This document shows positions 1 to 38,499 of a stretch of DNA of 38,499 bases, one piece after another. This DNA comes from a virus. Where the stretch lies: UHGV virus genome UHGV-2201310. One strand, 5' to 3'. The notes beneath the pieces were generated by a model, which saw only the letters and a program-made list of their open reading frames with translations, ran no database searches and was not told the DNA's origin. The translations under genes were made by a program, and so were the position numbers. How positions within the stretch are numbered: position 1 is the first letter of the stretch; every line of letters starts with the position of its first letter.

Positions 1-1254
1 ATGCTGGAACAAATGGGCATTGCCGCGAAGCAAGCCTCGTATAAATTAGCGCAACTCTCCAGCCGCGAAAAAAATCGTGTGCTGGAAAAAATCGCCGATG
101 AACTGGAAGCACAAAGCGAAAGCATCCTCAACGCTAACGCACAGGATGTTGCAGACGCGCGTGCCAATGGCCTTAGCGAAGCGATGCTTGACCGTCTGGC
201 ACTGACGCCCGCACGGCTGAAAGGCATTGCCGACGATGTGCGCCAGGTGTGCAATCTCGCCGATCCGGTGGGGCAGGTAATCGATGGCGGCGTACTGGAC
301 AGCGGCCTGCGTCTTGAGCGTCGTCGCGTACCGCTGGGGGTGATTGGTGTGATTTATGAAGCGCGCCCGAACGTGACGGTTGATGTTGCTTCCCTGTGCC
401 TGAAAACCGGTAACGCGGTGATCCTGCGCGGCGGCAAAGAAACCTGTCGCACTAACGCTGCAACGGTAGCGGTGATTCAGGACGCCCTGAAATCCTGCGG
501 CTTACCGGCGGGTGCCGTGCAGGCAATTGATAATCCTGACCGTGCGCTGGTCAGTGAAATGCTGCGTATGGATAAATACATCGACATGCTGATCCCGCGC
601 GGTGGGGCTGGTTTGCATAAACTGTGCCGCGAGCAGTCGACAATCCCGGTGATCACAGGCGGTATAGGCGTATGCCATATTTACGTTGATGAAAGCGCAG
701 AGATCGCTGAAGCCCTGAAAGTAATTGTCAACGCGAAAACTCAGCGTCCGAGCACGTGTAATACGGTAGAAACGTTGCTGGTGAATAAAAACATCGCTGA
801 TAGCTTCCTGCCCGCATTAAGCAAACAAATGGCGGAAAGCGGCGTGACGTTACACGCTGATGCAGCCGCGCTGGCGCAGTTGCAGGCAGGCCCCGCGAAG
901 GTGGTGGCTGTTAAAGCCGAAGAGTATGACGATGAGTTTCTGTCATTAGATTTGAACGTCAAAATCGTTAGCGATCTGGATGACGCCATTGCCCATATTC
1001 GTGAACACGGCACGCAACACTCCGATGCGATCCTGACCCGCGATATGCGCAACGCCCAGCGTTTTGTTAACGAAGTGGATTCCTCCGCTGTTTACGTTAA
1101 CGCCTCTACGCGTTTTACCGACGGCGGCCAGTTTGGACTGGGGGCGGAAGTGGCGGTAAGCACACAAAAACTCCACGCGCGCGGCCCAATGGGGCTGGAA
1201 GCACTGACCACTTACAAGTGGATCGGCATTGGTGATTACACCATTCGTGCGTAA
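1..1254 (+). CDS. proA: gamma-glutamyl phosphate reductase (complete, 417 aa)
   Basis: Full-length ORF starting at base 1; translation matches E. coli ProA essentially along its whole length from memory. Confidence 0.95.
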
Positions 1255-1368
1255 ATAAAACCGGGTGATGCAAAAGTAGCCATTTGATTCACAAGGCCAT
1301 TGACGCATCGCCCGGTTAGTTTTAACCTTGTCCACCGTGATTCACGTTCGTGAACATGTCCTTTCAGG

Positions 1369-1444
1369 GCCGATATAGCTCAGTTGGTAGAGCAGCGCAT
1401 TCGTAATGCGAAGGTCGTAGGTTCGACTCCTATTATCGGCACCA
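1369..1444 (+). tRNA. thrW: tRNA-Thr (anticodon CGT)
   Basis: 76-nt sequence GCCGATATAGCTCAGTTGGTAGAGC...GGTTCGACTCCTATTATCGGCACCA with cloverleaf arms, CGT anticodon loop and CCA end; thrW lies next to proA in E. coli. Confidence 0.9.
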
Positions 1445-1458
1445 TTTAAATCAATAAG
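1400..1458. other. prophage left junction (attL) at 3' end of thrW
   Basis: Integrase stop sits 15 bp after the tRNA 3' end; P22-type integrases target thrW. Exact core not delimitable without the other junction. Confidence 0.45.
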
Positions 1459-2619
1459 TTACCTCGCATTTAAGTAAACCACGTTCTCCTCTTGTGCCGT
1501 ATTTGTGCCATTGCGACTTATAATCGCATCGATTTTGCTCGCGTGCTCGGTGAGATGCCCGGCTGAAAGGTGGGCGTATCTTTGAACCATTTCGAGAGTT
1601 TCCCATCCTCCCATCTCTTTAAGTGCAAGAAGAGAGACACCGGACTGAACCAGCCAGCTTGCCCAGGTATGCCTCAGGTCATGGAAGCGGAAGTTGCTAA
1701 TGCCTGCCCGCTTTAACGCTCCCTTCCATGCCTTGTTGCTGTCGGTTCTCATCTTCCTTACCGCTGCTGTTTTTGTTCCGTCGCTTCGGTAGGCAGGTTT
1801 GGTGTGGACAAACACCCATCTCTTATGGAGACCCTGCTGTTTTCTTAATATCTGGCATGCGGTTTCGTTAAGAGGAACTCCGATCGCATTGCCAGCTTTT
1901 GTTTCATCAGGGTGCATCCATGCCATTTTCTTATCCAGATCGACCTGTGACCACTCAAGGTCTGTAACGTTGGAACGGCGAAGGCCTGTCGTGATTGCAA
2001 ACATGACCACAGGGAAGAAATGAGGAGCAATTTCTGCAAACAGGCGCTTCGATTCCTCCTCTGTAAGCCATCTGATTCGTCCATTCTTAACGCGTGGTGT
2101 TGATATTTTGGGCGCCCTGTCAAGCCATCCCCATTCAACAGCCATATTGAGAATAGCGCGAAGTATTGCCAGATGCCGCGTCTTCGTTCCTTTGCTTGCC
2201 AGCTTTGGTTTATACTCCGGCACTGGCTTGCCAAGCCGCAAACACCTGTCCCGGCTCATTTCCCAGTTCAGGCGATGGCGGCGGTTTTCCATCCCGTCTA
2301 CCGCCTCCATTATTTTTTCTGTTGTTATGTCTGAGAGAATGGTTTCTCTGAAGTGCAACATCCAGAACGATATAATGCTCTTGTCATCATCAATGGACTT
2401 CTTATCCGATTTCTCACGCAGCCACCGTATGCAGGCTTCCTTGAATAGCTTTTTCGGTGATTCCCCGAGATTTTTTACTCTCCACGCTTCTGCTTTTAGA
2501 CGATCGTGAAGTTCTTGCGCTTGCCTTTTGTCCGATGTTTCAAGAGAGCGTCTAACTCTTGATCCATCTGGCGCGACGAAATCGCAGTGCCACGTGCCAC
2601 CGCGTAGTTTGATTGACAT
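1459..2619 (-). CDS. int: tyrosine integrase (P22 Int-like)
   Basis: 386 aa; C-terminal HDLRHTWASWLVQ...GGWE..EMV.RYAHL catalytic motifs; strong AGGAGG RBS before ATG at 2619. Confidence 0.93.
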   Translation of the reverse strand: MSIKLRGGTWHCDFVAPDGSRVRRSLETSDKRQAQELHDRLKAEAWRVKNLGESPKKLFKEACIRWLREKSDKKSIDDDKSIISFWMLHFRETILSDITTEKIMEAVDGMENRRHRLNWEMSRDRCLRLGKPVPEYKPKLASKGTKTRHLAILRAILNMAVEWGWLDRAPKISTPRVKNGRIRWLTEEESKRLFAEIAPHFFPVVMFAITTGLRRSNVTDLEWSQVDLDKKMAWMHPDETKAGNAIGVPLNETACQILRKQQGLHKRWVFVHTKPAYRSDGTKTAAVRKMRTDSNKAWKGALKRAGISNFRFHDLRHTWASWLVQSGVSLLALKEMGGWETLEMVQRYAHLSAGHLTEHASKIDAIISRNGTNTAQEENVVYLNAR

Positions 2620-2843
2620 GCTTTAACCTCCTGCACATCAACCGCATTCACCGCGCTATTGTGTCTCACAGACTTAAGCGCCGCAATGCAGTCTGACTTG
2701 CAAATGCGATATGGGCTTTTAGGTTTATCTGGATTTATCTTTGCGGCCTGAAGTCGTCCACTTCGTATCCACTGCGTGATAGTGCCTTTGTCTACCTTCA
2801 GATACGACGCAGCTTCTTCACGAGTGAAGATTTCTTCTTCCAC
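2496..2843 (-). CDS. xis: excisionase (HTH, AlpA/Xis-like)
   Basis: 115 aa, GTG start with GGAG RBS; N-terminal HTH motif; immediately upstream of int and overlapping its 5' end. Confidence 0.7.
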   Translation of the reverse strand: MEEEIFTREEAASYLKVDKGTITQWIRSGRLQAAKINPDKPKSPYRICKSDCIAALKSVRHNSAVNAVDVQEVKACQSNYAVARGTAISSRQMDQELDALLKHRTKGKRKNFTIV

Positions 2844-2943
2844 TTGGAATCTCCATTTATTGAATTGGTATTATTGCGGTAGGTCTGGATATCATTGAGC
2901 AATGAACAGGCCTCACCGAGTGTGAGGCGGTGTTATTTCATGG

Positions 2944-3288
2944 TTAGTCCTTGCGTAGCTCGCTGATTCTTCTGTAAGTCTCTGGTGCTTTGTTTCCGTG
3001 TATCTTCATTTCCGACTTCAACAGAGCAACGAGGGAATCCCATTCGTTGAGGATTCCTTTGAATGCCGGAACGCGCTTTGCAACCTTGTCGAATGAAGCT
3101 CTGATTTCTGGAATCTGCTCAACAAGTGCAACGCATCGCCGGAAGTCTGCTGCGTCATGTGGAGCGCCGAAGTGATGACCATAGATATTCTTTTTCAGTC
3201 CACATGCGATTGAGGCAAGAGTTGCGCTACTGATGCCGACATCGCCAGTCGATTGCCATTTCAAAACCTTCATAGCCAAATCTGACAT
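2944..3288 (-). CDS. hypothetical protein (early-left accessory)
   Basis: ORF with GGAG RBS before ATG at 3288 (MSDLAMKV...); the longer track ORF start at 3315 lies inside a terminator hairpin. Confidence 0.5.
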   Translation of the reverse strand: MSDLAMKVLKWQSTGDVGISSATLASIACGLKKNIYGHHFGAPHDAADFRRCVALVEQIPEIRASFDKVAKRVPAFKGILNEWDSLVALLKSEMKIHGNKAPETYRRISELRKD

Positions 3289-3300
3289 TTCTTGTCTCCA

Positions 3301-3325
3301 ATAAAAAACCGCCATCAGGCGGCTT
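3301..3325 (-). terminator. rho-independent terminator (leftward operon)
   Basis: Minus-strand hairpin CCGCC-TGAT-GGCGG followed by TTTTTTATT. Confidence 0.4.
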
Positions 3326-3482
3326 GGTGTTCTTTCAGTTCTTCAATTCGAATATTGGTTACGTCTGCATGTGCTATCTGCGCCCATATCATCCAGTGGT
3401 CATAGCAGTCATTGATGTTCTCTGCTTCGATAACTCTGTTGAATGGCTCTCCATTCCATTCACCTGTCACCCGGAAGTGCAT
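3315..3482 (-). CDS. hypothetical small protein (55 aa)
   Basis: Short ORF MHFRVTGEWNGEPF... below the track length cutoff; stop falls in the terminator loop. Confidence 0.3.
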   Translation of the reverse strand: MHFRVTGEWNGEPFNRVIEAENINDCYDHWMIWAQIAHADVTNIRIEELKEHQAA

Positions 3483-3554
3483 TTATCATCTCCATAAAAC
3501 AAAACTCGCCGTAGCGAGTTCAGATAAAAGAAATCCCCGCAAATGCGAGGATTG

Positions 3555-3839
3555 TTATTCATTGCCGATATTCACCTTTATCGCGAACACTTTTACCGGT
3601 TTATCACCGAAGTGGGGATGTGTGATTGTCTTGATTTCATATCCGTCATACGGGACGTTAATTCTGCGGCTGGAGTCGTCGCGCTTCGGATATCCCCTTG
3701 TGATAATCAGGCGGTCATACTCCCGGAACATAATTCGCTTATTCCAGTAGTCATTATACAGGCGATACTCTTCCGTTTTCTCGCCTGACTTCATCTGGTC
3801 GAAATATTCACCGTTAACTGCCAGTTGAAGGTTAGCCAC
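3555..3839 (-). CDS. ASCH (PUA-like) domain protein
   Basis: 94 aa; N-terminal L.L.V....F..M.SG.KT.E.R pattern and C-terminal beta-strand region resemble ASCH/YqfB-type domains; GTG start. Confidence 0.55.
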   Translation of the reverse strand: MANLQLAVNGEYFDQMKSGEKTEEYRLYNDYWNKRIMFREYDRLIITRGYPKRDDSSRRINVPYDGYEIKTITHPHFGDKPVKVFAIKVNIGNE

Positions 3840-3841
3840 GG

Positions 3842-4357
3842 TTAACCCCCCTGCGGCGGTTCCGGTAGCGGCATCCAGTGGGTAATACTACCTGGATATA
3901 AAATCTTTGCTGGCCCCCAGTAGCCATCTGTATTAACACGCATAACCTCACAGCCATCAAAACCATCAGTTACAAGAACGTATTCATAAGGTTCCGGCAT
4001 CCTTTCGCTTACTGGAATCCAACCATCCGGAGTTGCCGGAGAGTTGCCATTTATATCGAAGTTTGGTTCTGCGTCCTGAACCAGGAGGATGTAACCATTC
4101 TTGGCAGTATCAAGTTCTAACGCCTCGGTGACGGTGCCGAAATAGCGATTACCTAAATCAGCATCACAAGTGCTTACATCAATGGAAACTTCCATGCCTT
4201 CGATTAATTCTGGCAAGTTGTAAGTTTGGCTTACAGGATCTGCTTCCAGTGATGCCAGTGCAATTCGTGCCAGTTCCATTTGTTCGCCACGAGTAAGTCC
4301 GTTTTCAAGCGGGGATTTAATGAACAATTCGATACGTTCTTTAGTGATAGTGCTCAT
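3842..4357 (-). CDS. DUF551-containing phage protein
   Basis: C-terminal ...THWMPLPEPP motif typical of DUF551; start at MSTITKE with AAGGAGAG RBS; start overlaps upstream gene stop. Confidence 0.6.
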   Translation of the reverse strand: MSTITKERIELFIKSPLENGLTRGEQMELARIALASLEADPVSQTYNLPELIEGMEVSIDVSTCDADLGNRYFGTVTEALELDTAKNGYILLVQDAEPNFDINGNSPATPDGWIPVSERMPEPYEYVLVTDGFDGCEVMRVNTDGYWGPAKILYPGSITHWMPLPEPPQGG

Positions 4358-4358
4358 A

Positions 4359-4910
4359 TCACTCTCCTTTGATGCGAATGCCTGTTGCAATGCTGTTTAT
4401 GATGCTGTCAGTGCATGGGGTAGAAAGCTGGGCATCTCCAGCAATTTTCATGACCTCAACATCTGCATATCGAATACCGAGGTGTATCAGACCGGCTATG
4501 CCTGACTTAAGCCGAGCATTTTCCATAAATAGAACTTTTGCCCGCTGTTTTTCTGCTTCAAGCTCAACGCGCAGCTTCCCTACCGTTAGCGCAATATCCT
4601 CGTTCTCCTGGTCGCGGCGTTTGATGTATTGCTGGTTTCTTTCCCGTTCATCCAGCAGCGCCAAGACGGTAGCGGGATTGGCTGCGGCGATGAATTCAGC
4701 ATTGGCCTGCTGTTCCATTTGGAAATCTTCATCGAAACCGCTTTCAGGATGCGCTCCTTCAATTCTGCAAATGGGAAGATATCCAACAACGTCACGATGA
4801 ATTAGCGCATCATCACAATCAAATCGGCTCTCTCCATATTCGAGCGACCACACACCACACGTTGCTTTCTCTGCCTTTTCACGCAGTGCCTGATAGTCAA
4901 TTTTGCTCAC
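4359..4910 (-). CDS. Ead/Ea22-like protein
   Basis: 183 aa beginning [17 protein letters not shown]..., coiled-coil middle; typical of Ea22-like prophage proteins; ATGA overlap with upstream gene. Confidence 0.6.
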   Translation of the reverse strand: MSKIDYQALREKAEKATCGVWSLEYGESRFDCDDALIHRDVVGYLPICRIEGAHPESGFDEDFQMEQQANAEFIAAANPATVLALLDERERNQQYIKRRDQENEDIALTVGKLRVELEAEKQRAKVLFMENARLKSGIAGLIHLGIRYADVEVMKIAGDAQLSTPCTDSIINSIATGIRIKGE

Positions 4911-5413
4911 TGGTTGCCCTCCTTCATAAAAATAATCCAGTGGGTCTTGTCACCCTTTCCTGTTCGTTGACCGATAACAGGCTTTCTGTCGGTCAGTGCC
5001 AATATTTGGCGAACAGGTATTTGCGTTTCATTCCATTTAAAAATCAGAACGCCGTATGGCCACAACACACGAAAGGCTTCTTTAAATCCCTGCCGCAAAT
5101 CATCACGCCAGGTATCTTTATTCAGCCGTCCATATTTCTTTCCCATCCAGGCGTTATCACCAACACGCTCAAGATGCGGAGGGTCGAATACAACAACCGG
5201 AAACGATGCGTCTGCAAATGGTAATGCACGAAAATCTGCTATCAGGTCAGGGCTAATTATCAGCCGTCGTCCATCACACAATGTGTGCTCTTCCTTTCTG
5301 ATATCGCTAAATATCGCCCGGTCGTCCTTCTTATCGAACCAGAACATGCGACTGCCACAGCACATGTCGAGGATTGCTGCATGTCCAGTCACTGGTTGCC
5401 TCCTTTGCGCCAC
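4907..5413 (-). CDS. small SAM-dependent DNA methyltransferase (phage Dam-like)
   Basis: 168 aa; motif I-like DMCCGSR and motif IV-like FDPPH in that order (gamma arrangement), no obvious target-recognition domain. Confidence 0.55.
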
Positions 5414-5556
5414 ATCGCATTCAGATATTTGTTTTGATTCACTGATGGAAAAGAATTTCTCTTAAGCAATTCCTCTCTCGATGGCATTGGCTTTACGCGT
5501 TGGCGAATAATCATTTCTGCCGGAAGAATGCCTGGATTGTATGCAAGTCCTCTCAT
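5389..5556 (-). CDS. hypothetical small protein
   Basis: Start chosen at MRGLAYNPG (GAGGA RBS); longer track ORF would overlap upstream gene extensively. Confidence 0.3.
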
Positions 5557-5566
5557 GGTAAATTCC

Positions 5567-5863
5567 TCAGTCATTACTGATAGCGCCATAGCGTGAGCGG
5601 TAATTACGCAGGCGCGGGTCGATATATTCAGGGAAGTGGGTATATGTGGCTTTGCGGAATGGTCGGATTGATGTCTGGTAAATTCGCTCGCGCTCTTCTT
5701 TCTCTGCAAGCCATATACAATGGCGAAATTCCTTTTCCTCTTTCGTTTCCTGCGGTAGCGACATTATCCGATCGTAGTTTTTTCTGAATTTATCCAGCAC
5801 CTCCGATACGGAATTGCCGGAACAGCGGCGCGCGTCGTCCGCACCATACAGAGGCGCTGGCAT
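5567..5863 (-). CDS. hypothetical protein
   Basis: 98 aa ORF with AGGAG RBS 7 nt before ATG. Confidence 0.5.
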
Positions 5864-5876
5864 GATTTTCTCCTGA

Positions 5877-6383
5877 TTAAATTGCGTGAATAGCGTGACG
5901 AGGGAAGGGGAGAGTTACTGGTGCAAAGGGTATATCGTCGTCAAAATCCATCGGAGGTTCGTTGTGTTGTGCTGGTGATGATTGCTGCTGTGGTTTCTGT
6001 GATTGCCTGCTGGCTGCTTGTTGTTTGCTGTCGCCAATGCCGCCAAGCATTTGCATCACGCCATTAATTCCGACATGAACCTCGGTTGTGTAACGGTCTT
6101 GCCCTGACTGGTCTTTCCACTTTCTGGTTCTCAGCATTCCCTCGAAATAAATCTGATCACCTTTTTTCACATACTGCCCCACGACCTCAGCCAGTTTCCC
6201 GGATACAGCAACACGATGCCATTCAGTCAATTCCTTTTGCTCGCCAGTATTTTTATCTCGCCATTGTTCTGACGTGGCTATTGTCAGGTTAGCGAACGCT
6301 GTTCCTGATGGTGAGTATCGAACTTCCGGGTCTTGTCCTACCCGACCAAGGATAATCACCTTATTTATCCCGCGAGAACTCAT
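5877..6383 (-). CDS. ssb: single-stranded DNA-binding protein with C-terminal extension
   Basis: [23 protein letters not shown]... OB fold, Gly/Gln-rich linker, acidic [10 protein letters not shown] motif; ORF continues 15 codons ([15 protein letters not shown]) past the canonical terminal F. Confidence 0.9.
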
Positions 6384-6847
6384 TTGCTCCACCTCTTGCC
6401 AGTTTTTATGTTGCTTATAATTGATTGAGATACACCCATGTCTTTTGCTATCTTGTACTGACTCTCTTTTTCAGAGAGTCTTTTCCTAATTTCTATAACC
6501 TGCCACTCTGTTAATTTTGCACCATGATGAGCATGACCTTTCTTGGCTCCACGATGCCTTCCTTTTGCTATCTTGTCGTCCATGTTTTCTTGCGCGCTAC
6601 CTAAAAAGAGATGTTCAGGATTAACGCAGCATGGGTTATCGCATTTGTGGCAAACCATCTTCCCAGATGGAATGGGGGAGTGATAAAGCTCAAAAGCAAC
6701 CCGATGAGAAAGCATTGTTACGCCAAAGGCTACAAATTTTGTGTATCCTCCTTTGTTTTTTGAATAGGTAGACTCCCAGCAACCTGTTGTTTCATTAACT
6801 TTGTAGCTGGACTCGAATCTTTTAATAATTCCGTCCAAGTGAGACAT
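6380..6847 (-). CDS. HNH homing endonuclease
   Basis: 155 aa with [18 protein letters not shown] motif and basic C-terminal DNA-binding tail; sits between recombinase and ssb. Confidence 0.85.
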
Positions 6848-7555
6848 TTATGCCGCCTGTTTTAGTTCGTTAACTCTGATGTTCATTACCTGAACGCATT
6901 TAGCCTGCGCTTCCTCGTTGCCAGCCATTAATTGCCAGTCACGCTGATAACGCTCGATGAGTTTTTTCTTGTCAGTTTCTGTTGACGCATAATCGCTGAA
7001 GTCTTTCAGGATTTGTTCGCAGTCAACCGATGGAGATTTCTGGTTGGTATTTTCTGGTGATGGTTTGTTATCTGATGCTGGGATTGCCCATCCCGGCAGC
7101 GATGGAGGGAGCCAGTAAAATCCTGTTCCATCCTTGAGTTTTGCCCTGTGCCATCCCTGCTTTTTATCGAGAGATGTTTGTGCAAAACCTTCCTCAAGGT
7201 TATACAGATACCGACCGATTCCCCACTGAACGGCAGCGCGCTTCATTGCACCGGAACGACCACCTTTGACGGCTTCTACCTGCGTGTTTTCAGCGGCATC
7301 CCATTTGGTTACCCATTCGGAATCAATCTTGATTGATATGCCGCATTCAACTCCGCCGTTGTTGGGAATATCGCGGTATTCATTGCGCCATCCTGCTTTG
7401 CCGCAAACATCGTCCAGGCGCTTCATGATTGCCCGGTTCGTGACATAAGCCAGCACCATAGCCCACACCTTGCCATCGCGTGTTTTACCGCTTTGCTGTA
7501 TTCGCCATTCGATATCTTCAGGGCTGAATGGCTCATCGAATTTGTTCAAATCCAT
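6848..7555 (-). CDS. single-strand annealing recombinase (Rad52/Sak-like N-terminus, Erf-like C-terminus)
   Basis: 235 aa; position equals P22 erf; C-terminal ...ETDKKKLIERYQRDWQLMAGNEEAQAKCVQVMNIRVNELKQ resembles Erf C-terminus as I recall it; GAGGTG RBS. Confidence 0.65.
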   Translation of the reverse strand: MDLNKFDEPFSPEDIEWRIQQSGKTRDGKVWAMVLAYVTNRAIMKRLDDVCGKAGWRNEYRDIPNNGGVECGISIKIDSEWVTKWDAAENTQVEAVKGGRSGAMKRAAVQWGIGRYLYNLEEGFAQTSLDKKQGWHRAKLKDGTGFYWLPPSLPGWAIPASDNKPSPENTNQKSPSVDCEQILKDFSDYASTETDKKKLIERYQRDWQLMAGNEEAQAKCVQVMNIRVNELKQAA

Positions 7556-7642
7556 AATTCACCTCAGAATGGACATGGCCCAAGGAAATAACGCTGATTT
7601 AATACTTCAGTCTTTGCCGCATTCAAAAATACGCGAACACCT

Positions 7643-7813
7643 TCACGATCTCCCTTCTGGCGATACATTAACGCCTGCTGAGTGTACATGCGTCTCTGTA
7701 ACTTGCTCTCCTTCACTGTGGTTGCAAGTGACATGCATATCTCCTTCGTTACCGATTAATTCTTTCATCTGACGAATGAATTCTTTGTCTGACCAGTTAT
7801 CTGTAAAACTCAT
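7643..7813 (-). CDS. hypothetical small protein (56 aa)
   Basis: Start MSFTDNWSDKEF... coupled by ATGA overlap to kil stop. Confidence 0.4.
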   Translation of the reverse strand: MSFTDNWSDKEFIRQMKELIGNEGDMHVTCNHSEGEQVTETHVHSAGVNVSPEGRS

Positions 7814-7962
7814 TTCCTGCGATACCACGGAAGGTTGATAGCTGATTTCATCGCTTTATTTGCTTCAAGCCACATTTTTGAATCACCAATAAATCGGGCT
7901 ATTACTGCTTTGTTTTGTGCAGCACGAAGCATCTGGTGATTGATGGCTATTTCATTGCGCAT
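7810..7962 (-). CDS. kil: Kil-like host division inhibitor
   Basis: 50 aa ORF MRNEIAINHQMLRAAQNKAVIARFIGDSKMWLEANKAM... resembles lambda Kil (..TFIGDEKMFREA..); located just downstream of cIII as in lambda. Confidence 0.5.
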   Translation of the reverse strand: MRNEIAINHQMLRAAQNKAVIARFIGDSKMWLEANKAMKSAINLPWYRRK

Positions 7963-8081
7963 AACGCCTCCAGTTGTTTCTTTGCTGCTCTGATTAATTG
8001 TTTAACTCGGCGTGATAATTCAGATTCGTGCGGGTAGAAAGCGGACATGACGCCGCTACCCGCGAGCTGAAAGTGCATCAT
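7947..8081 (-). CDS. cIII: CIII-like protease (FtsH) inhibitor
   Basis: 44 aa MMHFQLAGSGVMSAFYPHESELSRRVKQLIRAAKK... similar in pattern to lambda CIII; AAGGAG RBS 7 nt upstream. Confidence 0.5.
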   Translation of the reverse strand: MMHFQLAGSGVMSAFYPHESELSRRVKQLIRAAKKQLEALCAMK

Positions 8082-8142
8082 GGGTAACTCCTTATATTTG
8101 ATTGCATAACGAAAACGCCTCGAGTGAAGCGTTATTGGTATG

Positions 8143-8171
8143 CATATAAAAAGGCCCTCACATTGGAGGGC
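8143..8171 (-). terminator. rho-independent terminator in pL operon (tL-type)
   Basis: Minus-strand hairpin GCCCTC-CAATGT-GAGGGC followed by CTTTTTA. Confidence 0.4.
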
Positions 8172-8264
8172 AAAGAAGATTTCCAATAATCAGAACAAGT
8201 CGGCTCCTGTTTAGTTACGAGCGACATTGCTCACATAGCAGACTCGTAAATCTGCTATAGGCGC

Positions 8265-8426
8265 TTATTCGCATCGCATGACAACATCAAATTTTTCGAG
8301 ATTACTTTGTCGCAACAATCCTTCTTCTACGCGGTCAGCTTTTCTATAATTATCAAATTCGAAATGTTTAATTACTTCTTTTGTTCCTCGCTCTATAACT
8401 TCAACAATGTATTTCTTATTCATCAT
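8265..8426 (-). CDS. hypothetical small protein (53 aa)
   Basis: MMNKKYIVEVIERGTKEVIKHFEF...; ATGA overlap with upstream gene stop; below track cutoff. Confidence 0.35.
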   Translation of the reverse strand: MMNKKYIVEVIERGTKEVIKHFEFDNYRKADRVEEGLLRQSNLEKFDVVMRCE

Positions 8427-8719
8427 TCTTCCCCAAGAGCTTTTCTGATTGCTGCAAGACCTTTATTAACAGCTCCATACCATTCTGGATATGTTGTCGT
8501 TGTTCTATTTTTGGTTTGCTTAAGTAATAACTGAAGTGCTTCGAGAAGGTCAGGTGCTGCCGCTATTAGATTGGCATCTTCAATGCATTGAACTTCCTCA
8601 CAGATTGCAATATACGAACGCCAGCCTGCGCCATTTTCAAGTGAGTCTGCCTGGATGATTTTAATCTCATCGCCATCCATCATTATTTCCCACTTACCTT
8701 TAGTACCTTTAAATTCCAT
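8423..8719 (-). CDS. hypothetical protein (98 aa)
   Basis: ORF with GAGG RBS; no recognisable family. Confidence 0.5.
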   Translation of the reverse strand: MEFKGTKGKWEIMMDGDEIKIIQADSLENGAGWRSYIAICEEVQCIEDANLIAAAPDLLEALQLLLKQTKNRTTTTYPEWYGAVNKGLAAIRKALGEE

Positions 8720-8740
8720 GTTAGCCTCTGTTGTTTATGC

Positions 8741-8767
8741 CAAAAATAAAGGCCGAGTATGCGGCCT
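8741..8767 (-). terminator. rho-independent terminator in pL operon
   Basis: Minus-strand hairpin AGGCCG-CATACT-CGGCCT followed by TTATTTTTG. Confidence 0.45.
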
Positions 8768-8808
8768 GTGATGTTAGATTTACTTTCATTTTTGAACGGC
8801 AGCTACAA

Positions 8809-9072
8809 TTATGATGGAATGTACAAAACCACTTTCCAGTTCATAGAAGTGGATGATGGCATAAAATAATCCCACGACTCGTTAGCTACTAACTCTTTAT
8901 TAACTGTGGTGGCAGCAATTTCGGCACCACCTTTATTATTAAAAATGTCGTTCGAACACTGACATTTTCCATCTGCATGCACATATAAAATATCATATGT
9001 CTCTGTATCGTAATCACCACTTATGTCTCTGATAACAATTCCTGGCTTCAATGATTTAATTTTCTTGTCCAT
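8809..9072 (-). CDS. hypothetical protein (87 aa)
   Basis: ORF with GAGGTG RBS 5 nt before ATG; no recognisable family. Confidence 0.5.
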   Translation of the reverse strand: MDKKIKSLKPGIVIRDISGDYDTETYDILYVHADGKCQCSNDIFNNKGGAEIAATTVNKELVANESWDYFMPSSTSMNWKVVLYIPS

Positions 9073-9126
9073 ATATCACCTCAAATAAGTTGTTTGCCGC
9101 GAAAGTAAATACGCTTAAGTTACCTG

Positions 9127-9264
9127 TTATTTATCCCACCAAGTTCCGTATCTATCTATCCAGTTACACCAATCATCGACACTCCATTTTGTTGTGTCGC
9201 ATTTTGGCAATTGGCATGAATATCTACCTTCTTTGTAAAGTCGGCGTTTGATTTTCTTGAGCAT
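9127..9264 (-). CDS. hypothetical small Cys/Trp-rich protein (45 aa)
   Basis: MLKKIKRRLYKEGRYSCQLPKCDTTKWSVDDWCNWIDRYGTWWDK; GAGGTGG RBS overlapping N stop. Confidence 0.3.
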   Translation of the reverse strand: MLKKIKRRLYKEGRYSCQLPKCDTTKWSVDDWCNWIDRYGTWWDK

Positions 9265-9271
9265 GACCACC

Positions 9272-9604
9272 TCAATCGTAATAAGCTGGAATTGATTTTC
9301 CGCGTTGCTTCTGGCGGCCTGAGCAAGTCACACCCATTTCACTGCGTGGCTTGCTGTACCATGTGCGCTGATTCTTGCGCTCAATACGTTGCAGGTTGCT
9401 TTCAATCTGTTCGTGGTATTCAGCCAGCACCGTAAGGTCTATCGGATTCAGTGCGCTTTCTACTCGTGATTTCGGTTTGCGATTCAGCGAGAGAATAGGG
9501 CGGTTAACTGGTTTTGCGCTTACCCCAACCAACAGGGGATTTGCTGCTTTCCATTGAGCCTGTTTCTCTGCGCGACGTTCGCGGCGGCGTGTTTGTGCAT
9601 CCAT
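9272..9604 (-). CDS. N: antitermination protein N (lambda-type)
   Basis: MDAQTRRRERRAEKQAQWKAANPLLVGVSAKPVNRPILSLNRKPKSRVESALNPIDLTVLAEYH... near-identical to lambda N including the Arg-rich boxB-binding motif. Confidence 0.9.
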   Translation of the reverse strand: MDAQTRRRERRAEKQAQWKAANPLLVGVSAKPVNRPILSLNRKPKSRVESALNPIDLTVLAEYHEQIESNLQRIERKNQRTWYSKPRSEMGVTCSGRQKQRGKSIPAYYD

Positions 9605-9776
9605 CTGGATTCTCCTGTCAGTTAGCTTTGGTGGTGTGGTAGGTGGGAGACCCATTTCGACCTGCTTCGGCCGACTTCAATTCGGCAATAGTTCCGCAGG
9701 CCTCGCCGCTTTACGTGCGACATATTCCCATCCATGAACCCTTCACCACACCCCAAAGCCTTCTGCTTTGAATGCT

Positions 9777-9807
9777 GCCCTTCTTCAGGGCTAAATTTTT
9801 AAGAGCC
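9777..9807 (-). promoter_or_regulatory. nutL (boxA + boxB)
   Basis: Minus-strand GGCTCTTAAAAATTTA followed by GCCCTGAAGAAGGGC, matching lambda nutL boxB exactly. Confidence 0.8.
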
Positions 9808-9846
9808 TCACCTTCATGGTGGTTAGTGCGTCCTGCTGATGGCTAA

Positions 9847-9875
9847 ATAGTACGATTTGTACTTTATCGAGTCAA
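9847..9875 (-). promoter_or_regulatory. pL promoter with overlapping palindromic candidate operator
   Basis: Minus strand TTGACT-17 bp-TACTAT; perfect palindrome AGTACGATTTGTACT (9849-9863) overlaps the -10/spacer. Confidence 0.5.
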
Positions 9876-9939
9876 TACAAAATGTTCTAAATATAATTAG
9901 TTTTTTATAACGCTTTGTATTTAATGGGTTTATATTTTG

Positions 9940-9967
9940 GAAAAAGAAACCCGACGCTAAGGTCGGG
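9940..9967 (-). terminator. terminator downstream of cI
   Basis: Minus-strand hairpin CCCGACC-TTAGCG-TCGGG followed by TTTCTTTTT; corresponding lambda region is similar. Confidence 0.5.
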
Positions 9968-9999
9968 TTATTGTTGTGTGTTTTAGAGTGGTGAGGCTG

Positions 10000-10659
10000 T
10001 TAACTAAATGTCTCTTCAGGCCACTGGCTGGCGATAACTTTCCCTACTACGGAACAGCTATCATTGCATGGAATCATTGGATATTGCGGGTTTAGTGGCT
10101 GTAGGAACACCTGACCGCTATCCCTGATCAGTTTCTTGAAGGTAAACTCGTCACCACCAAGTCTGGCTATGCAGAAATCACCTGGCTCAACAGCCTGCTC
10201 AGGGTCAACGAGAATTAACATCCCGTCAGGAAAGCTTGGCTTGGATCCTGTTGGAGCGGTCATGGAATTACCTTCAACTTCAAGCCAAAACGCACAATCA
10301 CTGGCTTTTTTGGTTGTGCTGACCCATCTCTCCGCATCACCTTTGGTAAAGGTTCTAAGCTCAGGCGAGAACATCCCGGCCTGAACATGAGAAAAAACAG
10401 GGTACTCATATTGTTTTTTAACGGGGGCAGATGAGTATTCGCCAACAGGTGAAAATGTACCGTCGTGGTTGAATGAGACGTTATCAATACCAAGGTATTT
10501 AAACACCACACCAATCTCGTCAAGAGATGGATGACGAGATCCGCGCAACCAGTGACCAATTCCACCCTGCGTCATACCAAGCTCTTCAGCTAACTTCTCT
10601 TGAGTTATGCCGAGCTCTTTCATTCTGGATCTAGCCAGTTCATACCATTTCATTTTCAT
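10000..10659 (-). CDS. cI: CI-type prophage repressor (lambda-like C-terminal domain, heterologous N-terminal HTH)
   Basis: C-terminal two-thirds ([22 protein letters not shown]...[13 protein letters not shown]) is near-identical to lambda CI incl. Ala-Gly cleavage site and Ser/Lys dyad region; N-terminal ~70 aa is an unrelated XRE-type HTH. Start at MKMKWYEL chosen (alternative 10653). Confidence 0.85.
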
Positions 10660-10715
10660 ACCCTTATTATTACGCTCTGTACTAAAACCATCCATGCACA
10701 AGATGTATTTTTTGT

Positions 10716-10744
10716 TTGCATTCTAAAAGTACATATCGTATTAT
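10716..10744 (+). promoter_or_regulatory. pR promoter (operator region OR lies within 10660-10770)
   Basis: TTGCAT-17 bp-TATTAT, 26 bp upstream of cro ATG. Confidence 0.5.
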
Positions 10745-10770
10745 TGTTTCATGGTTACTATGGAGGGCAT

Positions 10771-10986
10771 ATGAGCAACCTACGAAAATATCGAGAGTCA
10801 CTGAATATCTCTCAAACAACACTTGCTAAGGCGGTTGGATGCACACAGGGAGCTATTGGGCATTGGGAATCTGGTCGTCGCTTCCCAGACCTTAAAACAT
10901 GCCGCGCTCTTGTTGCATGCCTAAACAAGTTAGGCGCAAAAGTCAGTCTTGATGACGTGTTCCCTCCGGAACACAAAGCCGCTTAA
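10771..10986 (+). CDS. cro: Cro-like HTH repressor
   Basis: 71 aa XRE-type HTH protein with GGAGGG RBS, divergent from cI. Confidence 0.8.
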   Translation: MSNLRKYRESLNISQTTLAKAVGCTQGAIGHWESGRRFPDLKTCRALVACLNKLGAKVSLDDVFPPEHKAA

Positions 10987-10994
10987 GACATTCC

Positions 10995-11026
10995 CGCTCT
11001 TACACATTCCAGCCCTGAAAAAGGGC
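10995..11026 (+). promoter_or_regulatory. nutR (boxA + boxB)
   Basis: CGCTCTTACACATTCCA followed by GCCCTGAAAAAGGGC, identical to lambda nutR. Confidence 0.85.
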
Positions 11027-11105
11027 ATCAAATTAAACCACACCTATGGTGTATGCATTTATTTGCATACATTCGATCAATTGTTATCTAAGGAAATACT
11101 TACAT

Positions 11106-11384
11106 ATGCAACTTACAAGTACTCGCAAGAAAGCGAATGCAATTACAAGCAACATCCTGAATCGAATTGCTGTACGTGGTCAGCGAAAGGTTGCCGACGC
11201 GTTAGGGATTAATGAATCGCAAATTTCGCGATGGAAAGACAGCTTCATCCCAAAAATGGGAATGCTTCTGGCTGTTCTTGAATGGGGTGTTGAAGACGAG
11301 GAGTTGGCGGAACTGGCTAAGAAAGTAGCCAGAATGCTGACAAAAGAAAAAGCCCCGAAGAACGGCGAATTCTTCGAGGCCTGA
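11106..11384 (+). CDS. cII: CII transcriptional activator
   Basis: 92 aa; ...[22 protein letters not shown]...A.LA..VA..LT... matches lambda CII core. Confidence 0.8.
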
Positions 11385-11418
11385 TGTAGAAAGACTGGAT
11401 CAATCCACAGGAGTAATT

Positions 11419-11565
11419 ATGACAAAACAACTCAGTCCTTACCAGGACAAAATTCACAAACACATACTACGTGATCGCTTCCTGTCCAGCTTCAAGCAGC
11501 CTGGTCGATTCCGGGCTGAGTTGGAAAAAGTGAAGCTGATGCAGAAGGAGAAAGGTCATGAGTAA
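11419..11565 (+). CDS. hypothetical small protein (48 aa)
   Basis: [21 protein letters not shown]...; AGGAG-like RBS; 3' end overlaps O start. Confidence 0.3.
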
Positions 11566-12418
11566 TCTTGCAACCGTAACACATTTAAGGCCTTCACAAC
11601 GGCCTGTGGAGCGTCGTGTGGCAGAAGTTGAAGATGGTTATACCCGTCTTGCAAATGCCCTGTATGAAGAGCTTATCGGCGCAGATTTAACGAAAAATCA
11701 GAGCAAGGTTGCCCACGCCATATGCCGTAAAACATACGGCTACGGTAAAAAGATGGATCGCATCTCTGATAGTCAGTTAGCTCAAATTACCAGGCTGCCA
11801 AGACAGAAGGTAAACAAGGCCAAGAATGAGCTTATCGCGATGAAGGTTATCCTTCGCGAAGGCCAGCAAATCGGGCCTAACAAGAACATCGAGGAATGGC
11901 AAATCGAAGGGTGTCACTACTCTGGTGATAATGTCACTGCATTGGTGACAAAAAGTGTCACCAAAACGGTGACAGCGCTGTCACCAAAACAGGGACACAC
12001 AAAAGAAACTATTACAAAAGAAAAAAGAAATAATAAAAACACTATGTCCGAAAGTGTTCGGACGGAGTGTGAAAAATCACCTGACCGTCACGAAGAAACC
12101 GACAAGGCATTCGAGGAAATATTCTGGTGTGCAGGCATGCGGAAAGCCGGGAAGAAAAACGCAGCTTCGGCATTCAGAACACAGTTCAGGGAATGGCGTA
12201 AAACTACCAGGGGTACGGCAAGCGAGTTTGCCACGATGCTGGCAGAAGACATCGCATGCAGGAATGGTAAGCAGTTCGGATTCGACAGGTTGTTACCATC
12301 GAGCTACCTGAACGGTCAGCGCTGGAACGACGAGAAGCCAGAAACTATTCAACCACAATCCAAACCATCATCCGCAATCACCGTATCGAAAACTGGCTAC
12401 GTATTTTTCGACAGGTGA
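11558..12418 (+). CDS. O: replication initiator (lambda O-like)
   Basis: 286 aa; position after cII; iteron-type repeats embedded in coding sequence as in lambda O. Confidence 0.75.
11908..12050 (+). repeat. replication origin: GTGACA/TGTCAC iterons plus AT-rich tract
   Basis: Repeats TGTCACtactctGGTGAtaaTGTCACtgcattgGTGACAaaaaGTGTCACCAAAACgGTGACAgcgcTGTCACCAAAAC followed by A-rich stretch. Confidence 0.6.
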
Positions 12419-12421
12419 ACC

Positions 12422-12529
12422 ATGAAATCAAAAATCAAATCGCTACTGGTCGCTGGTTATAACCACGGCTGGTTAAGTATTTCGTTTGTCGATTTCTGGT
12501 TTAAAAATCTCAATCTGAGGGAATCATGA
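12422..12529 (+). CDS. possible tiny ORF (35 aa) coupled between O and primase-helicase
   Basis: ATG overlapping O stop and TGA overlapping primase ATG; no strong RBS. Confidence 0.2.
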   Translation: MKSKIKSLLVAGYNHGWLSISFVDFWFKNLNLRES

Positions 12530-14406
12530 CTCCAAGTGAACTCAGTGACCTGCTTTGGGCGCAGGTTGACAGGGTGGCTCCGCACCTGTTGCCAAACGGC
12601 AAGAAAGAGGGGCATGAGTGGGTTGCCGGTAACGTCAACGGTGACAAGGGAAACAGCCTTAAGGTCAACCTTAGCGGCAAGAAAAAATGGGCTGATTTCG
12701 CTGAGGGAGACGGCGGTGACATGCTTGATTTGTGGATGGCATGTCGTGGAATTAACCTGCATCAGGCTATGCAGGAAGCGAAAGCCTTTCTCGGAATCAA
12801 GGATGACGATCACCATTTCGATGCCAAACGTGAGAAGAAATTCTCCAGACCTGACCGCAAGAAAATCGCCCGCTACGTTACCAGAACAGAATCCCATCTT
12901 GAGTACCTGCAATCGCGTGGCATATCGCCAGAAGTCGTAAAGCGCTACGAGGTTGTCAGCGGCAAGGTGTGGAATGGAGAACGAGAACTTGATGCACTGG
13001 TGCTTCCGTACAAACGCGATGGTGAGTTGTTGCAGGTCAAGCGAATCAGCACTGAGCGACCGGACGGGAAGAAAGTCATTATGGCAGAAGGTGATTGCGA
13101 ACCTTGTCTGTTCGGATGGCAGGCTCTGGACGCTGGCGTGAGGGCGGTTGTACTTTGCGAAGGCGAAATTGATTGTATGAGCTATGCGCAATACGGCATC
13201 TCGGCGTTATCCGTGCCGTTTGGTGGCGGGAAAGGCGCTAAGCAACAGTGGATTGAGTTTGAGTATCACAACCTCGACAGGTTTGAGGAAATATTCATCT
13301 CGATGGATGTTGATGATGTTGGTCGTGAAGCTGCAAGGGAAATCGCAAGCCGACTCGGTGAACATCGTTGCCGTCTTGTTACTCTGCCGTACAAAGACAT
13401 CAACGAATGCCTGATGAACGGTGTTACCGAGGATGAAATCTGGCAGTACATCGGCACGGCATCCTACTTCGATCCTGAAGAACTCTACAGCGCGCGAGAG
13501 TTTTACCAGGACACTATCAACGCTTTCTACGGCAAGCAGCAGTATCTGTTTAATCCACCGTGGGAATCTCTGGCAGATAAATTCCAGTTCCGTGAGGCCG
13601 AGTTGACGCTGGTCAATGGTGTGAACGGTCACGGAAAAACGGAGGTTGTCGGGCATATGGCACTTGAGGCAATGCGTCAGGGTGTGAAGACGTGCATCGC
13701 GTCACTTGAGCTGAAGCCAGGCATTCTCCTTAAGCGACTTACCCGTCAGGCGACGTGCTGCAAGATGCCGCCAGTGCTGGAAATTGACTCTGCATTTAAA
13801 TTTTATGACGAAAGACTTTGGGTGTTTGGCCTGACCGGAACGGCGAAAGCCGACAGGCTGATCGAAATATTCGACTACGCTCGCCGCCGATACGGCATCC
13901 AGTTATTCATCATCGACAGCCTGATGAAATGTGGCATAGGCGACGATGACTATAACGGGCAGAAGGCGTTTGTTGACTCGATTTGCGACTTCAAAAACAA
14001 AACAAACTCCCACGTCATTCTCGTTACTCACTCGCGAAAAGGAGACAGCGAAGAAAAACCAACCGGGAAAATGGACGTAAAAGGCTCTGGAGCGATAACA
14101 GACCTGACAGACAACCTTTTCATCATCTGGCGTAACAAGGCTCGCGAGAGAGCGTTACAGAGAGTTCAGAGTGGTGAAAAGATGTCAGAGAAGGACGAAC
14201 AGCTACTGGCATCTCCGGCATCTGTTTTGATGCTTGAAAAGCAACGTAACGGCGAAAGTTGGGAAGGTGGTGTCCCGTTGTTCCTTGACGAGCAATCGCA
14301 CCAGTTCCTGCAACTTGAATCAGGATCGCCATATAGCTACATCGCCAATATGCCGAAATCGGAATATGACGAGGCGTGGCGACAGGAAAACGTGACGGAG
14401 TATTAA
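12526..14406 (+). CDS. bifunctional primase-helicase (DnaB-family helicase domain)
   Basis: 626 aa; C-terminal Walker A GVNGHGKT and Walker B-like FIIDSL motifs; N-terminal half Toprim-like (VVLCEGEIDCMS..., ISMDVDDVG). Confidence 0.8.
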   Translation: MTPSELSDLLWAQVDRVAPHLLPNGKKEGHEWVAGNVNGDKGNSLKVNLSGKKKWADFAEGDGGDMLDLWMACRGINLHQAMQEAKAFLGIKDDDHHFDAKREKKFSRPDRKKIARYVTRTESHLEYLQSRGISPEVVKRYEVVSGKVWNGERELDALVLPYKRDGELLQVKRISTERPDGKKVIMAEGDCEPCLFGWQALDAGVRAVVLCEGEIDCMSYAQYGISALSVPFGGGKGAKQQWIEFEYHNLDRFEEIFISMDVDDVGREAAREIASRLGEHRCRLVTLPYKDINECLMNGVTEDEIWQYIGTASYFDPEELYSAREFYQDTINAFYGKQQYLFNPPWESLADKFQFREAELTLVNGVNGHGKTEVVGHMALEAMRQGVKTCIASLELKPGILLKRLTRQATCCKMPPVLEIDSAFKFYDERLWVFGLTGTAKADRLIEIFDYARRRYGIQLFIIDSLMKCGIGDDDYNGQKAFVDSICDFKNKTNSHVILVTHSRKGDSEEKPTGKMDVKGSGAITDLTDNLFIIWRNKARERALQRVQSGEKMSEKDEQLLASPASVLMLEKQRNGESWEGGVPLFLDEQSHQFLQLESGSPYSYIANMPKSEYDEAWRQENVTEY

Positions 14407-14482
14407 ATGACCATCTACATCACTGAGCTGATAGCAGGCCTGCTGGTAATCGCAGGCCTTTTTATTTGGGGGAGGGTAAATC

Positions 14483-14689
14483 GTGGTTGAGTTGATTTTT
14501 TCTGCATTGAGGATTCTCGGTGCTATGTGGATGGTGGCGACGTTCATTGTGGTTGCCAGCAGTTTTGTCCGGTTGGTAGGCGAAGGTAAAGACCTGGTTG
14601 GTGTGCTTTTCGGTAGCATTTTTCTGTGGGTGATTATCGGTGTTATGCCTGTTGTCGTAGCAAAAGTGGCGTGGCGTTTTGTGAGTTAA
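14483..14689 (+). CDS. small hydrophobic membrane protein
   Basis: 68 aa, two predicted TM segments; GTG start. Confidence 0.4.
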   Translation: MVELIFSALRILGAMWMVATFIVVASSFVRLVGEGKDLVGVLFGSIFLWVIIGVMPVVVAKVAWRFVS

Positions 14690-14701
14690 TCGGAGGTTAA
14701 T

Positions 14702-15118
14702 GTGAGCAAGTGCCAAAAGTGCAATAACACAGGAATGTGTGATAGCGGAGGTTCTACTCCTTGGGGAGAGCCGATTTTTATTGAATGTGACTGCCTTATG
14801 AAAGATGACGAAAGCAGATGCCAGTTTGAAGAGAGTTGGTTACGACGTGGGGGCGAATCTTCAGACCTTATCCGTTACCCTGAAAATCACCATGAAATTG
14901 GCAGTGGTGATATTGGTGGTCAATACGTGATGGACGATGTTCAAGGCCACTGGCAAACGTGGCAGGCATCGAGAGCAGCTATTGAAATTGAGCTGCAAAA
15001 GCCAAAGAAAGGCCCACTTCCCGGTGATTATCACATTGGCTATGACTCAGGTGCAGAATCGCAATACGAAAGCGATGTAGAGGCTATCCGCGCCGCTGGA
15101 ATCAAAGTGAAGGAGTGA
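14702..15118 (+). CDS. hypothetical protein with N-terminal Cys cluster
   Basis: 138 aa; CxxC...C...CxC at N-terminus, acidic C-terminal half; GTG start with GGAGG RBS. Confidence 0.5.
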   Translation: MSKCQKCNNTGMCDSGGSTPWGEPIFIECDCLMKDDESRCQFEESWLRRGGESSDLIRYPENHHEIGSGDIGGQYVMDDVQGHWQTWQASRAAIEIELQKPKKGPLPGDYHIGYDSGAESQYESDVEAIRAAGIKVKE

Positions 15119-15120
15119 GC

Positions 15121-15306
15121 ATGAGTCGACGAAGTAGCTTTTTGGGGTTTGTAATATTCCTGTCCTGCACTGGTTACATCGTAATCTGGTCAATTTCGAA
15201 CATTGACCGTGGCGGGGAATATCTCATTGTAATGTTCTTTCCTTTGTTTCTTGGGTGGTACGCCGCAAGGTTGCTGGAAGAATGGGGTTACAGGCATAAA
15301 AAATAA
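15121..15306 (+). CDS. small membrane protein
   Basis: 62 aa from ATG with AGGAG RBS; two hydrophobic segments. Confidence 0.4.
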   Translation: MSRRSSFLGFVIFLSCTGYIVIWSISNIDRGGEYLIVMFFPLFLGWYAARLLEEWGYRHKK

Positions 15307-15317
15307 AGGAGTGTTCA

Positions 15318-15728
15318 GTGAAGCAAACAATATTCCTCCGAACTAAGCAACAACAGCAAGCCGCAATCAACGCCATCCTCGCAACTCCTCTCGATAAAGA
15401 CAAGCCAGTCACCATCCGCATTACTGACTACAAGCGAAATCTTGACCAGAACGCAAAATTTCACGCGATGGTCGCAGATATCGCCAGGCAAGTTCAGTGG
15501 CGCGATAAATGGTTAAAACCAGAACAATGGAAGGTTTTGTTGATCAGCGGTCATGCAGTGGCAACAAAGCAGGAAGCTGATGTTTTGCCCGGGCTTGAAG
15601 GCGAATACGTCAACATCCGCGAAAGCAGCGCGCAGATGAGTGTGAAGCGTATGGCAAGTCTGATCGAGTACACAACAGCATGGGCTATTGGTCAGGGTGT
15701 CAGATTTACCGACAGGAGGTACGAATGA
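15318..15728 (+). CDS. ninB: NinB recombination protein
   Basis: 136 aa; ...[20 protein letters not shown]... resembles lambda NinB. Confidence 0.8.
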
Positions 15729-15901
15729 GACGACAGCGACGAAGTATCACAGACATAATCTGCGAAAACTGCAAATACCTTCCAACGAAACGATCCAGAA
15801 ATAAACGCAAGCCAATCCCAAAAGAATCTGACGTAAAAACCTTCAATTACACGGCTCACCTGTGGGATATCCGGTGGCTAAGACATCGTGCGAGGAAATG
15901 A
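15725..15901 (+). CDS. ninD: NinD
   Basis: [53 protein letters not shown]... matches lambda NinD from memory; ATGA coupling. Confidence 0.7.
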
Positions 15902-16272
15902 CAATGGATTATTCACAGTTAAGTGATTTTGAAATTAACAGAATGGTAGGAGACATAATTTTTAAAGGCCTTTGGGCATGTAAACCGGAAACGTCAGGGA
16001 ATAACACCAACAAATGGTATTACGGAAATGCTGATACAACTTTTGAGCCATTAAACCCTTTACCTGACTACTGCAATGATCCGAGCGCCTCATGGCCTGT
16101 AATCGCAAAACATCAGATCAGCATATGTGCATACGAAAGAAATAATCCTGGAATGAAGAATGAATATTGGTGGGAGGCGGATAGATTTTGTGAATTTATT
16201 ACCATAGACAACAACCCACTCCGTGCCGCCATGATTGTCTTTCTCATGATGCAGGACGCCAATAATGCTTAG
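15898..16272 (+). CDS. nin-region protein (YbcN-like)
   Basis: 124 aa, [15 protein letters not shown]...[18 protein letters not shown]; resembles E. coli prophage YbcN family as recalled. Confidence 0.5.
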
Positions 16273-16441
16273 CCCATCCCAATCCCTTCAATACCAGAAA
16301 GAAAGCGTCGAGCGAGCTTTAACGCGCGCTAACTGCGGTCAGAAGTTGCATGTGCTGGAAGTTCATGTGTGCTCCGATTGCTGCGCAGAACTGATGAGCG
16401 ATCCGAATAGCTCAATGTACGAGGAAGAAGACGATGGCTAA
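16265..16441 (+). CDS. ninF: NinF-like small zinc-ribbon protein
   Basis: 58 aa [40 protein letters not shown]...; below track cutoff. Confidence 0.5.
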
Positions 16442-17045
16442 ACCAGCGCGAAGACGATGTAAAAACGAAGAATGTCGGGAATGGTTTCACCCTGCATTTG
16501 CTAATCAGTGGTGGTGTTCTCCAGAGTGTGGAACAAAGATAGCACTCGAACGACGAAGCAAAGAACGCGAAAAAGCGGAAAAAGCAGCAGAGAAGAAACG
16601 ACGACGAGAGGAGCAGAAACAGAAAGATAAACTTAAGATTCGAAAACTCGCCTTAAAGCCCCGCAGTTACTGGATTAAACAAGCCCAACAAGCCGTAAAC
16701 GCCTTCATCAGAGAAAGAGACCGCGACTTACCATGTATCTCGTGCGGAACGCTCACGTCTGCTCAGTGGGATGCCGGACATTACCGGACAACTGCTGCGG
16801 CACCTCAACTCCGATTTGATGAACGCAATATTCACAAGCAATGCGTGGTGTGCAACCAGCACAAAAGCGGAAATCTCGTTCCGTATCGCGTCGAACTGAT
16901 TAGCCGCATCGGGCAGGAAGCAGTAGACGAAATCGAATCAAACCATAACCGCCATCGCTGGACTGTCGAAGAGTGCAGGGCCATCAAGGCGGAGTATCAG
17001 CAGAAACTCAAAGACCTGCGAAACAGCAGAAGTGAGGCCGCATGA
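16434..17045 (+). CDS. ninG: NinG/Rap recombination-associated protein
   Basis: 203 aa with Cys-rich N-terminus and KR-rich segment typical of NinG. Confidence 0.85.
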
Positions 17046-17248
17046 CGTTCTCAGTAAAAACCATTCCAGACATGCTCGTTGAAGCATACGGAAACCAGAC
17101 AGAAGTAGCACGCAGACTGAAATGTAGCCGCGGCACGGTCAGAAAATACGTTGATGATAAAGACGGGAAAATGCACGCCATCGTCAACGACGTTCTTATG
17201 GTTCATCGCGGATGGAGTGAAAGAGATGCGCTATTACGAAAAAATTGA
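17042..17248 (+). CDS. ninH: NinH
   Basis: 68 aa HTH-like small protein in conserved nin position. Confidence 0.7.
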
Positions 17249-17891
17249 TGGCAGCAAATACCGAAATATTTGGGTAGTTGGCGATCTGCACGGATGCTAC
17301 ACGAACCTGATGAAAAAACTGGAGACGATAGGATTCGACACCAAAAAAGACCTGCTTATCTCGGTTGGCGATTTGGTCGATCGCGGTACAGAGAACGTCG
17401 AATGCCTGGAATTAATCACATTCCCCTGGTTCAGAGTTGTACGTGGAAACCATGAGCAAATGATGATTGATGGCTTATCAGAGCGTGGAAACGTCAATCA
17501 CTGGCTGCTTAATGGCGGTGGCTGGTTCTTTAATCTCGATTACGACAAAGAAATTCTGGCTAAAGCTCTTGCCCATAAAGCAGATGAACTTCCGTTAATC
17601 ATCGAACTGGTGAGCAAAGATAAAAAATATATCATCTGCCACGCCGATTATCCTTGTGACGAATACGAGTTTGGAAGGCCAGTTGATCATCAGCAGGTAA
17701 TCTGGAACCGCGAACGAATCAGCAACTCACAAGACGGGATCGTGAAAGAAATCAAAGGCGCGGACATGTTCATCTTTGGTCATACGCCCGCAGTGAAACC
17801 ACTCAAATTTGCCAACCAGATGTATATCGATACTGGGGCAGTGTTCTGCGGAAATCTCACATTGATTCAGGTACAGGGAGAAGGCGCATGA
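17226..17891 (+). CDS. ninI: Ser/Thr protein phosphatase (NinI, lambda PPase-like)
   Basis: GDLHG, GDLVDRG, GNHE metallophosphatase motifs. Confidence 0.85.
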
Positions 17892-18511
17892 GACTCGAAA
17901 GCGTAGCTAAATTTCATTCGCCAAAAAGCCCGATGATGAGCGACTCACCACGGGCTACGGCTTCTGACTCTCTTTCCGGTACTGATGTGATGGCTGCTAT
18001 GGGGATGGCGCAATCACAAGCCGGATTCGGTATGGCTGCATTCTGTGGTAAGCACGAACTCAGCCAGAATGACAAACAAAAGGCTATCAACTATCTGATG
18101 CAATTTGCACACAAGGTATCGGGGAAATACCGTGGTGTGGCAAAGCTCGAAGGAAATACTAAGGCAAAGGTACTGCAAGTGCTCGCAACATTCGCTTATG
18201 CGGATTATTGCCGTAGTGCCGCGACGCCGGGCGCAAGATGCAGAGATTGCCACGGTACAGGCCGTGCGGTTGATATAGCCAAAACAGAGCAGTGGGGGAG
18301 AGTTGTCGAGAAAGAGTGCGGAAGATGCAAAGGCGTCGGCTATTCAAGGATGCCAGCAAGCGCCGCATATCGCGCTGTAACGATGCTAATCCCAAACCTT
18401 ACTCAACCCACCTGGTCACGCACTGTTAAGCCGCTGTATGACGCTCTGGTGGTGCAATGCCACAAGGAAGAGTCAATCGCAGACAACATTTTGAATGCGG
18501 TCACACGTTAG
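17888..18511 (+). CDS. Q: late antiterminator Q (lambda-type)
   Basis: 207 aa, essentially identical to lambda Q along its length from memory. Confidence 0.9.
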
Positions 18512-18554
18512 CAGCATGATTGCCACGGATGGCAACATATTAACGGCATGATAT

Positions 18555-18582
18555 TGACTTTTTGAATAAAGTTGGGTAAATT
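18555..18582 (+). promoter_or_regulatory. late promoter pR' (with qut)
   Basis: TTGACT-16 bp-TAAATT, same as lambda pR' sequence context. Confidence 0.6.
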
Positions 18583-18618
18583 TGACATCAACGATGGATA
18601 AATGCACTCGTTAAATAA

Positions 18619-18647
18619 AGCCCTGAGTTAATATCTCGGGGCTTTTT
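18619..18647 (+). terminator. tR'-like rho-independent terminator
   Basis: Hairpin AGCCCTGAG-loop-CTCGGGGCT followed by TTTTT, about 50-60 nt after pR'. Confidence 0.55.
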
Positions 18648-18945
18648 GCGTTTTAAGCACGGCCTTTCTGAAAGCACATCAAACCAAATACCAGACAGAC
18701 AAAAATAATCACCTTATCCGCTGTGGCTACGGTGCGGTGTGCTTTGCATAAAAGAAAACCAGCGCAATGGCTGGCTTCGTGAAAGCGGGTGGCATGAGGT
18801 TGCCCTAACAACCTCCTGCCGTTTTGCCCGTGCATATCGGTCACGAACAAATCTGATTACTAAACACAGTAGCCTGGATTTGTTCTATCAGTAATCGACC
18901 TTATTCCTAATTAAATAGAGCAAATCCCCTTATTGGGGGTAAGAC

Positions 18946-19269
18946 ATGAAGATGCCAGAAAAACATGACCTGTTAGCCGCCATTCTCGCGGCAAAGGAAC
19001 AAGGCATCGGGGCAATCCTTGCGTTTGCAATGGCGTACCTTCGCGGCAGATATAATGGCGGTGCGTTTACAAAAACAGTAATCGACGCAACGATGTGCGC
19101 CATTATCGCCTGGTTCATTCGTGACCTTCTCGACTTCGCCGGACTAAGTAGCAATCTCGCTTATATAACGAGCGTGTTCATCGGCTACATCGGTACTGAC
19201 TCGATTGGTTCGCTTATCAAACGCTTCGCTGCTAAAAAAGCCGGAGTAGAAGATGGTGGAAATCAATAA
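18946..19269 (+). CDS. S: holin S (dual-start MKM)
   Basis: 107 aa identical in pattern to lambda S incl. Met1-Lys2-Met3 dual start. Confidence 0.9.
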
Positions 19270-19729
19270 TCAACGTAAGGCGTTCCTCGATATGCTGGCG
19301 TGGTCAGAGGGAACTGATAACGGACGACAGAAAACCAGAAATCATGGTTATGACGTCATTGTAGGTGGTGAGCTATTCACTGATTACTCCGATCACCCCC
19401 GCAAACTTGTCACGCTAAACCCCAAACTCAAATCAACAGCTGCCGGACGCTACCAGCTTCTTTCCCGTTGGTGGGATGCCTACCGTAAGCAGCTTGGCCT
19501 GAAAGACTTCTCTCCCAAAAGCCAGGACGCTGTTGCGCTGCAGCAGATTAAGGAGCGTGGCGCTTTGCCGATGATTGATCGCGGTGATATCCGTCAGGCA
19601 ATCGACCGTTGCAGCAATATCTGGGCTTCACTGCCTGGCGCTGGTTATGGTCAGTTCGAGCATAAGGCTGACAACCTGATTGCAAAATTCAAAGAAGCAG
19701 GCGGAGCGGTCAGAGAGATTGAGGTATGA
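19253..19729 (+). CDS. R: endolysin R (lytic transglycosylase)
   Basis: 158 aa, lambda R-like ([24 protein letters not shown]...). Confidence 0.9.
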
Positions 19730-20163
19730 GCAGAGTAACCGCGATTATCTCCGCTCTGGTTATCTGCATCATCGTTTGCCTGTCATGGGCTGTTAATCAT
19801 TACCGTGATAACGCCATTACCTACAAAACCCAGCGCGATAAAGCCACGTACATCATCGCTGACATGCAGAAGCGTCAACGTGATGTAGCAGAACTCGACG
19901 CCAGATACACAAAGGAGCTTGCTGATGCTAACGCGACTATCGAAAGTCTCCGTGCTGATGTTTCTGCTGGTCGTAAGCGCCTGCAAGTCGCCGCCACCTG
20001 TGCAAAGTCAACGACCGGAGCCAGCAGCATGGGCGATGGAGAAAGCCCAGGACTTACAGCAGATGCTGAACTCAATTATTACCGTCTCCGAAGTGGGATC
20101 GACAGGATAACCGCGCAGGTTAACTACCTGCAGGAGTACATCAGGACGCAATGCCTTCGATGA
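19726..20163 (+). CDS. Rz: i-spanin Rz
   Basis: 145 aa; N-terminal TM + coiled coil, lambda Rz-like N-terminus. Confidence 0.85.
19919..20110 (+). CDS. Rz1: o-spanin Rz1 (embedded lipoprotein)
   Basis: +1 frame ORF inside Rz with lipobox LVVSAC and Pro-rich mature region. Confidence 0.7.
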
Positions 20164-20338
20164 TAGCGATAATTTTACTCATCATCCTTCACATCTGGCT
20201 CTGTAGACAGGGTGGTGATCACTTCTGGAGTGAATCCAGATTAAACATCTCATTGCTGATGCTTGATATTGAGCATCTGGCGCGCAGTAAGGGGCTGCGT
20301 TGAGATAAGAGCCAGTCATCACAAACACCAGGATTTAG

Positions 20339-20361
20339 CCTCGCATTCGCGGGGTTTTTTA
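20339..20361 (+). terminator. rho-independent terminator after lysis cassette
   Basis: Hairpin CCTCGC-ATTC-GCGGGG followed by TTTTTT. Confidence 0.45.
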
Positions 20362-20384
20362 TTCCCAACTCCATAGGTAATTTT

Positions 20385-20864
20385 ATGACCCAGCATATTG
20401 GCGTAAAACTGATTAACGCCTTTCCGATGACGAGACAGGCATATAACGATTTTCGTGGCTGGCAGCTTCCTGCCGGAGAAAACGGCGAGGACGAAGGCTA
20501 TCTGGTTGAATATCTGGATGGCGGAAAACCTAACACCGATCGCTTTGATGGCTACGTTAGCTGGAGTCCAAAAGAAGTATTCGAAAAGGCTTATCGTCCG
20601 GTATCAGGACTAAGTTTCGGCCTTGCCATGGAAGCGTTAAAACAGGGCAAAAGTTTGCAGCGGGCAGGATGGAATGGGAAAGACCAGTTTGTTTATCTCG
20701 TGAAAGGGGAAAAATTAGCGTCTGCGTTGGGTTATGGCTTTGGCGAATATGTTGGCGAGCCAACTTTCAATGACACGCTTGTATTGAAAAACTCACAGAA
20801 CCGCCTTGCTACATGGGTTCCATCCATTGGCGACCTGATGGCTGAAGACTGGCAAATCATTTAA
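20385..20864 (+). CDS. hypothetical moron protein (C-terminal half possibly DUF2829-like)
   Basis: 159 aa cytoplasmic protein; C-terminal SFGLAMEALKQGKSLQRAGWNGK...W.P...DL.AEDW pattern recalls DUF2829-type small domains (unverified). Confidence 0.55.
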   Translation: MTQHIGVKLINAFPMTRQAYNDFRGWQLPAGENGEDEGYLVEYLDGGKPNTDRFDGYVSWSPKEVFEKAYRPVSGLSFGLAMEALKQGKSLQRAGWNGKDQFVYLVKGEKLASALGYGFGEYVGEPTFNDTLVLKNSQNRLATWVPSIGDLMAEDWQII

Positions 20865-21167
20865 CCATGTAGGCATTACAAAGCCTATCTACGGGTGGGC
20901 TTGATAATGAAACCGGAGTTAATTTCTGGTCACTAATTAACGGCAGTACAGCGAAACAACCCAAGCCAGTAAGTGGGGAAATAACACTGGCAGCCACTGA
21001 AAGATGAACCTCCTGCCTTATGGCAAAAAAGATTCTTTGTGGTGGCGGACTGATGGAAAGACATCGGTTATTGCAGAGACCATTCAATGAGTGGTCTCGA
21101 CAATGGCTTATACCCTACACGGGATAACTTAACTGATATCCCTTTTAACGGATAAACGGAGCCAACA

Positions 21168-21410
21168 ATGGCAGAGATTATTCCCATGACTGAAGAACAG
21201 AAATTCCAGTTAGAGATTTACAAACTGGTCATGAACCAGAACGCAGCCGCAGAAGAAGCATTTCAATTCATCGGCACTGACGAACTGAAGCTTGAGCTAT
21301 TCAAAATTCACTTCCAGTCAGGCGGCGCTAATTCAGATATCACGACCCGCACTATCGAAGCGGTGCGTAAATCGAAGGAAGCGTTAGACCTGTTCACTAC
21401 CGGAGCATAA
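21168..21410 (+). CDS. hypothetical protein upstream of terminase
   Basis: 80 aa ORF with ACGGAG RBS. Confidence 0.5.
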   Translation: MAEIIPMTEEQKFQLEIYKLVMNQNAAAEEAFQFIGTDELKLELFKIHFQSGGANSDITTRTIEAVRKSKEALDLFTTGA

Positions 21411-21412
21411 AC

Positions 21413-21850
21413 ATGGCGCGCCCAACAAAGTATCAAGAGGCGTACGCCGAACAGGCACGCAAACTGTGCTTGCTGGGCTACACCGATGCAGAGCTTGCTG
21501 ATTTCTTCGAAGTCAGTGAGTCAACTATTAACAAGTGGAAGCTTGATTATCCTGAGTTTTCGGAGTCCATAAAAAAGGGTAAGGCCGTCGCTGATGCAGA
21601 AGTTAGTGATCGTCTTTATCAACGCGCTATGGGCTTCGTGGCTCCAGACATCGATATTCGTGTTATTGAAAACAGAATTGTCGAAACTCCGCTTGAGAAG
21701 TATTACCCGCCTGATACAACCGCCGCCATCTTCTGGCTTAAGAACCGACAGAAGGATAAATGGCGCGACAAGCAAGAAGTTGAACACACCGGAGAGGTTA
21801 ACCTGATTCAGCGCATTCAGGAGGCCAGAAAACGCGCGAGAGGTGAGTAA
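21413..21850 (+). CDS. terminase small subunit
   Basis: 145 aa with N-terminal HTH-like segment, immediately upstream of and coupled to large terminase. Confidence 0.65.
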   Translation: MARPTKYQEAYAEQARKLCLLGYTDAELADFFEVSESTINKWKLDYPEFSESIKKGKAVADAEVSDRLYQRAMGFVAPDIDIRVIENRIVETPLEKYYPPDTTAAIFWLKNRQKDKWRDKQEVEHTGEVNLIQRIQEARKRARGE

Positions 21851-23310
21851 TGTCGTCAGAATTCGAGGCAATGCTTGCCGATGATATGGGGCGATTCTTT
21901 TACGATCCGCTTGGCTTCGTTATGTATGCGTTTGATTGGGGAACTGGTGAGCTTGAGGGCTTTGACGGGCCCGATGAATGGCAGAAAGAGTTTCTGACAG
22001 ATTGGGGAGACGCAATCAGGACTAATAACTTCGACGGTGTTAAACCTGTTGAAGCCTATCGTTGCGCTACCAGCTCTGGTCACGGTATCGGTAAAAGTGC
22101 TCTAACTGCCTGGGTCATTCTGTACATCCTCAGCACTCGTCCTTTCTGCAAGGGCGTCGTGACAGCCAATACCTCTGAACAGCTTCGCACCAAAACATGG
22201 GGCGAGCTGGGCAAGTGGAAGAAGCGGTGCATCACTGGTCACTGGTTTGAGTACAACAACGGCAAAGGCAACATGAACATCTACCATGTGGATCACATGG
22301 AATCATGGCGCTGTGACGGCCAGACGTGTCGGGAAGAGAACAGCGAGTCATTTGCTGGCCTGCATGCAGCTAACTCAAGCCCGTTCTACATCTTCGATGA
22401 AGCCTCAGCGGTTCCTGACAAAATTTGGGAAGTAGCAGAGGGCGGCCTTACTGACGGCGAGCCTTTCTGGTTTGCATTTGGGAACCCGACCCGTAACACC
22501 GGTCGATTCCGAGAGTGCTTCCGCAAGTTCAAACACCGATGGCGTCGACGTCAAATTGATAGCCGCCTGGCAAAGATGACCAACAAAGAGCTCATTGAAG
22601 AGTGGCGCAAGGATTACGGTGAAGACAGCGACTTCTTTAAAGTACGTGTTCGCGGTCTATTCCCATCGACATCAGAAGTCCAGTTCATACCTCAGGCATA
22701 TGTGGATGAGGCCATGTCTCGCACGCTTGAGCCCGGGTCTTACACATTCGCATCCAAAATAATCGGCGTTGACCCTGCTTACACAGGTAGTGATGAGGCA
22801 TCAATTTACCTTCGCCAGGGTCTTCATGCGCGCCTGCTTGGCACCTACCCGAAAACAGATGACGACGTTAAGTTCGCGCAAATCGTCGCAGGATTTGAGG
22901 ATGAGCATAAGGCAGATGCAGTGTTCATAGACTTCGGGTATGGCACCGGAATTCACTCAATAGGTAGGTCGTGGGGAAGGAAGTGGCAGCTGGTTAACTT
23001 TGGGGGTGAATCCAAAGACCCCGGCATGCTGAACAAGCGCGGTGAGATGTGGAACTCAATGAAGTCATGGCTCAAAGAAGGGGGAAGTATCGATGATCAG
23101 CAAACAGCTGACGAAATCGTTGCTCCTGAGTACAGGGTTAAGCTCGATGGGCGCATCGTCCTTGAGGCCAAAGAGGACATGAAGCGCCGTGGGGTTCCTT
23201 CACCAAACCGCGCTGATGCGTTAGCCCTGACGTTTGCATTCCCGGTAGTCAAAAACAAACCAACTAAGCCATTACCGGCTCCAATTCGTCCAATTTCCAG
23301 AGGTAGATAA
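21850..23310 (+). CDS. terminase large subunit
   Basis: 486 aa; Walker A-like SSGHGIGKS, nuclease-domain acidic residues; position before portal. Confidence 0.85.
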
Positions 23311-25478
23311 TGGCCGACCAAGACGACAAATTGCGAACCATTCTCCTTCGGTTTGACAGGGATTGGGCAGCAAGCGATGAGGCCAGAACCGAGGCGACAA
23401 ATGACCTGTATTTTAGCCGAGTGTCGCAATGGGATGACTGGCTATCAAACTACACCACCCTGCAATATCGCGGACAATTCGATGTTGTCCGCCCGGTGGT
23501 CAGGAAGCTGGTCGCAGAGATGCGCCGGAACCCTATCGACGTTCTCTTCCGACCAAAAGACGGTGCTAATCCTGATGCAGCCGATGTGTTGATGGGGATG
23601 TATCGTACTGATATGCGCCATAACACGGCAAAAATTGCCGTTAACGTTGGCGTTCGTGAGCAGATAGAGTCCGGCGTTGGTGCATGGCGTCTGGTCACGC
23701 AGTACGAAGACAACGATCCAACAAGCAACAATCAGGTAATTCGACGCCTGCCAATTCATGAAGCCTGCTCACACGTCATATGGGACGCCAACAGCAAGCA
23801 GATGGATAAGAGCGACGCTAAGCACTGCACGGTGATTAACGCCTTGTCGCGCAATGGCTGGAAAGAGTTCGCAGAGGATTACGGTATTGATCCGGACACC
23901 TTGCCATCTTTCCAGAATCCGAACGATACATGGCTGTTTCCGTGGGTATCGAATGATGTCGTCTACGTCGCTGAGTATTACGAGGTCGAAGAGAAGAAAG
24001 AGAAAGTCTTCATCTACCGCGACCCGCTGACAGGTGAGCCAGTTAGCTATTACCAGCAGGATATCAAAGACGTCATCGACGACCTGGCTAATCGTGGATT
24101 CATTAAGGTAGCAGAGCGTAAGGTGAAGCGTCGGCGTGTGTATAAGTCGATCATCACCTGCACGCAGATACTGAAAGACCGCGAGAAGATAGCCGGAGAG
24201 CATATTCCAATCGTTCCAGTGTATGGCGAATGGTCATTCGCTGGTGACAAGGAGTGCTACGAAGGAGTGGTAAGGCTGACGAAAGACGGTCAACGCCTTC
24301 GTAACATGATCATGTCATTCAACGCCGATATTGTTGCTCGTTCACCGAAGAAGAAACCGACCTTCTTCCCTGAGCAAATCGAAGGCTACGAATACATGTA
24401 CGGTGGAAATGATGACTATCCGTACTATCTGCAGAACAGGACCGATGAAAACGGTAACGACCTGCCGATTGGTCCAATCTCCTACATGGAAAACCCTGAA
24501 GTGCCGCAAGCCAACGCTTACATGCTTGAGGCTGCCACCAACGCAGTGAAAGAAGTGGCTAGTCTTGGTGTGGATGCGCAGGCAGCAAACTCTCAGGTCG
24601 CTTTCGATACCGTCAATCAACTGAACATGCGGGCAGACCTTGAGACATACGTGTTTCAGGATAACCTGGCTACCGCAATGCGACGTGATGGCGAGATTTA
24701 TGCCTCAATGGTCAACGATATTTATGACGTTCCTCGCCATGTAACGCTGACACTTGAAGATGGTAGCGAGAAAGACGTTCAACTCTACGCGCAAGTTGTC
24801 GATTACCAGTCCGGCAATGTGGTCACACTCAACGACATTCGCGGTCGCTATGAGTGCTATACAGACGTTGGACCATCCTTCCAGAGTATGAAGGAACAGA
24901 ACCGCGCAGAGATTCAGGAGTTGCTCACCAAGGTTCCGCAAGGTACTCCAGAGTTCCAGATGCTGATGCTGCAATACTTCACGCTGCTTGACGGTAAAGG
25001 CGTCGAGATGATGCGAGAGTACGCGAACAAGCAACTGGTGATGATGGGGCTGAAGAAACCAGAAACACCTGAAGAGATGGAGATGGTGCAGCAGGCACAA
25101 CAACAGCCGCAGCAGCCATCAGCAGAGCAAATTCAGGCGCAGGGTATCCTTCTGCAAGGTCAGGCTGAATTGCTCAAGGCAGAGAACCAACAGGCGCAGA
25201 TTCAGGTTGAAGCCGCCAAGGTTGAAGCCCAAAACCAACTCAACGTCGCGAAGATTGCAGAAATCTTCAACAATATGGACCTCGACAAGCAGGCAGAACT
25301 GCGTGAGTACCTCAAGCTCGTAGGTCAATTCCAGCAACAGCGCAGCAAAGATGCTCGTGCTAACGCTGAGCTGCTTCTTAAAGATGCAGACCAGACTCAT
25401 TCACAACGCATGGATTTCGCGAATCTTATGCGTCAAGTTCAAATCCCCTCCGGCGGAGTAGCCGAGACACCTCAATAA
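23310..25478 (+). CDS. portal protein (P22 gp1-like)
   Basis: 722 aa, high similarity to P22 portal along its length from memory, incl. Gln/Ala-rich C-terminal barrel region. Confidence 0.9.
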
Positions 25479-25491
25479 GAGAGAGTTAACC

Positions 25492-26403
25492 ATGGACCAA
25501 ACCACCGACATTCAGGCTTCTGAAGAATTAACCCTGCCCGGCAATCATGCAGCGGCATCTGCTGATGGCTTAGTTGTCGATAATGCCAACGACAGCGCAG
25601 GTCAGGAAGAAGGCTTTGAGATTGTCCTGAAAGACGATGAGAAACCAAAACAAGACCCGGCAACTAATGCTGAATTTGCCCGTCGCCGCATCGAACGCAA
25701 ACGCCAGCGTGAGCTTGAGCAGCAGATGGAAGCGGTTAAGCGTGGAGAGTTGCCGGAGCACCTGCGGGTGAACCCTGAGTTACCAAAACAACCAGACCCT
25801 AACGATTATCTTTCCGAAGATGCACTGGCTAAGTACGACTATGACCAGAGCCGCGCACTGGCTGCCTTCCAGCAGGCAAACAGTGAATGGCAGATCAAGG
25901 CTATGGACGCACGAAGCCAGGCTGTCGCCGAGCAGGGTCGCAAAACTCAGGAGTTCACCCAGCAATCAGCGCAATACGTCGAGGCAGCCCGTAAGCACTA
26001 CGACGCAGCGGAAAAGCTCAATATCCCTGACTATCAGGAGAAAGAGGATGCATTCATGCAACTGGTGCCGCCAGCAGTCGGTGCCGACATCATGCGCCTC
26101 TTCCCGGAGAAATCCGCTGCTCTCATGTATCACCTTGGTGCTAATCCTGAGAAAACACGCCAGTTGCTGGCGATGGACGGGCAATCCGCGCTGATTGAAC
26201 TCACTCGACTGTCAGAACGTTTAACTCTCAAGCCTCGAGCCAAACCTGTTTCAGAAGCCCCGCTACCTGATGAACCCATTCAGGGACACGCTGTTGCTGC
26301 AAATATATCTGCGATTGAAAAGCAGATGGAAGCGGCAGCAAACAAAGGGGATGTAGAGACATACCGCAAGCTCAAGGCGCAACTGAATAAAGGAATTCGA
26401 TAA
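25492..26403 (+). CDS. scaffolding protein (P22 gp8-like)
   Basis: 303 aa, acidic/helical, position between portal and coat. Confidence 0.8.
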
Positions 26404-27698
26404 TGGCATTAAATGAAGGTCAACTGGTCACGTATGCTCTGGATGAAATCATCGAAACCGTCCAGAACCTGACGCCAATGGCGTCCAAAGTGACAAAATA
26501 CACCCCTCCGGCAGAATCCATGCAGCGTTCAAGCAACACCGTGTGGATGCCTGTTGAGCAGGAAGCGCCAACCCAGACTGGCTGGGATTTAACTGGCAAT
26601 GCAACCGGGATTCTGGAACTCTCCGTGAAATGCAACATGGGCGATCCGGATAACGATTTCTTCGAGCTTCGTGCAGATGACCTGCGTGATGAGCGTTCTT
26701 ACCGTCGCCGCATCCAGGCATCTGCCAAAAAACTGGCGAATAACATTGAGTCAGCGATTGCCAAACAGGCAACTGAAATGGGCTCACTTGTTGTTCACGA
26801 TACCCGCGCAATTGGTCCATCTACTGGCCTGTCTGGCTGGGATTTTGTGTCTGATGCAGAGCGCCTGATGTTCTCCCGCGAACTCAACCGCGACATGGGC
26901 ATCAGTTACTTCCTGAACCCTGACGATTACCGCAAAGCAGGCCGCAACCTGGTAGATGGTGACATCTTTGGGCGCGTTCCTGAAGAAGCTTATCGCAACG
27001 GTACTATTCAGCGTCAGATTGCTGGCTTTGATGAAATTCTTCGCTCACCGAAACTTCCTGCAGTTACCAAGTCAACCGCTACTGGTGTAACTGTTTCTGG
27101 TGCGCAGAAGTTTAAGCCGCAGGCGTACACCCTTGATACCGATGGTAACAAAGAGAACGTCGACAACCGTGTTGCAACGGTGACCGTATCCTCCACCACC
27201 GGATTTAAGCGCGGCGACAAAATCAGTTTCACTGGTGTGAAATTCCTGTCTCAGATGGCGAAGAACGTGCTGACTGATGATGCTACTTTCTCAATCACCC
27301 GTGTGATCGATGGTACTCACATCGAAATCACGCCGAAACCGATTGCACTGGATGACTCGTCACTGACAAAAGAAGAGAAGGCTTACGCTAACGTAAACAC
27401 CTCTCTTGCTGATACCACTCCGGTAAACGTTCTGAACGTGGCAACAACCACCGCTAACGTGTTCTGGGCTGATGACTCAATCCGCCTACTGTCTCAGCCG
27501 ATCCCGGTAACCCATGAACTGTTTGCTGGCATGAAAACGTCTTCCTTCAGCATTCCTGGTATTGGTGTTAACGGCATCTTCGCAACGCAGGGTGATATCA
27601 ACACTCTGTCTGGTAAGTGCCGTATTGCTGTGTGGTATTCAGCATGTGCTGTACGACCAGAGGCAATTGGTGTTGGTCTGCCTAACCAGACTGAGTGA
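26403..27698 (+). CDS. major capsid (coat) protein (P22 gp5-like)
   Basis: 431 aa, same length class as P22 coat, position and strong terminator downstream. Confidence 0.85.
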
Positions 27699-27704
27699 TA
27701 ACCA

Positions 27705-27730
27705 GAGGGAGCTTCGGCTCCCTTTTTTAT
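27705..27730 (+). terminator. rho-independent terminator after coat gene
   Basis: Hairpin GGGAGC-TTCG-GCTCCC followed by TTTTTT. Confidence 0.6.
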
Positions 27731-27742
27731 CTGGAGACAAGC

Positions 27743-27973
27743 ATGACACACATGATCTTTCGTCATGGAGACATGAAGAAATGGAAAGGCGTTGGATACG
27801 ACTTTGAAATCGTGAAAGCCGAAGAGATTCAGGAATATCTGGATGCTGGTTGGTTTGCACATCCCGATGACCTTCTGAAGGACGTTGCAGAGCCAGAGCC
27901 AGAAGAAAAACAGCGTAAAAAGCCTGGTCGAAAACCTAAGGCGGCAGCAGATGAACCTGACAACGAAGGGTGA
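27743..27973 (+). CDS. hypothetical small protein
   Basis: 76 aa with GGAG RBS right after terminator; Lys/Pro-rich tail. Confidence 0.45.
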
Positions 27974-28451
27974 TTTAGTTCTTGCGGCATTACGTAAGCT
28001 CGGTGTGGCATCAAATGCCACGTTAACCGATGTCGAACCGCAGTCTATGGAAGACGGCGTCAACGACCTTGAAATGATGATGGCTGAATGGCTTGGCGGT
28101 GATGTGTCACCTGGTATCAACGTTGGCTACATTTTCGCTGATGCAGATGTCGCTCCAGATCCGGGCGATGAGCACGGTTTATCAAATAACGCTATCAATG
28201 CTGTCATTTTCAACCTTGCCTGCCGCATTGCACCGGATTATGCGCTGGAAGCGTCAGCAAAACTTATAACCACTGCCAGATACGGGAAAGAGAGACTCGT
28301 CAAACTGTCTGCAATGTACAGAGCAAAAGCAGCTAAATGTAAGTCCGGTTATCCAAACCGTATGCCTGTTGGTAGCGGTAATCAGTTGGCGAAGTGGAAC
28401 GGTTGGAATTACTTCCACCGGAAGGAACCTTGCGATAACGGGAGCGAATAA
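27951..28451 (+). CDS. head completion/tail accessory protein (P22 gp4-like)
   Basis: 166 aa, gene order position of P22 gene 4. Confidence 0.65.
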
Positions 28452-29870
28452 ATGCCGGTTCAGCAACTTCCGCTTATGAAAGGTGTCGGCAAAGACTTTA
28501 GAAACGCCGACTATATCGACTATCTGCCAGTGAATATGTTGGCTACACCCAAAGAAATACTCAACAGCAGCGGATATCTTCGCTCATTCCCGGGCATTGC
28601 CAAACGTTCTGATGTGAATGGTGTATCTCGCGGTGTAGAGTACAACATGGCGCAGAGTGCTGTTTATCGCGTGTGTGGTGGGAAGCTCTACAAAGGCGAA
28701 AGCGAAGTCGGTGACGTCGCTGGAAGTGGTCGCGTATCAATGGCGCATGGTCGGACATCTCAGGCTGTAGGCGTTAATGGTCAACTGGTCGAGTATCGCT
28801 ATGATGGCACGGTTAAAACCGTCTCAAACTGGCCTACAGACAGCGGATTCACACAGTATGAGTTAGGCTCAGTCCGCGATATTACGCGCTTACGTGGGCG
28901 TTATGCGTGGTCAAAAGACGGAACTGATTCATGGTTTATCACTGACCTTGAAGACGAATCGCATCCTGACCGTTACAGCGCACAATATCGCGCAGAATCG
29001 CAGCCGGACGGTATCATCGGCATCGGAACATGGCGAGACTTCATCGTCTGCTTTGGTTCATCGACGATTGAATATTTCTCCCTGACTGGTGCAACCACTG
29101 TTGGTGCCGCTTTGTATGTCGCACAACCATCGCTGATGGTGCAGAAAGGCATCGCCGGAACTTACTGCAAAACGCCGTTTGCTGATTCGTATGCGTTCAT
29201 CAGCAATCCGGCAACAGGTGCGCCGTCTGTGTACATCATCGGCTCCGGTCAGGTGTCACCAATCGCCAGTGCGAGCATTGAGAAAATCCTCCGCTCCTAC
29301 ACTGCTGATGAACTGGCTGATGCCGTAATGGAGTCTCTGCGATTTGATGCGCATGAGCTGCTGATTATCCATCTTCCGCGCCATGTCCTCGTATACGACG
29401 CATCTTCAAGCGCCAATGCTCCGCAATGGTGTGTGTTGAAAACAGGCCTGTATGACGATGTGTACCGCGCTATCGACTTCATTTACGAAGGCAATCAGAT
29501 AACGTGCGGCGATAAGCTGGAATCGGTGACCGGGAAATTGCAGTTCGACATCAGCAGCCAGTACGACAAGCAACAGGAACACCTTCTGTTTACTCCGTTG
29601 TTCAAAGCAGATAACGCCAGATGCTTTGATCTGGAGGTGGAATCATCGACGGGTGTTGCGCAGTACGCTGACCGCCTGTTTCTGTCTGCAACCACTGATG
29701 GCATCAATTGGGGTCGTGAGCAGATGATTGAGCAGAATGAACCGTTCGTTTACGACAAACGCGTTTTGTGGAAAAAAGTAGGGCGCATCAGGAAAAACAT
29801 TGGCTTCAAATTGCGCGTTATCACTAAGTCACCTGTCACTCTTTCAGGCTGCCAGATAAGGATCGAGTAA
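28452..29870 (+). CDS. tail hub protein (P22 gp10-like)
   Basis: 472 aa, same size and position as P22 gp10. Confidence 0.8.
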
Positions 29871-30718
29871 TGGCTGATTCGAATCTCAATGAGCCGGTAA
29901 TCATCCAGGCTGCGCGGCTCGACACATCAGTTCTTCCACGCAATATCTTCTCGCAGTCGTATCTGCTTTACGTTATTGCACAGGGCACTGATGTTGGTAA
30001 CGTGGCTAACAAGGCCAACGAGGCCGGACAGGGCGCTTATGACGCACAAGTCAGGAACGATGAGCAGGATGTGATTCTGGTCGATCACGAAATTCGACTG
30101 GCATTGGCTGAAGCGAAGATACAGGACCACGAAACAAGGATCACTAACGCAGAAGCGGCGATAGTCGGCCTTGATTCGCGATTAACGACAGCAGAAAACG
30201 ATATTGATTATCTGACTGATGAAGTTGTCGCCATTCAAAACACGCTTTCAGACCATGAAACGCGCATTGATGCTCTGGAGTATGCCACTACTCGCAAAAA
30301 GTCAGAGGTTGTTTACTCTGGCGTATCTGTAACCATTCCGACAGCGCCGACCAACCTTGTTAGCCTGCTGAAAACGCTCACGCCGTCATCCGGCGCGTTG
30401 GCACCATTCTTCGACACCGTTAACAACAAGATGGTTGTGTTCAACGAGAACAAAACCTTGTTCTTCAAGCTTTCGATAGTAGGGTCGTGGCCCAGCGGAA
30501 CCGCCAACAGGTCAATGCAGCTAACCTTTTCCGGCTCTGTTCCTGACACGTTGGTCAGCAGTCGTAATGCGGCGACAACAACCGACAACATCCTGTTAGC
30601 TACGTTCTTCAGCGTGGATAAAGACGGCTTTCTTGCCACAAATGGCAGTACGTTAACCATTCAGTCAAATGGGGCGGCGTTTACTGCCACAACCATCAAG
30701 ATAATCGCGGAGCAGTAA
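29870..30718 (+). CDS. tail needle (gp26-like) with C-terminal knob domain
   Basis: 282 aa; N-terminal heptad coiled-coil, longer than P22 gp26, C-terminal beta-rich extension. Confidence 0.75.
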
Positions 30719-31173
30719 TGATTCAGTTCAAACCAACGCGAAACATCGACCTGATCGAAGCAGTAGGAAATCACCCTGACATCATCGCCGGGAGCAACAA
30801 CGGTGATGGATACGACTACAAACCTGATTGCCGTTACTTTGAGGTGAACGTGCACGGGCAGTTCGGCGGCATTGTTTACTATCAGGAGATTCAGCCGCTG
30901 ACATTCGATTGCCACGCCATGTACCTGCCAGAGGTTCGTGGCTTCAGCAAGGAAATCGGGCTGGCGTTCTGGCGATACATTCTGACTAACACCACCGTTC
31001 AGTGCGTCACATCGTTCGCCGCGCGCAAATTCCGCCACGGGCAGATTTACTGCGCAATGATTGGCCTTAAGCGTGTAGGAACCATCAAGAAATACTTCAA
31101 AGGCGTGGATGACGTGACGTTTTACAGCGCCACACGCGAAGAACTAATCGACTTCCTGAATCACGGGAGATAG
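30718..31173 (+). CDS. head/tail accessory protein (P22 gp14-like)
   Basis: 151 aa in conserved position. Confidence 0.6.
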   Translation: MIQFKPTRNIDLIEAVGNHPDIIAGSNNGDGYDYKPDCRYFEVNVHGQFGGIVYYQEIQPLTFDCHAMYLPEVRGFSKEIGLAFWRYILTNTTVQCVTSFAARKFRHGQIYCAMIGLKRVGTIKKYFKGVDDVTFYSATREELIDFLNHGR

Positions 31174-31175
31174 CC

Positions 31176-31871
31176 ATGTTATATGCATTTAAGCTGGGCA
31201 GAAAACTGCGCGGCGAGGAACCTTATTGCCCTGAAAAAGGCGGTAAAGGTGGCAGTTCTGATAAAAGTGCAAAGTATGCCGCAGAAGCTCAGAAGTATGC
31301 CGCAGACCTGCAAAATCAACAGTGGCAGACGATCATGAAAAACCTTGCTCCGTTCACGCCGCTTGCGGAGCAGTATGTTAACCAGCTTCAGAATCTTTCC
31401 AGTTTAGAAGGTCAGGAGCAGGCACTTAATCAGTATTACAACTCTCAGCAGTATAAAGACTTGGCAGGTCAGGCTCGCTACCAGAATCTTGCTGCTGCGG
31501 AGGCGACGGGGGGACTTGGTTCGACAGCCACAAGCAATCAACTGGCTACGATTGCTCCGACTCTCGGTCAGTCGTGGTTATCAAACCAGATGAGCAACTA
31601 CAACAATCTGGCAAACATTGGCCTTGGTGCGCTGCAAGGTCAGGCGAACGCCGGGCAGACATACGCCAACAACATGAGCAGCATTGCACAGCAAAGCGCA
31701 GCTCTTGCCGCTGCTAACGCCAATAAACCATCAGGCCTTCAGACAGCAATTAGCGGCGGAGCTTCAGGAGCTATGACTGGCGCTGCTCTTGGCTCTATTG
31801 TTCCCGGACTTGGCACTGGATTAGGTGCGGCAATTGGCGGCGGACTTGGCCTGCTTGGCTCGTTGTTTTAA
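31176..31871 (+). CDS. ejection protein (P22 gp7-like)
   Basis: 231 aa, Gln/Ala/Gly-rich, conserved position. Confidence 0.7.
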   Translation: MLYAFKLGRKLRGEEPYCPEKGGKGGSSDKSAKYAAEAQKYAADLQNQQWQTIMKNLAPFTPLAEQYVNQLQNLSSLEGQEQALNQYYNSQQYKDLAGQARYQNLAAAEATGGLGSTATSNQLATIAPTLGQSWLSNQMSNYNNLANIGLGALQGQANAGQTYANNMSSIAQQSAALAAANANKPSGLQTAISGGASGAMTGAALGSIVPGLGTGLGAAIGGGLGLLGSLF

Positions 31872-31880
31872 GGGGGAATC

Positions 31881-33257
31881 ATGGCTACTTGGCAAGGATC
31901 AAATGGCGGATTGTTGGCCGGTATCGGTGGTGTGAACTCAAACGCTCCGAGCGTAAATGACATCGGCAATACGCTTCAGCTTATCAGGCAGAACAATGAT
32001 ATTGAGCGTTCAGGAGCCAATAATATTGGGTTGACTGCTTTGCAAGGTATTTCAGGTATTGCGGGTGTTTTTCAGCAGGAAAAGCAGGCTCAGCGGCAGA
32101 AAGAATTTCAGCAGGCATACGCTAATGCTTATGCGTCTGGTGATCGCGGTGCTTTGCGTCAGTTGGCTACTCAATATCCAGACCAGATTGAATCTGTTCG
32201 TAAAGGCATGGGATTCATTGATGAAGACCAGCGCAATTCTATCGGCACATTAGCGGCTGGCGCACGCCTTGCATCATCGTCTCCAGAAGCAATGCAATCA
32301 TGGCTGCAAAACAACGCCAAGGAACTGGCGCGCGTCGGTGTTGATCCTAACAACGTTGCTCAGATGTATCAGCAGAATCCTTCAGGATTTGGTGAGTTTG
32401 TTGATCACCTTGGGATGGCTGCTCTTGGTCCGATTGATTACTTCAATGTTCAGGACAAGATGGCTGGTCGTGAGATTGACCGAGGCAGGCTGGCAGAGAC
32501 AATCCGCAGCAATCAGGCTGGCGAGGCACTTCAGGCGAGAGGGCAAAACCTTTCCTATCAGTCAGCAATGACTGGACACGGACTTGCAGCAGAAAGACTG
32601 GCACTTGATAAGCAGAAATTCGGTTTTGAAGTACAACAGGCACAAAAGAAGGCCGATGAACTTATTAATGCTGCGCCAAAACTATCCGTGAACATGGAAA
32701 AGGCTATAGAAAAATCAGCAGGTGATGCGGCAGCTAGTCGTAATGCTGCCGATTCAATGACAACGCTTGCTGACACGCTGGAGAAGGAGAAGCCAACTCC
32801 TGGTTTGTTCGGTAACGCTGAAAATATGTTCACTAAGCTTACGGGGCAAGATAACTACCTCCGAGATATGCGGATTAGATTCAACCAACTAGCCAATGCG
32901 CAGGCAACCAAGCTTCTCCCTCCCGGCCCTGCATCAGATAAGGATATTGAGTTTGCAAGGAAAGGCATTCCAAGCGAAACGGATAATCCAATGGTCATGG
33001 CTCGATGGTTAAGGGGTATGGCAAAAATGGAAAGTAATAACGCGAAGTTCAACGAGTTTAGGTCAGAGTGGATGAGTGCAAACGGCAGCCCAGGACAATC
33101 TGATCGCAACCGAAACATCATGGGGATGGATGTTAAGAAGGGTGAATCATTGAACTCTGCGGCAAAACGTTTTCTTTCCTCAAGTTATGGCGATAGCCAA
33201 CCTCAACAGCAATTGTCCGATGACGAATTAATTAGCAAATATCTCGGAGGGCAGTAA
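31881..33257 (+). CDS. ejection protein (P22 gp20-like)
   Basis: 458 aa, conserved position and size. Confidence 0.7.
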
Positions 33258-35371
33258 TGGCCTATAGTCGTGAACAGTTGATGACGGCGTTAAGGAATGC
33301 TGATGCTGCCGGCGATACTGAGGGAGCACGTCGCATTGCTCAGATGCTGTCTTCTGGTGATCAATCCACTCAAAACCAATCGCAGCCAGAAGAACAATCT
33401 CTGGTAGGAAAAGCCACTGACTGGCTCACTGGTGGTCAAAGCGCAGGGCAAATTGCAGAACAGGCTGGCCGTGGTCTGGTAAACATACCATTTGACGTGT
33501 TACAGGGTGGTGCAAGCCTGATTAATGCAATCAGTCAGGGGCTTGGTGGTCCCAAGGTTTTGGATGATGTCTATCGTCCAGTCGATCGACCGACAGACCC
33601 TTACGCGCAAGTCGGTGAAACAATTGGTGGGTATCTCCTGCCAATTGGCACAGCGGCAAAAGCTGCTGGAGCGCCAGCAAAGCTCGCTGGAGATATCGGT
33701 TCCGCAGGAAACATGATTGCAGGTTCTCTTGCTGATGCTGCAAATCAGGAGGGAGACTTTGCACAAAATGCTGCCATTAACGGTGGTATCAATATTGGTG
33801 CTCAAGGCGTTCTTTCAGGTGTCGGGCGCGTTATTGCGCCAAGGGTTTCACAGGCTCTTGGTGGTGCAGCACTGAATTCTGCTAATGATGTTTCCAGGAT
33901 GGCAAAGTCAGGTGCTGGGCGTCAGTCAATTGCCAGTCAGGCCGCTAATGTGTCCGAAGATGTAGCAAAAGCGGCTGAGTCTGCTGGAATTGATATAAAC
34001 GCATTAACACCAGGAATGCGATCTGGAAGTCGTGGAATTGCACAAGCCGAAGGCGCATTGGCATCAACACCAGGAATTGTTCAGGACGCCCATCAGGCAG
34101 CATTTGACGAAATATCATCAAAGTTAAGTCGAAACCTTGATGAATTTGGGGCCGCATCTGGAACGGCATCAGAAAAAAGTGCGGCTATAAAACAAAGGAT
34201 TCTTCAAAATCTTGATCAGATGAAGGATGCCGAGCGCGCGGCATGGGATGACGTGCGGTCAACGATGCCAAATCAAAAAGCAAGAATGCTAAATGGTAAT
34301 GCCGTTATTCAGGCAGAGCGATCTGCTGGCATACCGCTTACTCCTGAAATGAAACAGTTTGTTCAGGCAAACAATCAAGGTGGAGTAACATTTGATGGCA
34401 TGAAAGCATGGAGAGCGAAATTTGCTGATGCGGAGCAAAAATATAAGCGTAGCGGAGAGGCAAATGCGGCAAGGAGAGCAGGGGAAATACGCCGGGCAAT
34501 TACTGATGATATGCGCACAATGGCGGAAAACGGCGGATTTCTTGATGACTGGCAGAAAGCTAATGATCTGTCTAAAGCGAGGTTATCAGCACAAGAGAGT
34601 GCAGAGTCTGTTTTCGGGCGTGATTTGGCAACAGATACACTGATTACGAATGGAGTAAAATCCCTTCAATCATCGTCAGCTAAAGGTCTTAATGGTCCTG
34701 CTGGGTTCCATTCTATGATCCGCGCGCTGCCAGAATCAGAGCGTGTTCCTGCTATATCATCAATGTTGCAAGATGCTATCTCGCATGGTGTACGTGGTGG
34801 CAAAGCTGATGCAGCAGGAATTAACCATATCGCAGAGATACTCACTCCACAAAATGTAAAAGCCATTAGCCGATATTCCTCAGAGCTTGGAAGAATTGCA
34901 GATGCATATGGCACTCTTGCAAGAGCAGCAGTGAAACCTCAGCAGTATATTGAAAGAACAGGGCGAACTGCCAATGTACTACGCGATCTGGATGCTGGTT
35001 TATCCAACGTTACATCAACAGTGTTAAATGCAATTGCCAATTCAACATCAGGTGCCATTGTTGGTGGAGCAGGAGGAGGGGGCGTTGCTGGCGCTGCCGC
35101 TGGCGCTTTAGTTGGCGCAGGGTTAAAAGGCGCTGTATCTAAAATTGCCACCACACGTAGTGGTCGGTATGCGATAGAGAAAGCCGTTCAGGAAGCCACT
35201 AAAGCAGTAAGAACCGGCGGAAGCAAAGAAGCATTAGCTGCGGCGGAACGCAGATTTATGGCAAATAAGGCCGCTGTAAAAGCGATACGTGATACAGTCG
35301 GAAACGAAGAGTTTCAGCGATTAGCGAGGGCTGGGATTGTGGCATCGCTAAGCGGAATGGCACAGGAGTAA
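33257..35371 (+). CDS. ejection protein (P22 gp16-like)
   Basis: 704 aa, Ala/Gly-rich with C-terminal glycine-rich hydrophobic segment; conserved position. Confidence 0.7.
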
Positions 35372-35466
35372 TTAGTCGTCCACGGATGGATTGAGCTTAT
35401 CTCGTGCTTCACATTTGGTTGTTTTGTCATTAGGATGTTTCCGGTTTTTTAAATATGGAAATTGAT

Positions 35467-35757
35467 ATGAAGAGGATCATTGCGGTTGCTTGTTTTAATG
35501 TCTTTCTTTTATCTGGTTGTGCAACATCTTCTAAAACATACGCCCCTGATGGTAGAGAAGCATACACTATTGATTGCTCAGGTCTGGGGGGATCATGGGG
35601 GATGTGCCTAACTAAGGCTGGCGATTTGTGTGGAAGCAAAGGATATGATGTACTGACATCAGCTGGAGATAAAGGATTTATAGCATCAGCAAACCCCGAA
35701 ATGGCGTTTGCAGGCAATACCATCTCAAGGAATTTACTCATCGCTTGTAAAAAGTGA
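35467..35757 (+). CDS. small Cys-rich lipoprotein (cargo)
   Basis: Signal peptide MKRIIAVACFNVFLLSGC with lipobox; mature ~80 aa with 4 further Cys; alternative start 35455. Confidence 0.6.
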   Translation: MKRIIAVACFNVFLLSGCATSSKTYAPDGREAYTIDCSGLGGSWGMCLTKAGDLCGSKGYDVLTSAGDKGFIASANPEMAFAGNTISRNLLIACKK

Positions 35758-35774
35758 ACTAGCGCCATGGATGG

Positions 35775-36152
35775 CTATCTTATTGATTTACCATAATTAT
35801 ACATCTCAACATGAGCGCTGGCATACGCTCTCGCTGAATGATCATCAATTAAAGCTTTCTTTGCAGCTTTATAGTTATATTCCCATAATAAATTTGTATC
35901 ATATGACTGATTTTCAATTCCTTTTTCACAAGTAAATATCAATCCGTTTATTGTTGATATTTCAACCGGGCTAATTTTCCCATCGGTGCCACTGCGCAAT
36001 CCAGAGAGGATAAGGTCTCTATCACCTGTAAGTAACTTGCGATAATAAACATCAGCTGCCTTTGCAGAGCATTCTGCACTAGATGCAAAAGATGCATTAG
36101 ATATTATCAAAAGCATACCAATAAGAATTAACTTTAGGGCGCTAACCTTCAT
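35775..36152 (-). CDS. secreted/periplasmic hypothetical protein (cargo)
   Basis: Cleavable signal peptide MKVSALKLILIGMLLIISNASFA; downstream of mnt on same strand; alternative start 36164. Confidence 0.55.
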   Translation of the reverse strand: MKVSALKLILIGMLLIISNASFASSAECSAKAADVYYRKLLTGDRDLILSGLRSGTDGKISPVEISTINGLIFTCEKGIENQSYDTNLLWEYNYKAAKKALIDDHSARAYASAHVEMYNYGKSIR

Positions 36153-36399
36153 TGTTCTTGCCATAAATTCTTTTCAGTGTATCGAATACCATTTTTTTTA
36201 CAATTTCAGACTGCTCATCAGCAATTTTCTCAGCTTCGTTGCGATAACCAACTACAGGAGATGGTTTTGATAGAGCATCTTGGACGATTTGCAACAGCTC
36301 GGAGTTCATGGATCTCCCATTCGCCTCTGCTCTGAATTTCAATTTTTCTCTCACTTCCAAAGGCATGCGGAAGTTAAAGTGCGGATCATCTCTAGCCAT
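36142..36399 (-). CDS. mnt: Mnt repressor (ribbon-helix-helix)
   Basis: MARDDPHFNFRMPLEVREKLKFRAEANGRSMNSELLQIV... matches P22 Mnt. Confidence 0.85.
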   Translation of the reverse strand: MARDDPHFNFRMPLEVREKLKFRAEANGRSMNSELLQIVQDALSKPSPVVGYRNEAEKIADEQSEIVKKMVFDTLKRIYGKNNEG

Positions 36400-36421
36400 G
36401 CCATTACTCCAAGTCAGTGTA

Positions 36422-36474
36422 TTGACATGATAGAAGCAGTCTACTATATTCTCAATAGGTCCACCGTGGACCTA
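36422..36474. promoter_or_regulatory. Pant promoter with Arc operator and Mnt operator
   Basis: TTGACA-17-TATATT; Arc operator ATGATAGAAGCAGTCTACTAT in spacer; perfect palindrome TAGGTCCACCGTGGACCTA (Mnt operator). Confidence 0.7.
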
Positions 36475-36489
36475 TATTGTGAGGTGAAT

Positions 36490-36651
36490 ATGAAAGGAAT
36501 GAGCAAGATGCCGCAGTTCAATTTGCGGTGGCCTAAAGAAGTATTGGATTTGGTACGCAAGGTGGCGGAAGAGAATGGTCGGTCTGTTAACTCTGAGATT
36601 TATCAGAGAGTAATGGAAAGCTTTAAGAAGGAAGGGCGCATTGGCGCGTAA
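36490..36651 (+). CDS. arc: Arc repressor
   Basis: MKGMSKMPQFNLRWPKEVLDLVRKVAEENGRSVNSEIYQRVMESFKKEGRIGA, P22 Arc. Confidence 0.9.
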   Translation: MKGMSKMPQFNLRWPKEVLDLVRKVAEENGRSVNSEIYQRVMESFKKEGRIGA

Positions 36652-36719
36652 AGTTGAAGCCCCAACTGCTGTAACAGTCAGGGCTTCGGTATCAACAAAA
36701 CTTACGAGGTATTATTGAT

Positions 36720-37610
36720 ATGTCAAGCTTAGCAAAGTCAACTGTAAATTGCACTAATAGCATCATCATTTCTGACGTCAAGATTCATATGGATTCAGAG
36801 GGGCGTTACTCGCTTAATGACCTTCATGTAGCGTCTGGGAAGGAGGAAAAACATCAGCCAGCTTTCTTCATGCGTAGAAATGAAACTATTGAATTGATTA
36901 ATGAAATTTTTAATTCTGCGGATATGCAGAATAAGAATCCCGTCCTTTCTAAGAAAGGTCGATATGGTGGAACCTACGTGTGCAAGGAGCTTGTTTACTC
37001 CTACGCCATGTGGATTAGCGCAGCCTTTGCGCTGAAGGTTATCCGTGCATATGACGCAATGGTTACTGCCACACAAGAGAGGAAGGCTATTGGAGGTAAA
37101 ACTTCAGTAGCTGAACGCACACCGCTACGAGATGCAGTAAACATGCTGGTAGGAAAGAAAGGACTTCGCTATGACGATGCATACAATATGGTTCATCAGC
37201 GTTTTGGTATTGACAGCATTGATGAACTTTCAATTGAACAAATTCCGCTGGCCGTAGAGTACATCCACAGGGTAGTGCTTGAAGGTGAATTCATCGGCAA
37301 ACAAGAGAAGAAAACCAGCGAGCTTTCTGCAAAAGAAGCAAACAGCCTTGTATGGTTATGGGATTATGCCAACCGCTCACAGGCATTATTCCGCGAACTG
37401 TATCCGGCATTAAAACAAATTCAATCGAACTATTCCGGCAGATGCTACGACTACGGTCATGAGTTCTCGTATGTTATCGGAATGGCGAGGGACGTTTTAA
37501 TCAATCACACACGAGATGTTGATATCAATGAGCCAGAAGGACCAACGAATCTTTCCGCATGGATGAGACTTAAGAATAAAGAATTACCTCCTTCAGTACA
37601 TAACTACTGA
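36720..37610 (+). CDS. ant: antirepressor Ant (KilA-N domain)
   Basis: 296 aa; N-terminal KilA-N-like region; downstream of arc as in P22 immI. Confidence 0.8.
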
Positions 37611-37627
37611 CAGATAACCAACGCAAC

Positions 37628-37651
37628 GACCCAGCTTCGGCTGGGTTTTTT
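37628..37651 (+). terminator. rho-independent terminator after ant
   Basis: Hairpin ACCCAGC-TTCG-GCTGGGT followed by TTTTTTT. Confidence 0.6.
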
Positions 37652-37710
37652 TATGCCCAAAATTCACCGTAGCCATGCTGCGGCGATTCCTTGTATCTGG
37701 AGCAAATTAA

Positions 37711-38499
37711 ATGACAGACATTACAGCCAATGTTGTGGTAAGCATGCCTTCGCAACTCTTCACTATGGCGCGTTCTTTTAAAGCCGTAGCTAATGGCAAA
37801 ATTTATATCGGTAAAATTGACACTGACCCTGTAAATCCTGAAAACCAGATTCAAGTTTATGTAGAGAACGAAGATGGTTCTCACGTTCCTGTTTCGCAAC
37901 CAATCATCATTAACGCTGCTGGATATCCGGTATATAACGGGCAGATTGCCAAATTCGTAACTGTGCAAGGCCATTCTATGGCTGTATATGATGCATATGG
38001 CACTCAGCAGTTTTATTTTCCAAATGTATTAAAATACGATCCTGATCAACTTAGGACAGAGATTTTTTCTGACCGTATGCTGTTAATTACGCCACAGCAT
38101 TATGGGGCGAAAGGTGACGGTGTTAACGATGATACGGCGGCATTTATTGCAGCGGCAAATGCTATTGGAGAGGGTGGAAAACTATATGTGCCAACTGGAA
38201 CATATAGTTTGACTGGCCCCGTTAATATACCACCAGTAAATATGTGCGGTGATGGGCAGGGTGAAACGGTTATTGTGTTTGACAATACCACATCACCAAA
38301 AGACGGCTTTGTTTTCGCCGCACCAACTAAATATGATATTGAATTTGGTTTAAGTCACCTTACAGTTAAAACAAAAGGTGGGAATGGAGATAATGCCATA
38401 TATACCCCAAGAGGTGTCGGGCTTAATCATCTAAGGCCAAAACCAACATTTAGATTTTTATCTTTCTGTTCTGAGACTGCAAATATTGATTCTGATGAA
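37711..38499 (+). CDS. tailspike protein, 5'-partial (P22-type head-binding domain + beta-helix depolymerase domain)
   Basis: [40 protein letters not shown]... is the conserved P22-family tailspike N-terminus; after ~110 aa switches to [15 protein letters not shown] pectate-lyase-like motif; ORF open to window end. Confidence 0.85.

Follow-up and report, generated by a model that had tools for sequence, protein, structure and literature searches.

The window analysed here, a stretch of 38,499 nucleotides taken at its full length, is a lambdoid, P22/Sf6-like prophage. [quoted passage not shown] Placement of ssb between a strand-annealing gene and an anti-RecBCD gene is the 'SSB-1' layout of the lambdoid Rec module, and is shared with E. 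coli E2348/69, HK75, and Sf6. The 99%-identical ssb region of E2348/69 belongs to a prophage integrated beside ybhC. HK75 has no HNH_3 gene, and its annealase gene lies immediately next to ssb.

Table 1. Features of the recombination module and subdivisions of ssb, in window coordinates
Feature	Position	Strand	Basis
Rad52/Rad22-family single-strand annealing protein, 235 aa	6848..7555	-	Pfam PF04098, E=5e-26
HNH_3 endonuclease gene, 155 aa, between annealase gene and ssb; stop overlaps ssb ATG	6380..6847	-	Pfam PF13392, E=1e-13
ssb coding sequence, 168 aa (MSSRGINK...HAIHAI)	5880..6383	-	Pfam PF00436, E=1.7e-36; RefSeq ssb 99% identical
OB-fold DNA-binding and tetramerisation core, residues 1-113	6045..6383	-	AlphaFold2, PDB alignment
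Gln/Pro-rich disordered linker, residues 114-141	5961..6044	-	pLDDT ~30; 47% pairwise identity
Acidic tip motif, residues 142-153, internal here	5925..5960	-	sequence; 91.5% pairwise identity in tailed relatives
15-codon extension (tail), residues 154-168	5880..5924	-	sequence; AlphaFold2 disordered
ssb stop TAA	5877..5879	-	sequence
13-nt spacer with AGGAG ribosome-binding site for abc2, TCAGGAGAAAATC then ATG	5864..5876	-	sequence
abc2, anti-RecBCD protein, 98 aa	5567..5863	-	Pfam PF11043 Anti-RecBCD_p2, E=4e-61; so annotated in related records

The open reading frame that contains ssb extends over 5877..6392 of the minus strand, and the probable start of the gene is the ATG at 6383, which shares the overlap ATGA with the stop of the upstream HNH gene and yields a protein beginning MSSRG. 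The resulting length of 168 aa agrees with the RefSeq ssb annotation of E. coli E2348/69, where the DNA is 99% identical. The product has the family features of a bacterial SSB, namely an OB core, a disordered linker, and an acidic tip motif (DFDDDIPF, residues 146-153), but the free alpha-carboxylate that such proteins carry on the last Phe is missing, as 15 residues follow F153. In AlphaFold2 models the OB core has pLDDT values of 82-94, except for its first ten residues, and the strand/helix pattern of an SSB; the protein aligns with the SSB structures 1eqq (E. coli) and 7f2n (Klebsiella), with phmmer E-values below 1e-55 against SSBs in the PDB. With the NCBIfam ssb model TIGR00621 (cutoff 54 bits) the protein scores 166 bits and aligns over residues 4-153 of 168; the alignment ends at F153, so that the last 15 residues fall outside the family model. 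Residues 114-168 are predicted to be disordered, with no secondary structure, in AlphaFold2 monomers built from either a 37- or a 95-sequence alignment. Tail pLDDT is approximately 32 with the former; with the latter it is approximately 45-51, and that of the linker approximately 32. Predicted disorder of this kind is the expectation for a linear motif. The same monomers lend no support to intramolecular docking of the tail on the OB fold (tail pLDDT 32-51 over the two alignments), and the tail has no match among PDB sequences.

The initial annotation had described a canonical SSB tip followed by 15 extra residues, and had held that this was not a single-base stop-loss of the usual ssb ending. 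Both descriptions are confirmed, as are the positions 5877-5924 given with them, for which no strand had been stated: the extension codons and the TAA that closes them lie directly downstream of the tip (Table 1), and the codon right after Phe153 is GCA, which at least two substitutions separate from any stop. Read in the other frames, the sequence offers no route by frameshift or alternative termination to a protein ending in DDDIPF, since the +1 frame gives ...IP-LHQ-stop or ...IPF-HQ-stop and the -1 frame is open through the abc2 start. An open run of 15 codons past a lost stop has in itself a chance of (61/64)^15, or approximately 0.49, and what goes beyond chance is therefore the recurrence and conservation of the extension.

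Of 5,426 complete E. coli genomes, 297 contain the tip and tail DNA together (90-nt query, at least 80% covered), and approximately 108 others carry the 45 tail nucleotides only. In the phage collection, tail DNA occurs in 26 phage records and has no match in P22. It forms the end of ssb in HK75, mEp235, mEpX2, epsilon34, g341c, NM-3, ECP1, and CP-1639, lies inside an annotated endonuclease gene in Sf6, Huey, and CurroJimenez, ends an unannotated 159-aa HNH ORF in N7, and is present in IME10 records with no annotation at that place. At the protein level, a post-tip extension of 13-17 aa appears in 111 of the 120 best SSB protein clusters retrieved with the window SSB, including 65-73%-identical SSBs from Klebsiella, Citrobacter, Enterobacter, Salmonella, Kluyvera, Pluralibacter, Phytobacter, and a Caudoviricetes MAG. 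A search seeded instead with an SSB of the type found in integrative and conjugative elements (ICEs) gave an extension in 101 of the 119 best clusters, and the variants form a continuum. The initial annotation had treated the extension as a peculiarity of a single prophage, a view that does not survive these counts. A sequencing or assembly error, or a strain-specific stop-loss, can be ruled out with near certainty given the identical ending in hundreds of independent complete genomes and in separately sequenced phage isolates.

The distribution of the extension follows mobile elements. With one genome taken per species, 66 of the 73 readable ssb genes end at ...PF and 7 are extended; neighbourhoods were examined for 6 of these 7, and all are phage or ICE-like. 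The extended ssb of Providencia comes after genes for RecT and a PDDEXK nuclease, and that of Mixta after a gene for an AAA_24/Sak4-type ATPase. In Trabulsiella the surroundings are ICE-like, with a topoisomerase and a DUF3577 protein confirmed by Pfam, and in Scandinavium, a Pseudomonas-labelled contig, and Chimaeribacter an ICE-like neighbourhood was recognized from matching ORFs read by eye. The tailed SSBs of lambdoid prophages adjoin annealases of the Rad52, RecT, or Sak4 type. By these comparisons the post-tip ending is evidently typical of lambdoid recombination-module SSBs, with a related form in ICE-like contexts and none on chromosomal ssb, and the extension is common and old across the lambdoid phages of many Enterobacterales genera.

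The extensions share a 15-16-residue pattern, x-x-hydrophobic-[G/T]-[L/Y]-x-[F/V/I]-x-[R/K]-x-[A/T]-[I/L]-[Y/H]-A-[I/L]. Among the 84 distinct 15-mers, position 4 is G/T, 5 is Y/L, 7 is F/V/I, 9 is R/K, 11 is A/T, 12 is I/L, 13 is Y/H, 14 is A, and 15 is I/L. For tailed proteins with OB-domain identity below 85%, mean pairwise identity is 78% for the OB domain, 47% for the linker, 91.5% for the tip, and 74.6% for the tail. The initial annotation had allowed that homologues might reveal a common and functionally neutral variant; alignment with them bears out the first half of this description, as the extension recurs and keeps its position-specific pattern, and goes against the second, as the tail comes close to the OB fold in conservation and far exceeds the linker. 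Ratios of pN/pS, obtained by a Nei-Gojobori count over seven diverse loci, are 0.21 for the OB fold, 0.21 for the tip, and 0.45 for the tail, the last being about twice the OB fold value. Tails from Providencia, Mixta, and the MAG show many synonymous differences from the window tail and keep the pattern. Tail DNA is almost invariant among phages of E. coli, Salmonella, and Klebsiella; in the comparison of E. coli with Klebsiella phages we counted 3 synonymous differences in 12.5 sites of the tail against 57.5 in 69.3 sites of the OB domain, the latter near saturation. So few synonymous changes in the tail point to recent horizontal movement of the 3' end of ssb, and part of the apparent conservation is accordingly not due to selection. 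With this proviso the tail looks conserved in the manner of a functional peptide, under selection and partly also through recent exchange.

The tail DNA of Sf6 and N7 resides in a different gene. The ssb of these phages (gp27, 157 aa) has the canonical end ...NFDDSDIPF followed by a stop, and the next gene encodes a 159-aa Cys-rich endonuclease (gp26) that carries the tail at its own C-terminus. This protein matches only PHROG 2340 'endonuclease' and no Pfam family, and the GenBank record of Sf6 says no more about this than that an uninterrupted stretch of 14 residues in gp26 is the same as in an 'E. coli SSB'. The window is matched at 100% identity by the last 42 nt of gp26 and of the N7 HNH gene, by their stop codon, and by the ribosome-binding site of abc2, and the spacer sequence 3' of the HNH tail is likewise identical in both phages. 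In HNH relatives from other contexts, only a short run of unrelated residues comes after ...WHKHNKPIY, and the last 16 residues of the HNH protein lie beyond the end of the PHROG 2340 endonuclease profile. Together these two observations indicate that the tail belongs to ssb and that an endonuclease gene was inserted right after the IPF codon. The reverse history, in which the tail is native to the HNH protein and became fused to ssb by deletion, was rejected because HNH proteins in other contexts are without it and because divergent tails co-vary with divergent SSBs that lack an HNH gene.

The 80 loci drawn from IMG/VR show the same alternation. A tailed ssb (166-178 aa) precedes abc2 there, either directly or with a DnaQ-like exonuclease gene in between, and seven of the eight tail-less ssb genes (152-153 aa) directly precede a tail-carrying HNH gene of 155 or 159 aa (the exception being locus L082). 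The HNH gene is thus present or absent at one precise site between otherwise homologous flanks, with identical tail DNA. The idea that the tail is simply a conserved sequence upstream of abc2 was discarded because a DnaQ-like exonuclease gene follows in epsilon34, mEp235, and many IMG/VR loci, and in these homology ends at the ssb stop. In two relatives (P0008 and P0011, ~90% identical) a TGA stands right after IPF; beyond it lie a hairpin and a divergent Abc2-like gene, and neither a remnant of the tail nor an HNH gene is present nearby. The last 45 nt act as a separable mosaic module: recombination at the conserved tip codons lets close relatives switch from a tailed ending to a canonical one and back. 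The tail is also dispensable in nature, in view of the canonical-ended ssb of Sf6, N7, and IME10 and the stop at IPF in P0008 and P0011.

A function at the DNA level has also to be weighed, in which the 45 nt and the tip codons are kept as an HNH recognition or homing site and as recombination homology and the peptide is incidental. Two HNH gene types lie exactly at the IPF/tail junction, and a second HNH gene lies on the other flank of ssb in the window. Alleles with an HNH gene show recoding of the last ~9 codons of ssb (8 substitutions in 27 nt, where the part upstream is ~97% identical), as would be seen in a cleavage-immune allele; the near invariance of tail DNA in E. coli, Salmonella, and Klebsiella phages agrees with such a site as well. 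Equally well, however, the recoded tip codons could have come from another ssb lineage through a mosaic joint. Overall identity between the two HNH types is ~47%, but their last ~45 residues are shared, so that both may stem from one insertion; a single HNH insertion followed by replacement of its 5' part is possible. No cleavage activity is known for the HNH proteins. The tail DNA shows no sign of an RNA element (fold z-score +0.56), and a promoter and terminator scan gave no site in the tail or in the ssb-abc2 spacer. Since, moreover, the Providencia, Mixta, MAG, and ICE types retain the peptide pattern with diverged DNA and no HNH gene, we consider a purely DNA-level role very unlikely.

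The mobility of the tail also suggests a neutral explanation, namely that the 15 codons are a scar of mosaic exchange, carried as a recombination passenger at the module boundary upstream of abc2 or the exonuclease gene and of no function as protein. Identical tail DNA does travel as a unit on two genes, ssb and the HNH gene, close relatives that lack the tail are viable phages, the low synonymous divergence of the tail compared with the rest of ssb points to recent spread, and, as calculated above, an open run of this length is unremarkable. A passenger would nevertheless not be expected to show the same position-specific pattern in 84 distinct extensions from many genera, nor 75% identity beside a linker at 47%, nor a pN/pS below 1 with synonymous turnover in distant lineages, nor to persist in ICE-type SSBs whose neighbours are entirely different. 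These considerations make the neutral explanation improbable.

An effect on the protein's interactions is the reading we prefer, and it begins from the way in which SSB tips are bound. Partner proteins take up the side chain of the terminal Phe in a hydrophobic pocket, hold its alpha-carboxyl group through a basic residue, and bind the Asp residues along a basic ridge (PMC3159472); GFP added directly to the SSB C-terminus abolishes ExoI binding (PMC7293020); and in phage HK620 the last six residues of the phage's own SSB are needed to load its annealase (PMC5928155). As partners grip the terminal Phe and its free alpha-carboxylate, an internal tip should lose or strongly weaken canonical docking. 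Masking of the tip, as proposed in the initial annotation, agrees with this published structural and biochemical work, and its extension by analogy to a 15-residue tail is plausible. Docking of ExoI, RecQ, RecO, PriA, chi, and others would on a capped tip be abolished or strongly weakened, and the element's SSB, although still covering ssDNA, would then neither stimulate ExoI or RecJ nor recruit RecO, RecQ, or PriA. Such uncoupling would fit well with a module in which RecBCD is neutralised by the product of the following gene.

Any extension at all would mask the tip, yet the sequence of this one is conserved, which suggests that the tail probably has an activity of its own as a short linear motif. 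The conserved hydrophobic and basic residues may then act as a second such motif, in docking or in regulation. A docking site for one cognate annealase was considered and is made unlikely by the occurrence of the tail with Rad52-, RecT-, and AAA_24/Sak4-type proteins and in ICE-like contexts. Since these are three unrelated annealase families, along with ICE-like surroundings, the partner is more probably SSB itself or a conserved protein of the host than any one particular phage protein; the nearly identical Rad52-type annealase of Sf6, which works beside a tail-less SSB, likewise makes a specific phage annealase less likely as the partner. Resemblance of PVTLPF in the tail to the beta-clamp-binding motif, whose pattern is QLxLxL, was dropped as an explanation because ICE-type variants (LGHGYGV...) do not keep it. 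A 30-aa query of tip and tail against 1.84 billion representatives gave 13 matches, nearly all of them SSB fragments or local chimeras (an Ea22-like protein joined to the ssb 3' end and a 51-aa ORF among the latter), and in this set the tail was found on no independent, unrelated protein family.

Strong conservation of the internal tip is unexpected under simple inactivation, and the tip may still have a role, for instance at the OB fold or once processing has taken place. The same conservation keeps alive a regulatory explanation, in which the tail is a C-terminal degron that makes the SSB short-lived or a pro-peptide that is clipped to expose DDDIPF. Hydrophobic ends of the form ...[RK]xA[IL][YH]A[IL] resemble ClpX- and FtsH-type C-terminal signals such as that of MuA (...RRKKAI), although the likeness to known degrons is loose. 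The tip of the tailed proteins, at 91.5%, is conserved as strongly as in canonical SSBs, which would fit a tip that becomes terminal after processing, and the tail is disordered, with small or hydrophobic end residues in all 84 variants. Against this, processed or truncated forms are nowhere documented, and conservation also reaches into the tail's N-terminal half (positions 4, 5, and 7), which is more than a simple C-terminal degron requires. On balance we regard a degron or pro-peptide as unlikely.

Taken as a whole, the account of a conserved post-tip tail on a mobile-element SSB, which caps the tip against host partners and adds a second motif, has in our estimation an even chance of being correct. 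A more ambitious form of it, for which our confidence is low, would see a dedicated 'capped-tip' class of SSBs in mobile elements of Enterobacterales and Pseudomonas (lambdoid phages, phage-plasmid-like elements, and ICEs) that uncouples ssDNA from the host SSB interactome and recruits a factor of its own. Were such a class to exist, the absence of ExoI and RecJ stimulation and of RecO, PriA, and RecQ recruitment would protect recombination and transfer intermediates and damp SOS, and a factor recruited through [G/T]-[L/Y]-x-hydrophobic-x-[R/K]-x-A-[I/L]-[Y/H]-A-[I/L] would constitute a second, orthogonal SSB hub in the cell.

Neither PVTLPF nor AIYAIS occurs in any paper of the literature searched, and searches for an SSB C-terminal extension in prophages found nothing relevant. 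The extension is widespread, its carriers are annotated as ordinary ssb, and the feature itself appears to be undescribed. Bacterial genome maintenance has one of its central interaction hubs in the C-terminal tip of SSB, which by the accepted rule has to be terminal. A large and conserved class of mobile-element SSBs breaks this rule, and suggests that phages and ICEs either separate their ssDNA from the host partner network or rewire that network. The tailed, tail-less, and HNH-interrupted alleles of near-isogenic phages such as HK75, mEp235, and Sf6 amount to a natural experiment, and document a precise hot spot where endonuclease genes have come to stand between the terminal motif of a gene and the extension that follows it. 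There are practical consequences for recombineering design, as annealase-SSB compatibility depends on the SSB tail, and for annotation, as tailed proteins are at present filed as ordinary ssb.

Compared with chromosomal SSB of E. coli (PF00436/TIGR00621; 1EQQ, 4MZ9), the window protein has the same OB core (phmmer E=2e-57 to 1eqq), a similarly disordered Gln/Pro-rich linker, and an identical acidic motif. It differs in total length (168 against 178 aa), in its shorter linker, and in its end, where E. coli SSB has Phe as the last residue, with a free carboxylate in the docking epitope, and the window SSB has 15 residues more. Among natural proteins it stands closest to the 'SSB-1' proteins of the Sf6/ES18 type found in lambdoid Rec modules, phage SSBs that according to a 2025 survey of these modules have not been studied experimentally (PMC12315714). 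Sf6 itself has the same recombination module of Rad52-type annealase, ssb, and abc2, with near-identical annealase and Abc2 and with 14 tail residues encoded by identical DNA, but its gp27 SSB has the canonical end and the 14 residues terminate the inserted HNH protein gp26. SSBs of the F-plasmid type, encoded by leading-region ssb genes, are likewise mobile-element paralogues, and differ in having a free terminal ...SDDIPF (for example P0236) and no extension.

Two further systems bear on what the ending might do. The SSB of HK620 (HkaK, 'SSB-2', found with Sak4) is also a phage Rec-module SSB, one whose C-terminal hexapeptide is required for the cognate annealase (PMC5928155), and is a precedent for the end of a phage SSB serving as a private docking site; it differs in its free NDYPPF end, which has no post-tip extension, and has been described as a non-homologue of bacterial SSB (PMC12315714). 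The SSB-GFP fusion (Dubiel et al. 2020, PMC7293020) resembles the window SSB in that residues after Phe177 make the tip internal. It cannot serve as the only SSB in the cell, and its expression from a plasmid is consistent with a dominant-negative effect (PMC7293020). The fusion is artificial and adds a bulky folded domain, in contrast to a conserved and disordered peptide of 15 residues, but it provides what we consider the best functional analogy for a tip that a natural tail would mask.

The two parts of the ssb gene, compared between the window and L165, a Klebsiella prophage that also carries the tailed ssb, have diverged to very different degrees. Across the tail, the 15-codon extension that follows the DDDIPF tip, only 3 of 12.5 synonymous sites differ; across the OB-fold codons of the same E. 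coli/Klebsiella phage gene pair the corresponding count is 57.5 of 69.3. Judged from this divergence, the history of the ssb 3' end is distinct from, and more recent than, that of the 5' part. In L165 the early operon with the tailed ssb also contains, several genes further downstream, one that resembles the DNA polymerase III theta subunit gene (PF06440).

Coordinates of features at and around ssb in the window and the compared loci.
Feature	Sequence	Coordinates	Strand	Remarks
Tail codons	window	5880-5924	minus	compared with L165 5001-5516
Spacer behind tail	window	5864-5882		ATTTAATCAGGAGAAAATCATG
Spacer behind canonical ssb stop	L058	4455-4480		TTTTAATCATTGGGAGAAAATATG; 155-aa-HNH allele
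HNH_3 endonuclease gene	window	6380-6847	minus	155 aa, C-terminal HTH; between Rad52-type annealase gene and ssb
DNA polymerase III theta-like gene	L165	7461-7718		PF06440; Klebsiella prophage
Tail-less ssb	L082	2210-3300		IMG/VR locus; region of the tail-less ssb, C-terminal end DDEIPF
GC-rich inverted repeat behind ssb stop	L172 / L174	2960-3040		GGAGGCGG...CGCCTCC; tail-less relatives

In L058, where the tail-bearing HNH gene directly follows a canonical ssb end, the spacer behind the ssb stop closely resembles the one behind the tail in the window, and thus two copies of a ribosome-binding junction flank the HNH gene. This doubled junction may be a trace of the route by which the HNH cassette was inserted.

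Among the IMG/VR loci, L082 is the only one with a tail-less ssb that is not directly followed by the tail-bearing HNH gene; its ssb precedes a different, 165-aa ORF (MIENLSHNYLHE...), and then a divergent abc2 (anti-RecBCD gene). In L172 and L174 a GC-rich inverted repeat, missing from the window, stands behind the ssb stop and upstream of a divergent 112-aa Abc2-like gene; it may act as a terminator or as a hairpin with a regulatory role.

Seven database proteins (P0134, P0131, P0199, P0144, P0173, P0180, P0183) are chimeric across the ssb/HNH hot spot, the types in this set joining an SSB N-terminus to an HNH C-terminus with tail, an Ea22-like N-terminus to the last 39 ssb residues, or an HNH N-terminus to a DnaQ-like exonuclease C-terminus. 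Such chimeras suggest that deletion or recombination often occurs between adjacent genes in this module, and some may be artefacts of assembly or gene calling. Two short ORFs, P0209 (51 aa) and P0202 (118 aa), comprise only a linker-like stretch, tip and tail, with no recognisable OB fold in either. Each could represent a fragment or a tip-plus-tail peptide that stands on its own.

The stop of the window's HNH_3 gene overlaps the ssb start codon (ATGA). This gene is a second endonuclease gene, unrelated to the tail-bearing HNH gene that Sf6-type phages have at the 3' junction. It lies upstream of ssb in the window and is missing from HK75 and Sf6, in which the annealase gene abuts ssb; endonuclease insertion sites therefore exist on both sides of ssb.

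Follow-up and report, generated by a model that had tools for sequence, protein, structure and literature searches.

A probable mosaic accessory segment of four small early genes between N and cIII in a lambda-like phage

The interval of one kilobase that separates the antiterminator gene N from cIII (positions 8265-9264) in viral genome UHGV-2201310, of which the 38,499-nucleotide stretch analysed here is referred to as the window, contains four genuine, conserved genes of the early-left (pL) operon of a lambda-like phage, denoted orf45, orf87, orf98 and orf53 in order from N to cIII. On balance we favour the view that what lies here is an accessory, mosaic part of the pL operon in a temperate phage with an N of the lambda type, made up of four separately exchangeable cassettes that encode dispensable, soluble, non-enzymatic proteins binding host or rival factors. 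None of the four genes is new, copies with 97-100% identity being present in sequenced phages and prophages, and they are real but ordinary early genes; the block as found is of little importance.

All four genes lie on the minus strand, as expected from the preliminary description of four serial small ORFs: orf45 (9127-9264; 45 aa from an ATG start, or 47 aa from an alternative GTG start at 9270), orf87 (8809-9072; 87 aa), orf98 (8423-8719; 98 aa) and orf53 (8265-8426; 53 aa), the start of orf53 overlapping the stop of orf98 (ATGA). The good ribosome binding sites reported previously are evident, with a Shine-Dalgarno sequence read directly before each gene, i.e. GAGGTG for orf45 (in an overlap with the stop codon of N), GAGGTGA for orf87, AGAGG for orf98 and GGGGAAGA for orf53. 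Translational coupling, also proposed for the block, can be retained for the orf98/orf53 overlap and for N and orf45, which are 7 nt apart, but not for orf45 and orf87 (54 nt) or orf87 and orf98 (89 nt). The AT-rich character of the segment is likewise apparent, its GC content of 0.375 comparing with 0.479 for the window and the block having, at 37.5%, the lowest value of any 1-kb stretch within it. Each of the four proteins matches a PHROG family (E = 1e-22 to 1e-50), and all are predicted to be soluble, with neither a transmembrane segment nor extreme acidity. Crude pooled pN/pS ratios were 0.29 for orf45, 0.46 for orf98 and 0.21 for orf53, whilst close alleles of orf87 offer too few variable sites for such an estimate. 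The term "uncharacterised" thus holds for function but not for the families, which are catalogued (PF17583, PF27050 and PHROGs 1871, 33140, 1273 and 6949), and all four genes are conserved elsewhere.

The flanking genes are securely those first named. N (minus strand, 9272..9604, beginning MDAQTRRRERRAEKQAQWKAAN) is of the lambda type (Pfam N36, E = 2.2e-26) and has RefSeq homologues, of 333 nt, named "antitermination protein N"; cIII (minus strand, 7947..8081) matches Pfam cIII with E = 2e-30, and kil (minus strand, 7810..7962) matches Lambda_Kil with E = 1.7e-20. The strand that carries the block also encodes cI, N, cIII and kil, together with SSB and a Rad52-type recombinase. A nutL boxB hairpin, GCCCTGAAGAAGGGC, was read from the sequence at 9777..9791 on the minus strand and was recovered by a hairpin scan; it is identical to the boxB of lambda nutL. 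A sigma-70 promoter candidate on the same strand (9847..9875; TTGACT, 17 nt, TACTAT), scoring 9/12 in a consensus scan, lies 5' of nutL and N in a position that fits lambda pL, and as a match to pattern it is only tentatively assigned. Within the block, the same type of scan identified no sigma-70-like site on this strand, such as the promoter of its own that a classical moron (promoter, gene and terminator) would have, although weak promoters could escape it and promoter-like matches were no commoner than in shuffled sequence. An Rfam scan of positions 7700-10100 at E <= 1 matched no RNA family.

Two internal terminators had been described for the segment, of which one stands. The sole canonical intrinsic terminator found by the terminator scan within the block occupies the spacer between orf87 and orf98 (minus strand, 8740..8767) and comprises a 6-bp GC-rich stem (8767-8750) followed by TTATTTTT. 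The supposed second is an 11-bp hairpin found by RNA folding just 3' of orf53 (minus strand, 8234..8259), which has no T-run; the 76-nt segment containing it folds with -24.4 kcal/mol (z = -2.7), and it was assigned to the orf53 cassette because it is common to phage mEp043 and absent from Sf6. Two further canonical terminator-like structures lie just outside the block, on the upstream side of cIII. One of them (8171-8154) ends a mosaic boundary stretch (minus strand, 8154..8232) recognised from the Sf6/mEp043 alignment together with the terminator scan, and labelled in the aligned part of the Sf6 record as "bsq4; boundary sequence" plus terminator tL2A; the other (minus strand, 8114..8133) was found by the scan 5' of cIII, and folding of 8100-8185 gave z = -4.3. 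A transcript from pL would accordingly pass through nutL, N, orf45 and orf87 before meeting the first intrinsic terminator at 8767-8740. Because this one predicted terminator sits between orf87 and orf98, we infer that orf45 and orf87 would be made alongside N as immediate-early products, whereas orf98 and orf53, located past it, would need N-modified polymerase and would be delayed-early.

Comparison with related genomes indicates that the interval is not, as was supposed, one block of four genes but a set of separately exchangeable cassettes. No record contains all four genes together, and the share of the block that is covered stays below 80% in every phage and E. coli record. In E. coli S87 and SCU-124 other genes come after orf45 and orf87, and in closely related phages the same places are occupied by ral, by a gene for a 130-158-aa protein, by DUF7167, by DUF551 or by nothing. 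That the interval corresponds to the ral slot, as the preliminary description proposed, is borne out by Sf6, which has ral and gene 34 there, and by P22, which has ral, orf78, orf87 and gene 17. Several linkers are reused, namely the N/orf45 junction, the TTATTTGAGGTGAnATATG spacer, the junction formed by the terminator and GGCATAAACAACAGAGGCTAAC, and the stretch resembling Sf6 bsq4/tL2A. In particular, PF27050 genes found in at least eight different upstream contexts have the same hairpin, T-run and GGCATAAACAACAGAGGCTAAC-ATG in front of them, and the 8740..8767 terminator doubles as the left junction, a conserved one, of the PF27050 cassette; in cases of an overlap between the hairpin and the stop codon of ral, both arms of the stem are changed. 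These conserved terminator-plus-linker junctions, a lead of some value, reveal how cassettes swap in the ral slot.

The product of orf45 (5.7 kDa, pI 9.4, five Trp, three Cys) matches PF17583 (DUF5484) over profile positions 2-41 of 43 with 48 bits (E = 9.6e-13), above the gathering threshold of 27 bits for that family, and is therefore a DUF5484 member; it also matches phrog_1871 (E = 1.6e-22). Relatives occur in 925 phage records, mostly of T-even phages. A literature search for DUF5484 found no papers, the T4 homologue gp55.4 being named only in a list, given in a transcriptome preprint, of early-to-middle transcripts of phage T2 whose abundance is maintained under Tmn defence. The occurrence of DUF5484 in both lambdoid and T-even phages, and its fusion to a DNA polymerase in one clade, make it a lead worth following.

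By comparison orf87 is rare: although it matches phrog_33140 with E = 9e-50, its relatives form four clusters among 5.8 billion proteins, and of 5,426 complete E. coli genomes, 8 contain >=80% of its segment. It occupies the place that ral has in Sf6. The AlphaFold2 (AF2) model, built from a four-sequence alignment, reached a pLDDT of 59 and was set aside for fold searching because this is too poor.

A much larger family is represented by orf98, which matches phrog_1273 (E = 8e-33). The Pfam copy scanned lacks the PF27050 (Phage_P22_Y8K6) model, so that orf98 itself was assigned through precomputed PF27050 annotation of its 97-99% identical homologues and through a family HMM; this HMM, built from 64 PF27050-family members, matches P22 orf78 (E = 2e-12), which is likely the source of the family name. 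The family comprises 7,218 clusters at 50% identity reaching E <= 1e-3. Within orf98, two variable modules flank a conserved LIAAAPDLLEALQ motif, and across PF27050 the modules are shuffled, one N-terminal module (N1) being paired with 22 different C-modules; the AF2 model (pLDDT 72) has three short strands and a helical hairpin. A Pfam scan of 64 diverse members gave no match, nor did searching every PDB sequence with a profile, and the contexts of distant members, mostly short contigs with small unannotated genes, yielded no functional association; a literature search for PF27050 and for the AAAPDLL/AAPELLEAL motifs found no papers. A large, modular family whose modules are visibly shuffled is a lead in its own right, and a function found for either PF27050 or DUF5484 would allow thousands of phage genes to be annotated.

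In contrast to its upstream neighbour, orf53 is confined to enterobacterial lambdoid phages: it matches phrog_6949 (E = 6e-40), falls into 13 clusters, all from Enterobacteriaceae and >=75% identical, and is carried by 79 IMG/VR loci. Its pairwise match to P22 gp17 (24% identity over 46 aa, 20.8 bits), like the pairwise similarity of orf87 to gp17, is probably due to chance; both were rejected because profiles give no support, PF17420 (GP17) being found neither on orf53 at E <= 1 nor in its 13 homologue clusters, whilst P22 gp17 itself matched with E = 1e-58.

With respect to function, the proposal that these genes are anti-defence candidates is plausible from their position and from nothing else. 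No family in PADLOC-DB (defence and toxin-antitoxin models) matched any of the four proteins at E <= 1, NCBIfam gave no useful match, and DUF5484 was the only match in Pfam, which leaves the anti-restriction families unmatched. The earlier exclusion of Ral, SieB and Ea10 as identities for the four proved correct: no Pfam match to Ral (PF11058), SieB or Ea10 (DUF2528) was obtained at E <= 1, blastp against P22 and Sf6 Ral gave nothing significant (best E = 0.36 over 11 residues), and neither strand of 8265-9264 contains an ORF of SieB size (~190 aa, membrane protein), the four proteins being free of transmembrane segments. Of the checks originally suggested, homology searching reached as far as T-even phages and Klebsiella phages, where distant homologues occur; fold searches were uninformative.

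It is against this background that other accounts of the segment have to be weighed. That the block is an anti-defence island, in which each protein, like Ral, Abc2 or P22 gp17, is an inhibitor of some restriction or abortive-infection system of the host, we regard as possible but doubtful. The slot holds ral in Sf6, P22 and many E. coli prophages, and also gene 17; the genes are early, small, AT-rich and subject to fast turnover; and hypervariable modules on a conserved scaffold, as in PF27050, are the pattern expected of arms-race interfaces. Silas et al. (bioRxiv 10.1101/2023.04.06.535777) moreover class the region as accessory and ral-containing, and report that orf184, from the ral-containing accessory region of phage mEp213, triggers gop-beta-cII; orf184 is a different, 107-aa protein that is not encoded in the window, and was rejected as one of the four ORFs. 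On the other hand, known anti-defence and defence families are unmatched, the orf53-gp17 match is weak and has no profile support, and the four proteins do not have the strong acidity of a DNA mimic. In addition, the 200-gene accessory screen of the same authors, which set ECOR strains against T-phages, P1vir and lambda-vir, included orf110 and orf123, which are PF27050 members, and orf149 (ATN92755.1), a homologue 98% identical to orf53, and none of these three appears in the list of genes with a phenotype (bioRxiv 10.1101/2023.04.06.535777). A reading in which PF27050 is a very large, unrecognised, modular early family with shuffled specificity modules for combinatorial counter-defence or anti-exclusion, DUF5484 separately being a free-standing polymerase tail, seems to us unlikely. 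In that case the variable modules, i.e. the N-terminal beta region and the loop of the C-terminal helical hairpin, could recombine freely around the invariant LIAAAPxLLEALQ helix and could be specificity determinants against variable host or prophage factors, and orf45 could target a conserved replication or nucleic-acid partner. We assign a similarly low likelihood to the suggestion that orf45, instead of being a factor in host defence, is a mini-domain associated with nucleic acid or with the replisome, a role consistent with its basic, tryptophan-rich composition, with its conservation in T-even phages, and with the 47% identity between its residues 13-42 and the C-terminal 30 residues of the family-A DNA polymerase encoded by CB4, an N4-like Pectobacterium phage; this tail is kept across a clade of Schitoviridae polymerases from Pectobacterium, Kosakonia and Escherichia. 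This DUF5484-like tail on some phage DNA polymerases may, as a sequence resemblance, hint at a replication or nucleic-acid link for orf45 over host interaction; nevertheless it represents one fusion event in one clade, lambdoid phages rely on the host polymerase, and the neighbourhood of N in lambdoid phages or of gene 55 in T4 may be coincidence.

The relationship between orf98 and orf53 raises a further question, since in ~63 of 79 loci orf53 and a PF27050 gene overlap by ATGA, an arrangement kept even where the PF27050 partner is only 38-50% identical as against 94-98% for orf53. Such an overlap could reflect a functional link, but that the two form an obligate, co-translated two-component module (effector and modulator, or toxin-antitoxin-like) is quite improbable. 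An unrelated gene for a 130-158-aa protein precedes orf53 in ~12 of the 79 loci and other genes do so in a few more, such that strict co-occurrence fails, orf53 being without a PF27050 partner in ~12-15 of 79. Conversely, PF27050 has more than 7,000 clusters against 13 for orf53, its genes occur without orf53 in P22 and in loci L088, L091 and L097, those in P22 (followed by DUF551), L088 and L091 have unrelated 3' neighbours, and the conserved C-terminal ...AISKALGEE may be a mere recombination joint. It is more improbable still, to the point of being barely credible, that at least one of the four ORFs is an accidental frame in AT-rich intergenic DNA. This would suit the three non-synonymous and zero synonymous differences among close alleles of orf87, and the poor AF2 model of that protein; yet no ORF lacks either a PHROG family or a Shine-Dalgarno sequence, orf87 has a full-length, 41% identical homologue with motifs kept in Klebsiella phages, which are an unrelated group, and internal stops are absent from close alleles of orf45, orf87 and orf98 and present in 1 of 22 for orf53.

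For the mosaic accessory segment that we prefer, presence/absence polymorphism suggests that each protein would be individually dispensable. The proteins would bind host or rival-phage factors stoichiometrically, the outcome being host modulation, counter-defence or inter-phage competition, and would stay outside replication, the control of lysogeny and morphogenesis; orf98 and orf53 would not be an obligate pair, nor would the four proteins form one coordinated system.

Set beside known systems, the four genes resemble Ral of lambda, P22 and Sf6, and P22 gp17, in that they encode small early proteins at the place in the pL operon that separates N from cIII; they differ in having no sequence relationship to them, neither PF11058 nor PF17420 being matched and the 20.8-bit gp17-orf53 similarity being a pairwise one. 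KB57_201 of Klebsiella phage vB_KpnM_KB57 (and KpS8; Vequintavirinae) is 41% identical to orf87 over 85% of its length and has the motifs KPGIVIRDIS, TYDxL and SWxxYF in common with it, but unlike orf87 is carried by a lytic 143-kb myovirus, within a run of unannotated small genes. P22 orf78 is, like orf98, a PF27050 member with LxxAAPxLLEAL and AAIxKALGxE motifs in the same operon slot, just 3' of ral in P22; the N-terminal module of orf98 is different, longer and contains an FKGTxGxW box, and orf98 is followed by orf53 whereas P22 orf78 is followed by a DUF551 gene. With mEp043 the block has only the terminator, orf98 and orf53 in common, over which the DNA of mEp043 and APC_JM3.2 is 97-98% identical, another gene or ral standing upstream in place of orf87. 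Sf6 shares both flanks with this phage, with ral and gene 34 between them. From orf45 neither Sf6 gene 36 nor T4 gp55.4 differs in substance: the T-even gp55.4 proteins are 52-55% identical to it, and gene 36, which is annotated as "similar to phage T4 gene Orf55.4", is 98% identical and also lies directly after N.

Judged from their sequences, all four minus-strand open reading frames between N and cIII (8265-9264), namely orf45 (9264-9127), orf87 (9072-8809), orf98 (8719-8423) and orf53 (8426-8265), of 45, 87, 98 and 53 aa respectively, are genes: each has a Shine-Dalgarno sequence and matches a PHROG family (E = 1e-22 to 1e-50). Crude pooled pN/pS values among close alleles were 0.29 for orf45, 0.46 for orf98 and 0.21 for orf53, the differences in orf87 being too few for this measure. 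The four families are known already and the finding is an ordinary one; the novelty of this combination of genes is no more than the trivial one of lambdoid mosaicism.

The window represents a lambdoid phage. Its best matches on a large scale are phages of E. coli and Shigella, namely vB_EcoP-720R6, mEp043, Sf101 and IME10; since each of these covers no more than 35-42% of its first 25 kb, at ~96-97% identity, the genome is itself a mosaic. Along the minus strand the order is cI-type repressor (10000-10701; Peptidase_S24 and HTH domains), candidate pL-like promoter (9875-9847), boxB hairpin (9791-9777, GCCCTGAAGAAGGGC, read from the sequence and identical to the boxB of lambda nutL), lambda-type N (9604-9272; Pfam N36, E = 2e-26), the four ORFs, cIII (8081-7947), kil (7962-7810), a Rad52-type recombinase (6848-7555), a 155-aa HNH endonuclease (6380-6847; HNH_3, E = 1e-13) and ssb (5877-6392). 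As the HNH gene abuts the recombinase gene and overlaps ssb, it may represent an inserted homing endonuclease. Downstream of kil lies a 56-aa minus-strand ORF (7564-7734) with no match in Pfam; a 171-nt hypothetical gene is annotated at this position in RefSeq prophages, making it a further unassigned early-left gene. Upstream of cIII, a 31-aa minus-strand ORF (8132-8227) that overlaps a bsq4-like boundary sequence and a tL2A-like terminator is unlikely to be a gene. Published work already describes the genes of this operon as mostly unassigned (PMC8022706).

The lengths, order and ribosome-binding sites of the four ORFs are as given in the preliminary description, as are the AT-richness of the block (0.375 GC versus 0.479; the most AT-rich kilobase in the window) and the lack of a match between any of the four proteins and Ral, SieB or Ea10/DUF2528. 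Translational coupling, also part of that description, holds at orf98/orf53, joined by an ATGA overlap, and at N/orf45, where the gap is 7 nt and the ribosome-binding site of orf45 shares bases with the N stop codon; the other two spacers measure 54 and 89 nt. Similarly, of two internal terminators proposed, one is a canonical intrinsic terminator inside the interval (minus strand, stem 8767-8750 followed by TTATTTTT), whilst the other, after orf53 (8259-8234), is a stable hairpin (z = -2.7) that lacks a T-run; two further canonical terminators follow shortly beyond the interval, at 8171-8154 and 8133-8114. From this anatomy we infer a split in expression, in which orf45 and orf87, positioned between N and the first terminator, would be transcribed together with N from pL, and orf98 and orf53, positioned beyond it, would require N antitermination. 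Within the block, a consensus scan of the coding strand found no promoter-like site, suggesting operon cassettes rather than autonomous morons.

The orf45 product, a basic, tryptophan-rich protein, belongs to DUF5484 (48 bits against a 27-bit cutoff), with relatives detected by tblastn in 925 phage records, chiefly of T-even phages. Over residues 13-42 it shares 47% identity with the 30 residues that end the family-A DNA polymerase of the N4-like Pectobacterium phage CB4 (segments compared: window 9130-9264, minus strand, and positions 3001-3090 of the extracted CB4 locus, the polymerase C-terminus), and this DUF5484-like tail is conserved in related polymerases of N4-like Schitoviridae infecting Pectobacterium, Kosakonia and Escherichia. 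Fusion of the tail to a polymerase hints, as one isolated observation, that DUF5484 has a role linked to replication or nucleic acids, and is one of two items that we consider worth following. The orf87 family is rare (4 clusters among 5.8 billion proteins; 8 of 5,426 complete E. coli genomes); a full-length homologue, 41% identical and with clearly conserved motifs, is encoded by KB57 and KpS8, which are lytic phages of Klebsiella.

The second such item is the modular family of orf98, Pfam PF27050, which bears the name Phage_P22_Y8K6. A word-indexed search returned 182 homologues, nearly all carrying a precomputed PF27050 assignment, and an exhaustive profile search gave 7,218 clusters at 50% identity (E <= 1e-3), almost without exception stand-alone proteins of 90-110 aa. 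Alignments show, from N- to C-terminus, a conserved FKGTxGxW box, a variable region, an almost invariant NAxLIAAAPxLLEALQ helix, a variable stretch and a conserved C-terminal AxAAIxKALGEE; the AF2 model of orf98 (pLDDT 72) has three short strands, a region of low confidence, then a helical hairpin (residues 45-70 and 77-94). When 171 sequences, a sample biased toward relatives of the query, were split at the central motif LIAAAPDLLEALQ and the halves clustered at 60% identity, 9 N-modules and 23 C-modules were obtained, with N1 paired with 22 different C-modules and C1 with six N-modules, a clear sequence signature of within-gene exchange of N- and C-terminal modules around the invariant LIAAAPDLLEALQ, noted for orf98 and the 79 IMG/VR loci.

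The orf53 family is small: its 13 clusters are confined to Enterobacteriaceae, and every one is at least 75% identical. An obligate orf98/orf53 pair might be proposed, as orf53 is ATGA-overlapped by a PF27050 gene in ~63 of the 79 IMG/VR loci that contain it, even where that gene is only 38-50% identical to orf98 and orf53 still 94-98% identical. However, ~12 of the 79 place orf53 behind an unrelated gene of 130-158 aa, and in P22 and three further loci (L088, L091, L097) the gene after the PF27050 member is an unrelated small gene or DUF551; gene order thus indicates a pairing that is common but not obligate.

Searches of PADLOC, NCBIfam and Pfam gave no match informative on function. All four proteins are soluble, without transmembrane segments, and none has the acidity expected of a DNA mimic; the structure model of orf87 was too poor for use. 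The specific anti-defence role advanced in the preliminary description is possible but unsupported, and we regard it as doubtful. Silas et al. (bioRxiv 10.1101/2023.04.06.535777, Supplementary File 3) screened 200 accessory genes in wild E. coli strains, including orf149 (ATN92755.1 of APC_JM3.2), to which orf53 is 98% identical, and orf110 and orf123, both of which belong to PF27050. None of these three is among 'all AGs that produced phenotypes' (orf7, 24, 48, 63, 92, 98, 116, 126, 143, 145, 148 and 184), a result that, though indirect and negative, is the experimental evidence that bears most closely on function. Their orf184, from the same accessory region as ral, triggers gop-beta-cII; it is a different protein from our four, absent from the window. 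Because of their small size, early position, turnover and company in the slot (ral, gene 17, orf184), we judge that each of the four proteins would be a small binder of factors from the host or from rival phages, and dispensable on its own.

Coverage of the block stays below 80% in every phage and E. coli record. What mEp043 and APC_JM3.2 have in common with it is limited to the terminator, orf98 and orf53 (97-98% identity). In E. coli S87 and SCU-124, orf45 and orf87 are present, and a 156-aa gene and DUF2528 come after them. Directly 5' of PF27050 genes stand the hairpin, T-run and GGCATAAACAACAGAGGCTAAC-ATG, in upstream surroundings of at least eight different kinds; if the hairpin runs into the stop codon of ral, its stem differs on both arms. 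The 54-nt spacer and ribosome-binding site of orf87 (9058-9130, minus strand) recur, ~93% identical, upstream of a gene of the DUF7167 family in other prophages of E. coli, which makes DUF7167 an alternative cassette for the slot. Such reused linkers, with the partial sharing among phages, show the block to be a series of cassettes that meet at them. The junction of hairpin, T-run and GGCATAAACAACAGAGGCTAAC linker (8720-8767, minus strand) recurs in many lambdoid phages. In P22, orf78, directly downstream of ral, matches the orf98-family HMM (E = 2e-12). Sf6 has both flanks in common with the window, N with gene 36 (98% identical to orf45, and annotated as similar to T4 Orf55.4) on one side and bsq4/tL2A, with which the 8171-8154 terminator aligns, on the other, but carries ral and gene 34 between them; its locus (~2480-2530) retains the junction motif downstream of gene 34 but has no PF27050 gene there. 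The joints between cassettes at reused linkers agree with the boundary sequences previously annotated in the record of Sf6.

Follow-up and report, generated by a model that had tools for sequence, protein, structure and literature searches.

Among the closest known relatives of the repressor locus considered here are those of Stx phages, VT2-Sakai included. As summarised in PMC10742460, Fattah et al. (2000) found the C-terminus of VT2-Sakai CI to be lambda-like and its N-terminus dissimilar; according to that summary they also reported cross-immunity between VT2-Sakai and lambda, ascribed to residual similarity of the recognition helices. VT2-Sakai is treated as having six 17-bp operators, and lambda CI binds them with an apparent Kd of 3.7-6.4 uM, as against 0.2-0.35 uM on lambda OR1/OL1 (PMC10742460). 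Among the repressors of Stx phages, the VT2-Sakai-type CI belongs to clade I, the clade nearest to lambda CI, with 61% overall identity (PMC8951638).

We analysed a stretch of 38,499 nucleotides of a virus genome (UHGV-2201310), the whole of which is called the window below. Its immunity module (OL/pL, cI, OR/pRM/pR, cro) is very probably of the known VT2-Sakai / Stx1-converting-phage / Stx2-II type, of clade I, carried by a lambdoid P22-like prophage. The hybrid CI and its operators are already known: databases have contained them since 1999-2003, and they were described in 2000.

Layout of the immunity module and its setting

The longest ORF of the cI-type repressor gene lies at 10000-10701 on the minus strand and reads 233 aa from a TTG. 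To the left of cI come a terminator hairpin, a pL-like promoter, nutL and the N gene; to the right, a pR-like promoter, cro, nutR, cII and then a non-lambda replication module (Table 1). The interval from the cI stop to OL3, where the hairpin lies, contains neither rexAB nor any other gene. The early region of the prophage is about 97% identical to those of mEp043, vB_EcoP-720R6 (a Lederbergvirus) and Sf101.

Table 1. Coordinates, in the window, of the features of the immunity region and of its surroundings
Feature	Position	Strand	Sequence or parts	Remarks
tRNA-Thr(CGT)	1369-1444			adjoins the prophage
integrase	1459-2619			prophage gene beside tRNA-Thr(CGT)
N antiterminator, lambda-type	9272-9604	-	start MDAQTRRRERR	Pfam N36, E 1.6e-26
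nutL	9777-9807	-	boxA GGCTCTTA (9800-9807), spacer, boxB GCCCTGAAGAAGGGC (9777-9791)	boxB as in lambda
pL	9847-9875	-	TTGACT, 17 bp, TACTAT	promoter scan; overlaps OL1/OL2
OL1	9848-9864		TAGTACGATTTGTACTT	contains AGTACGATTTGTACT; 20.6 bits, best in window; 1 mismatch to Stx1-phage site; exact in Dewey
OL2	9873-9889		CAATACAAAATGTTCTA	overlaps pL -35; 16.5 bits; 2 mismatches to Stx1-phage site
OL3	9906-9922		TATAACGCTTTGTATTT	15.1 bits; 1 mismatch to Stx1-phage site
bidirectional terminator-like hairpin	9948-9969			between cI stop and OL3; terminator scan, both strands
cI 3' part: cleavage-site region and S24 catalytic/oligomerisation domain, lambda-type	10000-10410	-		Peptidase_S24; lambda identity
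cI 5' part: VT2-Sakai-type HTH DNA-binding domain and proximal linker	10411-10659	-		HTH_3
OR3	10668-10684		TATTACGCTCTGTACTA	15.1 bits; 1 mismatch to Stx1-phage site
OR2	10694-10710		ATGCACAAGATGTATTT	11.2 bits, sixth best in window; 2 central mismatches to Stx1-phage site
pR	10715-10744	+	TTTGCA, 18 bp, TATTAT (or TTGCAT, 17 bp, TATTAT)	promoter scan; overlaps OR1
OR1	10727-10743		AAGTACATATCGTATTA	in pR spacer and -10; 18.4 bits, second best in window
cro	10771-10986	+	71 aa	all-alpha HTH_3 type, not lambda Cro; HTH_3 E 4.2e-12
nutR	10995-11026	+	boxA CGCTCTTA (10995-11002), boxB GCCCTGAAAAAGGGC (11012-11026)	boxA, spacer and boxB identical to lambda
cII	11106-11384	+		Phage_CII E 1.8e-42 (Pfam); 46/92 identical to lambda CII
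Q late antiterminator, lambda-type	17888-18511	+		206/207 identical to lambda Q

On the left side, DNA homology to lambda ends at 9841, immediately downstream of pL; on the right side it restarts at 10993, directly past the cro stop. Breaks by pL and just past cro are the classical boundaries of imm substitutions. Between them, 9842-10005 and 10411-10992 displayed no DNA homology in the comparison with lambda. Lambda-like patches of 87-99% identity are found in the prophage at N/nutL, nutR, nin-Q and lysis.

The original prediction held N, Q and the nut sites to be lambda-like, and this is confirmed for each of them. The N gene is 87% identical at the DNA level to lambda 35104-35583, and its product equals lambda N for about residues 1-80, including MDAQTRRRERRAEKQAQW, before diverging at the C-terminus. 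The nin region around Q has 96.8% DNA identity to lambda, and positions 10993-11108, which include nutR, are 99.1% identical to lambda 38247-38362. That the nut sites are strictly identical to those of lambda holds for nutR only: nutL, with the same boxB, carries one mismatch in boxA (GGCTCTTA instead of CGCTCTTA) and one change in the spacer. With boxA and boxB in the nut sites and an arginine-rich motif in N, the region has the features of lambda-type N/nut antitermination.

The true start of cI is probably ATG 10659 (219 aa) or ATG 10653 (217 aa). The longer forms, 233 aa from TTG 10701 or 231 aa from ATG 10695, are judged unlikely because OR3 and OR2 would fall inside the extension—ATG 10695 itself lies within OR2—and because homologues from other genera begin MKxxWYEL or MKWYEL. 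A 5' extension of cI is used in some GenBank records. For annotation, the analysis fixes the immunity type, places six operators together with pL and pR, and indicates that the 231- or 233-aa start is probably wrong.

DNA-binding domain, operators and immunity type

Megablast of positions 9780-11400 against GenBank phages returned 175 records. Dewey (PQ850600), Louie, vB_EcoP-720R6, vB_EcoP-683R2 and phi458 show 98.3-98.8% DNA identity over the module, and Nil2, the Stx1-converting phage (AP005153), Stx2 II, 2851 and the PA series (O157 Stx2 phages) reach 92.4% over cI and cro; a protein query with the CI N-domain brought up VT2-Sakai, 1717 and YYZ-2008. The whole CI is 100% identical to that of Dewey and about 97% identical to that of the Stx1-converting phage. 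Its N-domain (83 aa) is 100% identical in phi458 and 720R6, and has 96.4% identity to the Stx1-converting phage, Stx2 II, 1717, YYZ-2008 and the PA phages, and 95.2% to VT2-Sakai. The differences from the Stx-phage allele concern 3 of the 83 residues (DE to SD, V to I). VT2-Sakai (AP000363) encodes the CI allele of the Stx1 phage except for an in-frame stop codon at the Gln of the recognition helix; this helix is identical in the aligned Stx1-phage allele and, but for that stop codon, in VT2-Sakai too. The next best phage relatives of the N-domain, P22-like cI of Salmonella, reach only 55%.

Cro follows the same pattern, being identical to the Cro of the Stx1 phage at 71 of 71 residues and to that of Dewey at 70 of 71. 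As had been predicted, it is not of the lambda type: it is an HTH_3 protein sharing 18 of 60 residues with lambda Cro in a forced global alignment. It is paralogous to the N-domain of CI (BLASTP E 6e-13), and the recognition helices of the two differ very little, reading TQGAIGHW in Cro and TQGGIGHW in CI.

For the operators, a symmetrised matrix was built from the six annotated 17-bp "putative operators" of the Stx1-converting phage record, and the whole 38.5-kb window was scanned with it. The six best matches are three at pL and three at pR. Five of them score 15 bits or more; OR2, the sixth, is weak with 11.2 bits. Each differs from its Stx1-phage counterpart by one or two mismatches, the correspondence being one-to-one, and the Stx1-phage sites are present as exact copies in VT2-Sakai. 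In controls, mononucleotide shuffles of the window gave 0.13 matches at 15 bits or more, and random sequence with the composition and length of both intergenic regions, which are AT-rich, gave 0.04 matches at 11 bits or more. The symmetrised consensus of the six operators is AAGTACAAATTGTACTT.

Two candidate operators had been proposed from the sequence and both are real candidates: AGTACGATTTGTACT is contained in OL1, and the AGTAC-containing sequence of the pR spacer is OR1. Calling the former a perfect palindrome was incorrect. AGTACGATTTGTACT, at 9849-9863, consists of two inverted 5-bp arms that flank an asymmetric centre of 5 bp; alone it is not beyond chance, and it owes its significance to the operator matrix scan. 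When the pL and pR regions were searched for inverted repeats in general, the operators did not come out as such, their arms being just 5-6 bp. In the promoter scan, no convincing sigma-70 match was found for pRM on the minus strand between OR2 and OR3.

The DNA-binding domain with its recognition helix, Cro and the set of six operators thus all correspond to the VT2-Sakai / Stx2-II / Stx1-phage type. They do not correspond to imm-lambda, since the N-domain is alignable with that of lambda over 26 residues only and the operators are not of the TATCACCGCCAGTGGTA type.

It could be argued that this specificity is not fully distinct from that of lambda, weak cross-binding or mixed dimers and oligomers leading to partial cross-immunity or interference. 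Several likenesses point in this direction. Identity with lambda CI is 12/26 across helix 2-turn-helix 3, and helix 3, the recognition helix (QGGIGHWLR), retains the equivalent of Gln44; both operator sets are made of 17-bp sites that read T-A at half-site positions 1-2 and A-C at 5-6; and the two proteins hardly differ in their C-terminal halves. In addition, Fattah et al., as cited in PMC10742460, saw cross-immunity between VT2-Sakai and lambda, and lambda CI does bind VT2-Sakai operators at the micromolar Kd given above (PMC10742460). These affinities are, however, 10-30 times weaker than those for lambda OR1/OL1 and close to the values for Stx2-I operators, pointing to near-non-specific binding. 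Besides, positions 3-4 and 7-8 of the half-site differ from lambda, and the difference at position 4 is accompanied by a Gly at the equivalent of Ser45. We regard such a cross-reaction as rather unlikely. Comparison of the helix-turn-helix and of the half-sites fits a specificity related to that of lambda but distinct from it.

The original prediction saw here a novel immunity specificity, and one may ask whether slight departures from the Stx-phage allele suffice to render the phage heteroimmune to every type characterised so far. The one or two bases by which each operator departs from the Stx1-phage site, and the three substitutions in the N-domain, would be the basis of such a change. But neither the recognition helix nor any other part of the HTH differs, Cro is identical throughout, and most operator changes affect central, usually non-contacted bases. 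Moreover the exact allele is already in GenBank, in phages Dewey, 720R6 and phi458, and the 90%-identity database cluster of this CI has 1686 member sequences. A new specificity is thus very unlikely, and the match to a known immunity type, which the original prediction had itself named as the outcome that would go against it, is essentially what we observe.

The preferred assignment, to the VT2-Sakai type, places the locus in a widespread group. Of 5426 complete E. coli genomes, 116 contain 80% or more of the 1.6-kb module, and a part of it, whatever its extent, is present in 1722. E. coli prophages commonly bear this immunity module, and the Stx phages, which are of medical importance, are among them.

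Junction and origin of the hybrid repressor

CI is indeed, as predicted, a chimera relative to lambda. Pfam recognises an N-terminal HTH_3 domain (E 8.3e-11, residues 11-58 of the 219-aa form) and a C-terminal Peptidase_S24 (E 8.9e-29). The last 136 residues, which start at Y98 (YEYPVF...; Y101 of lambda as conventionally numbered), have 133 in common with lambda CI, and positions 10006-10410 have 93.6% DNA identity to lambda 37233-37637. Twenty-seven codons of this part differ from lambda, 24 by synonymous and 3 by non-synonymous changes; the codon scan, which covered 135 codons, accounts for 24 + 2 of them, and the third non-synonymous change is the terminal S/G taken from the protein alignment. 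The N-terminal part matches lambda only across the helix-turn-helix, at 46% identity. The existence of a different DNA-binding domain is thus established, the non-lambda part measuring 83-97 residues rather than the approximately 70 first proposed. The break in homology falls within the linker that joins the two domains, at lambda Y101, which precedes the Ala111-Gly112 cleavage site by ten residues, in agreement with the recombination at the domain boundary that had been put forward.

Beyond the junction, the determinants of self-cleavage are those of lambda. The scissile Ala-Gly codons are at 10375-10380 (Ala at 10378-10380), within the same VQAG motif, and the Ser/Lys dyad is kept, with the Ser149 equivalent encoded at 10264-10266 and that of Lys192 at 10135-10137. 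An HTH, a Peptidase_S24 with its Ser/Lys dyad and an Ala-Gly bond in the linker are the features of the LexA/lambda-CI S24 family. Matches of the C-terminal part in the PDB include 3bdn (E 2e-96) and 2ho0 (CI 101-229; E 1e-83). The 2ho0 fragment begins at the junction residue. Identity to the self-cleaving lambda CI 101-229 fragment of entries 2ho0/2hnf is 98%, from which we infer that this CI would undergo RecA*-stimulated self-cleavage.

How old is the hybrid? The C-terminal cI DNA of lambda, of the Stx phages and of the window are roughly equidistant, with a divergence of about 5-10% per 60-bp block that is almost all synonymous, and the same junction is found in all relatives, including phages sequenced since 1999. 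The 24 synonymous differences from lambda and this common junction indicate that the hybrid is not recent in this prophage. That the prophage recently took the C-terminal half of its cI directly from lambda, or the reverse, is hardly credible: it would be in line with the several other lambda-like patches of the prophage, but the cI patch is less similar to lambda than nutR (99%) and nin-Q, and the synonymous differences together with the three-way equidistance speak against such a transfer.

Searching databases with the C-terminal 136 residues gave 351 proteins at E <=1e-20. Among 112 usable representatives, the lambda-family C-terminal module, taken at 60% identity or more, is borne by at least five N-terminal classes: the lambda type, the VT2-Sakai type, the MKTMHEIIGERIK type and two minor ones. 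For 44 of these representatives, the sequence closest by its C-terminal part belongs to another N-terminal class. C-terminal identity reaches 97-100% across classes and goes down to 54-57% within a class. Of nine cross-class pairs examined, eight break directly before the (Y/F)xYP(V/L)F motif, on its N-terminal side; the members of the remaining pair differ by an indel, so that the ungapped method did not place their junction. We conclude with high confidence that the hybrid stems from an exchange within the linker, immediately upstream of the conserved YEYPVF motif, and that this exchange is old and recurrent in the repressors of Enterobacterales, not specific to this prophage. Recurrent exchange at the linker agrees with what is known of mosaicism in lambdoid phages, and lambda with VT2-Sakai is one instance of such exchange.

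The recurrent exchange of DNA-binding domains on a near-identical C-terminal module raises the possibility of repressor cross-talk in polylysogens, for example in O157:H7. Tentatively, and with more doubt than confidence, one could see the lambda-type C-terminal module as a shared "socket", joined repeatedly to unrelated DNA-binding domains at a single fixed place, just before (Y/F)xYP(V/L)F, with heteroimmune repressors being able to form mixed complexes. If this were true, co-resident heteroimmune prophages would often share near-identical oligomerisation domains; through mixed dimers, or mixed cooperative or looping complexes, prophages that are otherwise independent would become coupled in their stability and induction; and this coupling might show itself in interference or in partial cross-immunity of the kind claimed for lambda and VT2-Sakai.

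Predicted regulation and relation to known systems

In the mechanism we propose, CI dimers would bind the six 17-bp operators via the N-terminal helix-turn-helix, with QGGIGHWLR as recognition helix; occupation of the three operators over pL and of the three over pR/pRM would turn lytic transcription off. Cro, with its near-identical recognition helix, would compete for the same sites. The lambda-type C-terminal two-thirds of CI (from Y101) would, by homology, ensure dimerisation, pairwise cooperativity and OL-OR looping, and, as in lambda, RecA*-stimulated self-cleavage on SOS induction. With lambda-type N/nutL/nutR and Q, early and late transcription would then proceed by antitermination. 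The identities between sequences, the domains, the places of the operators and of the junction, and the overlaps with promoters come directly from the present analysis; DNA binding, cooperativity, looping and RecA-dependent cleavage are transposed from lambda biology as what we infer this repressor would do, and lambda-style pairwise cooperativity at these operators is assumed. Unlike in lambda, where operators are spaced by 20-24 bp, the centre-to-centre spacing is 33 bp for OR1-OR2 and OL2-OL3, 25 bp for OL1-OL2 and 26 bp for OR2-OR3, and OL and OR are separated by 879 bp instead of about 2.4 kb; the details of cooperativity may therefore differ.

The Dewey group (Dewey, Louie, 720R6, 683R2, phi458) has exact copies of five of the six operators and other replication modules (in Dewey, an HNH endonuclease with O and DnaC-like genes); the Cro of Dewey departs at one residue. 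The Stx phages (VT2-Sakai, Stx1-converting, Stx2 II, Nil2, 2851, 1717, YYZ-2008, PA) share the domain fusion, the junction and the operator order, with about 7-8% DNA divergence from the module and 1-2 base changes per operator. The 1.5-kb insert (orf22/b63) between cI and OL is absent here, and the prophage that carries the module of the window is not an Stx phage: it is P22-like, and its N, nut and Q are of the lambda type.

With lambda itself, the locus has in common the 17-bp operators, the 3+3 architecture, the overlap with pL and pR, and the left and right imm boundaries. Residues 101-236 of lambda CI (NP_040628; PDB 3bdn, 2ho0, 1f39) are near-identical, including Ala111-Gly112, Ser149 and Lys192. 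The N-domain is, on the other hand, shorter than that of lambda and without N-terminal arm, nothing past the HTH region aligning; the operator sequences differ, rexAB is absent and Cro is of a different fold family. In 434 and P22 the repressor and Cro read the same sites. The arrangement of the window is like theirs, a Cro paralogous to the CI N-domain having a near-identical recognition helix.

In the classical hybrid-immunity phages and in engineered domain-swap repressors, too, DNA-binding specificity forms a module that can be separated from the C-terminal domain. Lambda imm434 and imm21 likewise carry a heterologous imm cassette whose limits lie at pL and immediately past cro, between lambda-like N/nut flanks. 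By contrast with these, the cassette described here is interrupted by a lambda-homologous patch, which is the C-terminal half of cI.

The C-terminal module of CI and its N-terminal partners

Among the database relatives of the C-terminal 136 residues of CI (P0001-P0120), we found the lambda-family C-terminal module fused to N-terminal parts of at least five unrelated classes; for 44 of the 112 usable representatives the closest C-terminal neighbour belongs to another N-terminal class, with an identity of up to 100%. The break lies directly before the motif (Y/F)xYP(V/L)F in 8 of the 9 pairs examined, a position equivalent to 10410/10411 in the window. The closest solved structure to the Cro of the window (10771-10986) is PDB 28tn, entitled "lambda repressor-like protein" (E 4.5e-17, 69 residues aligned), which the N-terminal domain of CI also matches, weakly.

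The annotated start of cI (10653-10701) differs among records, giving 231 residues in Escherichia phage Dewey and in the Stx1-converting phage, and 217 in Escherichia phage 720R6. Homologues from other genera support the short form as the probable product. As a separate observation, the cI of VT2-Sakai as deposited (AP000363, ~2965-3660 of the locus, + strand) carries an in-frame stop in its recognition helix (GMT*GGIG), at a position occupied by Gln in the Stx1-converting phage; its annotation is therefore restricted to a 510-nt 3' fragment.

Surroundings of the immunity region

Neither rexAB nor any other gene was found between the cI stop and OL3 (9922-10000). The boxA of nutR is canonical, unlike that of nutL. 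With the features at its left end (1-2619), the window looks like a prophage inserted at a tRNA-Thr gene.

Features of the window
Feature	Position	Strand	Remark
Host-like ORF	1-1254		
tRNA-Thr(CGT)	1369-1444		
Integrase	1459-2619	minus	divergent
N, C-terminal divergent stretch	9272-9350	minus	PRSEMGVTCSGRQKQRGKSIPAYYD; lambda N, PGERGITCSGRQKIKGKSIPLI
nutL boxA	9800-9807	minus	GGCTCTTA; lambda, CGCTCTTA
Bidirectional hairpin	9948-9969		sole element between cI stop and OL3
ATG of 231-aa cI form	10695		inside OR2 (predicted operator)
48-aa ORF	11419-11565		precedes replication module
286-aa O-like initiator and 626-aa primase/helicase	11558-14406		replication module

Comparison with lambda and related phages

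The early genes are ~97% identical to those of mEp043, vB_EcoP-720R6 and Sf101, and the replication module, which is not lambda O/P, has the same make-up as in mEp043 and 720R6. N is identical to that of lambda over its first ~80 residues whereas the last ~25 diverge. OL1 and OR1 are separated by 879 bp, against ~2.4 kb in lambda; at the cI-OL3 spot, an insert of 1.5 kb that includes a 173-aa ORF is present in Stx phages and in some prophages of E. coli.

What the first reader, a model, noticed from the sequence alone, without database searches (positions are those of the whole stretch)
20385..20864. Moron gene after the lysis cassette: possible DUF2829-like candidate anti-defence protein
A 159-aa cytoplasmic protein is set between terminator-like hairpins in the Rz-to-terminase gap, a classic moron slot. 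Its C-terminal half carries a pattern I associate, from memory only, with DUF2829-type domains, a family reported to include nucleotide-signal sponges against Thoeris. The N-terminal half is acidic and unassigned.
Basis: inference. Interest (0 to 1): 0.5.

Follow-up and report, generated by a model that had tools for sequence, protein, structure and literature searches.

The report
Tad2-type immune-signal sponge with companion domain
This prophage gene encodes a member of the known Tad2 family, phage proteins that soak up bacterial immune alarm molecules, joined to a very conserved small domain of unknown function that turns up next to at least six unrelated sponge families.

Summary
The ORF at 20385-20864 (+, 159 aa) is real. 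It lies between Rz and DUF2560/terminase in a P22-like E. coli phage that is 99.5% identical to phage HZ41 over this region.

PGAP already annotates the gene as "DUF2829 domain-containing", so this part is a new member of a known kind.

The N-terminal 74 residues are the more interesting part:
- They form a small beta domain with no Pfam model.
- They are more conserved than the Tad2 half.
- They have 1,566 representative relatives.
- At least 104 of the top 150 relatives are fused to Tad2, Sequestin, Acb4, Tad1 or RyR-Tad sponges. Lockin fusions appear in a published table.
- They are homologous to the "unknown fold" N-domain of RyR Tad gp68, a strand-swapped dimer that was inactive alone against type I Thoeris.

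The function of this domain is open.

The parts
20337..20362 (+). Intrinsic-terminator-like hairpin (GCCUCGCAUUCGCGGGGU followed by a U-run), 23 nt upstream of the start codon
   Evidence: Terminator scan. RNA fold, (the stem is present in both the MFE and the centroid structure).
20375..20378 (+). AGGT Shine-Dalgarno-like motif, 6 nt before the ATG
   Evidence: Read directly from the sequence.
20385..20864 (+). Coding sequence, 159 aa plus stop: a two-domain protein (companion domain plus Tad2 domain)
   Evidence: phrog_872 over the full length, E=1.9e-69; 2,928 homologues; 45 of 5,426 complete E. coli genomes, annotated as 'DUF2829 domain-containing protein'.
20385..20606 (+). N-terminal 'sponge-companion' domain, aa 1-74. 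A small beta-rich SH3/Tudor-like domain (b-b-a-b-b-a) with no Pfam model, homologous to the N-domain of RyR Tad gp68
20607..20861 (+). C-terminal Tad2 (PF11195, formerly DUF2829) domain, aa 75-159
   Evidence: 48.8% identity to SPO1 Tad2, no gaps.
20670..20675 (+). Codons for W96-N97, equivalent to SPO1 Tad2 W25-N26 (ligand stacking and phosphate contacts)
   Evidence: Gapless alignment. Residue roles from bioRxiv 10.1101/2023.05.01.538930. W96 is invariant and N97 is at least 90% conserved in 83 homologues.
20814..20834 (+). Codons for W144...S147...D150, equivalent to SPO1 W73, S76 and D79. G149 replaces the adenine-contacting T78
20625..20834 (+). Swapped Tad2 core cassette. DNA identity to the phage Huey and Kapi1 alleles is 16-73% here, against 93-100% in the first 240 nt and the last 30 nt
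   Evidence: 30-nt window identity profile of the three alleles. Protein sequences.

Best explanation
The gene encodes a cytoplasmic two-domain phage counter-defence protein.

C-terminal half. Residues 75-159 are a Tad2-family domain. By homology it should assemble into a homotetramer whose inter-protomer pockets bind and sequester ADP-ribose-derived alarm molecules made by bacterial TIR (Thoeris ThsB) enzymes. The Thoeris effector would then never be switched on. The most likely ligand is 3'cADPR (1''-3' gcADPR), because the domain aligns to SPO1 Tad2 without a single gap. The short SPO1-type beta2-beta3 insertion argues against a second cyclic-dinucleotide pocket.

N-terminal half. Residues 1-74 are a separate, highly conserved beta domain of the family seen at the N-terminus of RyR Tad gp68. 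There it forms a strand-swapped dimer. Here it most likely provides extra dimer contacts, and it possibly has a further, still unknown function.

Expression. The gene sits in the Q-dependent late operon, has no promoter of its own, and would be made together with the lysis and virion proteins.

Shown here: the ORF, family membership by HMM and fold, pocket-residue conservation, the domain architecture and its distribution. Inferred: oligomeric state, ligand, timing and biological effect.
For: Family and fold:
- PF11195 at 78.3 bits against a cut-off of 25.
- SPO1 Tad2 at E=3e-26, gapless, 48.8% identity.

Pocket. SPO1 ligand residues W25, N26, W73, S76 and D79 map to W96, N97, W144, S147 and D150. 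All are invariant or at least 90% conserved in 83 homologues.

Published function. Tad2 sponge function and tetramer pockets are documented. Cyclic-dinucleotide binding needs the long insertion that SPO1 Tad2 and this protein lack.

Fusions. Sponge fusions are functional: Acb4-Tad2 of phage Pm86 and Acb4-Sequestin.

N-domain. It is homologous to gp68_N, whose crystal structure is a beta1-swapped dimer and which is dispensable for gp68's anti-Thoeris activity.

Late-operon context. No promoter-like site on the + strand.
Against: - No binding or infection experiment exists for this protein or for any N+Tad2 protein.
- The adenine-side and water-coordinating residues differ from SPO1 Tad2 (I63L, T65N, D67Q, H71A, T78G). 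The 'SIGD' motif resembles Tad2_68 more than SPO1. The ligand could therefore be His-ADPR, N7-cADPR or something else.
- Tad2 specificity is highly plastic, and several of the 18 tested homologues inhibited none of seven systems. These include the only long (158 aa) one, which has an unrelated N-extension.
- Sponges are usually early genes (discussion quoted), whereas this gene is in the late operon.
- The oligomeric state could not be modelled here.
Confidence: 0.75

Rival explanations
1. Bifunctional inhibitor. The N-terminal domain is itself an autonomous anti-defence module. It could be a sponge for a signal not yet tested, or a binder of a host immune protein. One polypeptide would then neutralise two pathways, as Acb4-Tad2 and Acb4-Sequestin fusions do.
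For: - The domain has 1,566 representative homologues.
- At least 104 of the top 150 are fused to Tad2, Sequestin, Acb4, Tad1 or RyR-Tad domains, in N-terminal, C-terminal or internal position. Lockin fusions appear in a published table.
- The same guilt-by-fusion logic led to the discovery of Sequestin.
- It is more conserved than the attached Tad2 domain (69% against 53% mean pairwise identity). 60 pairs have at least 93% identical N-domains with at most 50% identical Tad2 domains, and none show the reverse.
- Its nearly invariant residues are rich in aromatics and basic residues (K8, R17, Y20, R24, W26, Y43, Y57, W60, Y70), as in nucleotide pockets.
- gp68_C works without it, so it is not needed for its partner's function.
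Against: - gp68_N alone had no activity against type I Thoeris, the only system reported for it.
- Among close relatives it is almost never free-standing, unlike proven sponges.
Confidence: 0.3
2. Purely structural accessory. The N-domain is only a dimerisation, stability or solubility module. It raises oligomer stability or avidity for whatever sponge it is attached to and has no ligand of its own.
For: - In the RyR Tad crystal structure it is a beta1-swapped dimer that contributes to dimerisation.
- gp68_N alone is inactive.
- All its partners are even-numbered homo-oligomers (dimers, tetramers, hexamers), which is compatible with a dimerising clamp.
- It is rarely free-standing among close relatives.
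Against: - Its partners oligomerise and function without it (stand-alone Tad2, Sequestin, Acb4; gp68_C).
- A mere scaffold would not be expected to be more conserved than the functional domain, or to keep so many invariant polar and aromatic residues.
Confidence: 0.4
3. Anti-CRISPR (AcrIIA7-like), as the automatic annotation of the homologous gene in phage Huey suggests.
For: The Huey homologue is labelled 'anti-CRISPR protein'. AcrIIA7 chains appear among the PDB sequence hits (8kbi E=4e-6, 9kzr E=1.6e-5).
Against: - HgmTad2/AcrIIA7 showed no Cas9 inhibition in vitro or in vivo when re-tested.
- The discoverers of Tad2 concluded that DUF2829 proteins are anti-Thoeris rather than anti-CRISPR.
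- E. coli carries type I, not type II, CRISPR-Cas (general knowledge).
- Similarity to AcrIIA7 is limited to the shared first helix and strand (query residues 76-111).
Confidence: 0.03
4. Host-physiology modulator. The Tad2 domain would bind a housekeeping nucleotide such as c-di-GMP (as HgmTad2 does at pM affinity) to alter motility or biofilm of the host, rather than to block immunity.
For: HgmTad2 and SptTad2 co-purify with c-di-GMP.
Against: c-di-GMP binding needs the long beta2-beta5 insertion. SPO1 Tad2, whose insertion this protein matches without gaps, bound none of the cyclic nucleotides tested. There is no own promoter for lysogenic expression.
Confidence: 0.05

Closest known systems
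Tad2 of Bacillus phage SPO1 (Gp34.65; PDB 8SME/8SMF/8SMG, 8WJE)
   Same: PF11195 domain with 48.8% identity over 84 residues and no gaps, including the short GFGEY-x-x-EP insertion. The core pocket residues W, N, W, S and D are conserved. The same fold is predicted.
   Different: SPO1 Tad2 is an 89-aa single-domain protein. This protein has an extra 74-aa N-terminal domain. Five secondary pocket residues differ (I63L, T65N, D67Q, H71A, T78G). The host is an enterobacterium rather than Bacillus, and the gene is in the late operon.
MoTad2/ModTad2 (PDB 9EIB), a His-ADPR and cUMP sponge, and HgmTad2/AcrIIA7 (PDB 8KBI), a gcADPR plus cyclic-dinucleotide sponge
   Different: Both have longer insertions after beta2 that create a second pocket. 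The window protein has the short SPO1-type insertion. The alleles in phages Huey and Kapi1 do have long insertions.
RyR Tad (gp68 of Pectobacterium phage vB_PatP_CB1; bioRxiv 10.64898/2026.06.04.730250)
   Same: Same N-terminal domain family (34% identity over 67 aa, E=2e-6; shared motifs K..A.PMT, EGYLV.Y and SWSP..VF), followed by a sponge domain. Both are two-domain proteins of about 160-180 aa.
   Different: The C-terminal sponge of gp68 is an all-helical RyR Repeat12-like domain that forms dimers, not a Tad2 tetramer. gp68 lies in the N4-like early anti-signalling hotspot, not in a lambdoid late operon.
Fused multi-sponge proteins: Acb4-Tad2 (Pasteurella phage Pm86), Tad2-Sequestin, Acb4-Sequestin (Ab09 gp59), N4 gp49
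   Same: A modular polypeptide that joins a sponge domain to another small phage domain. The N-domain itself is present in N4 gp49 and in many Acb4 and Sequestin fusions.
   Different: In those proteins both halves are proven sponges. Here the second half has no demonstrated ligand.

Membership tests
Tad2 / PF11195 (formerly DUF2829) sponge family | Significant match to the family HMM above Pfam's gathering threshold | tested here: met
   78.3 bits against a cut-off of 25, E=6.4e-22, profile positions 2-73 of 73.
Tad2 / PF11195 (formerly DUF2829) sponge family | Tad2 fold: N-terminal helix, antiparallel beta-sheet, short C-terminal helix | tested here: met
Tad2 / PF11195 (formerly DUF2829) sponge family | Conserved gcADPR-pocket residues (SPO1 W25, N26, W73, D79, plus S76) | tested here: met
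   W96, N97, W144, D150 and S147 by gapless alignment. They are invariant or at least 90% conserved in 83 homologues. Secondary residues T78, T65, D67 and H71 are not conserved.
Tad2 / PF11195 (formerly DUF2829) sponge family | Homotetramer with pockets at protomer interfaces | not testable with these tools
   Only monomer prediction was available. This needs AlphaFold-Multimer/AF3 or SEC-MALS.
Tad2 / PF11195 (formerly DUF2829) sponge family | Binds and sequesters a TIR- or CD-NTase-derived signal and inhibits the cognate defence system | not testable with these tools
   This requires biochemistry and plaque assays.
Tad2 / PF11195 (formerly DUF2829) sponge family | Short single-domain protein (about 60-110 aa) | tested here: not met
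   The protein is 159 aa with two domains. This is typical of the family rather than defining it, because fusions to other domains are documented and functional.
Companion domain of RyR Tad gp68 (unnamed; no Pfam model) | Sequence homology to gp68 residues about 1-65 | tested here: met
   BLASTP E=2e-6, 34% identity. Own N-domain HMM against gp68: E=1.6e-8. Foldseek hit to the gp68 homologue of Yersinia phage TG1: E=1.3e-4, TM 0.78.
Companion domain of RyR Tad gp68 (unnamed; no Pfam model) | Five-stranded beta-sheet completed by a swapped beta1 from the partner protomer (dimer) | tested here: inconclusive
   The monomer model has strands 2-5, 9-14, 38-43 and 57-62 plus a short strand at 71-72, which is compatible. 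Strand swapping cannot be seen in a monomer model.
Fused dual-sponge proteins (Acb4-Tad2 type) | Both fused domains are sponges with their own ligand | tested here: inconclusive
   The Tad2 half qualifies by homology. The N half has only guilt-by-association evidence and one negative assay in a homologue.
AcrIIA7-type anti-CRISPR | Inhibition of type II-A Cas9 | not tested
   Literature re-tests found no Acr activity for HgmTad2/AcrIIA7. This is not a credible family function.
Moron (autonomous accessory transcription unit) | Presence varies between otherwise syntenic phages at the same slot | tested here: met
   Only 2 of 221 matching phage records cover at least 80% of 20100-21200. The others share the flanks but carry different genes.
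Moron (autonomous accessory transcription unit) | Own promoter upstream and terminator downstream | tested here: not met
   No sigma-70-like site on the + strand in 19700-21500. The only + strand terminator-like site is upstream of the gene.

The most novel reading that the evidence does not exclude
The 74-residue N-terminal domain is a previously unrecognised, very widespread anti-defence module in its own right. It could be a sponge or enzyme for an immune signal that has not been tested, or a device that protects sponge proteins from host counter-surveillance. Phages would have repeatedly bolted it onto at least six unrelated sponge families (Tad2, Sequestin, Acb4, Tad1, Lockin, RyR Tad). 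If so, its unassigned fusion partners would also point to further, still unknown sponge families.
Probability: 0.3. Interest if true: 0.7.

Novelty: new member of a known kind. Interest (0 to 1): 0.42.

Why it matters
As a Tad2 homologue, the gene adds a temperate P22-like coliphage, and about 0.8% of complete E. coli genomes, to the carriers of anti-Thoeris sponges. It also shows the Tad2 ligand-binding core being swapped as a cassette between nearly identical phages. That is direct evidence of an arms race over signal specificity.

The larger point is the N-terminal domain. It has no Pfam model, so Pfam-based fusion screens such as the one that found Sequestin could not see it. Yet it is one of the most faithful genomic markers of nucleotide sponges. 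It could serve as a handle for finding new sponge families, and its own function is an open, directly testable question.

Tried and rejected
1. Degenerate Tad2 repeat. The N half looked like one by eye ('RGW' and 'SWSPKEVFEKAY' against 'RAGWNG' and 'TWVPS..DLMAEDW'). hhalign of the two domain profiles gave probability 0.15% (E=0.39), and the predicted folds differ. Rejected.

2. Database searches with the N domain alone. Pfam at E<=10 gave nothing, and PADLOC on both the N domain and the whole protein gave nothing. NCBIfam on the whole protein gave nothing meaningful. The PHROG hits have unknown function, except phrog_643 'transcriptional regulator' (E=4e-5, on the Tad2 half). I take that label to be a propagated annotation, not evidence.

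4. Is the N domain Lockin, Acb5, TadIV-1 or another named sponge? No. Lockin homologues carry the N domain as an extra N-terminal piece. TadIV-1 is helical and restricted to Straboviridae.

5. Own promoter for the gene. None was found.

6. Rfam on 20100-21450. No match.

7. Foldseek against afdb50. The library was unavailable.

Full report
**Observation.**
- The ORF listing gives a 159-aa ORF at 20385..20864 (+), starting at the first start codon after a stop. An AGGT motif lies 6 nt upstream.
- The window is a P22-like (Lederbergvirus-type) coliphage or prophage. The 1.1-kb region is 99.5% identical to Escherichia phage HZ41 and partly shared with Huey, Kapi1, IME10, Sf6, CUS-3 and epsilon34.
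- Neighbouring genes are Q antiterminator, holin S, endolysin and Rz upstream, and DUF2560, terminase small and large subunits and the P22 portal downstream. The 'Rz-to-terminase gap' is therefore correct.
- An 8-bp GC-rich hairpin plus T-run sits at 20337-20362. The downstream hairpins are stable but lack a U-tract. No sigma-70-like promoter is found on the + strand.
- The slot is variable. Only 2 of 221 matching phage records cover at least 80% of the region.

**The C-terminal half is a Tad2 domain.**
- Pfam PF11195 ('Tad2-like', the former DUF2829) matches residues 77-159 at 78.3 bits (cut-off 25, E=6.4e-22).
- Against PDB sequences the best hits are SPO1 Tad2 (Gp34.65; E=3e-26, no gaps), MoTad2 (1.6e-18), SptTad2 and HgmTad2/AcrIIA7. 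Pairwise identity to SPO1 Tad2 is 48.8% over 84 residues without gaps, and 45% to MoTad2.

**Ligand pocket and likely specificity.**
- The SPO1 Tad2 structure paper lists W25, W73, N26 and D79 as the main ligand contacts. T78, I63 and T65 lie near the adenine, and D67, H71 and S76 coordinate waters.
- In the gapless alignment these map to W96, W144, N97 and D150 (conserved), S147 (conserved), and G149, L134, N136, Q138 and A142 (changed).
- The conserved five are invariant or at least 90% conserved across 83 homologues.
- The insertion after beta2, which in HgmTad2 and MoTad2 creates a second pocket for cyclic dinucleotides or cUMP, is here the short SPO1 type. SPO1 Tad2 bound no cyclic nucleotide other than gcADPR.
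- I therefore commit to a tetrameric sponge for a TIR-made ADP-ribose signal, most probably 3'cADPR. His-ADPR and N7-cADPR are not excluded, because the adenine-side residues differ and Tad2 specificity is known to be plastic.
- The 'anti-CRISPR' label on the Huey homologue stems from AcrIIA7, whose Acr activity could not be reproduced.

**Cassette exchange of the Tad2 core.**
- The Huey and Kapi1 genes have the same first 80 or so residues but very different Tad2 cores with long insertions.
- At the DNA level, identity is 93-100% over the first 240 nt and the last 30 nt, and 16-73% in between.
- Across 83 homologues, mean pairwise identity is 69% for the N domain against 53% for the Tad2 domain.
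- Sixty pairs have at least 93% identical N domains with at most 50% identical Tad2 domains, and none show the reverse.
- The ligand-binding core is being swapped on a constant N-terminal module.

**The N-terminal half.**
- Residues 1-74 have no Pfam or PADLOC match. They are not a degenerate Tad2 repeat (hhalign probability 0.15%).
- Modelled alone (pLDDT 95.1), they form a small beta-rich domain in the order b-b-a-b-b-a.
- phmmer against 1.84 billion cluster representatives finds 1,566 proteins at E<=1e-3 and 838 at E<=1e-10. The domain lies at N-terminal, C-terminal or internal positions.

**Fusion partners of the N domain.**
- Pfam on the top 150 representatives shows the partners PF11195 Tad2 (52), PF21825 crAss001_48 (38) and PF13876 Phage_gp49_66 (22).
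- The literature identifies PF21825 as Sequestin, a 3'cADPR sponge, and PF13876 as Acb4, a CBASS sponge.
- With my own profiles the architectures are N-Tad2 (49), N-Sequestin (24), Acb4-N-Sequestin (9), N-Acb4 (8), Acb4-N (5), N-Tad1 (1) and N-RyR (1), among others.
- At least 104 of 150 carry a known sponge domain. Many of the remaining 46 look like divergent or truncated Tad2 or Sequestin.
- Distant copies of the domain precede Lockin in the published Lockin homologue table.
- tblastn finds the domain in 137 phage records. These include N4 gp49 itself, N4-like coliphages, and Vibrio, Klebsiella and Pseudomonas phages and crAssphage.

**Link to RyR Tad.**
- A Foldseek hit to a 'Ryanodine receptor Ryr domain-containing protein' of Yersinia phage TG1 led to a June 2026 preprint on RyR Tad, gp68 of Pectobacterium phage CB1.
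- I fetched gp68. Its residues 4-63 are homologous to the window's N domain (34% identity, E=2e-6; own HMM E=1.6e-8).
[quoted passage not shown] In the crystal it forms a beta1-swapped dimer. gp68_N alone has no anti-type I Thoeris activity, while the RyR half alone is sufficient.
- A 2026 list of sponge families (Tad1, Tad2, Acb2, Acb4, Sequestin, Lockin, TadIV-1) does not include it.

**Interpretation of the N domain.**
- It is at least a dimerising companion module.
- Three facts make a purely structural role unsatisfying: its partners work without it, it is more conserved than they are, and it keeps many invariant aromatic and basic residues.
- The one negative assay and its rarity as a free-standing protein among close relatives argue against a conventional autonomous sponge.
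- I rate 'structural accessory only' at about 0.4 and 'own anti-defence function' at about 0.3.

**Expression.**
- The gene lies in the late operon downstream of Q, behind a terminator-like hairpin that Q-modified polymerase would be expected to read through (established lambdoid biology; inference here). It has no promoter of its own.
- Late synthesis is unusual for sponges. It would, however, coincide with production of virion proteins, one of which (a capsid vertex protein) is implicated in type IV Thoeris sensing.

**Prevalence and novelty.**
- The gene is found in 45 of 5,426 complete E. coli genomes, always chromosomal, and is annotated 'DUF2829 domain-containing protein'. The homologue search found 2,928 proteins.
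- The Tad2 assignment is therefore a confirmation, not a discovery: a new, untested member of a known family.
- Nearly all of the experimentally tested Tad2 proteins whose rows I read were 60-108 aa. The only long one (158 aa, with an unrelated N-extension) was inactive. The N+Tad2 architecture therefore appears not to have been characterised.

Noticed in passing
window 20960-21100 (+), within the 300-nt non-coding gap 20865-21167: A strongly structured RNA region of four consecutive hairpins. MFE is -52.8 kcal/mol against -35.2 for shuffles (z=-5.3, 0 of 200 shuffles as stable). There is no Rfam match. Phages that lack the Tad2 gene still match about half of 20100-21200, but I did not work out which parts they share.
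   Followed up: partly
L001 (phage Huey) 2521-2901, same slot as the window gene: Huey carries a second gene of the Acb4 family (PF13876-like sequence, labelled 'anti-CRISPR') directly after its N+Tad2 gene. The Rz-to-terminase slot of P22-like phages therefore behaves like a small anti-signalling hotspot. This parallels the hotspot described for N4-like phages.
   Followed up: partly
Representatives P0176, P0198 and P0220: Some N-domain proteins carry C-terminal regions that match none of the known sponge profiles but recur. One example shares the motif 'DYAWGWHCNIAMAAFDAGCPH'. Single cases carry WDGH (PF25311) or DUF7307 domains. These partners are candidate new anti-defence domains by association.
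   Followed up: no
window 20151-20303 (+): A 50-aa ORF with a hydrophobic N-terminus overlaps the end of Rz. Similarly placed, slightly shorter ORFs are annotated as hypothetical proteins in Huey and Kapi1, the latter with a predicted signal peptide. No family match was found.
   Followed up: no
NC_019501.1 (phage IME10) 17758-17979: The N-domain coding sequence is present at 98.6% identity, but no feature is annotated under it in the RefSeq record. This is probably a missed or disrupted gene.
   Followed up: no
window 21413-21850 and 21850-23310 (+): The presumed small and large terminase subunits, named so in phage Kapi1, gave no Pfam match at E<=1e-3.
   Followed up: no

Follow-up and report, generated by a model that had tools for sequence, protein, structure and literature searches.

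Lambdoid phages are the textbook mosaic genomes, and what sets the positions at which extra genes enter them has long been vague. The late operon of the prophage studied here poses this question in a concrete form: what is the ORF-free stretch of 303 bp that separates an accessory gene from the last gene before the small terminase? The DNA analysed as a whole, here called the window (38.5 kb), is a P22-like prophage next to a tRNA gene. The features that frame the junction are the following.

1369-1441: tRNA gene (71.8 bits), directly beside a minus-strand ORF of 386 aa (1459-2619)
18946 onward: holin gene, late region
19253 onward: lysozyme gene, late region
19726-20163: Rz gene, late region
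20151-20303: ORF for a hydrophobic 50-aa product that overlaps the end of Rz; a strong terminator-like hairpin comes next
20337-20366, plus strand: intrinsic-terminator-like hairpin (20337-20356) with T run, 3' of the lysis genes, called by the terminator scan
20385-20864, plus strand: accessory gene for a 159-aa protein with a Tad2-like (Thoeris anti-defense 2-like) domain (Pfam PF11195, E = 6.4e-22)
20865-21167: ORF-free junction of 303 bp between the Tad2-like gene and the orf80-type gene
21168-21410, plus strand: orf80-type gene (DUF2560; Pfam PF10834, E = 1.1e-43), the last gene before the small terminase
21413 onward: small terminase gene, late region
21850 onward: large terminase gene, late region
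23310 onward: portal gene, late region

The tRNA gene and the adjacent ORF are probably the prophage attachment site and the integrase. A match to the sar antisense RNA (RF00262, 67.4 bits; 36652-36718, minus strand) indicates that an immI/ant region of the P22 type is located towards the right end of the window. Ayreon and vB_EcoP-720R6 also have the 50-aa ORF, annotated there as hypothetical, together with the terminator-like hairpin. In the accessory protein the Tad2-like domain covers residues 77-159, and residues 1-76 gave no Pfam match. The orf80-type gene has GGAG at 21158-21161 as ribosome-binding site.

Within the late operon of this prophage, the 303 bp forms a mosaic, non-coding junction. 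It is built from two copies of a stem-loop family, a conserved non-coding block between them, and a conserved leader with a weaker GGGATA hairpin:

20874-20909, plus strand: hairpin A, 56 bits with the covariance model, RNA fold of -18.1 kcal/mol (z = -4.7); layout C-ATTA-CA-AAGCCTATC-(TACG)-GGTGGGCTT-GA-TAAT-G, the loop being a UACG tetraloop
20910-21068, plus strand: module B, the non-coding block between the hairpins, very conserved in its core (20953-21065)
21069-21105, plus strand: hairpin C (37 nt), 63.4 bits with the covariance model, containing the GAGACCA repeat; layout T-ATTG-CA-GAGACCATTC-(AAT)-GAGTGGTCTC-GA-CAAT-G
21106-21160, plus strand: 3' flank of hairpin C, with a spacer, GGGATA-N10-TATCCC (21121-21142), TTTT, and then AACGGATAAA

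The original prediction had described the stretch as free of credible ORFs, and this holds: only ORFs of 28, 35 and 39 aa and a minus-strand 76-aa ORF starting with TTG are present, and none is conserved. Among relatives, all short ORFs of 20865-21167 are broken by a run-length polymorphism of six or seven A, by indels and by swaps of the hairpin helix. A protein-coding gene or small ORF (28-aa, 35-aa, 9-codon or minus-strand 76-aa) was rejected because no reading frame is kept. The A run (AAAAAA, 21028-21033) has seven A in 6 of 94 distinct relatives, a length change that breaks both small ORFs. The two inverted repeats that had been noticed are exact as well, GAGACCA (21076-21082) and TGGTCTC (21092-21098) being separated by 9 nt, and GGGATA (21121-21126) and TATCCC (21137-21142) by 10 nt, with TTTT at 21143-21146. 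The first repeat (21076-21098) is real but had been drawn too small, as it is the core of the 37-nt stem-loop 21069-21105. It had also been taken as an isolated feature, whereas it belongs to one of two family copies, the other of which (20874-20909) had been overlooked.

In hairpin C, a 10-bp upper stem is separated from the lower stem by an invariant 2x2 internal loop in which CA faces GA. As RNA, the region 21064-21110 folds with -24.2 kcal/mol (z = -6.5), and none of 200 shuffled sequences was as stable; the minus-strand fold reaches -15.3 kcal/mol. For the whole 303 nt the value is -102 kcal/mol (z = -6.0). A covariance model made from 30 representative copies finds exactly two copies in the 38.5-kb window, the next best match scoring 14 bits. 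When 1.68 Mb of related loci were scanned with the outer motifs only, pairing not being required, 54 distinct sequences were obtained, 51 of which are in the family, nearly all with a helix of 9-10 bp. The family consensus is Y-AUUR-CA-(covarying stem of 9-10 bp, loop of 3-6)-GA-YAAU-G, in which R and Y covary and the Y at position -1 pairs with the G at +1. The basal sequence, i.e. the AUUR/YAAU stem and the CA/GA internal loop, is nearly invariant, and at least nine different helix sequences occur within the same ATTRCA...GAYAAT frame. Some of the arm variants are given below; ATTRCA and GAYAAT are constant across all of them.

Window: 5' arm GAGACCA, 3' arm TGGTCTC
P22: 5' arm GAGGCCA, 3' arm TGGCCTC
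HK97: 5' arm GAGGCCA, 3' arm TGGTCTC (with a G.U pair)
Ayreon, Huey and phiKp_30: 5' arm AAAGCCA, 3' arm TGGCTTT

The stem-loop structure is maintained by compensatory changes. This became clear from two sets of sequences, 30 structure-blind representative copies and 54 distinct copies from orf80-anchored loci, the latter gathered via the downstream protein and not via the hairpin. Standard pairs fill 98.7% of the cells among the 30 representatives and 97% among the 54 orf80-anchored copies, and 9 of 15 and 8 of 15 pairs, respectively, are changed on both sides. Not one of 500 shuffles matched the observed pairing in either set, and slid controls pair in 33-48% (representatives) and 33-47% (orf80-anchored copies). 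The original prediction had named a covariance analysis across relatives as a check for both of its hairpins; the compensatory changes support the GAGACCA stem-loop, and the GGGATA hairpin shows none, i.e. no double-sided changes among relatives.

Several observations bear on the strand and the molecule that folds. Among the 54 orf80-anchored copies, 110 G.U pairs stand against 9 A.C mismatches, and one U.G wobble pair is kept in 47. The mean RNA folding energy is -20.6 kcal/mol for the plus strand and -15.4 kcal/mol for the minus strand, the plus strand being more stable in 47 of the 54. All 137 copies at orf80-anchored loci, from 88 oriented sources, lie on the late-gene sense (plus) strand. 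Among 180 distinct contexts, the hairpin is sense to the surrounding coding in 162 and opposite in two, one of them a chance hit. With DNA parameters, hairpins A and C fold with -6.3 and -8.2 kcal/mol, compared with -18.1 and -24.2 kcal/mol as RNA. The covariation, the asymmetry between G.U and A.C, and the location of all copies on the plus strand together indicate a single-strand fold on that strand, most likely an RNA in the late transcript. It is important to note that RNA is favoured rather than proven, as recombination sites made of single-stranded DNA likewise fold on one strand only and with G.T pairs.

The position of the hairpin is as constant as its upstream neighbours are diverse. 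A phage carries one or two copies, and almost every copy lies in the interval from Rz to the terminase genes. The stop codons of at least 12 unrelated upstream genes precede the hairpin by no more than 10 nt (range 2-10, mostly 2-5 nt); among these genes are members of the gp49 family, the gene for Rha, one for an 85-aa protein and several unknowns. Elsewhere it is the terminator after Rz that directly abuts the hairpin (TTTTTATTGCC immediately followed by ATTACA); in Ayreon the counterpart of 20337-20366 is annotated as 'terminator', and the family hairpin lies directly 3' of it. In the window, the Tad2-like gene is inserted between the post-Rz terminator and hairpin A. Its stop codon precedes the ATTACA of hairpin A by 10 nt and the C of the closing pair (20874) by 9 nt; 2 nt before this ATTACA stands a relic TAG. 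The promoter and terminator scans predicted neither signal for the Tad2-like gene itself, which would therefore be expressed from the late transcript. Exceptions to this position are rare; one, an outlying copy (locus L107, 7860-7905), stands among putative tail genes, between a gene for a 247-aa protein and the next gene, and not at a lysis-terminase junction. From the context, we would guess that the 247-aa gene belongs to a run of putative virion structural genes.

The helix type tracks the downstream flank and not the upstream gene. Upstream, the sequences vary greatly, whereas downstream most copies continue with either GAAACCG or GGCTTATACCC. The copies in Enterobacter, Leclercia, Pseudocitrobacter, Buttiauxella and E. 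albertii have different sequences on both sides of the hairpin (the pattern used for scanning the genome collection fixed part of the stem), and thus the conserved unit is the hairpin itself. Its edges are sharp, since the sequence diverges immediately after AATG in these other genera.

Comparison of the junction among relatives reveals how cassettes are arranged around the copies. Huey and phiKp_30 have a 381-nt gene of the gp49 family inserted exactly at 21065/21067. In P22 and vB_EcoP-720R6 a rha gene replaces the left part, its stop codon being at about 20931, so that 20932-21068 corresponds to the sequence 3' of rha in those phages. Ayreon and mEp460 retain only 21089-21156. In P22 the minus-strand gene pid, a documented moron (PMC8835761), occupies the place directly 3' of the hairpin C block, with ORF25 on one side and orf80 on the other; the window therefore represents the 'empty' form of the pid locus. 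The Stx2 phage 1717 has an A-type helix joined to a C-type flank, as would be expected from recombination or deletion between two copies. The same stretch of 35-38 nt returns at both borders of unrelated genes, and that the hairpins therefore also act as joints for the gain, loss and exchange of accessory genes is partly shown. Site-specific precision at the left ends of the cassettes was considered and dropped, because the divergence points after the terminator vary by 2-6 nt, which argues against a site-specific enzyme. A sharply defined, strand-specific structural element marks one of the main hot spots for accessory genes, where Tad2-like, gp49-family, Rha and pid genes are found.

Two kinds of cassette known from phages invite comparison. 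Classical lambdoid morons, by the HK97/HK022 definition, are genes with their own promoter and terminator. Like the genes discussed here they are extra genes between conserved late genes, and P22 pid sits at the same locus. The Tad2-like gene differs in that it is bounded by the upstream terminator and the family hairpin and has no predicted signals of its own. In the PeSL (promoter-early stem-loop) cassettes of T4-type phages, the motifs flank non-essential variable genes, which are shuffled and deleted by recombination between copies (PMC2839356). Similarly, the family copies flank or adjoin gp49-family, Tad2-like, Rha and other genes, and the phage 1717 chimera fits the same picture. Yet a PeSL combines a strong sigma-70 promoter with an effective terminator stem-loop, whereas the family hairpin has no promoter-like site and no U tract; moreover, PeSLs belong to the early region and the family hairpin to the late operon.

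Signals for transcription were also considered for the hairpins themselves. Hairpins A and C were rejected as intrinsic terminators because GAAACC and GGCUUA follow them and a U tract is missing. A promoter formed from ATTRCA and GAYAAT was rejected, as these motifs are 22-26 nt apart, a variable distance that is too far for -35 and -10 elements, and the scan called none; a promoter scan of 20000-22000 gave no promoter-like site on the plus strand. The suggestion in the original prediction that the region might be a partial terminator finds no support, hairpin C having no U tract and the GGGATA hairpin not being called by the terminator scan. Its broader view of a non-coding, structured and functional element is borne out by the covariation and by the roughly fourfold lower diversity described below.

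As to the function, we would give an even chance to the reading that the stem-loop is an mRNA processing or stability signal and also a recombination joint. The stem-loop would act in cis in the long late mRNA as the recognition site for a structure-specific factor of the host; the carriers have hosts in common but not phage proteins. The likeliest event would be an RNase III-type cut in or near the internal loop. Alternatively, the hairpin could serve as a barrier to 3'-5' exonucleases. Either action would divide up the transcript and determine how stable the upstream accessory or lysis message is relative to the downstream head-gene message, and the repeated 35-38 nt might at the same time supply homology for the gain, loss and exchange of cassettes. 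If the processing or stability reading is right, it shows how the messages for lysis and accessory genes and for head genes are uncoupled within a single late transcript.

The geometry of the hairpin, with a 10-bp stem, an internal loop and an A+U-rich lower stem, resembles the single-cut RNase III sites of T7 and the arrangement at lambda sib. T7 R1.1-type sites have a 10-bp upper stem, then an internal loop and then a lower stem; the family hairpin shows the same order of parts, its upper stem measuring about 10 bp, and both are stem-loops located between genes in a long polycistronic phage mRNA. The lambda sib retroregulator is a site beside a terminator that is completed only in read-through transcripts. 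A sib-like trait is found here, as the hairpin often lies directly after an intrinsic terminator that would be passed only by antiterminated RNA polymerase. Compared with T7 R1.1 and sib, the family hairpin is shorter, its loop is the symmetric 2x2 type and its basal stem has a conserved sequence; it occurs in 1-2 copies per genome at one junction, and its cleavage is predicted. The 10-bp upper stem, the 2x2 loop and the lower stem of 5-7 bp are all present and conserved, giving a total of 17-19 bp-equivalents. RNase III substrates typically offer about two helical turns of double-stranded stem, and that the family hairpin falls short of this length speaks against RNase III. Against a plain exonuclease barrier, it can be said that the invariant basal sequence would not be needed. 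REP elements can stabilise upstream mRNA, and REP palindromes share with the family hairpin a size of 35-40 nt, an intergenic location after stop codons and sharp edges. They are, however, G+C-rich and dispersed in hundreds of copies, while the present element has no sequence similarity to them, is found at one phage junction and has an A+U-rich base.

Could the hairpin instead be a folded single-stranded DNA recombination site, at which a recombinase recognises ATTRCA/GAYAAT and cassettes are inserted and excised? We consider such an attC-like site unlikely, and are just as doubtful about its more specific form, in which the hairpin would be the recognition site of a dedicated lambdoid cassette-exchange system, a phage counterpart of attC that is cut and joined at its 5' edge. 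Cutting and joining there would explain that a dozen unrelated accessory and anti-defence genes end 2-5 nt before the hairpin, and indeed unrelated genes abut the same 5' edge. Like attC, the family hairpin is an imperfect inverted repeat with conserved outer sequences, a variable and covarying centre and folding of one strand; both are located after the cassette gene, and several can stand in series. Furthermore, the hairpins bracket cassettes, a chimera between copies exists, and the element is sharply delimited, with divergence right after AATG in other genera. On the other hand, the ends are unlike the attC core sites: instead of RYYYAAC / GTTRRRY plus extrahelical bases, we find ATTRCA / GAYAAT(G) with only the symmetric CA/GA internal loop and no extrahelical bases. 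Whereas attC arrays adjoin an integron integrase, the hairpins stand in ordinary lambdoid late regions with lysis, accessory and terminase genes, and no dedicated recombinase is evident. The terminator-side junctions are spread over 2-6 nt rather than fixed at one position, the DNA folding energy is weak (-6 to -8 kcal/mol), and the helix type tracks the downstream flank. Finally, the wobble pattern and the folding energies favour RNA, the conserved U.G wobble (47 of 54) being typical of RNA, and the orientation of the hairpin always follows transcription. Should the hairpin be a recombination site after all, it would provide a mechanism for the exchange of morons and the gain of accessory genes.

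The short distance between stop codons and the hairpin, 2-5 nt in many unrelated genes, would also suit translational coupling, where a ribosome that stops there melts the base of the hairpin, exposes an AUG at its 3' end (AAT plus G) and restarts. In 294 of 299 copies AAT is followed by G to give ATG, and the 9-codon ORF after hairpin C is kept in most copies. This explanation nevertheless appears improbable. After hairpin A the ORFs have anywhere between 3 and 60 codons and show no conservation, most substitutions in the 9-codon ORF alter the amino acid, and the G-rich stretch lies at least 10-11 nt from the AUG, a poor spacing for a ribosome-binding site. The G at +1 is explained by pairing with the pyrimidine at -1: the sole G-to-A change is compensated as a U-A pair (U at -1), which destroys the ATG. 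Base pairing thus explains the G better than a start codon does.

Equally improbable in our view is a processed small RNA, in which either module B (about 160 nt), freed by cleavage at the two hairpins, or the hairpin C block through UUUU (about 85 nt) would be released from the late transcript to act in trans. A precedent exists in DicF, a small RNA processed from a prophage operon. Both blocks are constrained without coding, the 303 nt folds well (z = -6.0), and the hairpin C block has a suggestive layout of 5' hairpin, single-stranded spacer, and 3' hairpin with U run. Yet the plus strand has no promoter-like site, neither module B nor the second hairpin covaries, no Rfam family is found at threshold, and the second hairpin is a weak terminator that is deleted or lacks the U run in some phages.

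Since the region is a patchwork with many breakpoints, and lambdoid phages have many near-identical segments in common, one could also regard the junction as a neutral relic, a spacer that seems conserved only through recent exchange among phages. We think this very unlikely in view of the compensatory changes across at least nine helix types, the diversity roughly fourfold under that of neighbouring third codon positions at the same loci, and the retention of the hairpin in several genera with unrelated flanks.

A packaging role, as a pac site or an additional binding site for terminase placed directly before the packaging genes, can practically be dismissed. The element is indeed always located no more than about 1 kb before the small terminase gene or cos (about 0.8-1 kb from cos in HK97 and HK022), but the sequence is 93-99% identical in cos, headful P22-like and Stx2 phages, being the same in HK97 and HK022 (cos), P22, Sf6 and HK620 (headful) and Stx2 phages (different again), whose terminases are unrelated. 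Being shared by cos phages and pac phages, the element is no packaging site; in addition, compensatory changes and G.U asymmetry fit a single-stranded fold rather than a duplex protein site, and that the pac site of P22 lies inside gene 3 also counts against this reading.

The non-coding blocks beside the hairpins are under constraint of their own. Nucleotide diversity is 0.019 in the core of module B (20953-21065) and 0.017 in the 3' flank of hairpin C (21105-21160), compared with 0.071 for orf80 and 0.077 for the small terminase gene, both taken at third codon positions in the same loci. A diversity about fourfold below that of the neighbouring third codon positions means that these non-coding blocks are constrained. 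Neither covariation nor a conserved ORF was found in module B or in the 3' flank of hairpin C among relatives. In P22-type phages, module B is what lies 3' of rha, and nothing further is claimed for it in this respect. We rejected the idea that it is a relic of the 3' end of rha located after hairpin A, because the homology with P22 rha begins only about 9 nt before the rha stop codon; the 'GAAACCGT' subtype, which continues differently, also counters such a relic.

The 3' flank of hairpin C is unchanged whichever gene comes next. It starts with a single-stranded spacer of 15 nt (21106-21120), or 16 nt when G21105, which closes hairpin C, is counted. A 9-codon mini-ORF (21103-21132) has its start in the base of hairpin C and its stop in the loop of the second hairpin. 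The latter, the GGGATA hairpin, has a 6-bp stem, a 10-nt loop that is more variable than the stem, and four U. Its fold is marginal (-9.4 kcal/mol, z = -2.05, with 7 of 200 shuffles as stable); it has no U run at locus L121 and is deleted at L012 and L163. Although conserved, this second hairpin does not qualify as a canonical terminator. The leader also contains a direct repeat, ACGGGATAAC (21119-21128) and ACGGATAAAC (21148-21157), with a distance of 29 nt. The stretch GGATAAAC resembles the 3' end of the type I-E CRISPR repeat; a CRISPR-repeat mimic was rejected, as the stretch is not conserved in flanks of the Ayreon or Stx2 type.

The 303 bp matches 207 phage records at 80-100% identity, in patches. 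The carriers include HK97, HK022, the mEp phages, HK620, Sf6, P22, Salmonella P22-like phages, Stx2 phages and one Klebsiella phage. Their head and terminase genes are unrelated, and packaging is either of the cos or of the headful type. The hairpin is also found in prophages of several enterobacterial genera, and a scan of 5,426 complete E. coli genomes gave the hairpin C block (21060-21165) in 2,560 of them, at up to five places per genome. Lambda and the K-12 prophages DLP12 and Qin have no copy, so the element is not essential for lambdoid late expression. Copies at two loci from bins assigned to Candidatus Nanosynbacter and Bacillota (L213 and L221) are typical of enterobacterial phages, with the usual flanks, and probably represent mis-binned phage DNA.

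Feature annotation at the match is absent in 26 of the 30 records listed; in the other four the match overlaps the gene for a Gp49 family protein. Rfam scans of the window and 20 loci at gathering thresholds gave nothing at the hairpins. A permissive Rfam scan of 20300-21700 returned only Proteo-phage-1 (RF03044), with 16.8 bits against a threshold of 42 (E = 4.8). This match is located in module B (20960-20995), off the hairpins. The single-stranded ends of the model fit well (16 of 18 positions at the 3' end), but neither of its hairpins is present; either module B is a collapsed relative of this motif, or chance accounts for the match. Literature searches, by subject as well as with literal sequence strings, yielded no description of the element. 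We conclude that the stem-loop family was previously undescribed, although its kind, the intercistronic stem-loops of phage operons, is known. The covariance model can serve as an annotation marker for the lysis-packaging junction.

Two neighbouring arrangements may be added. In HK97 (locus L001, 2799-2881) the conserved leader is followed by the first 82 bp of an orf80-type gene, after which the sequence diverges before gp74 (HNH); this remnant is a truncated gene relic at another mosaic joint. In a viral contig (L100, 6311-6427, minus strand), a family hairpin (53 bits) with an int-alpA RNA motif (RF02996, 50.3 bits) directly behind it stands roughly 1 kb before a small terminase gene.

Follow-up and report, generated by a model that had tools for sequence, protein, structure and literature searches.

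The window, the whole 38,499-nt stretch of DNA analysed here, is a P22-like (Lederbergvirus) prophage integrated at tRNA-Thr. Its upstream end carries a host gene and tRNA-Thr(CGT) (1369-1444), followed by an integrase on the minus strand, and over 27300-28100 the nearest deposited phages are the E. coli phages APC_JM3.2, IME10, and CurroJimenez_Bas106 (97-98% identity). The late genes are encoded on the + strand in the order Q, lysis genes, terminase, portal, scaffold, coat, a small ORF of 76 aa, gp4, gp10, and further genes (Table 1). The coat gene ends in TGA (27696-27698) with an in-frame back-up TAA (27699-27701), and the space between it and the 76-aa ORF is occupied by a hairpin, a T-tract, and a Shine-Dalgarno sequence. 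P22 orf69 matches the same PHROGs family (phrog_1175) as the 76-aa ORF, whose N-terminal sequence M-x-x-M-[ILV]-[FY], read from aligned loci, recurs in many relatives; the N-terminus is conserved and the tail is charged and rich in proline and lysine. The 3' end of this ORF overlaps the start of gp4 by 23 nt, and gp4 is the first essential gene that needs read-through past the post-coat hairpin. In APC_JM3.2 and IME10, the small post-hairpin ORF contains a 36-nt in-frame insertion (L001 2090-2140) that is annotated as repeat_region.

Table 1. Coordinates of the late-operon genes, the post-coat element, and the other predicted control sites in the window.
Feature	Position	Strand	Details and evidence
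Late antiterminator Q, lambda type	17888..18511	+	PF03589, E = 1e-57
Late promoter PR' (TTGACT-17-TAAATT)	18554..18582	+	scan; sequence; blastn vs lambda
tR'-like terminator, ~35 nt downstream of PR'	18617..18645	+	scan; fold -17.0 kcal/mol
Canonical intra-operon terminator, after lysis genes	20337..20356	+	scan; fold
Scaffold	25492-26403	+	late gene directly before coat
Coat (major capsid) protein gene, 431 aa	26403..27698	+	ORF list; PF11651 P22_CoatProtein, E = 5e-166
Predicted terminator hairpin	27704..27725	+	5' arm 27704-27712 AGAGGGAGC; loop UUCG 27713-27716; 3' arm 27717-27725 GCUCCCUUU
T-tract TTTTTTAT	27723..27730	+	sequence; first three T double as outer stem pairs
Shine-Dalgarno GGAG of the 76-aa ORF	27733..27736	+	6 nt before ATG 27743-27745
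Small ORF, 76 aa, phrog_1175 (family of P22 orf69)	27743..27973	+	PHROGs E = 2e-37
gp4 (head-tail adaptor, tail accessory factor)	27951..28451	+	PF11650, E = 1e-58; aligns with P22, Sf101, and Brookers gp4
Canonical terminator (UUCG loop, T7), after ant-like ORF of immI region	37628..37647	+	scans; fold

The hairpin pairs A27704-C27712 with G27717-T27725 through nine base pairs, including one G-U, and its 6-bp core (GGGAGC/GCUCCC) contains five G-C pairs out of six. The uninterrupted T6 run (27723-27728) is followed by AT. The earlier note had described a GC-rich hairpin with a T-tract behind the coat gene and in front of a ribosome binding site, and this arrangement is directly confirmed in the sequence. 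The stem starts 5-6 nt past the coat stop, so that the 6 bp given for this distance is correct when counted to G27705, while the gap of 3 bp between T-tract and GGAG is an approximation, as 4 nt separate GGAG from T6, or 2 nt if measured from the end of TTTTTTAT.

The isolated hairpin has a predicted folding energy of -14.4 kcal/mol, and its 61-nt context one of -18.2 kcal/mol (z = -2.1). A loose terminator scan of 20000-38499 ranked the post-coat site first of 20, a class of sites that is not enriched in this region (20 sites versus 17.8 expected). With a stricter definition (seven or more contiguous Watson-Crick pairs, five or more of them G-C, a loop of 3-6 nt, and five or more T in 6), three sites were found in the whole window versus a mean of 0.01 in 100 dinucleotide shuffles, namely, the post-coat hairpin, 37628-37647, and a bidirectional site at 9948-9969. 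The last of these, in the early region, is a perfect 8-bp hairpin with A-tract and T-tract flanks that scores as a terminator on both strands. The site at 37628-37647 follows an ant-like ORF (36720-37610, +) in the immI (mnt/arc/ant-like) region, where a sar RNA (Rfam RF00262, 67 bits) is encoded in antisense (36652-36718, -). The post-coat element combines a G+C-rich stem-loop with an immediate 3' U run, is co-oriented with the late operon, and lies outside coding sequence. From these features, it is predicted to be a terminator of the Rho-independent type.

Several other identities for the hairpin were considered and rejected. A chance origin is ruled out by the strict scan against shuffled sequences together with the conservation described below. 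No known RNA family is matched within 27600-27850 even at E <= 10, and at gathering thresholds, Rfam detected nothing in the whole window apart from the tRNA and the sar RNA. The hairpin could lie within a longer ORF, as there is an open frame from GTG 27695, but relatives differ in the length of the spacer between coat stop and stem in ways that do not keep the frame, and ATG 27743 is both preceded by a strong GGAG and the point where the conserved N-terminus starts. A minus-strand or bidirectional terminator is contradicted by the reverse strand, where the hairpin is followed only by UCUGGUUAUC, and by the absence of minus-strand genes converging at the site; one phage L record nonetheless annotates a minus-strand terminator. 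Occlusion of the Shine-Dalgarno sequence by the hairpin was discarded because GGAG is predicted to be mostly unpaired in the ensemble fold of the read-through RNA. A boxB-type hairpin has a 5-bp stem and a GNRA-like pentaloop next to boxA, and a boxB/nut-like site was rejected here: the UUCG loop has four nucleotides, there is no boxA next to the hairpin, and its location is in the late operon. Finally, a regulated attenuator was rejected, since no competing structure appeared in the folds, the flanks are not conserved, and there is no Rfam match at E <= 10.

The conservation of the element was analyzed in 43 P22-like prophage loci (227 kb), anchored on gp4 and taken from one-genome-per-species bacterial assemblies of about 18 enterobacterial genera (Escherichia, Shigella, Citrobacter, Kluyvera, Buttiauxella, Providencia, Rahnella, Pantoea, Xenorhabdus, Proteus, Tatumella, Symbiopectobacterium, Morganella, Rosenbergiella, Yersinia, Erwinia, Yokenella, and Atlantibacter). 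The motif GGG(A/G)GC-NNNN-GC(T)CCC, a regular expression composed after the data had been seen, is present in 40 of the 43 loci, exactly once per locus and always just 3' of the coat stop; as the relatives are phylogenetically related, this and the following counts are descriptive figures and not numbers of independent events. Two further loci (L114 and L115) carry a point variant with a mutated closing pair, which brings the hairpin to 42/43, and the remaining locus (L128) is the only one in which neither a coat-sized ORF nor the motif was found. P22, L, Emek, SPN9CC, Sf101, and the Proteus phage Brookers carry the element as well. The Sf6-type loci (Sf101, L123, and L124) share the 14-nt core, yet their coat genes have no detectable DNA similarity to that of the window.

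The 10 nt that follow the core contain at least 5 T in 44/45 sequences and start with TTT in 36/45, and the loop is UUCG in 35/48. GGAG, GAGG, or AGGA is found 3-11 nt before the start codon in nearly all relatives. The spacer between coat stop and stem measures 5-22 nt and is not conserved in sequence; its length is not a multiple of 3 across relatives, and therefore this stretch is non-coding. An interrupted T-tract is common (UUUC in 17/45 relatives), and the element is still retained. In E. coli CP178302.1 (L089) and Shigella flexneri CP182556.1 (L090), in both at ~2273, and also in L030, a G replaces the first T after the core (GCTCCCGTTTTT). This variant loses the outer stem pairs and the proximal U and, judged by its sequence, is a naturally weakened terminator allele. 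The retention of the element in spite of interrupted T-tracts or a G after the stem suggests that maximal termination strength is apparently not the variable under selection.

Three loci show local peculiarities. In Erwinia tracheiphila JBHMFM010000001.1 (L131), a premature coat stop at ~2021 lies about 170 nt before the hairpin, whose motif is still found at 2193, and this coat gene looks like a pseudogene. In Symbiopectobacterium purcellii NZ_CP189882.1 (L122; 354-2500), the motif is located ~2.1 kb upstream of gp4 instead of the usual 0.2-0.6 kb, which indicates a large insertion in the variable slot behind the terminator. In the Proteus phage vB_PmiP_Brookers (OL539469.1; L087, 1815-1875), gp6 has been annotated from a TTG 7 nt past the coat stop, so that the annotation reads through the conserved hairpin GGGAGCTTCGGCTCCC-T7 and hides it; the true start of gp6 is likely the ATG after GGAG, as in all relatives. 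In practice, the position of the hairpin reliably marks where the next ORF truly starts, a start that has been mis-called in one or more of the deposited genomes.

The pattern of substitutions in the hairpin was analyzed with 38 distinct sequences aligned on the loop. Pairing is kept at 100% in four core pairs and in 37/38 at the closing pair, while two stem pairs show compensatory changes (AU 18, GC 9, UA 4 at one of them; GC 29, AU 7, GU 2 at the other). The observed covariation score was reached by none of 500 shuffles, and sliding the 3' arm lowered every measure save the count of pair types. In addition, a set of 80 viral contigs with coat proteins 99-100% identical to that of the window has 0/12 variable sites in the core and 2/4 in the loop, compared with eight in the last 60 coat nucleotides. 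Descriptive as these figures are, they point in an unambiguous direction, and the stem and the T-tract are under strong purifying selection. The conservation of the T-tract in 44/45 sequences points to a terminator rather than to a bare hairpin, since a bare exonuclease barrier would not need it, and thus real termination is favoured over a bare stabiliser.

The transcriptional context of the element is of the lambda type. Q and the PR'/qut (Q-loading) segment share 97.4% DNA identity with lambda over 733 nt. Two segments, 17880-18612 (Q, PR'/qut) and 18775-18960 (upstream of the holin gene), are 97-98% identical to lambda, and the segment between them (~18613-18774), which includes the tR'-like terminator, differs from lambda and thus forms a sharp mosaic patch in this P22-like phage. 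This tR'-like terminator is the one that Q has to defeat before the late operon can be switched on. Further downstream, the terminator at 20337-20356 and the post-coat hairpin bracket the terminase-portal-scaffold-coat block. Just past the former, between the lysis and terminase genes, an ORF of 159 aa (20385-20864, +) with a Thoeris anti-defense 2-like domain (PF11195, Tad2-like, E = 6e-22, residues 77-159) occupies a moron-like slot of the late operon.

As established for lambda Q, the modified RNA polymerase is equipped to ignore intrinsic terminators and stays resistant throughout the operon. With a lambda-type Q/PR' driving the late operon, the main late transcript should therefore be attenuated only slightly. 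Moreover, Q must first beat a tR'-like terminator that is at least as strong as the post-coat one, and the same polymerase should then ignore the hairpin. An independent promoter for the downstream genes was also considered, but promoter-like sites are not enriched (16 versus 21 expected) and none was found between the hairpin and gp4. P22-like phages have been described, from BTP1 transcriptomics and from P22 genetics, as having a single promoter and one polycistronic late operon (PMC8022706; PMC7067206). As the essential virion genes downstream of the hairpin (gp4, gp10, and those after them) lack a convincing promoter in such a single-promoter operon, the terminator must leak heavily in productive infection. 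In the literature searched, which covered RNA-seq and small RNAs of P22, the transcriptome of BTP1, ribosome profiling of lambda, and ONT-cappable-seq, we have found no expression data for the post-coat site.

Taking these results together, we propose that the hairpin is a conserved terminator closing the procapsid block of P22-like late operons that combines a modest attenuation with the protection of RNA 3' ends and with the stopping of polymerases that lack Q, a combination to which we give somewhat better than an even chance. During lytic growth, Q-modified RNA polymerase coming from the lambda-type PR' would mostly read through the hairpin, allowing the expression of gp4, gp10, and later genes, and a minority of the late transcripts would end at it; we infer this low termination efficiency from the Q context and from the need for read-through. 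The ends so produced, and those generated by decay back to the hairpin, would be protected from 3' exonucleases, and in this way, the coat-encoding RNA might have a longer half-life than the distal RNA and outnumber it, with a corresponding effect on the protein ratio. A polymerase that had not been loaded with Q at PR', arising from spurious or internal starts, in the lysogen as well, would be fully stopped. Against this proposal, Q-modified polymerase may read through essentially completely, which would leave only the stabilising and safety roles, and part of the selection on the T-rich tract could come from a function as a translation enhancer upstream of the next ORF. In addition, late-gene ratios in lambda are attributed mainly to translation initiation.

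A stronger version of the attenuation had been put forward in the earlier note, where the terminator sets the high coat-to-downstream protein ratio, i.e., partial termination at an efficient terminator would be its principal determinant. The element has the canonical features of a strong terminator, with an uninterrupted U6 and a folding energy that agrees with this view, and it sits exactly between genes of high copy (scaffold, coat) and genes of low copy (gp4, gp10, and following). The placement recurs in lambda and HK97, in the latter also behind the major tail gene, and phiX174 provides a measured precedent. Partial termination is also named as a possibility in PMC8022706. However, a Q-modified polymerase that has already beaten the tR'-like terminator at 18617-18645 should ignore this hairpin as well, and the element has been retained in many relatives with interrupted tracts (UUUCUU) and in some with a G after the stem (L089, L090). 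Thus, the notion of an attenuating terminator holds insofar as it rests on terminator features co-oriented with the late operon, on selection, and on leakiness, whereas the claim that it sets the ratio finds no support in this form and is weakened by the lambda-type Q/PR', and we regard such a dominant role as possible but doubtful.

Another explanation is that the element acts purely as a safety terminator, stopping only the non-antiterminated transcription that would enter the head-completion and ejection genes, with no role in productive late expression. This function has been proposed (PMC8022706), and it agrees with the expectation that Q-modified polymerase should not terminate. In BTP1, a P22-like prophage, four coding-strand transcription start sites lie inside the capsid cluster (PMC7067206), and transcripts from internal starts of this type would lack Q. 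On the other hand, our scan of the window detected no good match to a sigma-70 promoter in the procapsid genes upstream of the hairpin, and a purely protective function leaves unexplained why unrelated lambdoid head modules have the element specifically behind their major capsid gene. We therefore consider it unlikely that safety is the only function, although the stopping of polymerases without Q is part of the combined role that we favour.

The near-invariant GGGGC-UUCG-GCCCC, found across P22-like phages whose coat genes cannot otherwise be aligned and with compensatory turnover limited to two pairs, also raises the idea that the hairpin might be a specific recognition element on the scaffold-coat mRNA, beyond a generic terminator. 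Free P22 scaffolding protein down-regulates its own message post-transcriptionally, and the hairpin could be the RNA target of this protein or a site for another phage or host RNA-binding factor; in the latter case, it would couple capsid assembly to mRNA fate. We give this idea very little credence.

The 3' edge of the hairpin is also a mosaic boundary. The 80 loci with near-identical coat genes (~100%) carry two alleles of the downstream ORF (65 and 15 loci), whose divergence begins immediately past GCTCCCTTTT, and P22 (orf69) and L (orf186) part at the same point. These downstream ORFs form one family (phrog_1175, with the N-terminus of phrog_3769), so that the junction joins diverged homologues and not unrelated genes, L orf186 sharing only its N-terminal 45-58 residues with the family of the 76-aa ORF. 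Such breakpoints, and an identical core across otherwise unalignable coat modules, might indicate that the palindrome persists as micro-homology for the exchange of the procapsid and variable-ORF modules and not for an RNA function, but this is most improbable, because the compensatory changes, the free loop beside a fixed stem, the conserved T-tract, and the strict co-orientation point to selection on RNA structure, and breakpoints at gene borders are expected anyway, as selection removes recombinants with broken genes. The pattern fits ordinary selection for intact genes after recombination, and the conserved palindrome may also supply micro-homology.

The post-coat element is not new, since it is homologous to the annotated stem-loops of P22-like phages, and the attenuation idea is one of two published hypotheses. 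The genome paper of phage L considers partial termination or the stop of spurious non-antiterminated transcription as possibilities and calls the role unknown (PMC8022706). It carries little weight as a discovery, being a textbook-looking terminator already marked by those who curated the P22, L, Emek, and HK97 records and discussed in one genome paper. What the present survey adds is the near-universal presence of the hairpin in P22-like phages, the compensatory changes, the breakpoints at its 3' edge, and the parallel after lambda E. The general question raised is why intrinsic terminators are kept right behind the major capsid gene in late operons that are antiterminated by Q, and the survey makes it cleanly testable through mutation of the stem versus the T-tract.

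The closest counterparts are those of P22 and its relatives. The RefSeq record of P22 (NC_002371.2) contains a stem_loop feature (6102-6119), 6 nt past gene 5, with a note that calls it putative and likens its location to that of the HK97 and lambda stem-loops, and phage L cII-101 and vB_SemP_Emek have a terminator feature annotated at the corresponding place. The core GGG(A)GC-NNNN-GC(U)CCC matches these annotated elements in position and sequence. P22, L, Emek, and the window have in common the location 5-6 nt after the coat stop, a G-rich 5' arm, a C-rich 3' arm, a tetraloop, a T-rich tract, a Shine-Dalgarno sequence, and an ATG that opens a small ORF (orf69/orf186 family) ahead of gp4. The stem of the window is longer than that of P22 (9 bp versus 6 bp), the GGGAGC/GCUCCC core having an extra A-U pair and being extended by three outer pairs, and its U6 is uninterrupted, whereas P22 has UUUCUUU. 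The coat genes of the two are only about 73% identical in DNA, and the downstream ORF is a different allele.

Other comparisons are more distant. Like the post-coat element, lambda tR' is an intrinsic terminator met by Q-modified polymerase, and the window has a tR'-like terminator of its own; tR', however, is a regulatory switch that is efficient without Q, whereas the post-coat element lies 9 kb into the operon with no regulatory alternative structure associated. In T7, the partial terminator T-phi is located right behind the major capsid gene 10, and capsid mRNA exceeds distal mRNA, but T-phi acts on T7 RNA polymerase and bears no relation to the window in sequence or machinery. The terminators T_J, T_F, T_G, and T_H of phiX174 are leaky intrinsic terminators inside a polycistronic structural-gene transcript, which most polymerases pass, with a measured block of 20-40% at T_J, T_F, and T_G; this phage is unrelated and has no antitermination factor, so that the leakiness is intrinsic to the terminators.

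In HK97, putative terminators are annotated after the major head gene (gene 5) and after the major tail gene. The lambda E-FI gap reads TAA-TC-ATGGCCC-TTCG-GGGCCAT-TGTTTCTCT-GTGGAGGAGTCC-ATG, and its layout is that of the window: 2 nt separate the stop from a 7-bp stem that closes a UUCG loop, and a T-rich tract then leads to GGAGGAG and the ATG. Both phages share with the window a single late operon antiterminated by Q, but their stem sequences and flanking genes are unrelated and their T-tracts are weaker, suggesting an analogy or a very remote homology. That the arrangement recurs behind the most abundant structural genes of unrelated head modules, and that leakiness has been measured for the capsid-region terminators of phiX174, speaks for a connection with capsid-gene dosage more than for a generic insulator.

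Follow-up and report, generated by a model that had tools for sequence, protein, structure and literature searches.

In the P22-like prophage UHGV-2201310, whose DNA of 38,499 nucleotides is referred to here as the window, the segment between the last ejection gene and mnt carries two small genes coding for exported proteins, a cysteine-rich lipoprotein and a secreted protein which we call ORF-B. Very probably, these are two independent accessory genes of the cell envelope ('morons') expressed in the lysogen, and both would have been gathered in the known hypervariable slot between the ejection gene 16 and the tailspike gene 9. The full statement, in which such independent morons exclude superinfecting phages, is put forward tentatively, falling somewhat short of probable. 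Envelope-altering accessory genes of prophages decide which phages infect a strain, and they are relevant to phage therapy and to DNA exchange in E. coli and Salmonella pathogens. The variability of the slot, published as the hypervariable "ant moron" of P22-like phages, and the gene orf62 were described already (PMC2629481, PMC8022706). What is new is that a large family without a name, to which the lipoprotein belongs, is found in the repressor operon of unrelated prophages, and that a P22-specific protein, predicted to be periplasmic, sits precisely where sieA would be, in prophages whose slots showed no sieA-like gene.

The host of the prophage is E. coli, and the UPEC_U013 prophage is 99.9% identical to it. 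The left border of the variable slot is formed by the gene 16 homolog (33257..35371, + strand), an ORF of 704 amino acids coding for the last ejection protein and annotated as 'DNA transfer protein' in UPEC_U013. On the other side lies mnt (36142..36399, − strand), coding for a ribbon-helix-helix repressor of the Arc/Mnt type (Pfam Arc, 2.5e-28; Repressor_Mnt, 1.6e-16); Pfam also confirms arc and ant. In P22, the same location between genes 16 and 9 is taken by sieA, convergent with gene 16, and the preliminary description was right in speaking of the sieA position. Gene 16 and mnt or gene 9 are conserved, and the contents of the slot, which houses many unrelated ORFs, vary among the window, DLL7555, ETEC1721, phage L, P22 and others. 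The two genes bear two marks of morons, namely presence or absence between conserved flanking genes and a base composition unlike that of the flanks. The latter had been noted by eye, and counting bears it out: the GC content of positions 35372-36141 is 39.1%, against 47.9% for the window, which corresponds to the 2nd percentile of 770-nt stretches and marks the segment as mosaic cargo. As a separate observation, the entire mnt/ant region is likewise rather AT-rich. An antisense ORF of 112 codons at 35430-35768 (−) was set aside as spurious, its conservation pattern tracking the frame of the + strand.

The lipoprotein gene (35467..35757, +) codes for 96 amino acids. Its alternative annotated start, at 35455, would give 100 residues, and ATG at 35467 (MKRII...) is the likelier one, since it is preceded by GGA 8 nt upstream, homologs are 94-97 amino acids long, and the PHROG 5685 profile (E = 6.3e-52) aligns with residues 1-96 over its positions 1-97. 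The signal peptide (35467..35520, +) ends in the lipobox L-S-G-C18, leaving a mature protein of 79 amino acids with alanine at position +2. The residue at this position governs the sorting of bacterial lipoproteins (the +2 rule), and by this rule the alanine predicts location in the outer membrane. The preliminary description had pointed to four extra cysteines, and indeed C37, C47, C55 and C94 are invariant in the alignment of 33 diverse homologs, besides the cysteine of the lipobox; a sixth one, C9, lies within the signal peptide and is not conserved. The same 33-member alignment reveals the conserved family motif TYAPDGR...CSG...W..C..KAG.LCG..GY, all elements of which (TYAPDGR, CSG, KAGxLCG and GY) are present in the window protein. 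Its AF2 model (pLDDT 76.8) has the order beta-beta-alpha-beta-beta, with the first predicted strand starting from residue 20. We picture the lipoprotein as a folded, probably doubly disulfide-bonded domain which, as it starts two residues past the acylated cysteine, should lie flat on the outer membrane, on its periplasmic side.

ORF-B (35775..36152, −) is a predicted secreted periplasmic protein of 125 amino acids. Initiation at the alternative start, 36164, would give 129 residues; the start at 36152 (MKVSALK...) is considered likelier because PHROG 32609, whose profile matches the protein over its full length (E = 3.1e-85), aligns from residue 5 of the long form. The N-terminal signal peptide (residues 1-23; 36084..36152, −), with cleavage predicted between S-F-A and S, is the sole hydrophobic segment in 19-mer windows, and there is no lipobox. 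Thus, both products carry the export signals of envelope proteins, as had been claimed: a lipobox in the one, a signal-peptidase I site and no other hydrophobic segment in the other. The A-S/A-S motif of ORF-B is conserved in the alignment, as are two invariant cysteines. The mature protein of about 102 amino acids was modelled by AF2 as an all-helical, soluble bundle (pLDDT 87.4), and we picture ORF-B as a soluble periplasmic helical bundle, probably with one disulfide, which would be translated from the mnt transcript. Depending on the start codon, its 5' end shares 11 or 23 nt with the 3' end of mnt. Upstream of mnt, overlapping divergent promoter-like sites at 36422..36455 correspond to Pant (+, 11 of 12 consensus positions) and Pmnt (−, 10/12), in a layout matching that of P22 immI with the promoters annotated in P22 records, and Pmnt is likely the source of an mnt-ORF-B transcript.

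In the preliminary description neither protein matched a nameable family. This stands for Pfam and NCBIfam, in which nothing meaningful was found for either of them; PADLOC-DB 2.0 gave no match to the lipoprotein and only a spurious one to ORF-B (E = 0.012), and profile searches of PDB sequences gave none to either. The YgdI/YgdR lipoprotein model (NF033216) was rejected, scoring 16.9 bits against a cut-off of 42 over residues 4-36 only, mainly the signal peptide. Where the statement fails is in PHROGs, to which both proteins belong (5685 and 32609, function unassigned), and the lipoprotein corresponds to the orf62 product of ST104, ST64T and L, likewise a member of PHROG 5685. A search of the literature found no functional study of orf62 or ORF-B.

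The two genes are rare in E. coli (found in 3 and 2 of 5426 complete genomes), and one might take them for the filler of a recombination hot spot, ORFs in decay or devoid of function, as the slot is full of unrelated reading frames. The ratio dN/dS is 0.026 for the lipoprotein (window vs E. coli DLL7555; dS 0.61) and about 0.12-0.13 for ORF-B, and this strong purifying selection essentially refutes such a view. Invariant cysteines and export signals retained across wide divergence, as well as confident AF2 folds, speak against it too, and we give it almost no credence.

Both ORFs of the preliminary description are present (35455-35757, + and 35775-36164, −, in their long forms) and convergent, with the mnt overlap already mentioned. 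It does not hold that they constitute a two-gene module. The lipoprotein gene occurs alone or with other partners in phages L, ST64T and ST104, in E. coli DLL7555, in Yersinia and in Serratia, and four other prophage types (L008, L009-11, L032 and L033) have ORF-B and lack the lipoprotein. Conservation of the pair at this locus in related prophages, proposed as a check, was found in part: the convergent pair recurs in three diverged prophages, namely the window lineage, L007 and L034 (protein identities of about 80% and 70%). This recurrence, together with the companions of ORF-B elsewhere, a different lipoprotein in L033 and a small membrane protein in L032, could be cited in favor of an obligate two-component envelope module, whose lipoprotein and periplasmic protein act only jointly. 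Such a module is nonetheless very improbable, not only in view of the lineages that possess either gene without the other, but also because the sizes of the two families are about two orders of magnitude apart, the genes are convergent and hence do not form one transcript, and the recombination breakpoint of DLL7555 falls exactly between them. Indeed, the homology of the window to DLL7555 stops within the 17-nt spacer which separates the two stop codons (35758..35774), a module boundary containing a small GCCA-TGGA-TGGC hairpin. A conserved bidirectional terminator at this site was considered and dropped for the window, whose hairpin folds no better than shuffled sequences (z = -0.4). The hairpins of phage L and L007 are better than that of the window; L007 retains it through compensatory changes, and phage L has a good terminator 3' of orf62.

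The two families also differ in their distribution. ORF-B was found only in P22-like prophages, where it forms 10 clusters at 90% identity; a set of 1.84 billion proteins contained 6 representatives. In the window and 7 other contexts it lies between genes 16 and 9 and is transcribed towards gene 16, and in five of the eight distinct contexts (the window, L007, L032, L034 and L008) a mnt-type gene directly precedes or overlaps it. Going by their gene lists, the other carrier slots examined include no sieA-like gene. The lipoprotein family, by comparison, comprises at least 720 clusters, has no Pfam model and spans Gamma-, Beta-, Alpha- and Zetaproteobacteria; in its taxonomic survey a reduced alignment returned 10 loci, which represent only a sample of the family. 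In L029, from Caballeronia udeis, the gene begins 3 nt past that of a CI repressor (HTH + S24) and is followed by a canonical terminator and then by a promoter, TTGACA-17-TAAGAT. In L017 and L019 it is flanked by a cI-like gene on one side and by a second group of operator-like repeats on the other, and in phage JC1 it belongs to an antisense two-gene island. The location directly behind cI and upstream of the next promoter or operators in unrelated prophages suggests that members of this family are expressed in lysogens, and for ORF-B the position behind mnt points the same way. By analogy with these prophages, such expression would support a role in lysogenic conversion or exclusion, which the preliminary description had proposed, and both proteins of the window are probably produced while the prophage is dormant.

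A different timing was considered for the lipoprotein, namely a function in the lytic cycle, in which it would be produced by transcripts reading through from the late genes, much as Llp is synthesized in the course of T5 infection, and would act late, for example either sparing virions and their ejection proteins from lysing cells and debris or aiding lysis and envelope remodelling. In the window, phage L, Yersinia, L007 and L034 the gene is co-oriented with gene 16 and located from at most 95 to about 140 nt downstream of it, with no clear terminator in between. The only promoter-like sequence upstream of the window gene is a weak sigma-70-like site, TTCACA-17-TAGGAT (35408..35436, +; 9/12), of a kind that occurs at about chance rate; it is identical in DLL7555 and not conserved in more distant loci. 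A conserved promoter 5' of the gene was not found, as the upstream regions are unalignable between lineages and consensus scans remain at chance level. With this 9/12 site and the weak hairpin as the sole candidates, the gene has no convincing flanking promoter or terminator, and, being oriented as the late operon, it may be expressed by late read-through. Moreover, P22 sieA is itself upregulated upon induction (PMC10883804). On the other hand, the Serratia gene is inverted relative to gene 16, the repressor operon harbors the lipoprotein gene in three or four unrelated prophages, and ORF-B, being antisense to the late operon, is not covered by this explanation, which we regard as unlikely.

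Returning to the preferred reading of two lysogen-expressed morons, both proteins would be made in the lysogen and would alter its envelope in such a way that an incoming phage becomes unable to deliver its DNA. The lipoprotein could bind a conserved component of the host outer membrane or periplasm, following the logic of Llp and Cor with an apparently unrelated fold, and ORF-B could interfere with the ejection conduit (gp7/gp20/gp16) of P22-like phages where it crosses the periplasm, with an outcome like that of SieA reached in another compartment. In the comparisons made, neither protein resembled a known exclusion protein in sequence or in fold. The boldest version of this proposal would make the orf62-type lipoproteins a new superinfection-exclusion class, widespread in Proteobacteria and binding a conserved envelope component, and ORF-B a non-homologous replacement of SieA that jams the gp20/gp16 conduit, giving two stacked entry blocks; we consider it improbable, if worth stating.

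A serious competitor is lysogenic conversion not aimed at phages, in which one or both proteins would shield or alter the host envelope against other threats, for instance by immunity to a periplasm-acting toxin (a bacteriocin, or a type VI effector of amidase or lysozyme-like type), by inhibition of host lysozyme or lytic transglycosylase, or by serum resistance of the Bor/Iss kind. The breadth of the lipoprotein family and its highly conserved motif are more in keeping with a conserved target than with a phage protein that evolves fast. Its members are also found beside an integron-type integrase, beside an AIPR gene and in plain chromosomal contexts. Outside phages, one homolog separates nuoF from nuoG in an alphaproteobacterial MAG and another has a TonB-dependent receptor gene as its neighbor in Rheinheimera, so the ancestral activity of the lipoprotein need not concern phages. 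Lysozyme inhibitors and periplasmic immunity proteins are typically small, disulfide-bonded and either periplasmic or anchored in the outer membrane, a description which would suit the proteins of the window. However, no inhibitor or immunity family was matched in Pfam, NCBIfam or PDB sequences, and a general envelope function hardly explains why ORF-B is found in P22-like prophages alone, and there at the position of sieA. We rate conversion of this kind as a lesser possibility than exclusion.

Among known systems, the closest relatives of the lipoprotein are the orf62 products of ST104, ST64T and L, which are 64% identical to it from end to end and share its lipobox and its four cysteines. 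Their genes occupy the slot directly after gene 16 and before mnt, and some records call them 'putative lipoprotein'. These phages differ from the window in their host, Salmonella instead of E. coli, and the window has the additional gene ORF-B between the lipoprotein gene and mnt, as well as a full arc-ant immI region. To our knowledge, L lysogens have not been reported to exclude P22. The genome paper of phage L lists no known exclusion gene, though L carries the orf62 homolog (PMC8022706).

Bor/Iss of lambda resembles the lipoprotein in being a small outer-membrane lipoprotein moron of a prophage expressed in the lysogen, where it confers serum resistance; the lipoprotein has no Pfam match to the Bor family, and its predicted fold and cysteine pattern are different. 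The likeness to lambda rexAB is one of position: distant members of the lipoprotein family lie behind cI and before the next promoter or operators, the classical place of exclusion genes expressed from a prophage. There is no sequence relationship, Rex being cytoplasmic or inner-membrane abortive-infection proteins, and the lipoprotein gene of the window, unlike rexAB, is not adjacent to the repressor gene.

T5 Llp and the Cor proteins of N15, phi80 and HK022 are small phage lipoproteins which, like that of the window, have a short tether and a mature part containing cysteines. The preliminary description counted the lipoprotein in their class, a membership that the comparisons contradict: hhalign against T5 Llp and N15 Cor aligned 18-26 columns of the signal peptide only, phrog_1119 is matched by Llp and Cor and not by the window protein, and its fold had no specific structural match in PDB or BFVD (none in BFVD at E <= 0.001 with Foldseek). 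Furthermore, the Llp and Cor genes adjoin that of the receptor-binding protein, whereas the lipoprotein family sits in the slot between the ejection genes and immI or in the repressor operon. As an analogy, Llp and Cor remain plausible models of receptor blocking from the periplasmic face of the outer membrane.

The counterpart of ORF-B is SieA of P22, which it does not resemble in sequence (hhalign probability 0.1%, with the FxRYPxEAxxFNK motif absent). SieA is a multi-pass inner-membrane protein bearing this motif on the cytoplasmic side (PMC10883804), whereas ORF-B shows no hydrophobic segment apart from a cleavable signal peptide and would be soluble in the periplasm; sieA is transcribed from a promoter of its own, whereas ORF-B overlaps mnt. 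Both genes, nevertheless, are placed and oriented alike, following mnt and pointing towards gene 16. As SieA acts on the gp20/gp16 conduit (PMC10883804), the periplasm is a plausible site of interference for ORF-B. If either protein of the window blocks DNA entry, it would provide, next to SieA, a second and differently located handle on the poorly understood conduit through which short-tailed phages eject their DNA across the envelope.

The window, a P22-like E. coli prophage, carries two open reading frames between the gene 16 homolog (33257-35371, plus strand) and mnt (36142-36399, minus strand). ORF-A, encoding a lipoprotein, is on the plus strand (35455-35757 by ORF calling, with 35467 as the likelier start), and ORF-B, encoding a signal-peptide protein, is on the minus strand (35775-36164, with a likelier start at 36152), their stop codons being 17 nt apart. 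The later start of ORF-A is favored because GGA lies 8 nt 5' of its ATG, homologs are 94-97 amino acids long and PHROG 5685 covers residues 1-96. Apart from these small corrections of start codons, the two genes are those seen in the preliminary description, and the AT-rich character ascribed there to the cargo was borne out (39.1% GC versus 47.9% in the window; 2nd percentile among equal-size windows). Over 35300-36450 the sequence shares 99.9% identity with a prophage of E. coli UPEC_U013, where ejection genes are followed by a 'hypothetical', a second 'hypothetical', two Arc-family genes, the antirepressor and the tailspike gene. In P22, this slot contains sieA, two small ORFs and mnt-arc-ant (PMC2629481; PMC8022706). 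Since the P22 order is gene 16 (+), sieA (-), ORF59 (-) and mnt (-), ORF-B is at the exact place of sieA and in the same orientation, in agreement with the position first proposed, and, compared with that layout, the lipoprotein gene is an extra one inserted next to gene 16, ahead of ORF-B.

Mosaicism extends to the neighboring genes. The window antirepressor (36720-37610, plus strand) joins a KilA-N N-terminal domain to a P22_AR_C C-terminal domain, P22 ant homologs elsewhere having P22_AR_N (for example, in the related locus L033), and constitutes another mosaic joint in the same region. The gp16 homologs of five compared loci (L007, L008, L032, L033 and L034; 834-910 aa) bear an N-terminal SLT lytic-transglycosylase domain, and no SLT annotation or match was seen in the gp16 types of the window (704 aa; judged without a Pfam scan), Serratia, Yersinia and phage L; the ejection protein adjoining the slot is itself mosaic.

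The ORF-A product carries the lipobox L-S-G-C18, followed by Ala at +2. Aligning 33 diverse homologs showed the lipobox cysteine to be nearly invariant and the four additional cysteines noticed previously (C37, C47, C55 and C94) to be invariant; TYAPDGR, CSG, W44, KAGxLCG and GY are also conserved. AlphaFold2 predicts a compact beta-beta-alpha-beta-beta domain (pLDDT 76.8) whose first strand begins two residues past the acylated cysteine. The ORF-B product has a single N-terminal hydrophobic segment, an S-F-A|S signal-peptidase I site and two invariant cysteines, lacks a lipobox, and is modeled as a helical bundle (pLDDT 87.4). That neither protein belongs to a nameable family held for Pfam and NCBIfam, which gave no above-threshold match, and had to be amended for PHROGs, as both fall into function-unknown families (PHROG 5685, 6e-52, and PHROG 32609, 3e-85, respectively). 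Both genes are under purifying selection, with dN/dS of 0.026 for the lipoprotein (dS = 0.61; window vs E. coli DLL7555) and of about 0.12-0.13 for ORF-B, and we regard it as extremely improbable that they are junk ORFs. A 112-aa ORF antisense to the lipoprotein gene (35430-35768, minus strand) was taken as spurious because conservation tracks the plus-strand frame. The representative of Salmonella cluster P0018 has Arg at the position of the lipobox cysteine (FLAGR, vs FLAGC in phage L, L004 3001-3294), and is either a variant without lipidation or a sequence error.

It had been suggested that the two genes form one module, and three diverged prophages (the window lineage, L007 and L034) do share the convergent pair. 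Among the other carriers examined, each gene occurs without the other. The lipoprotein, 64% identical to the 'orf62' product encoded at the same position in ST104, ST64T and L, is alone with mnt in these phages; it also lacks ORF-B in Yersinia aldovae, in a Serratia prophage that has it in the orientation opposite to gene 16, and in E. coli DLL7555 (L002). In the latter, homology to the window ends exactly inside the 17-nt spacer, and YobH-family and Panacea-domain genes (6476-6682, minus, and 7051-7500, plus) are found instead 3' of the lipoprotein gene, with the breakpoint exactly at its end. Panacea is a domain typical of antitoxins. Conversely, Pluralibacter (L008), Salmonella (L009-L011), L032 and L033 have ORF-B but not the lipoprotein. 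An obligate pair is thus very unlikely; the lipoprotein and ORF-B are separable units and no module. ORF-B follows another lipoprotein in L033 (161 aa, LLAGC lipobox, phrog_6067, 4482-4967, plus) and precedes a small two-TM membrane protein in L032 (72 aa, phrog_32536, 4417-4635, plus), and these neighbors, together with recurrence of the pair, indicate that the slot gathers envelope genes.

Several further observations concern this slot. The gene caller of the source collection missed two genes, one for a 95-aa orf62-type lipoprotein in L034 (3398-3685, minus) and the other, immediately 5' of ORF-B in L008 (5584-5940, plus), for a 118-aa Mnt/Arc-like protein of the ribbon-helix-helix type. 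A hicA/hicB-like (DUF1902) toxin-antitoxin pair lies between mnt and ORF-B in the Salmonella loci L009-L011 (5005-5859). In E. coli ETEC1721 (L003; 3991-4527, minus) and further P22-like prophages of this species the gene lying immediately against the mnt end encodes a ClpP-like protease subunit, a place taken in still others by a transthyretin-like or peptidase-associated domain protein; the ClpP-like and transthyretin-like genes are more unexplained cargo at the sieA position.

Distant relatives of the lipoprotein gave the most informative result on expression and role. In Caballeronia udeis (L029), only 3 nt separate the lipoprotein gene from the stop codon of the preceding gene, which encodes a CI-type repressor (HTH_3 + Peptidase_S24); downstream of the lipoprotein gene come a canonical terminator (6318-6345) and, past the terminator, a TTGACA-17-TAAGAT promoter. 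In L017, operator-like TACAACC/GGTTGTA repeats are located between cro and cI (4754-4831) and again only past the lipoprotein stop (6352-6415), and in L019 a 17-nt element of the cro/repressor intergenic region recurs, inverted, downstream of the lipoprotein gene. These layouts place the lipoprotein gene inside the immunity region, where phage λ carries rexAB at the corresponding place, and transcription with the repressor in lysogens should follow. Between the CI-type repressor and lipoprotein genes of L017 there is an uncalled two-TM ORF (5573-5949, plus; about 125 aa, hydrophobic N- and C-terminal segments) whose start overlaps the cI stop (TGATG), so that a three-gene repressor operon is possible. 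In five of eight distinct contexts an mnt-type gene directly precedes or overlaps ORF-B, whose start in the window overlaps the final mnt codons; as Mnt is the lysogen-expressed repressor of ant, ORF-B is expected to be made in the lysogen too. Near the window lipoprotein gene we found a weak 9-of-12 promoter site (35408-35436) and a hairpin no better than shuffles. Late read-through may also express this gene. A late lytic-cycle role is improbable.

The two families differ in breadth. The lipoprotein family comprises at least 720 clusters at 90% identity, with a Pfam domain in none, from Enterobacterales, Burkholderiales, Rheinheimera and alpha- and zetaproteobacterial MAGs. The ORF-B family has 10 clusters and just 6 representatives in 1.84 billion proteins, every context examined being a P22-like prophage. 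Among 5426 complete E. coli genomes, 3 carry the lipoprotein gene and 2 carry ORF-B. Lipoprotein homologs reside within an antisense two-gene island of Burkholderia phage JC1, adjacent to an AIPR gene, alongside the gene of a TonB-dependent receptor in Rheinheimera, and, with 41% identity, between nuoF and nuoG of a plainly non-phage NADH dehydrogenase operon (L030, alphaproteobacterial MAG, 3553-3918). In a Methyloversatilis MAG (L023, 4695-6243) a homolog adjoins, divergently, an integron-type tyrosine recombinase (Phage_int_SAM_4 + Phage_integrase), and possibly represents a gene cassette, with a PIN-domain gene in the vicinity. The AIPR, integron, nuoF/nuoG and TonB-dependent receptor contexts imply that the basic activity of the fold is not necessarily phage-specific.

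The lipoprotein and ORF-B are probably two independent, lysogen-expressed envelope morons. Judging by the +2 rule and the shortness of its linker, the lipoprotein would be tethered tightly to the periplasmic side of the outer membrane, probably with two disulfides, given the four invariant cysteines, and could bind a conserved component of the host's outer membrane or periplasm, preventing a post-adsorption step. The predicted periplasmic ORF-B product might interfere with the trans-periplasmic gp7/gp20/gp16 conduit; SieA acts on this conduit from the inner membrane, blocking it (PMC10883804). This full proposal, entry blocking included, is the single most likely role, and we hold it tentatively. 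Against entry blocking count the occurrence of some homologs in non-phage contexts, the failure to find a homology or fold link of either protein to any exclusion protein, and the fact that phage L carries orf62 yet lacks a known exclusion system (PMC8022706). The main rival, protection against something other than phage (for instance immunity to a periplasmic toxin or to lysozyme, or resistance to serum), is somewhat less probable than entry blocking. Two leads, both cheap to test, are worth carrying forward: the association of a large, unnamed family of lipoproteins with repressor operons, and a P22-restricted periplasmic protein at the sieA position.

Earlier publications already describe the slot, how variable it is and that orf62 exists, and PHROGs include both proteins as unknowns; we found no functional study of either in the literature, and PADLOC matched neither. 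Membership of the lipoprotein in YgdI/YgdR was rejected (16.9 bits vs a cut-off of 42, mainly the signal peptide being covered). Its assignment to the class of T5 Llp and Cor, suggested initially, did not survive either: T5 Llp and N15 Cor both belong to phrog_1119, which the lipoprotein does not match, and profile comparison pairs signal peptides alone (18 and 26 columns). No SieA-like gene is listed among called genes of the carrier slots examined, and P22 SieA is unrelated to ORF-B (hhalign probability 0.1%), having a transmembrane architecture that ORF-B lacks. The lipoprotein and ORF-B are outside every known exclusion family; the lipoprotein might act by the logic of Llp and Cor with an unrelated fold, and the locus is one of prophage envelope morons, not a new kind of system.
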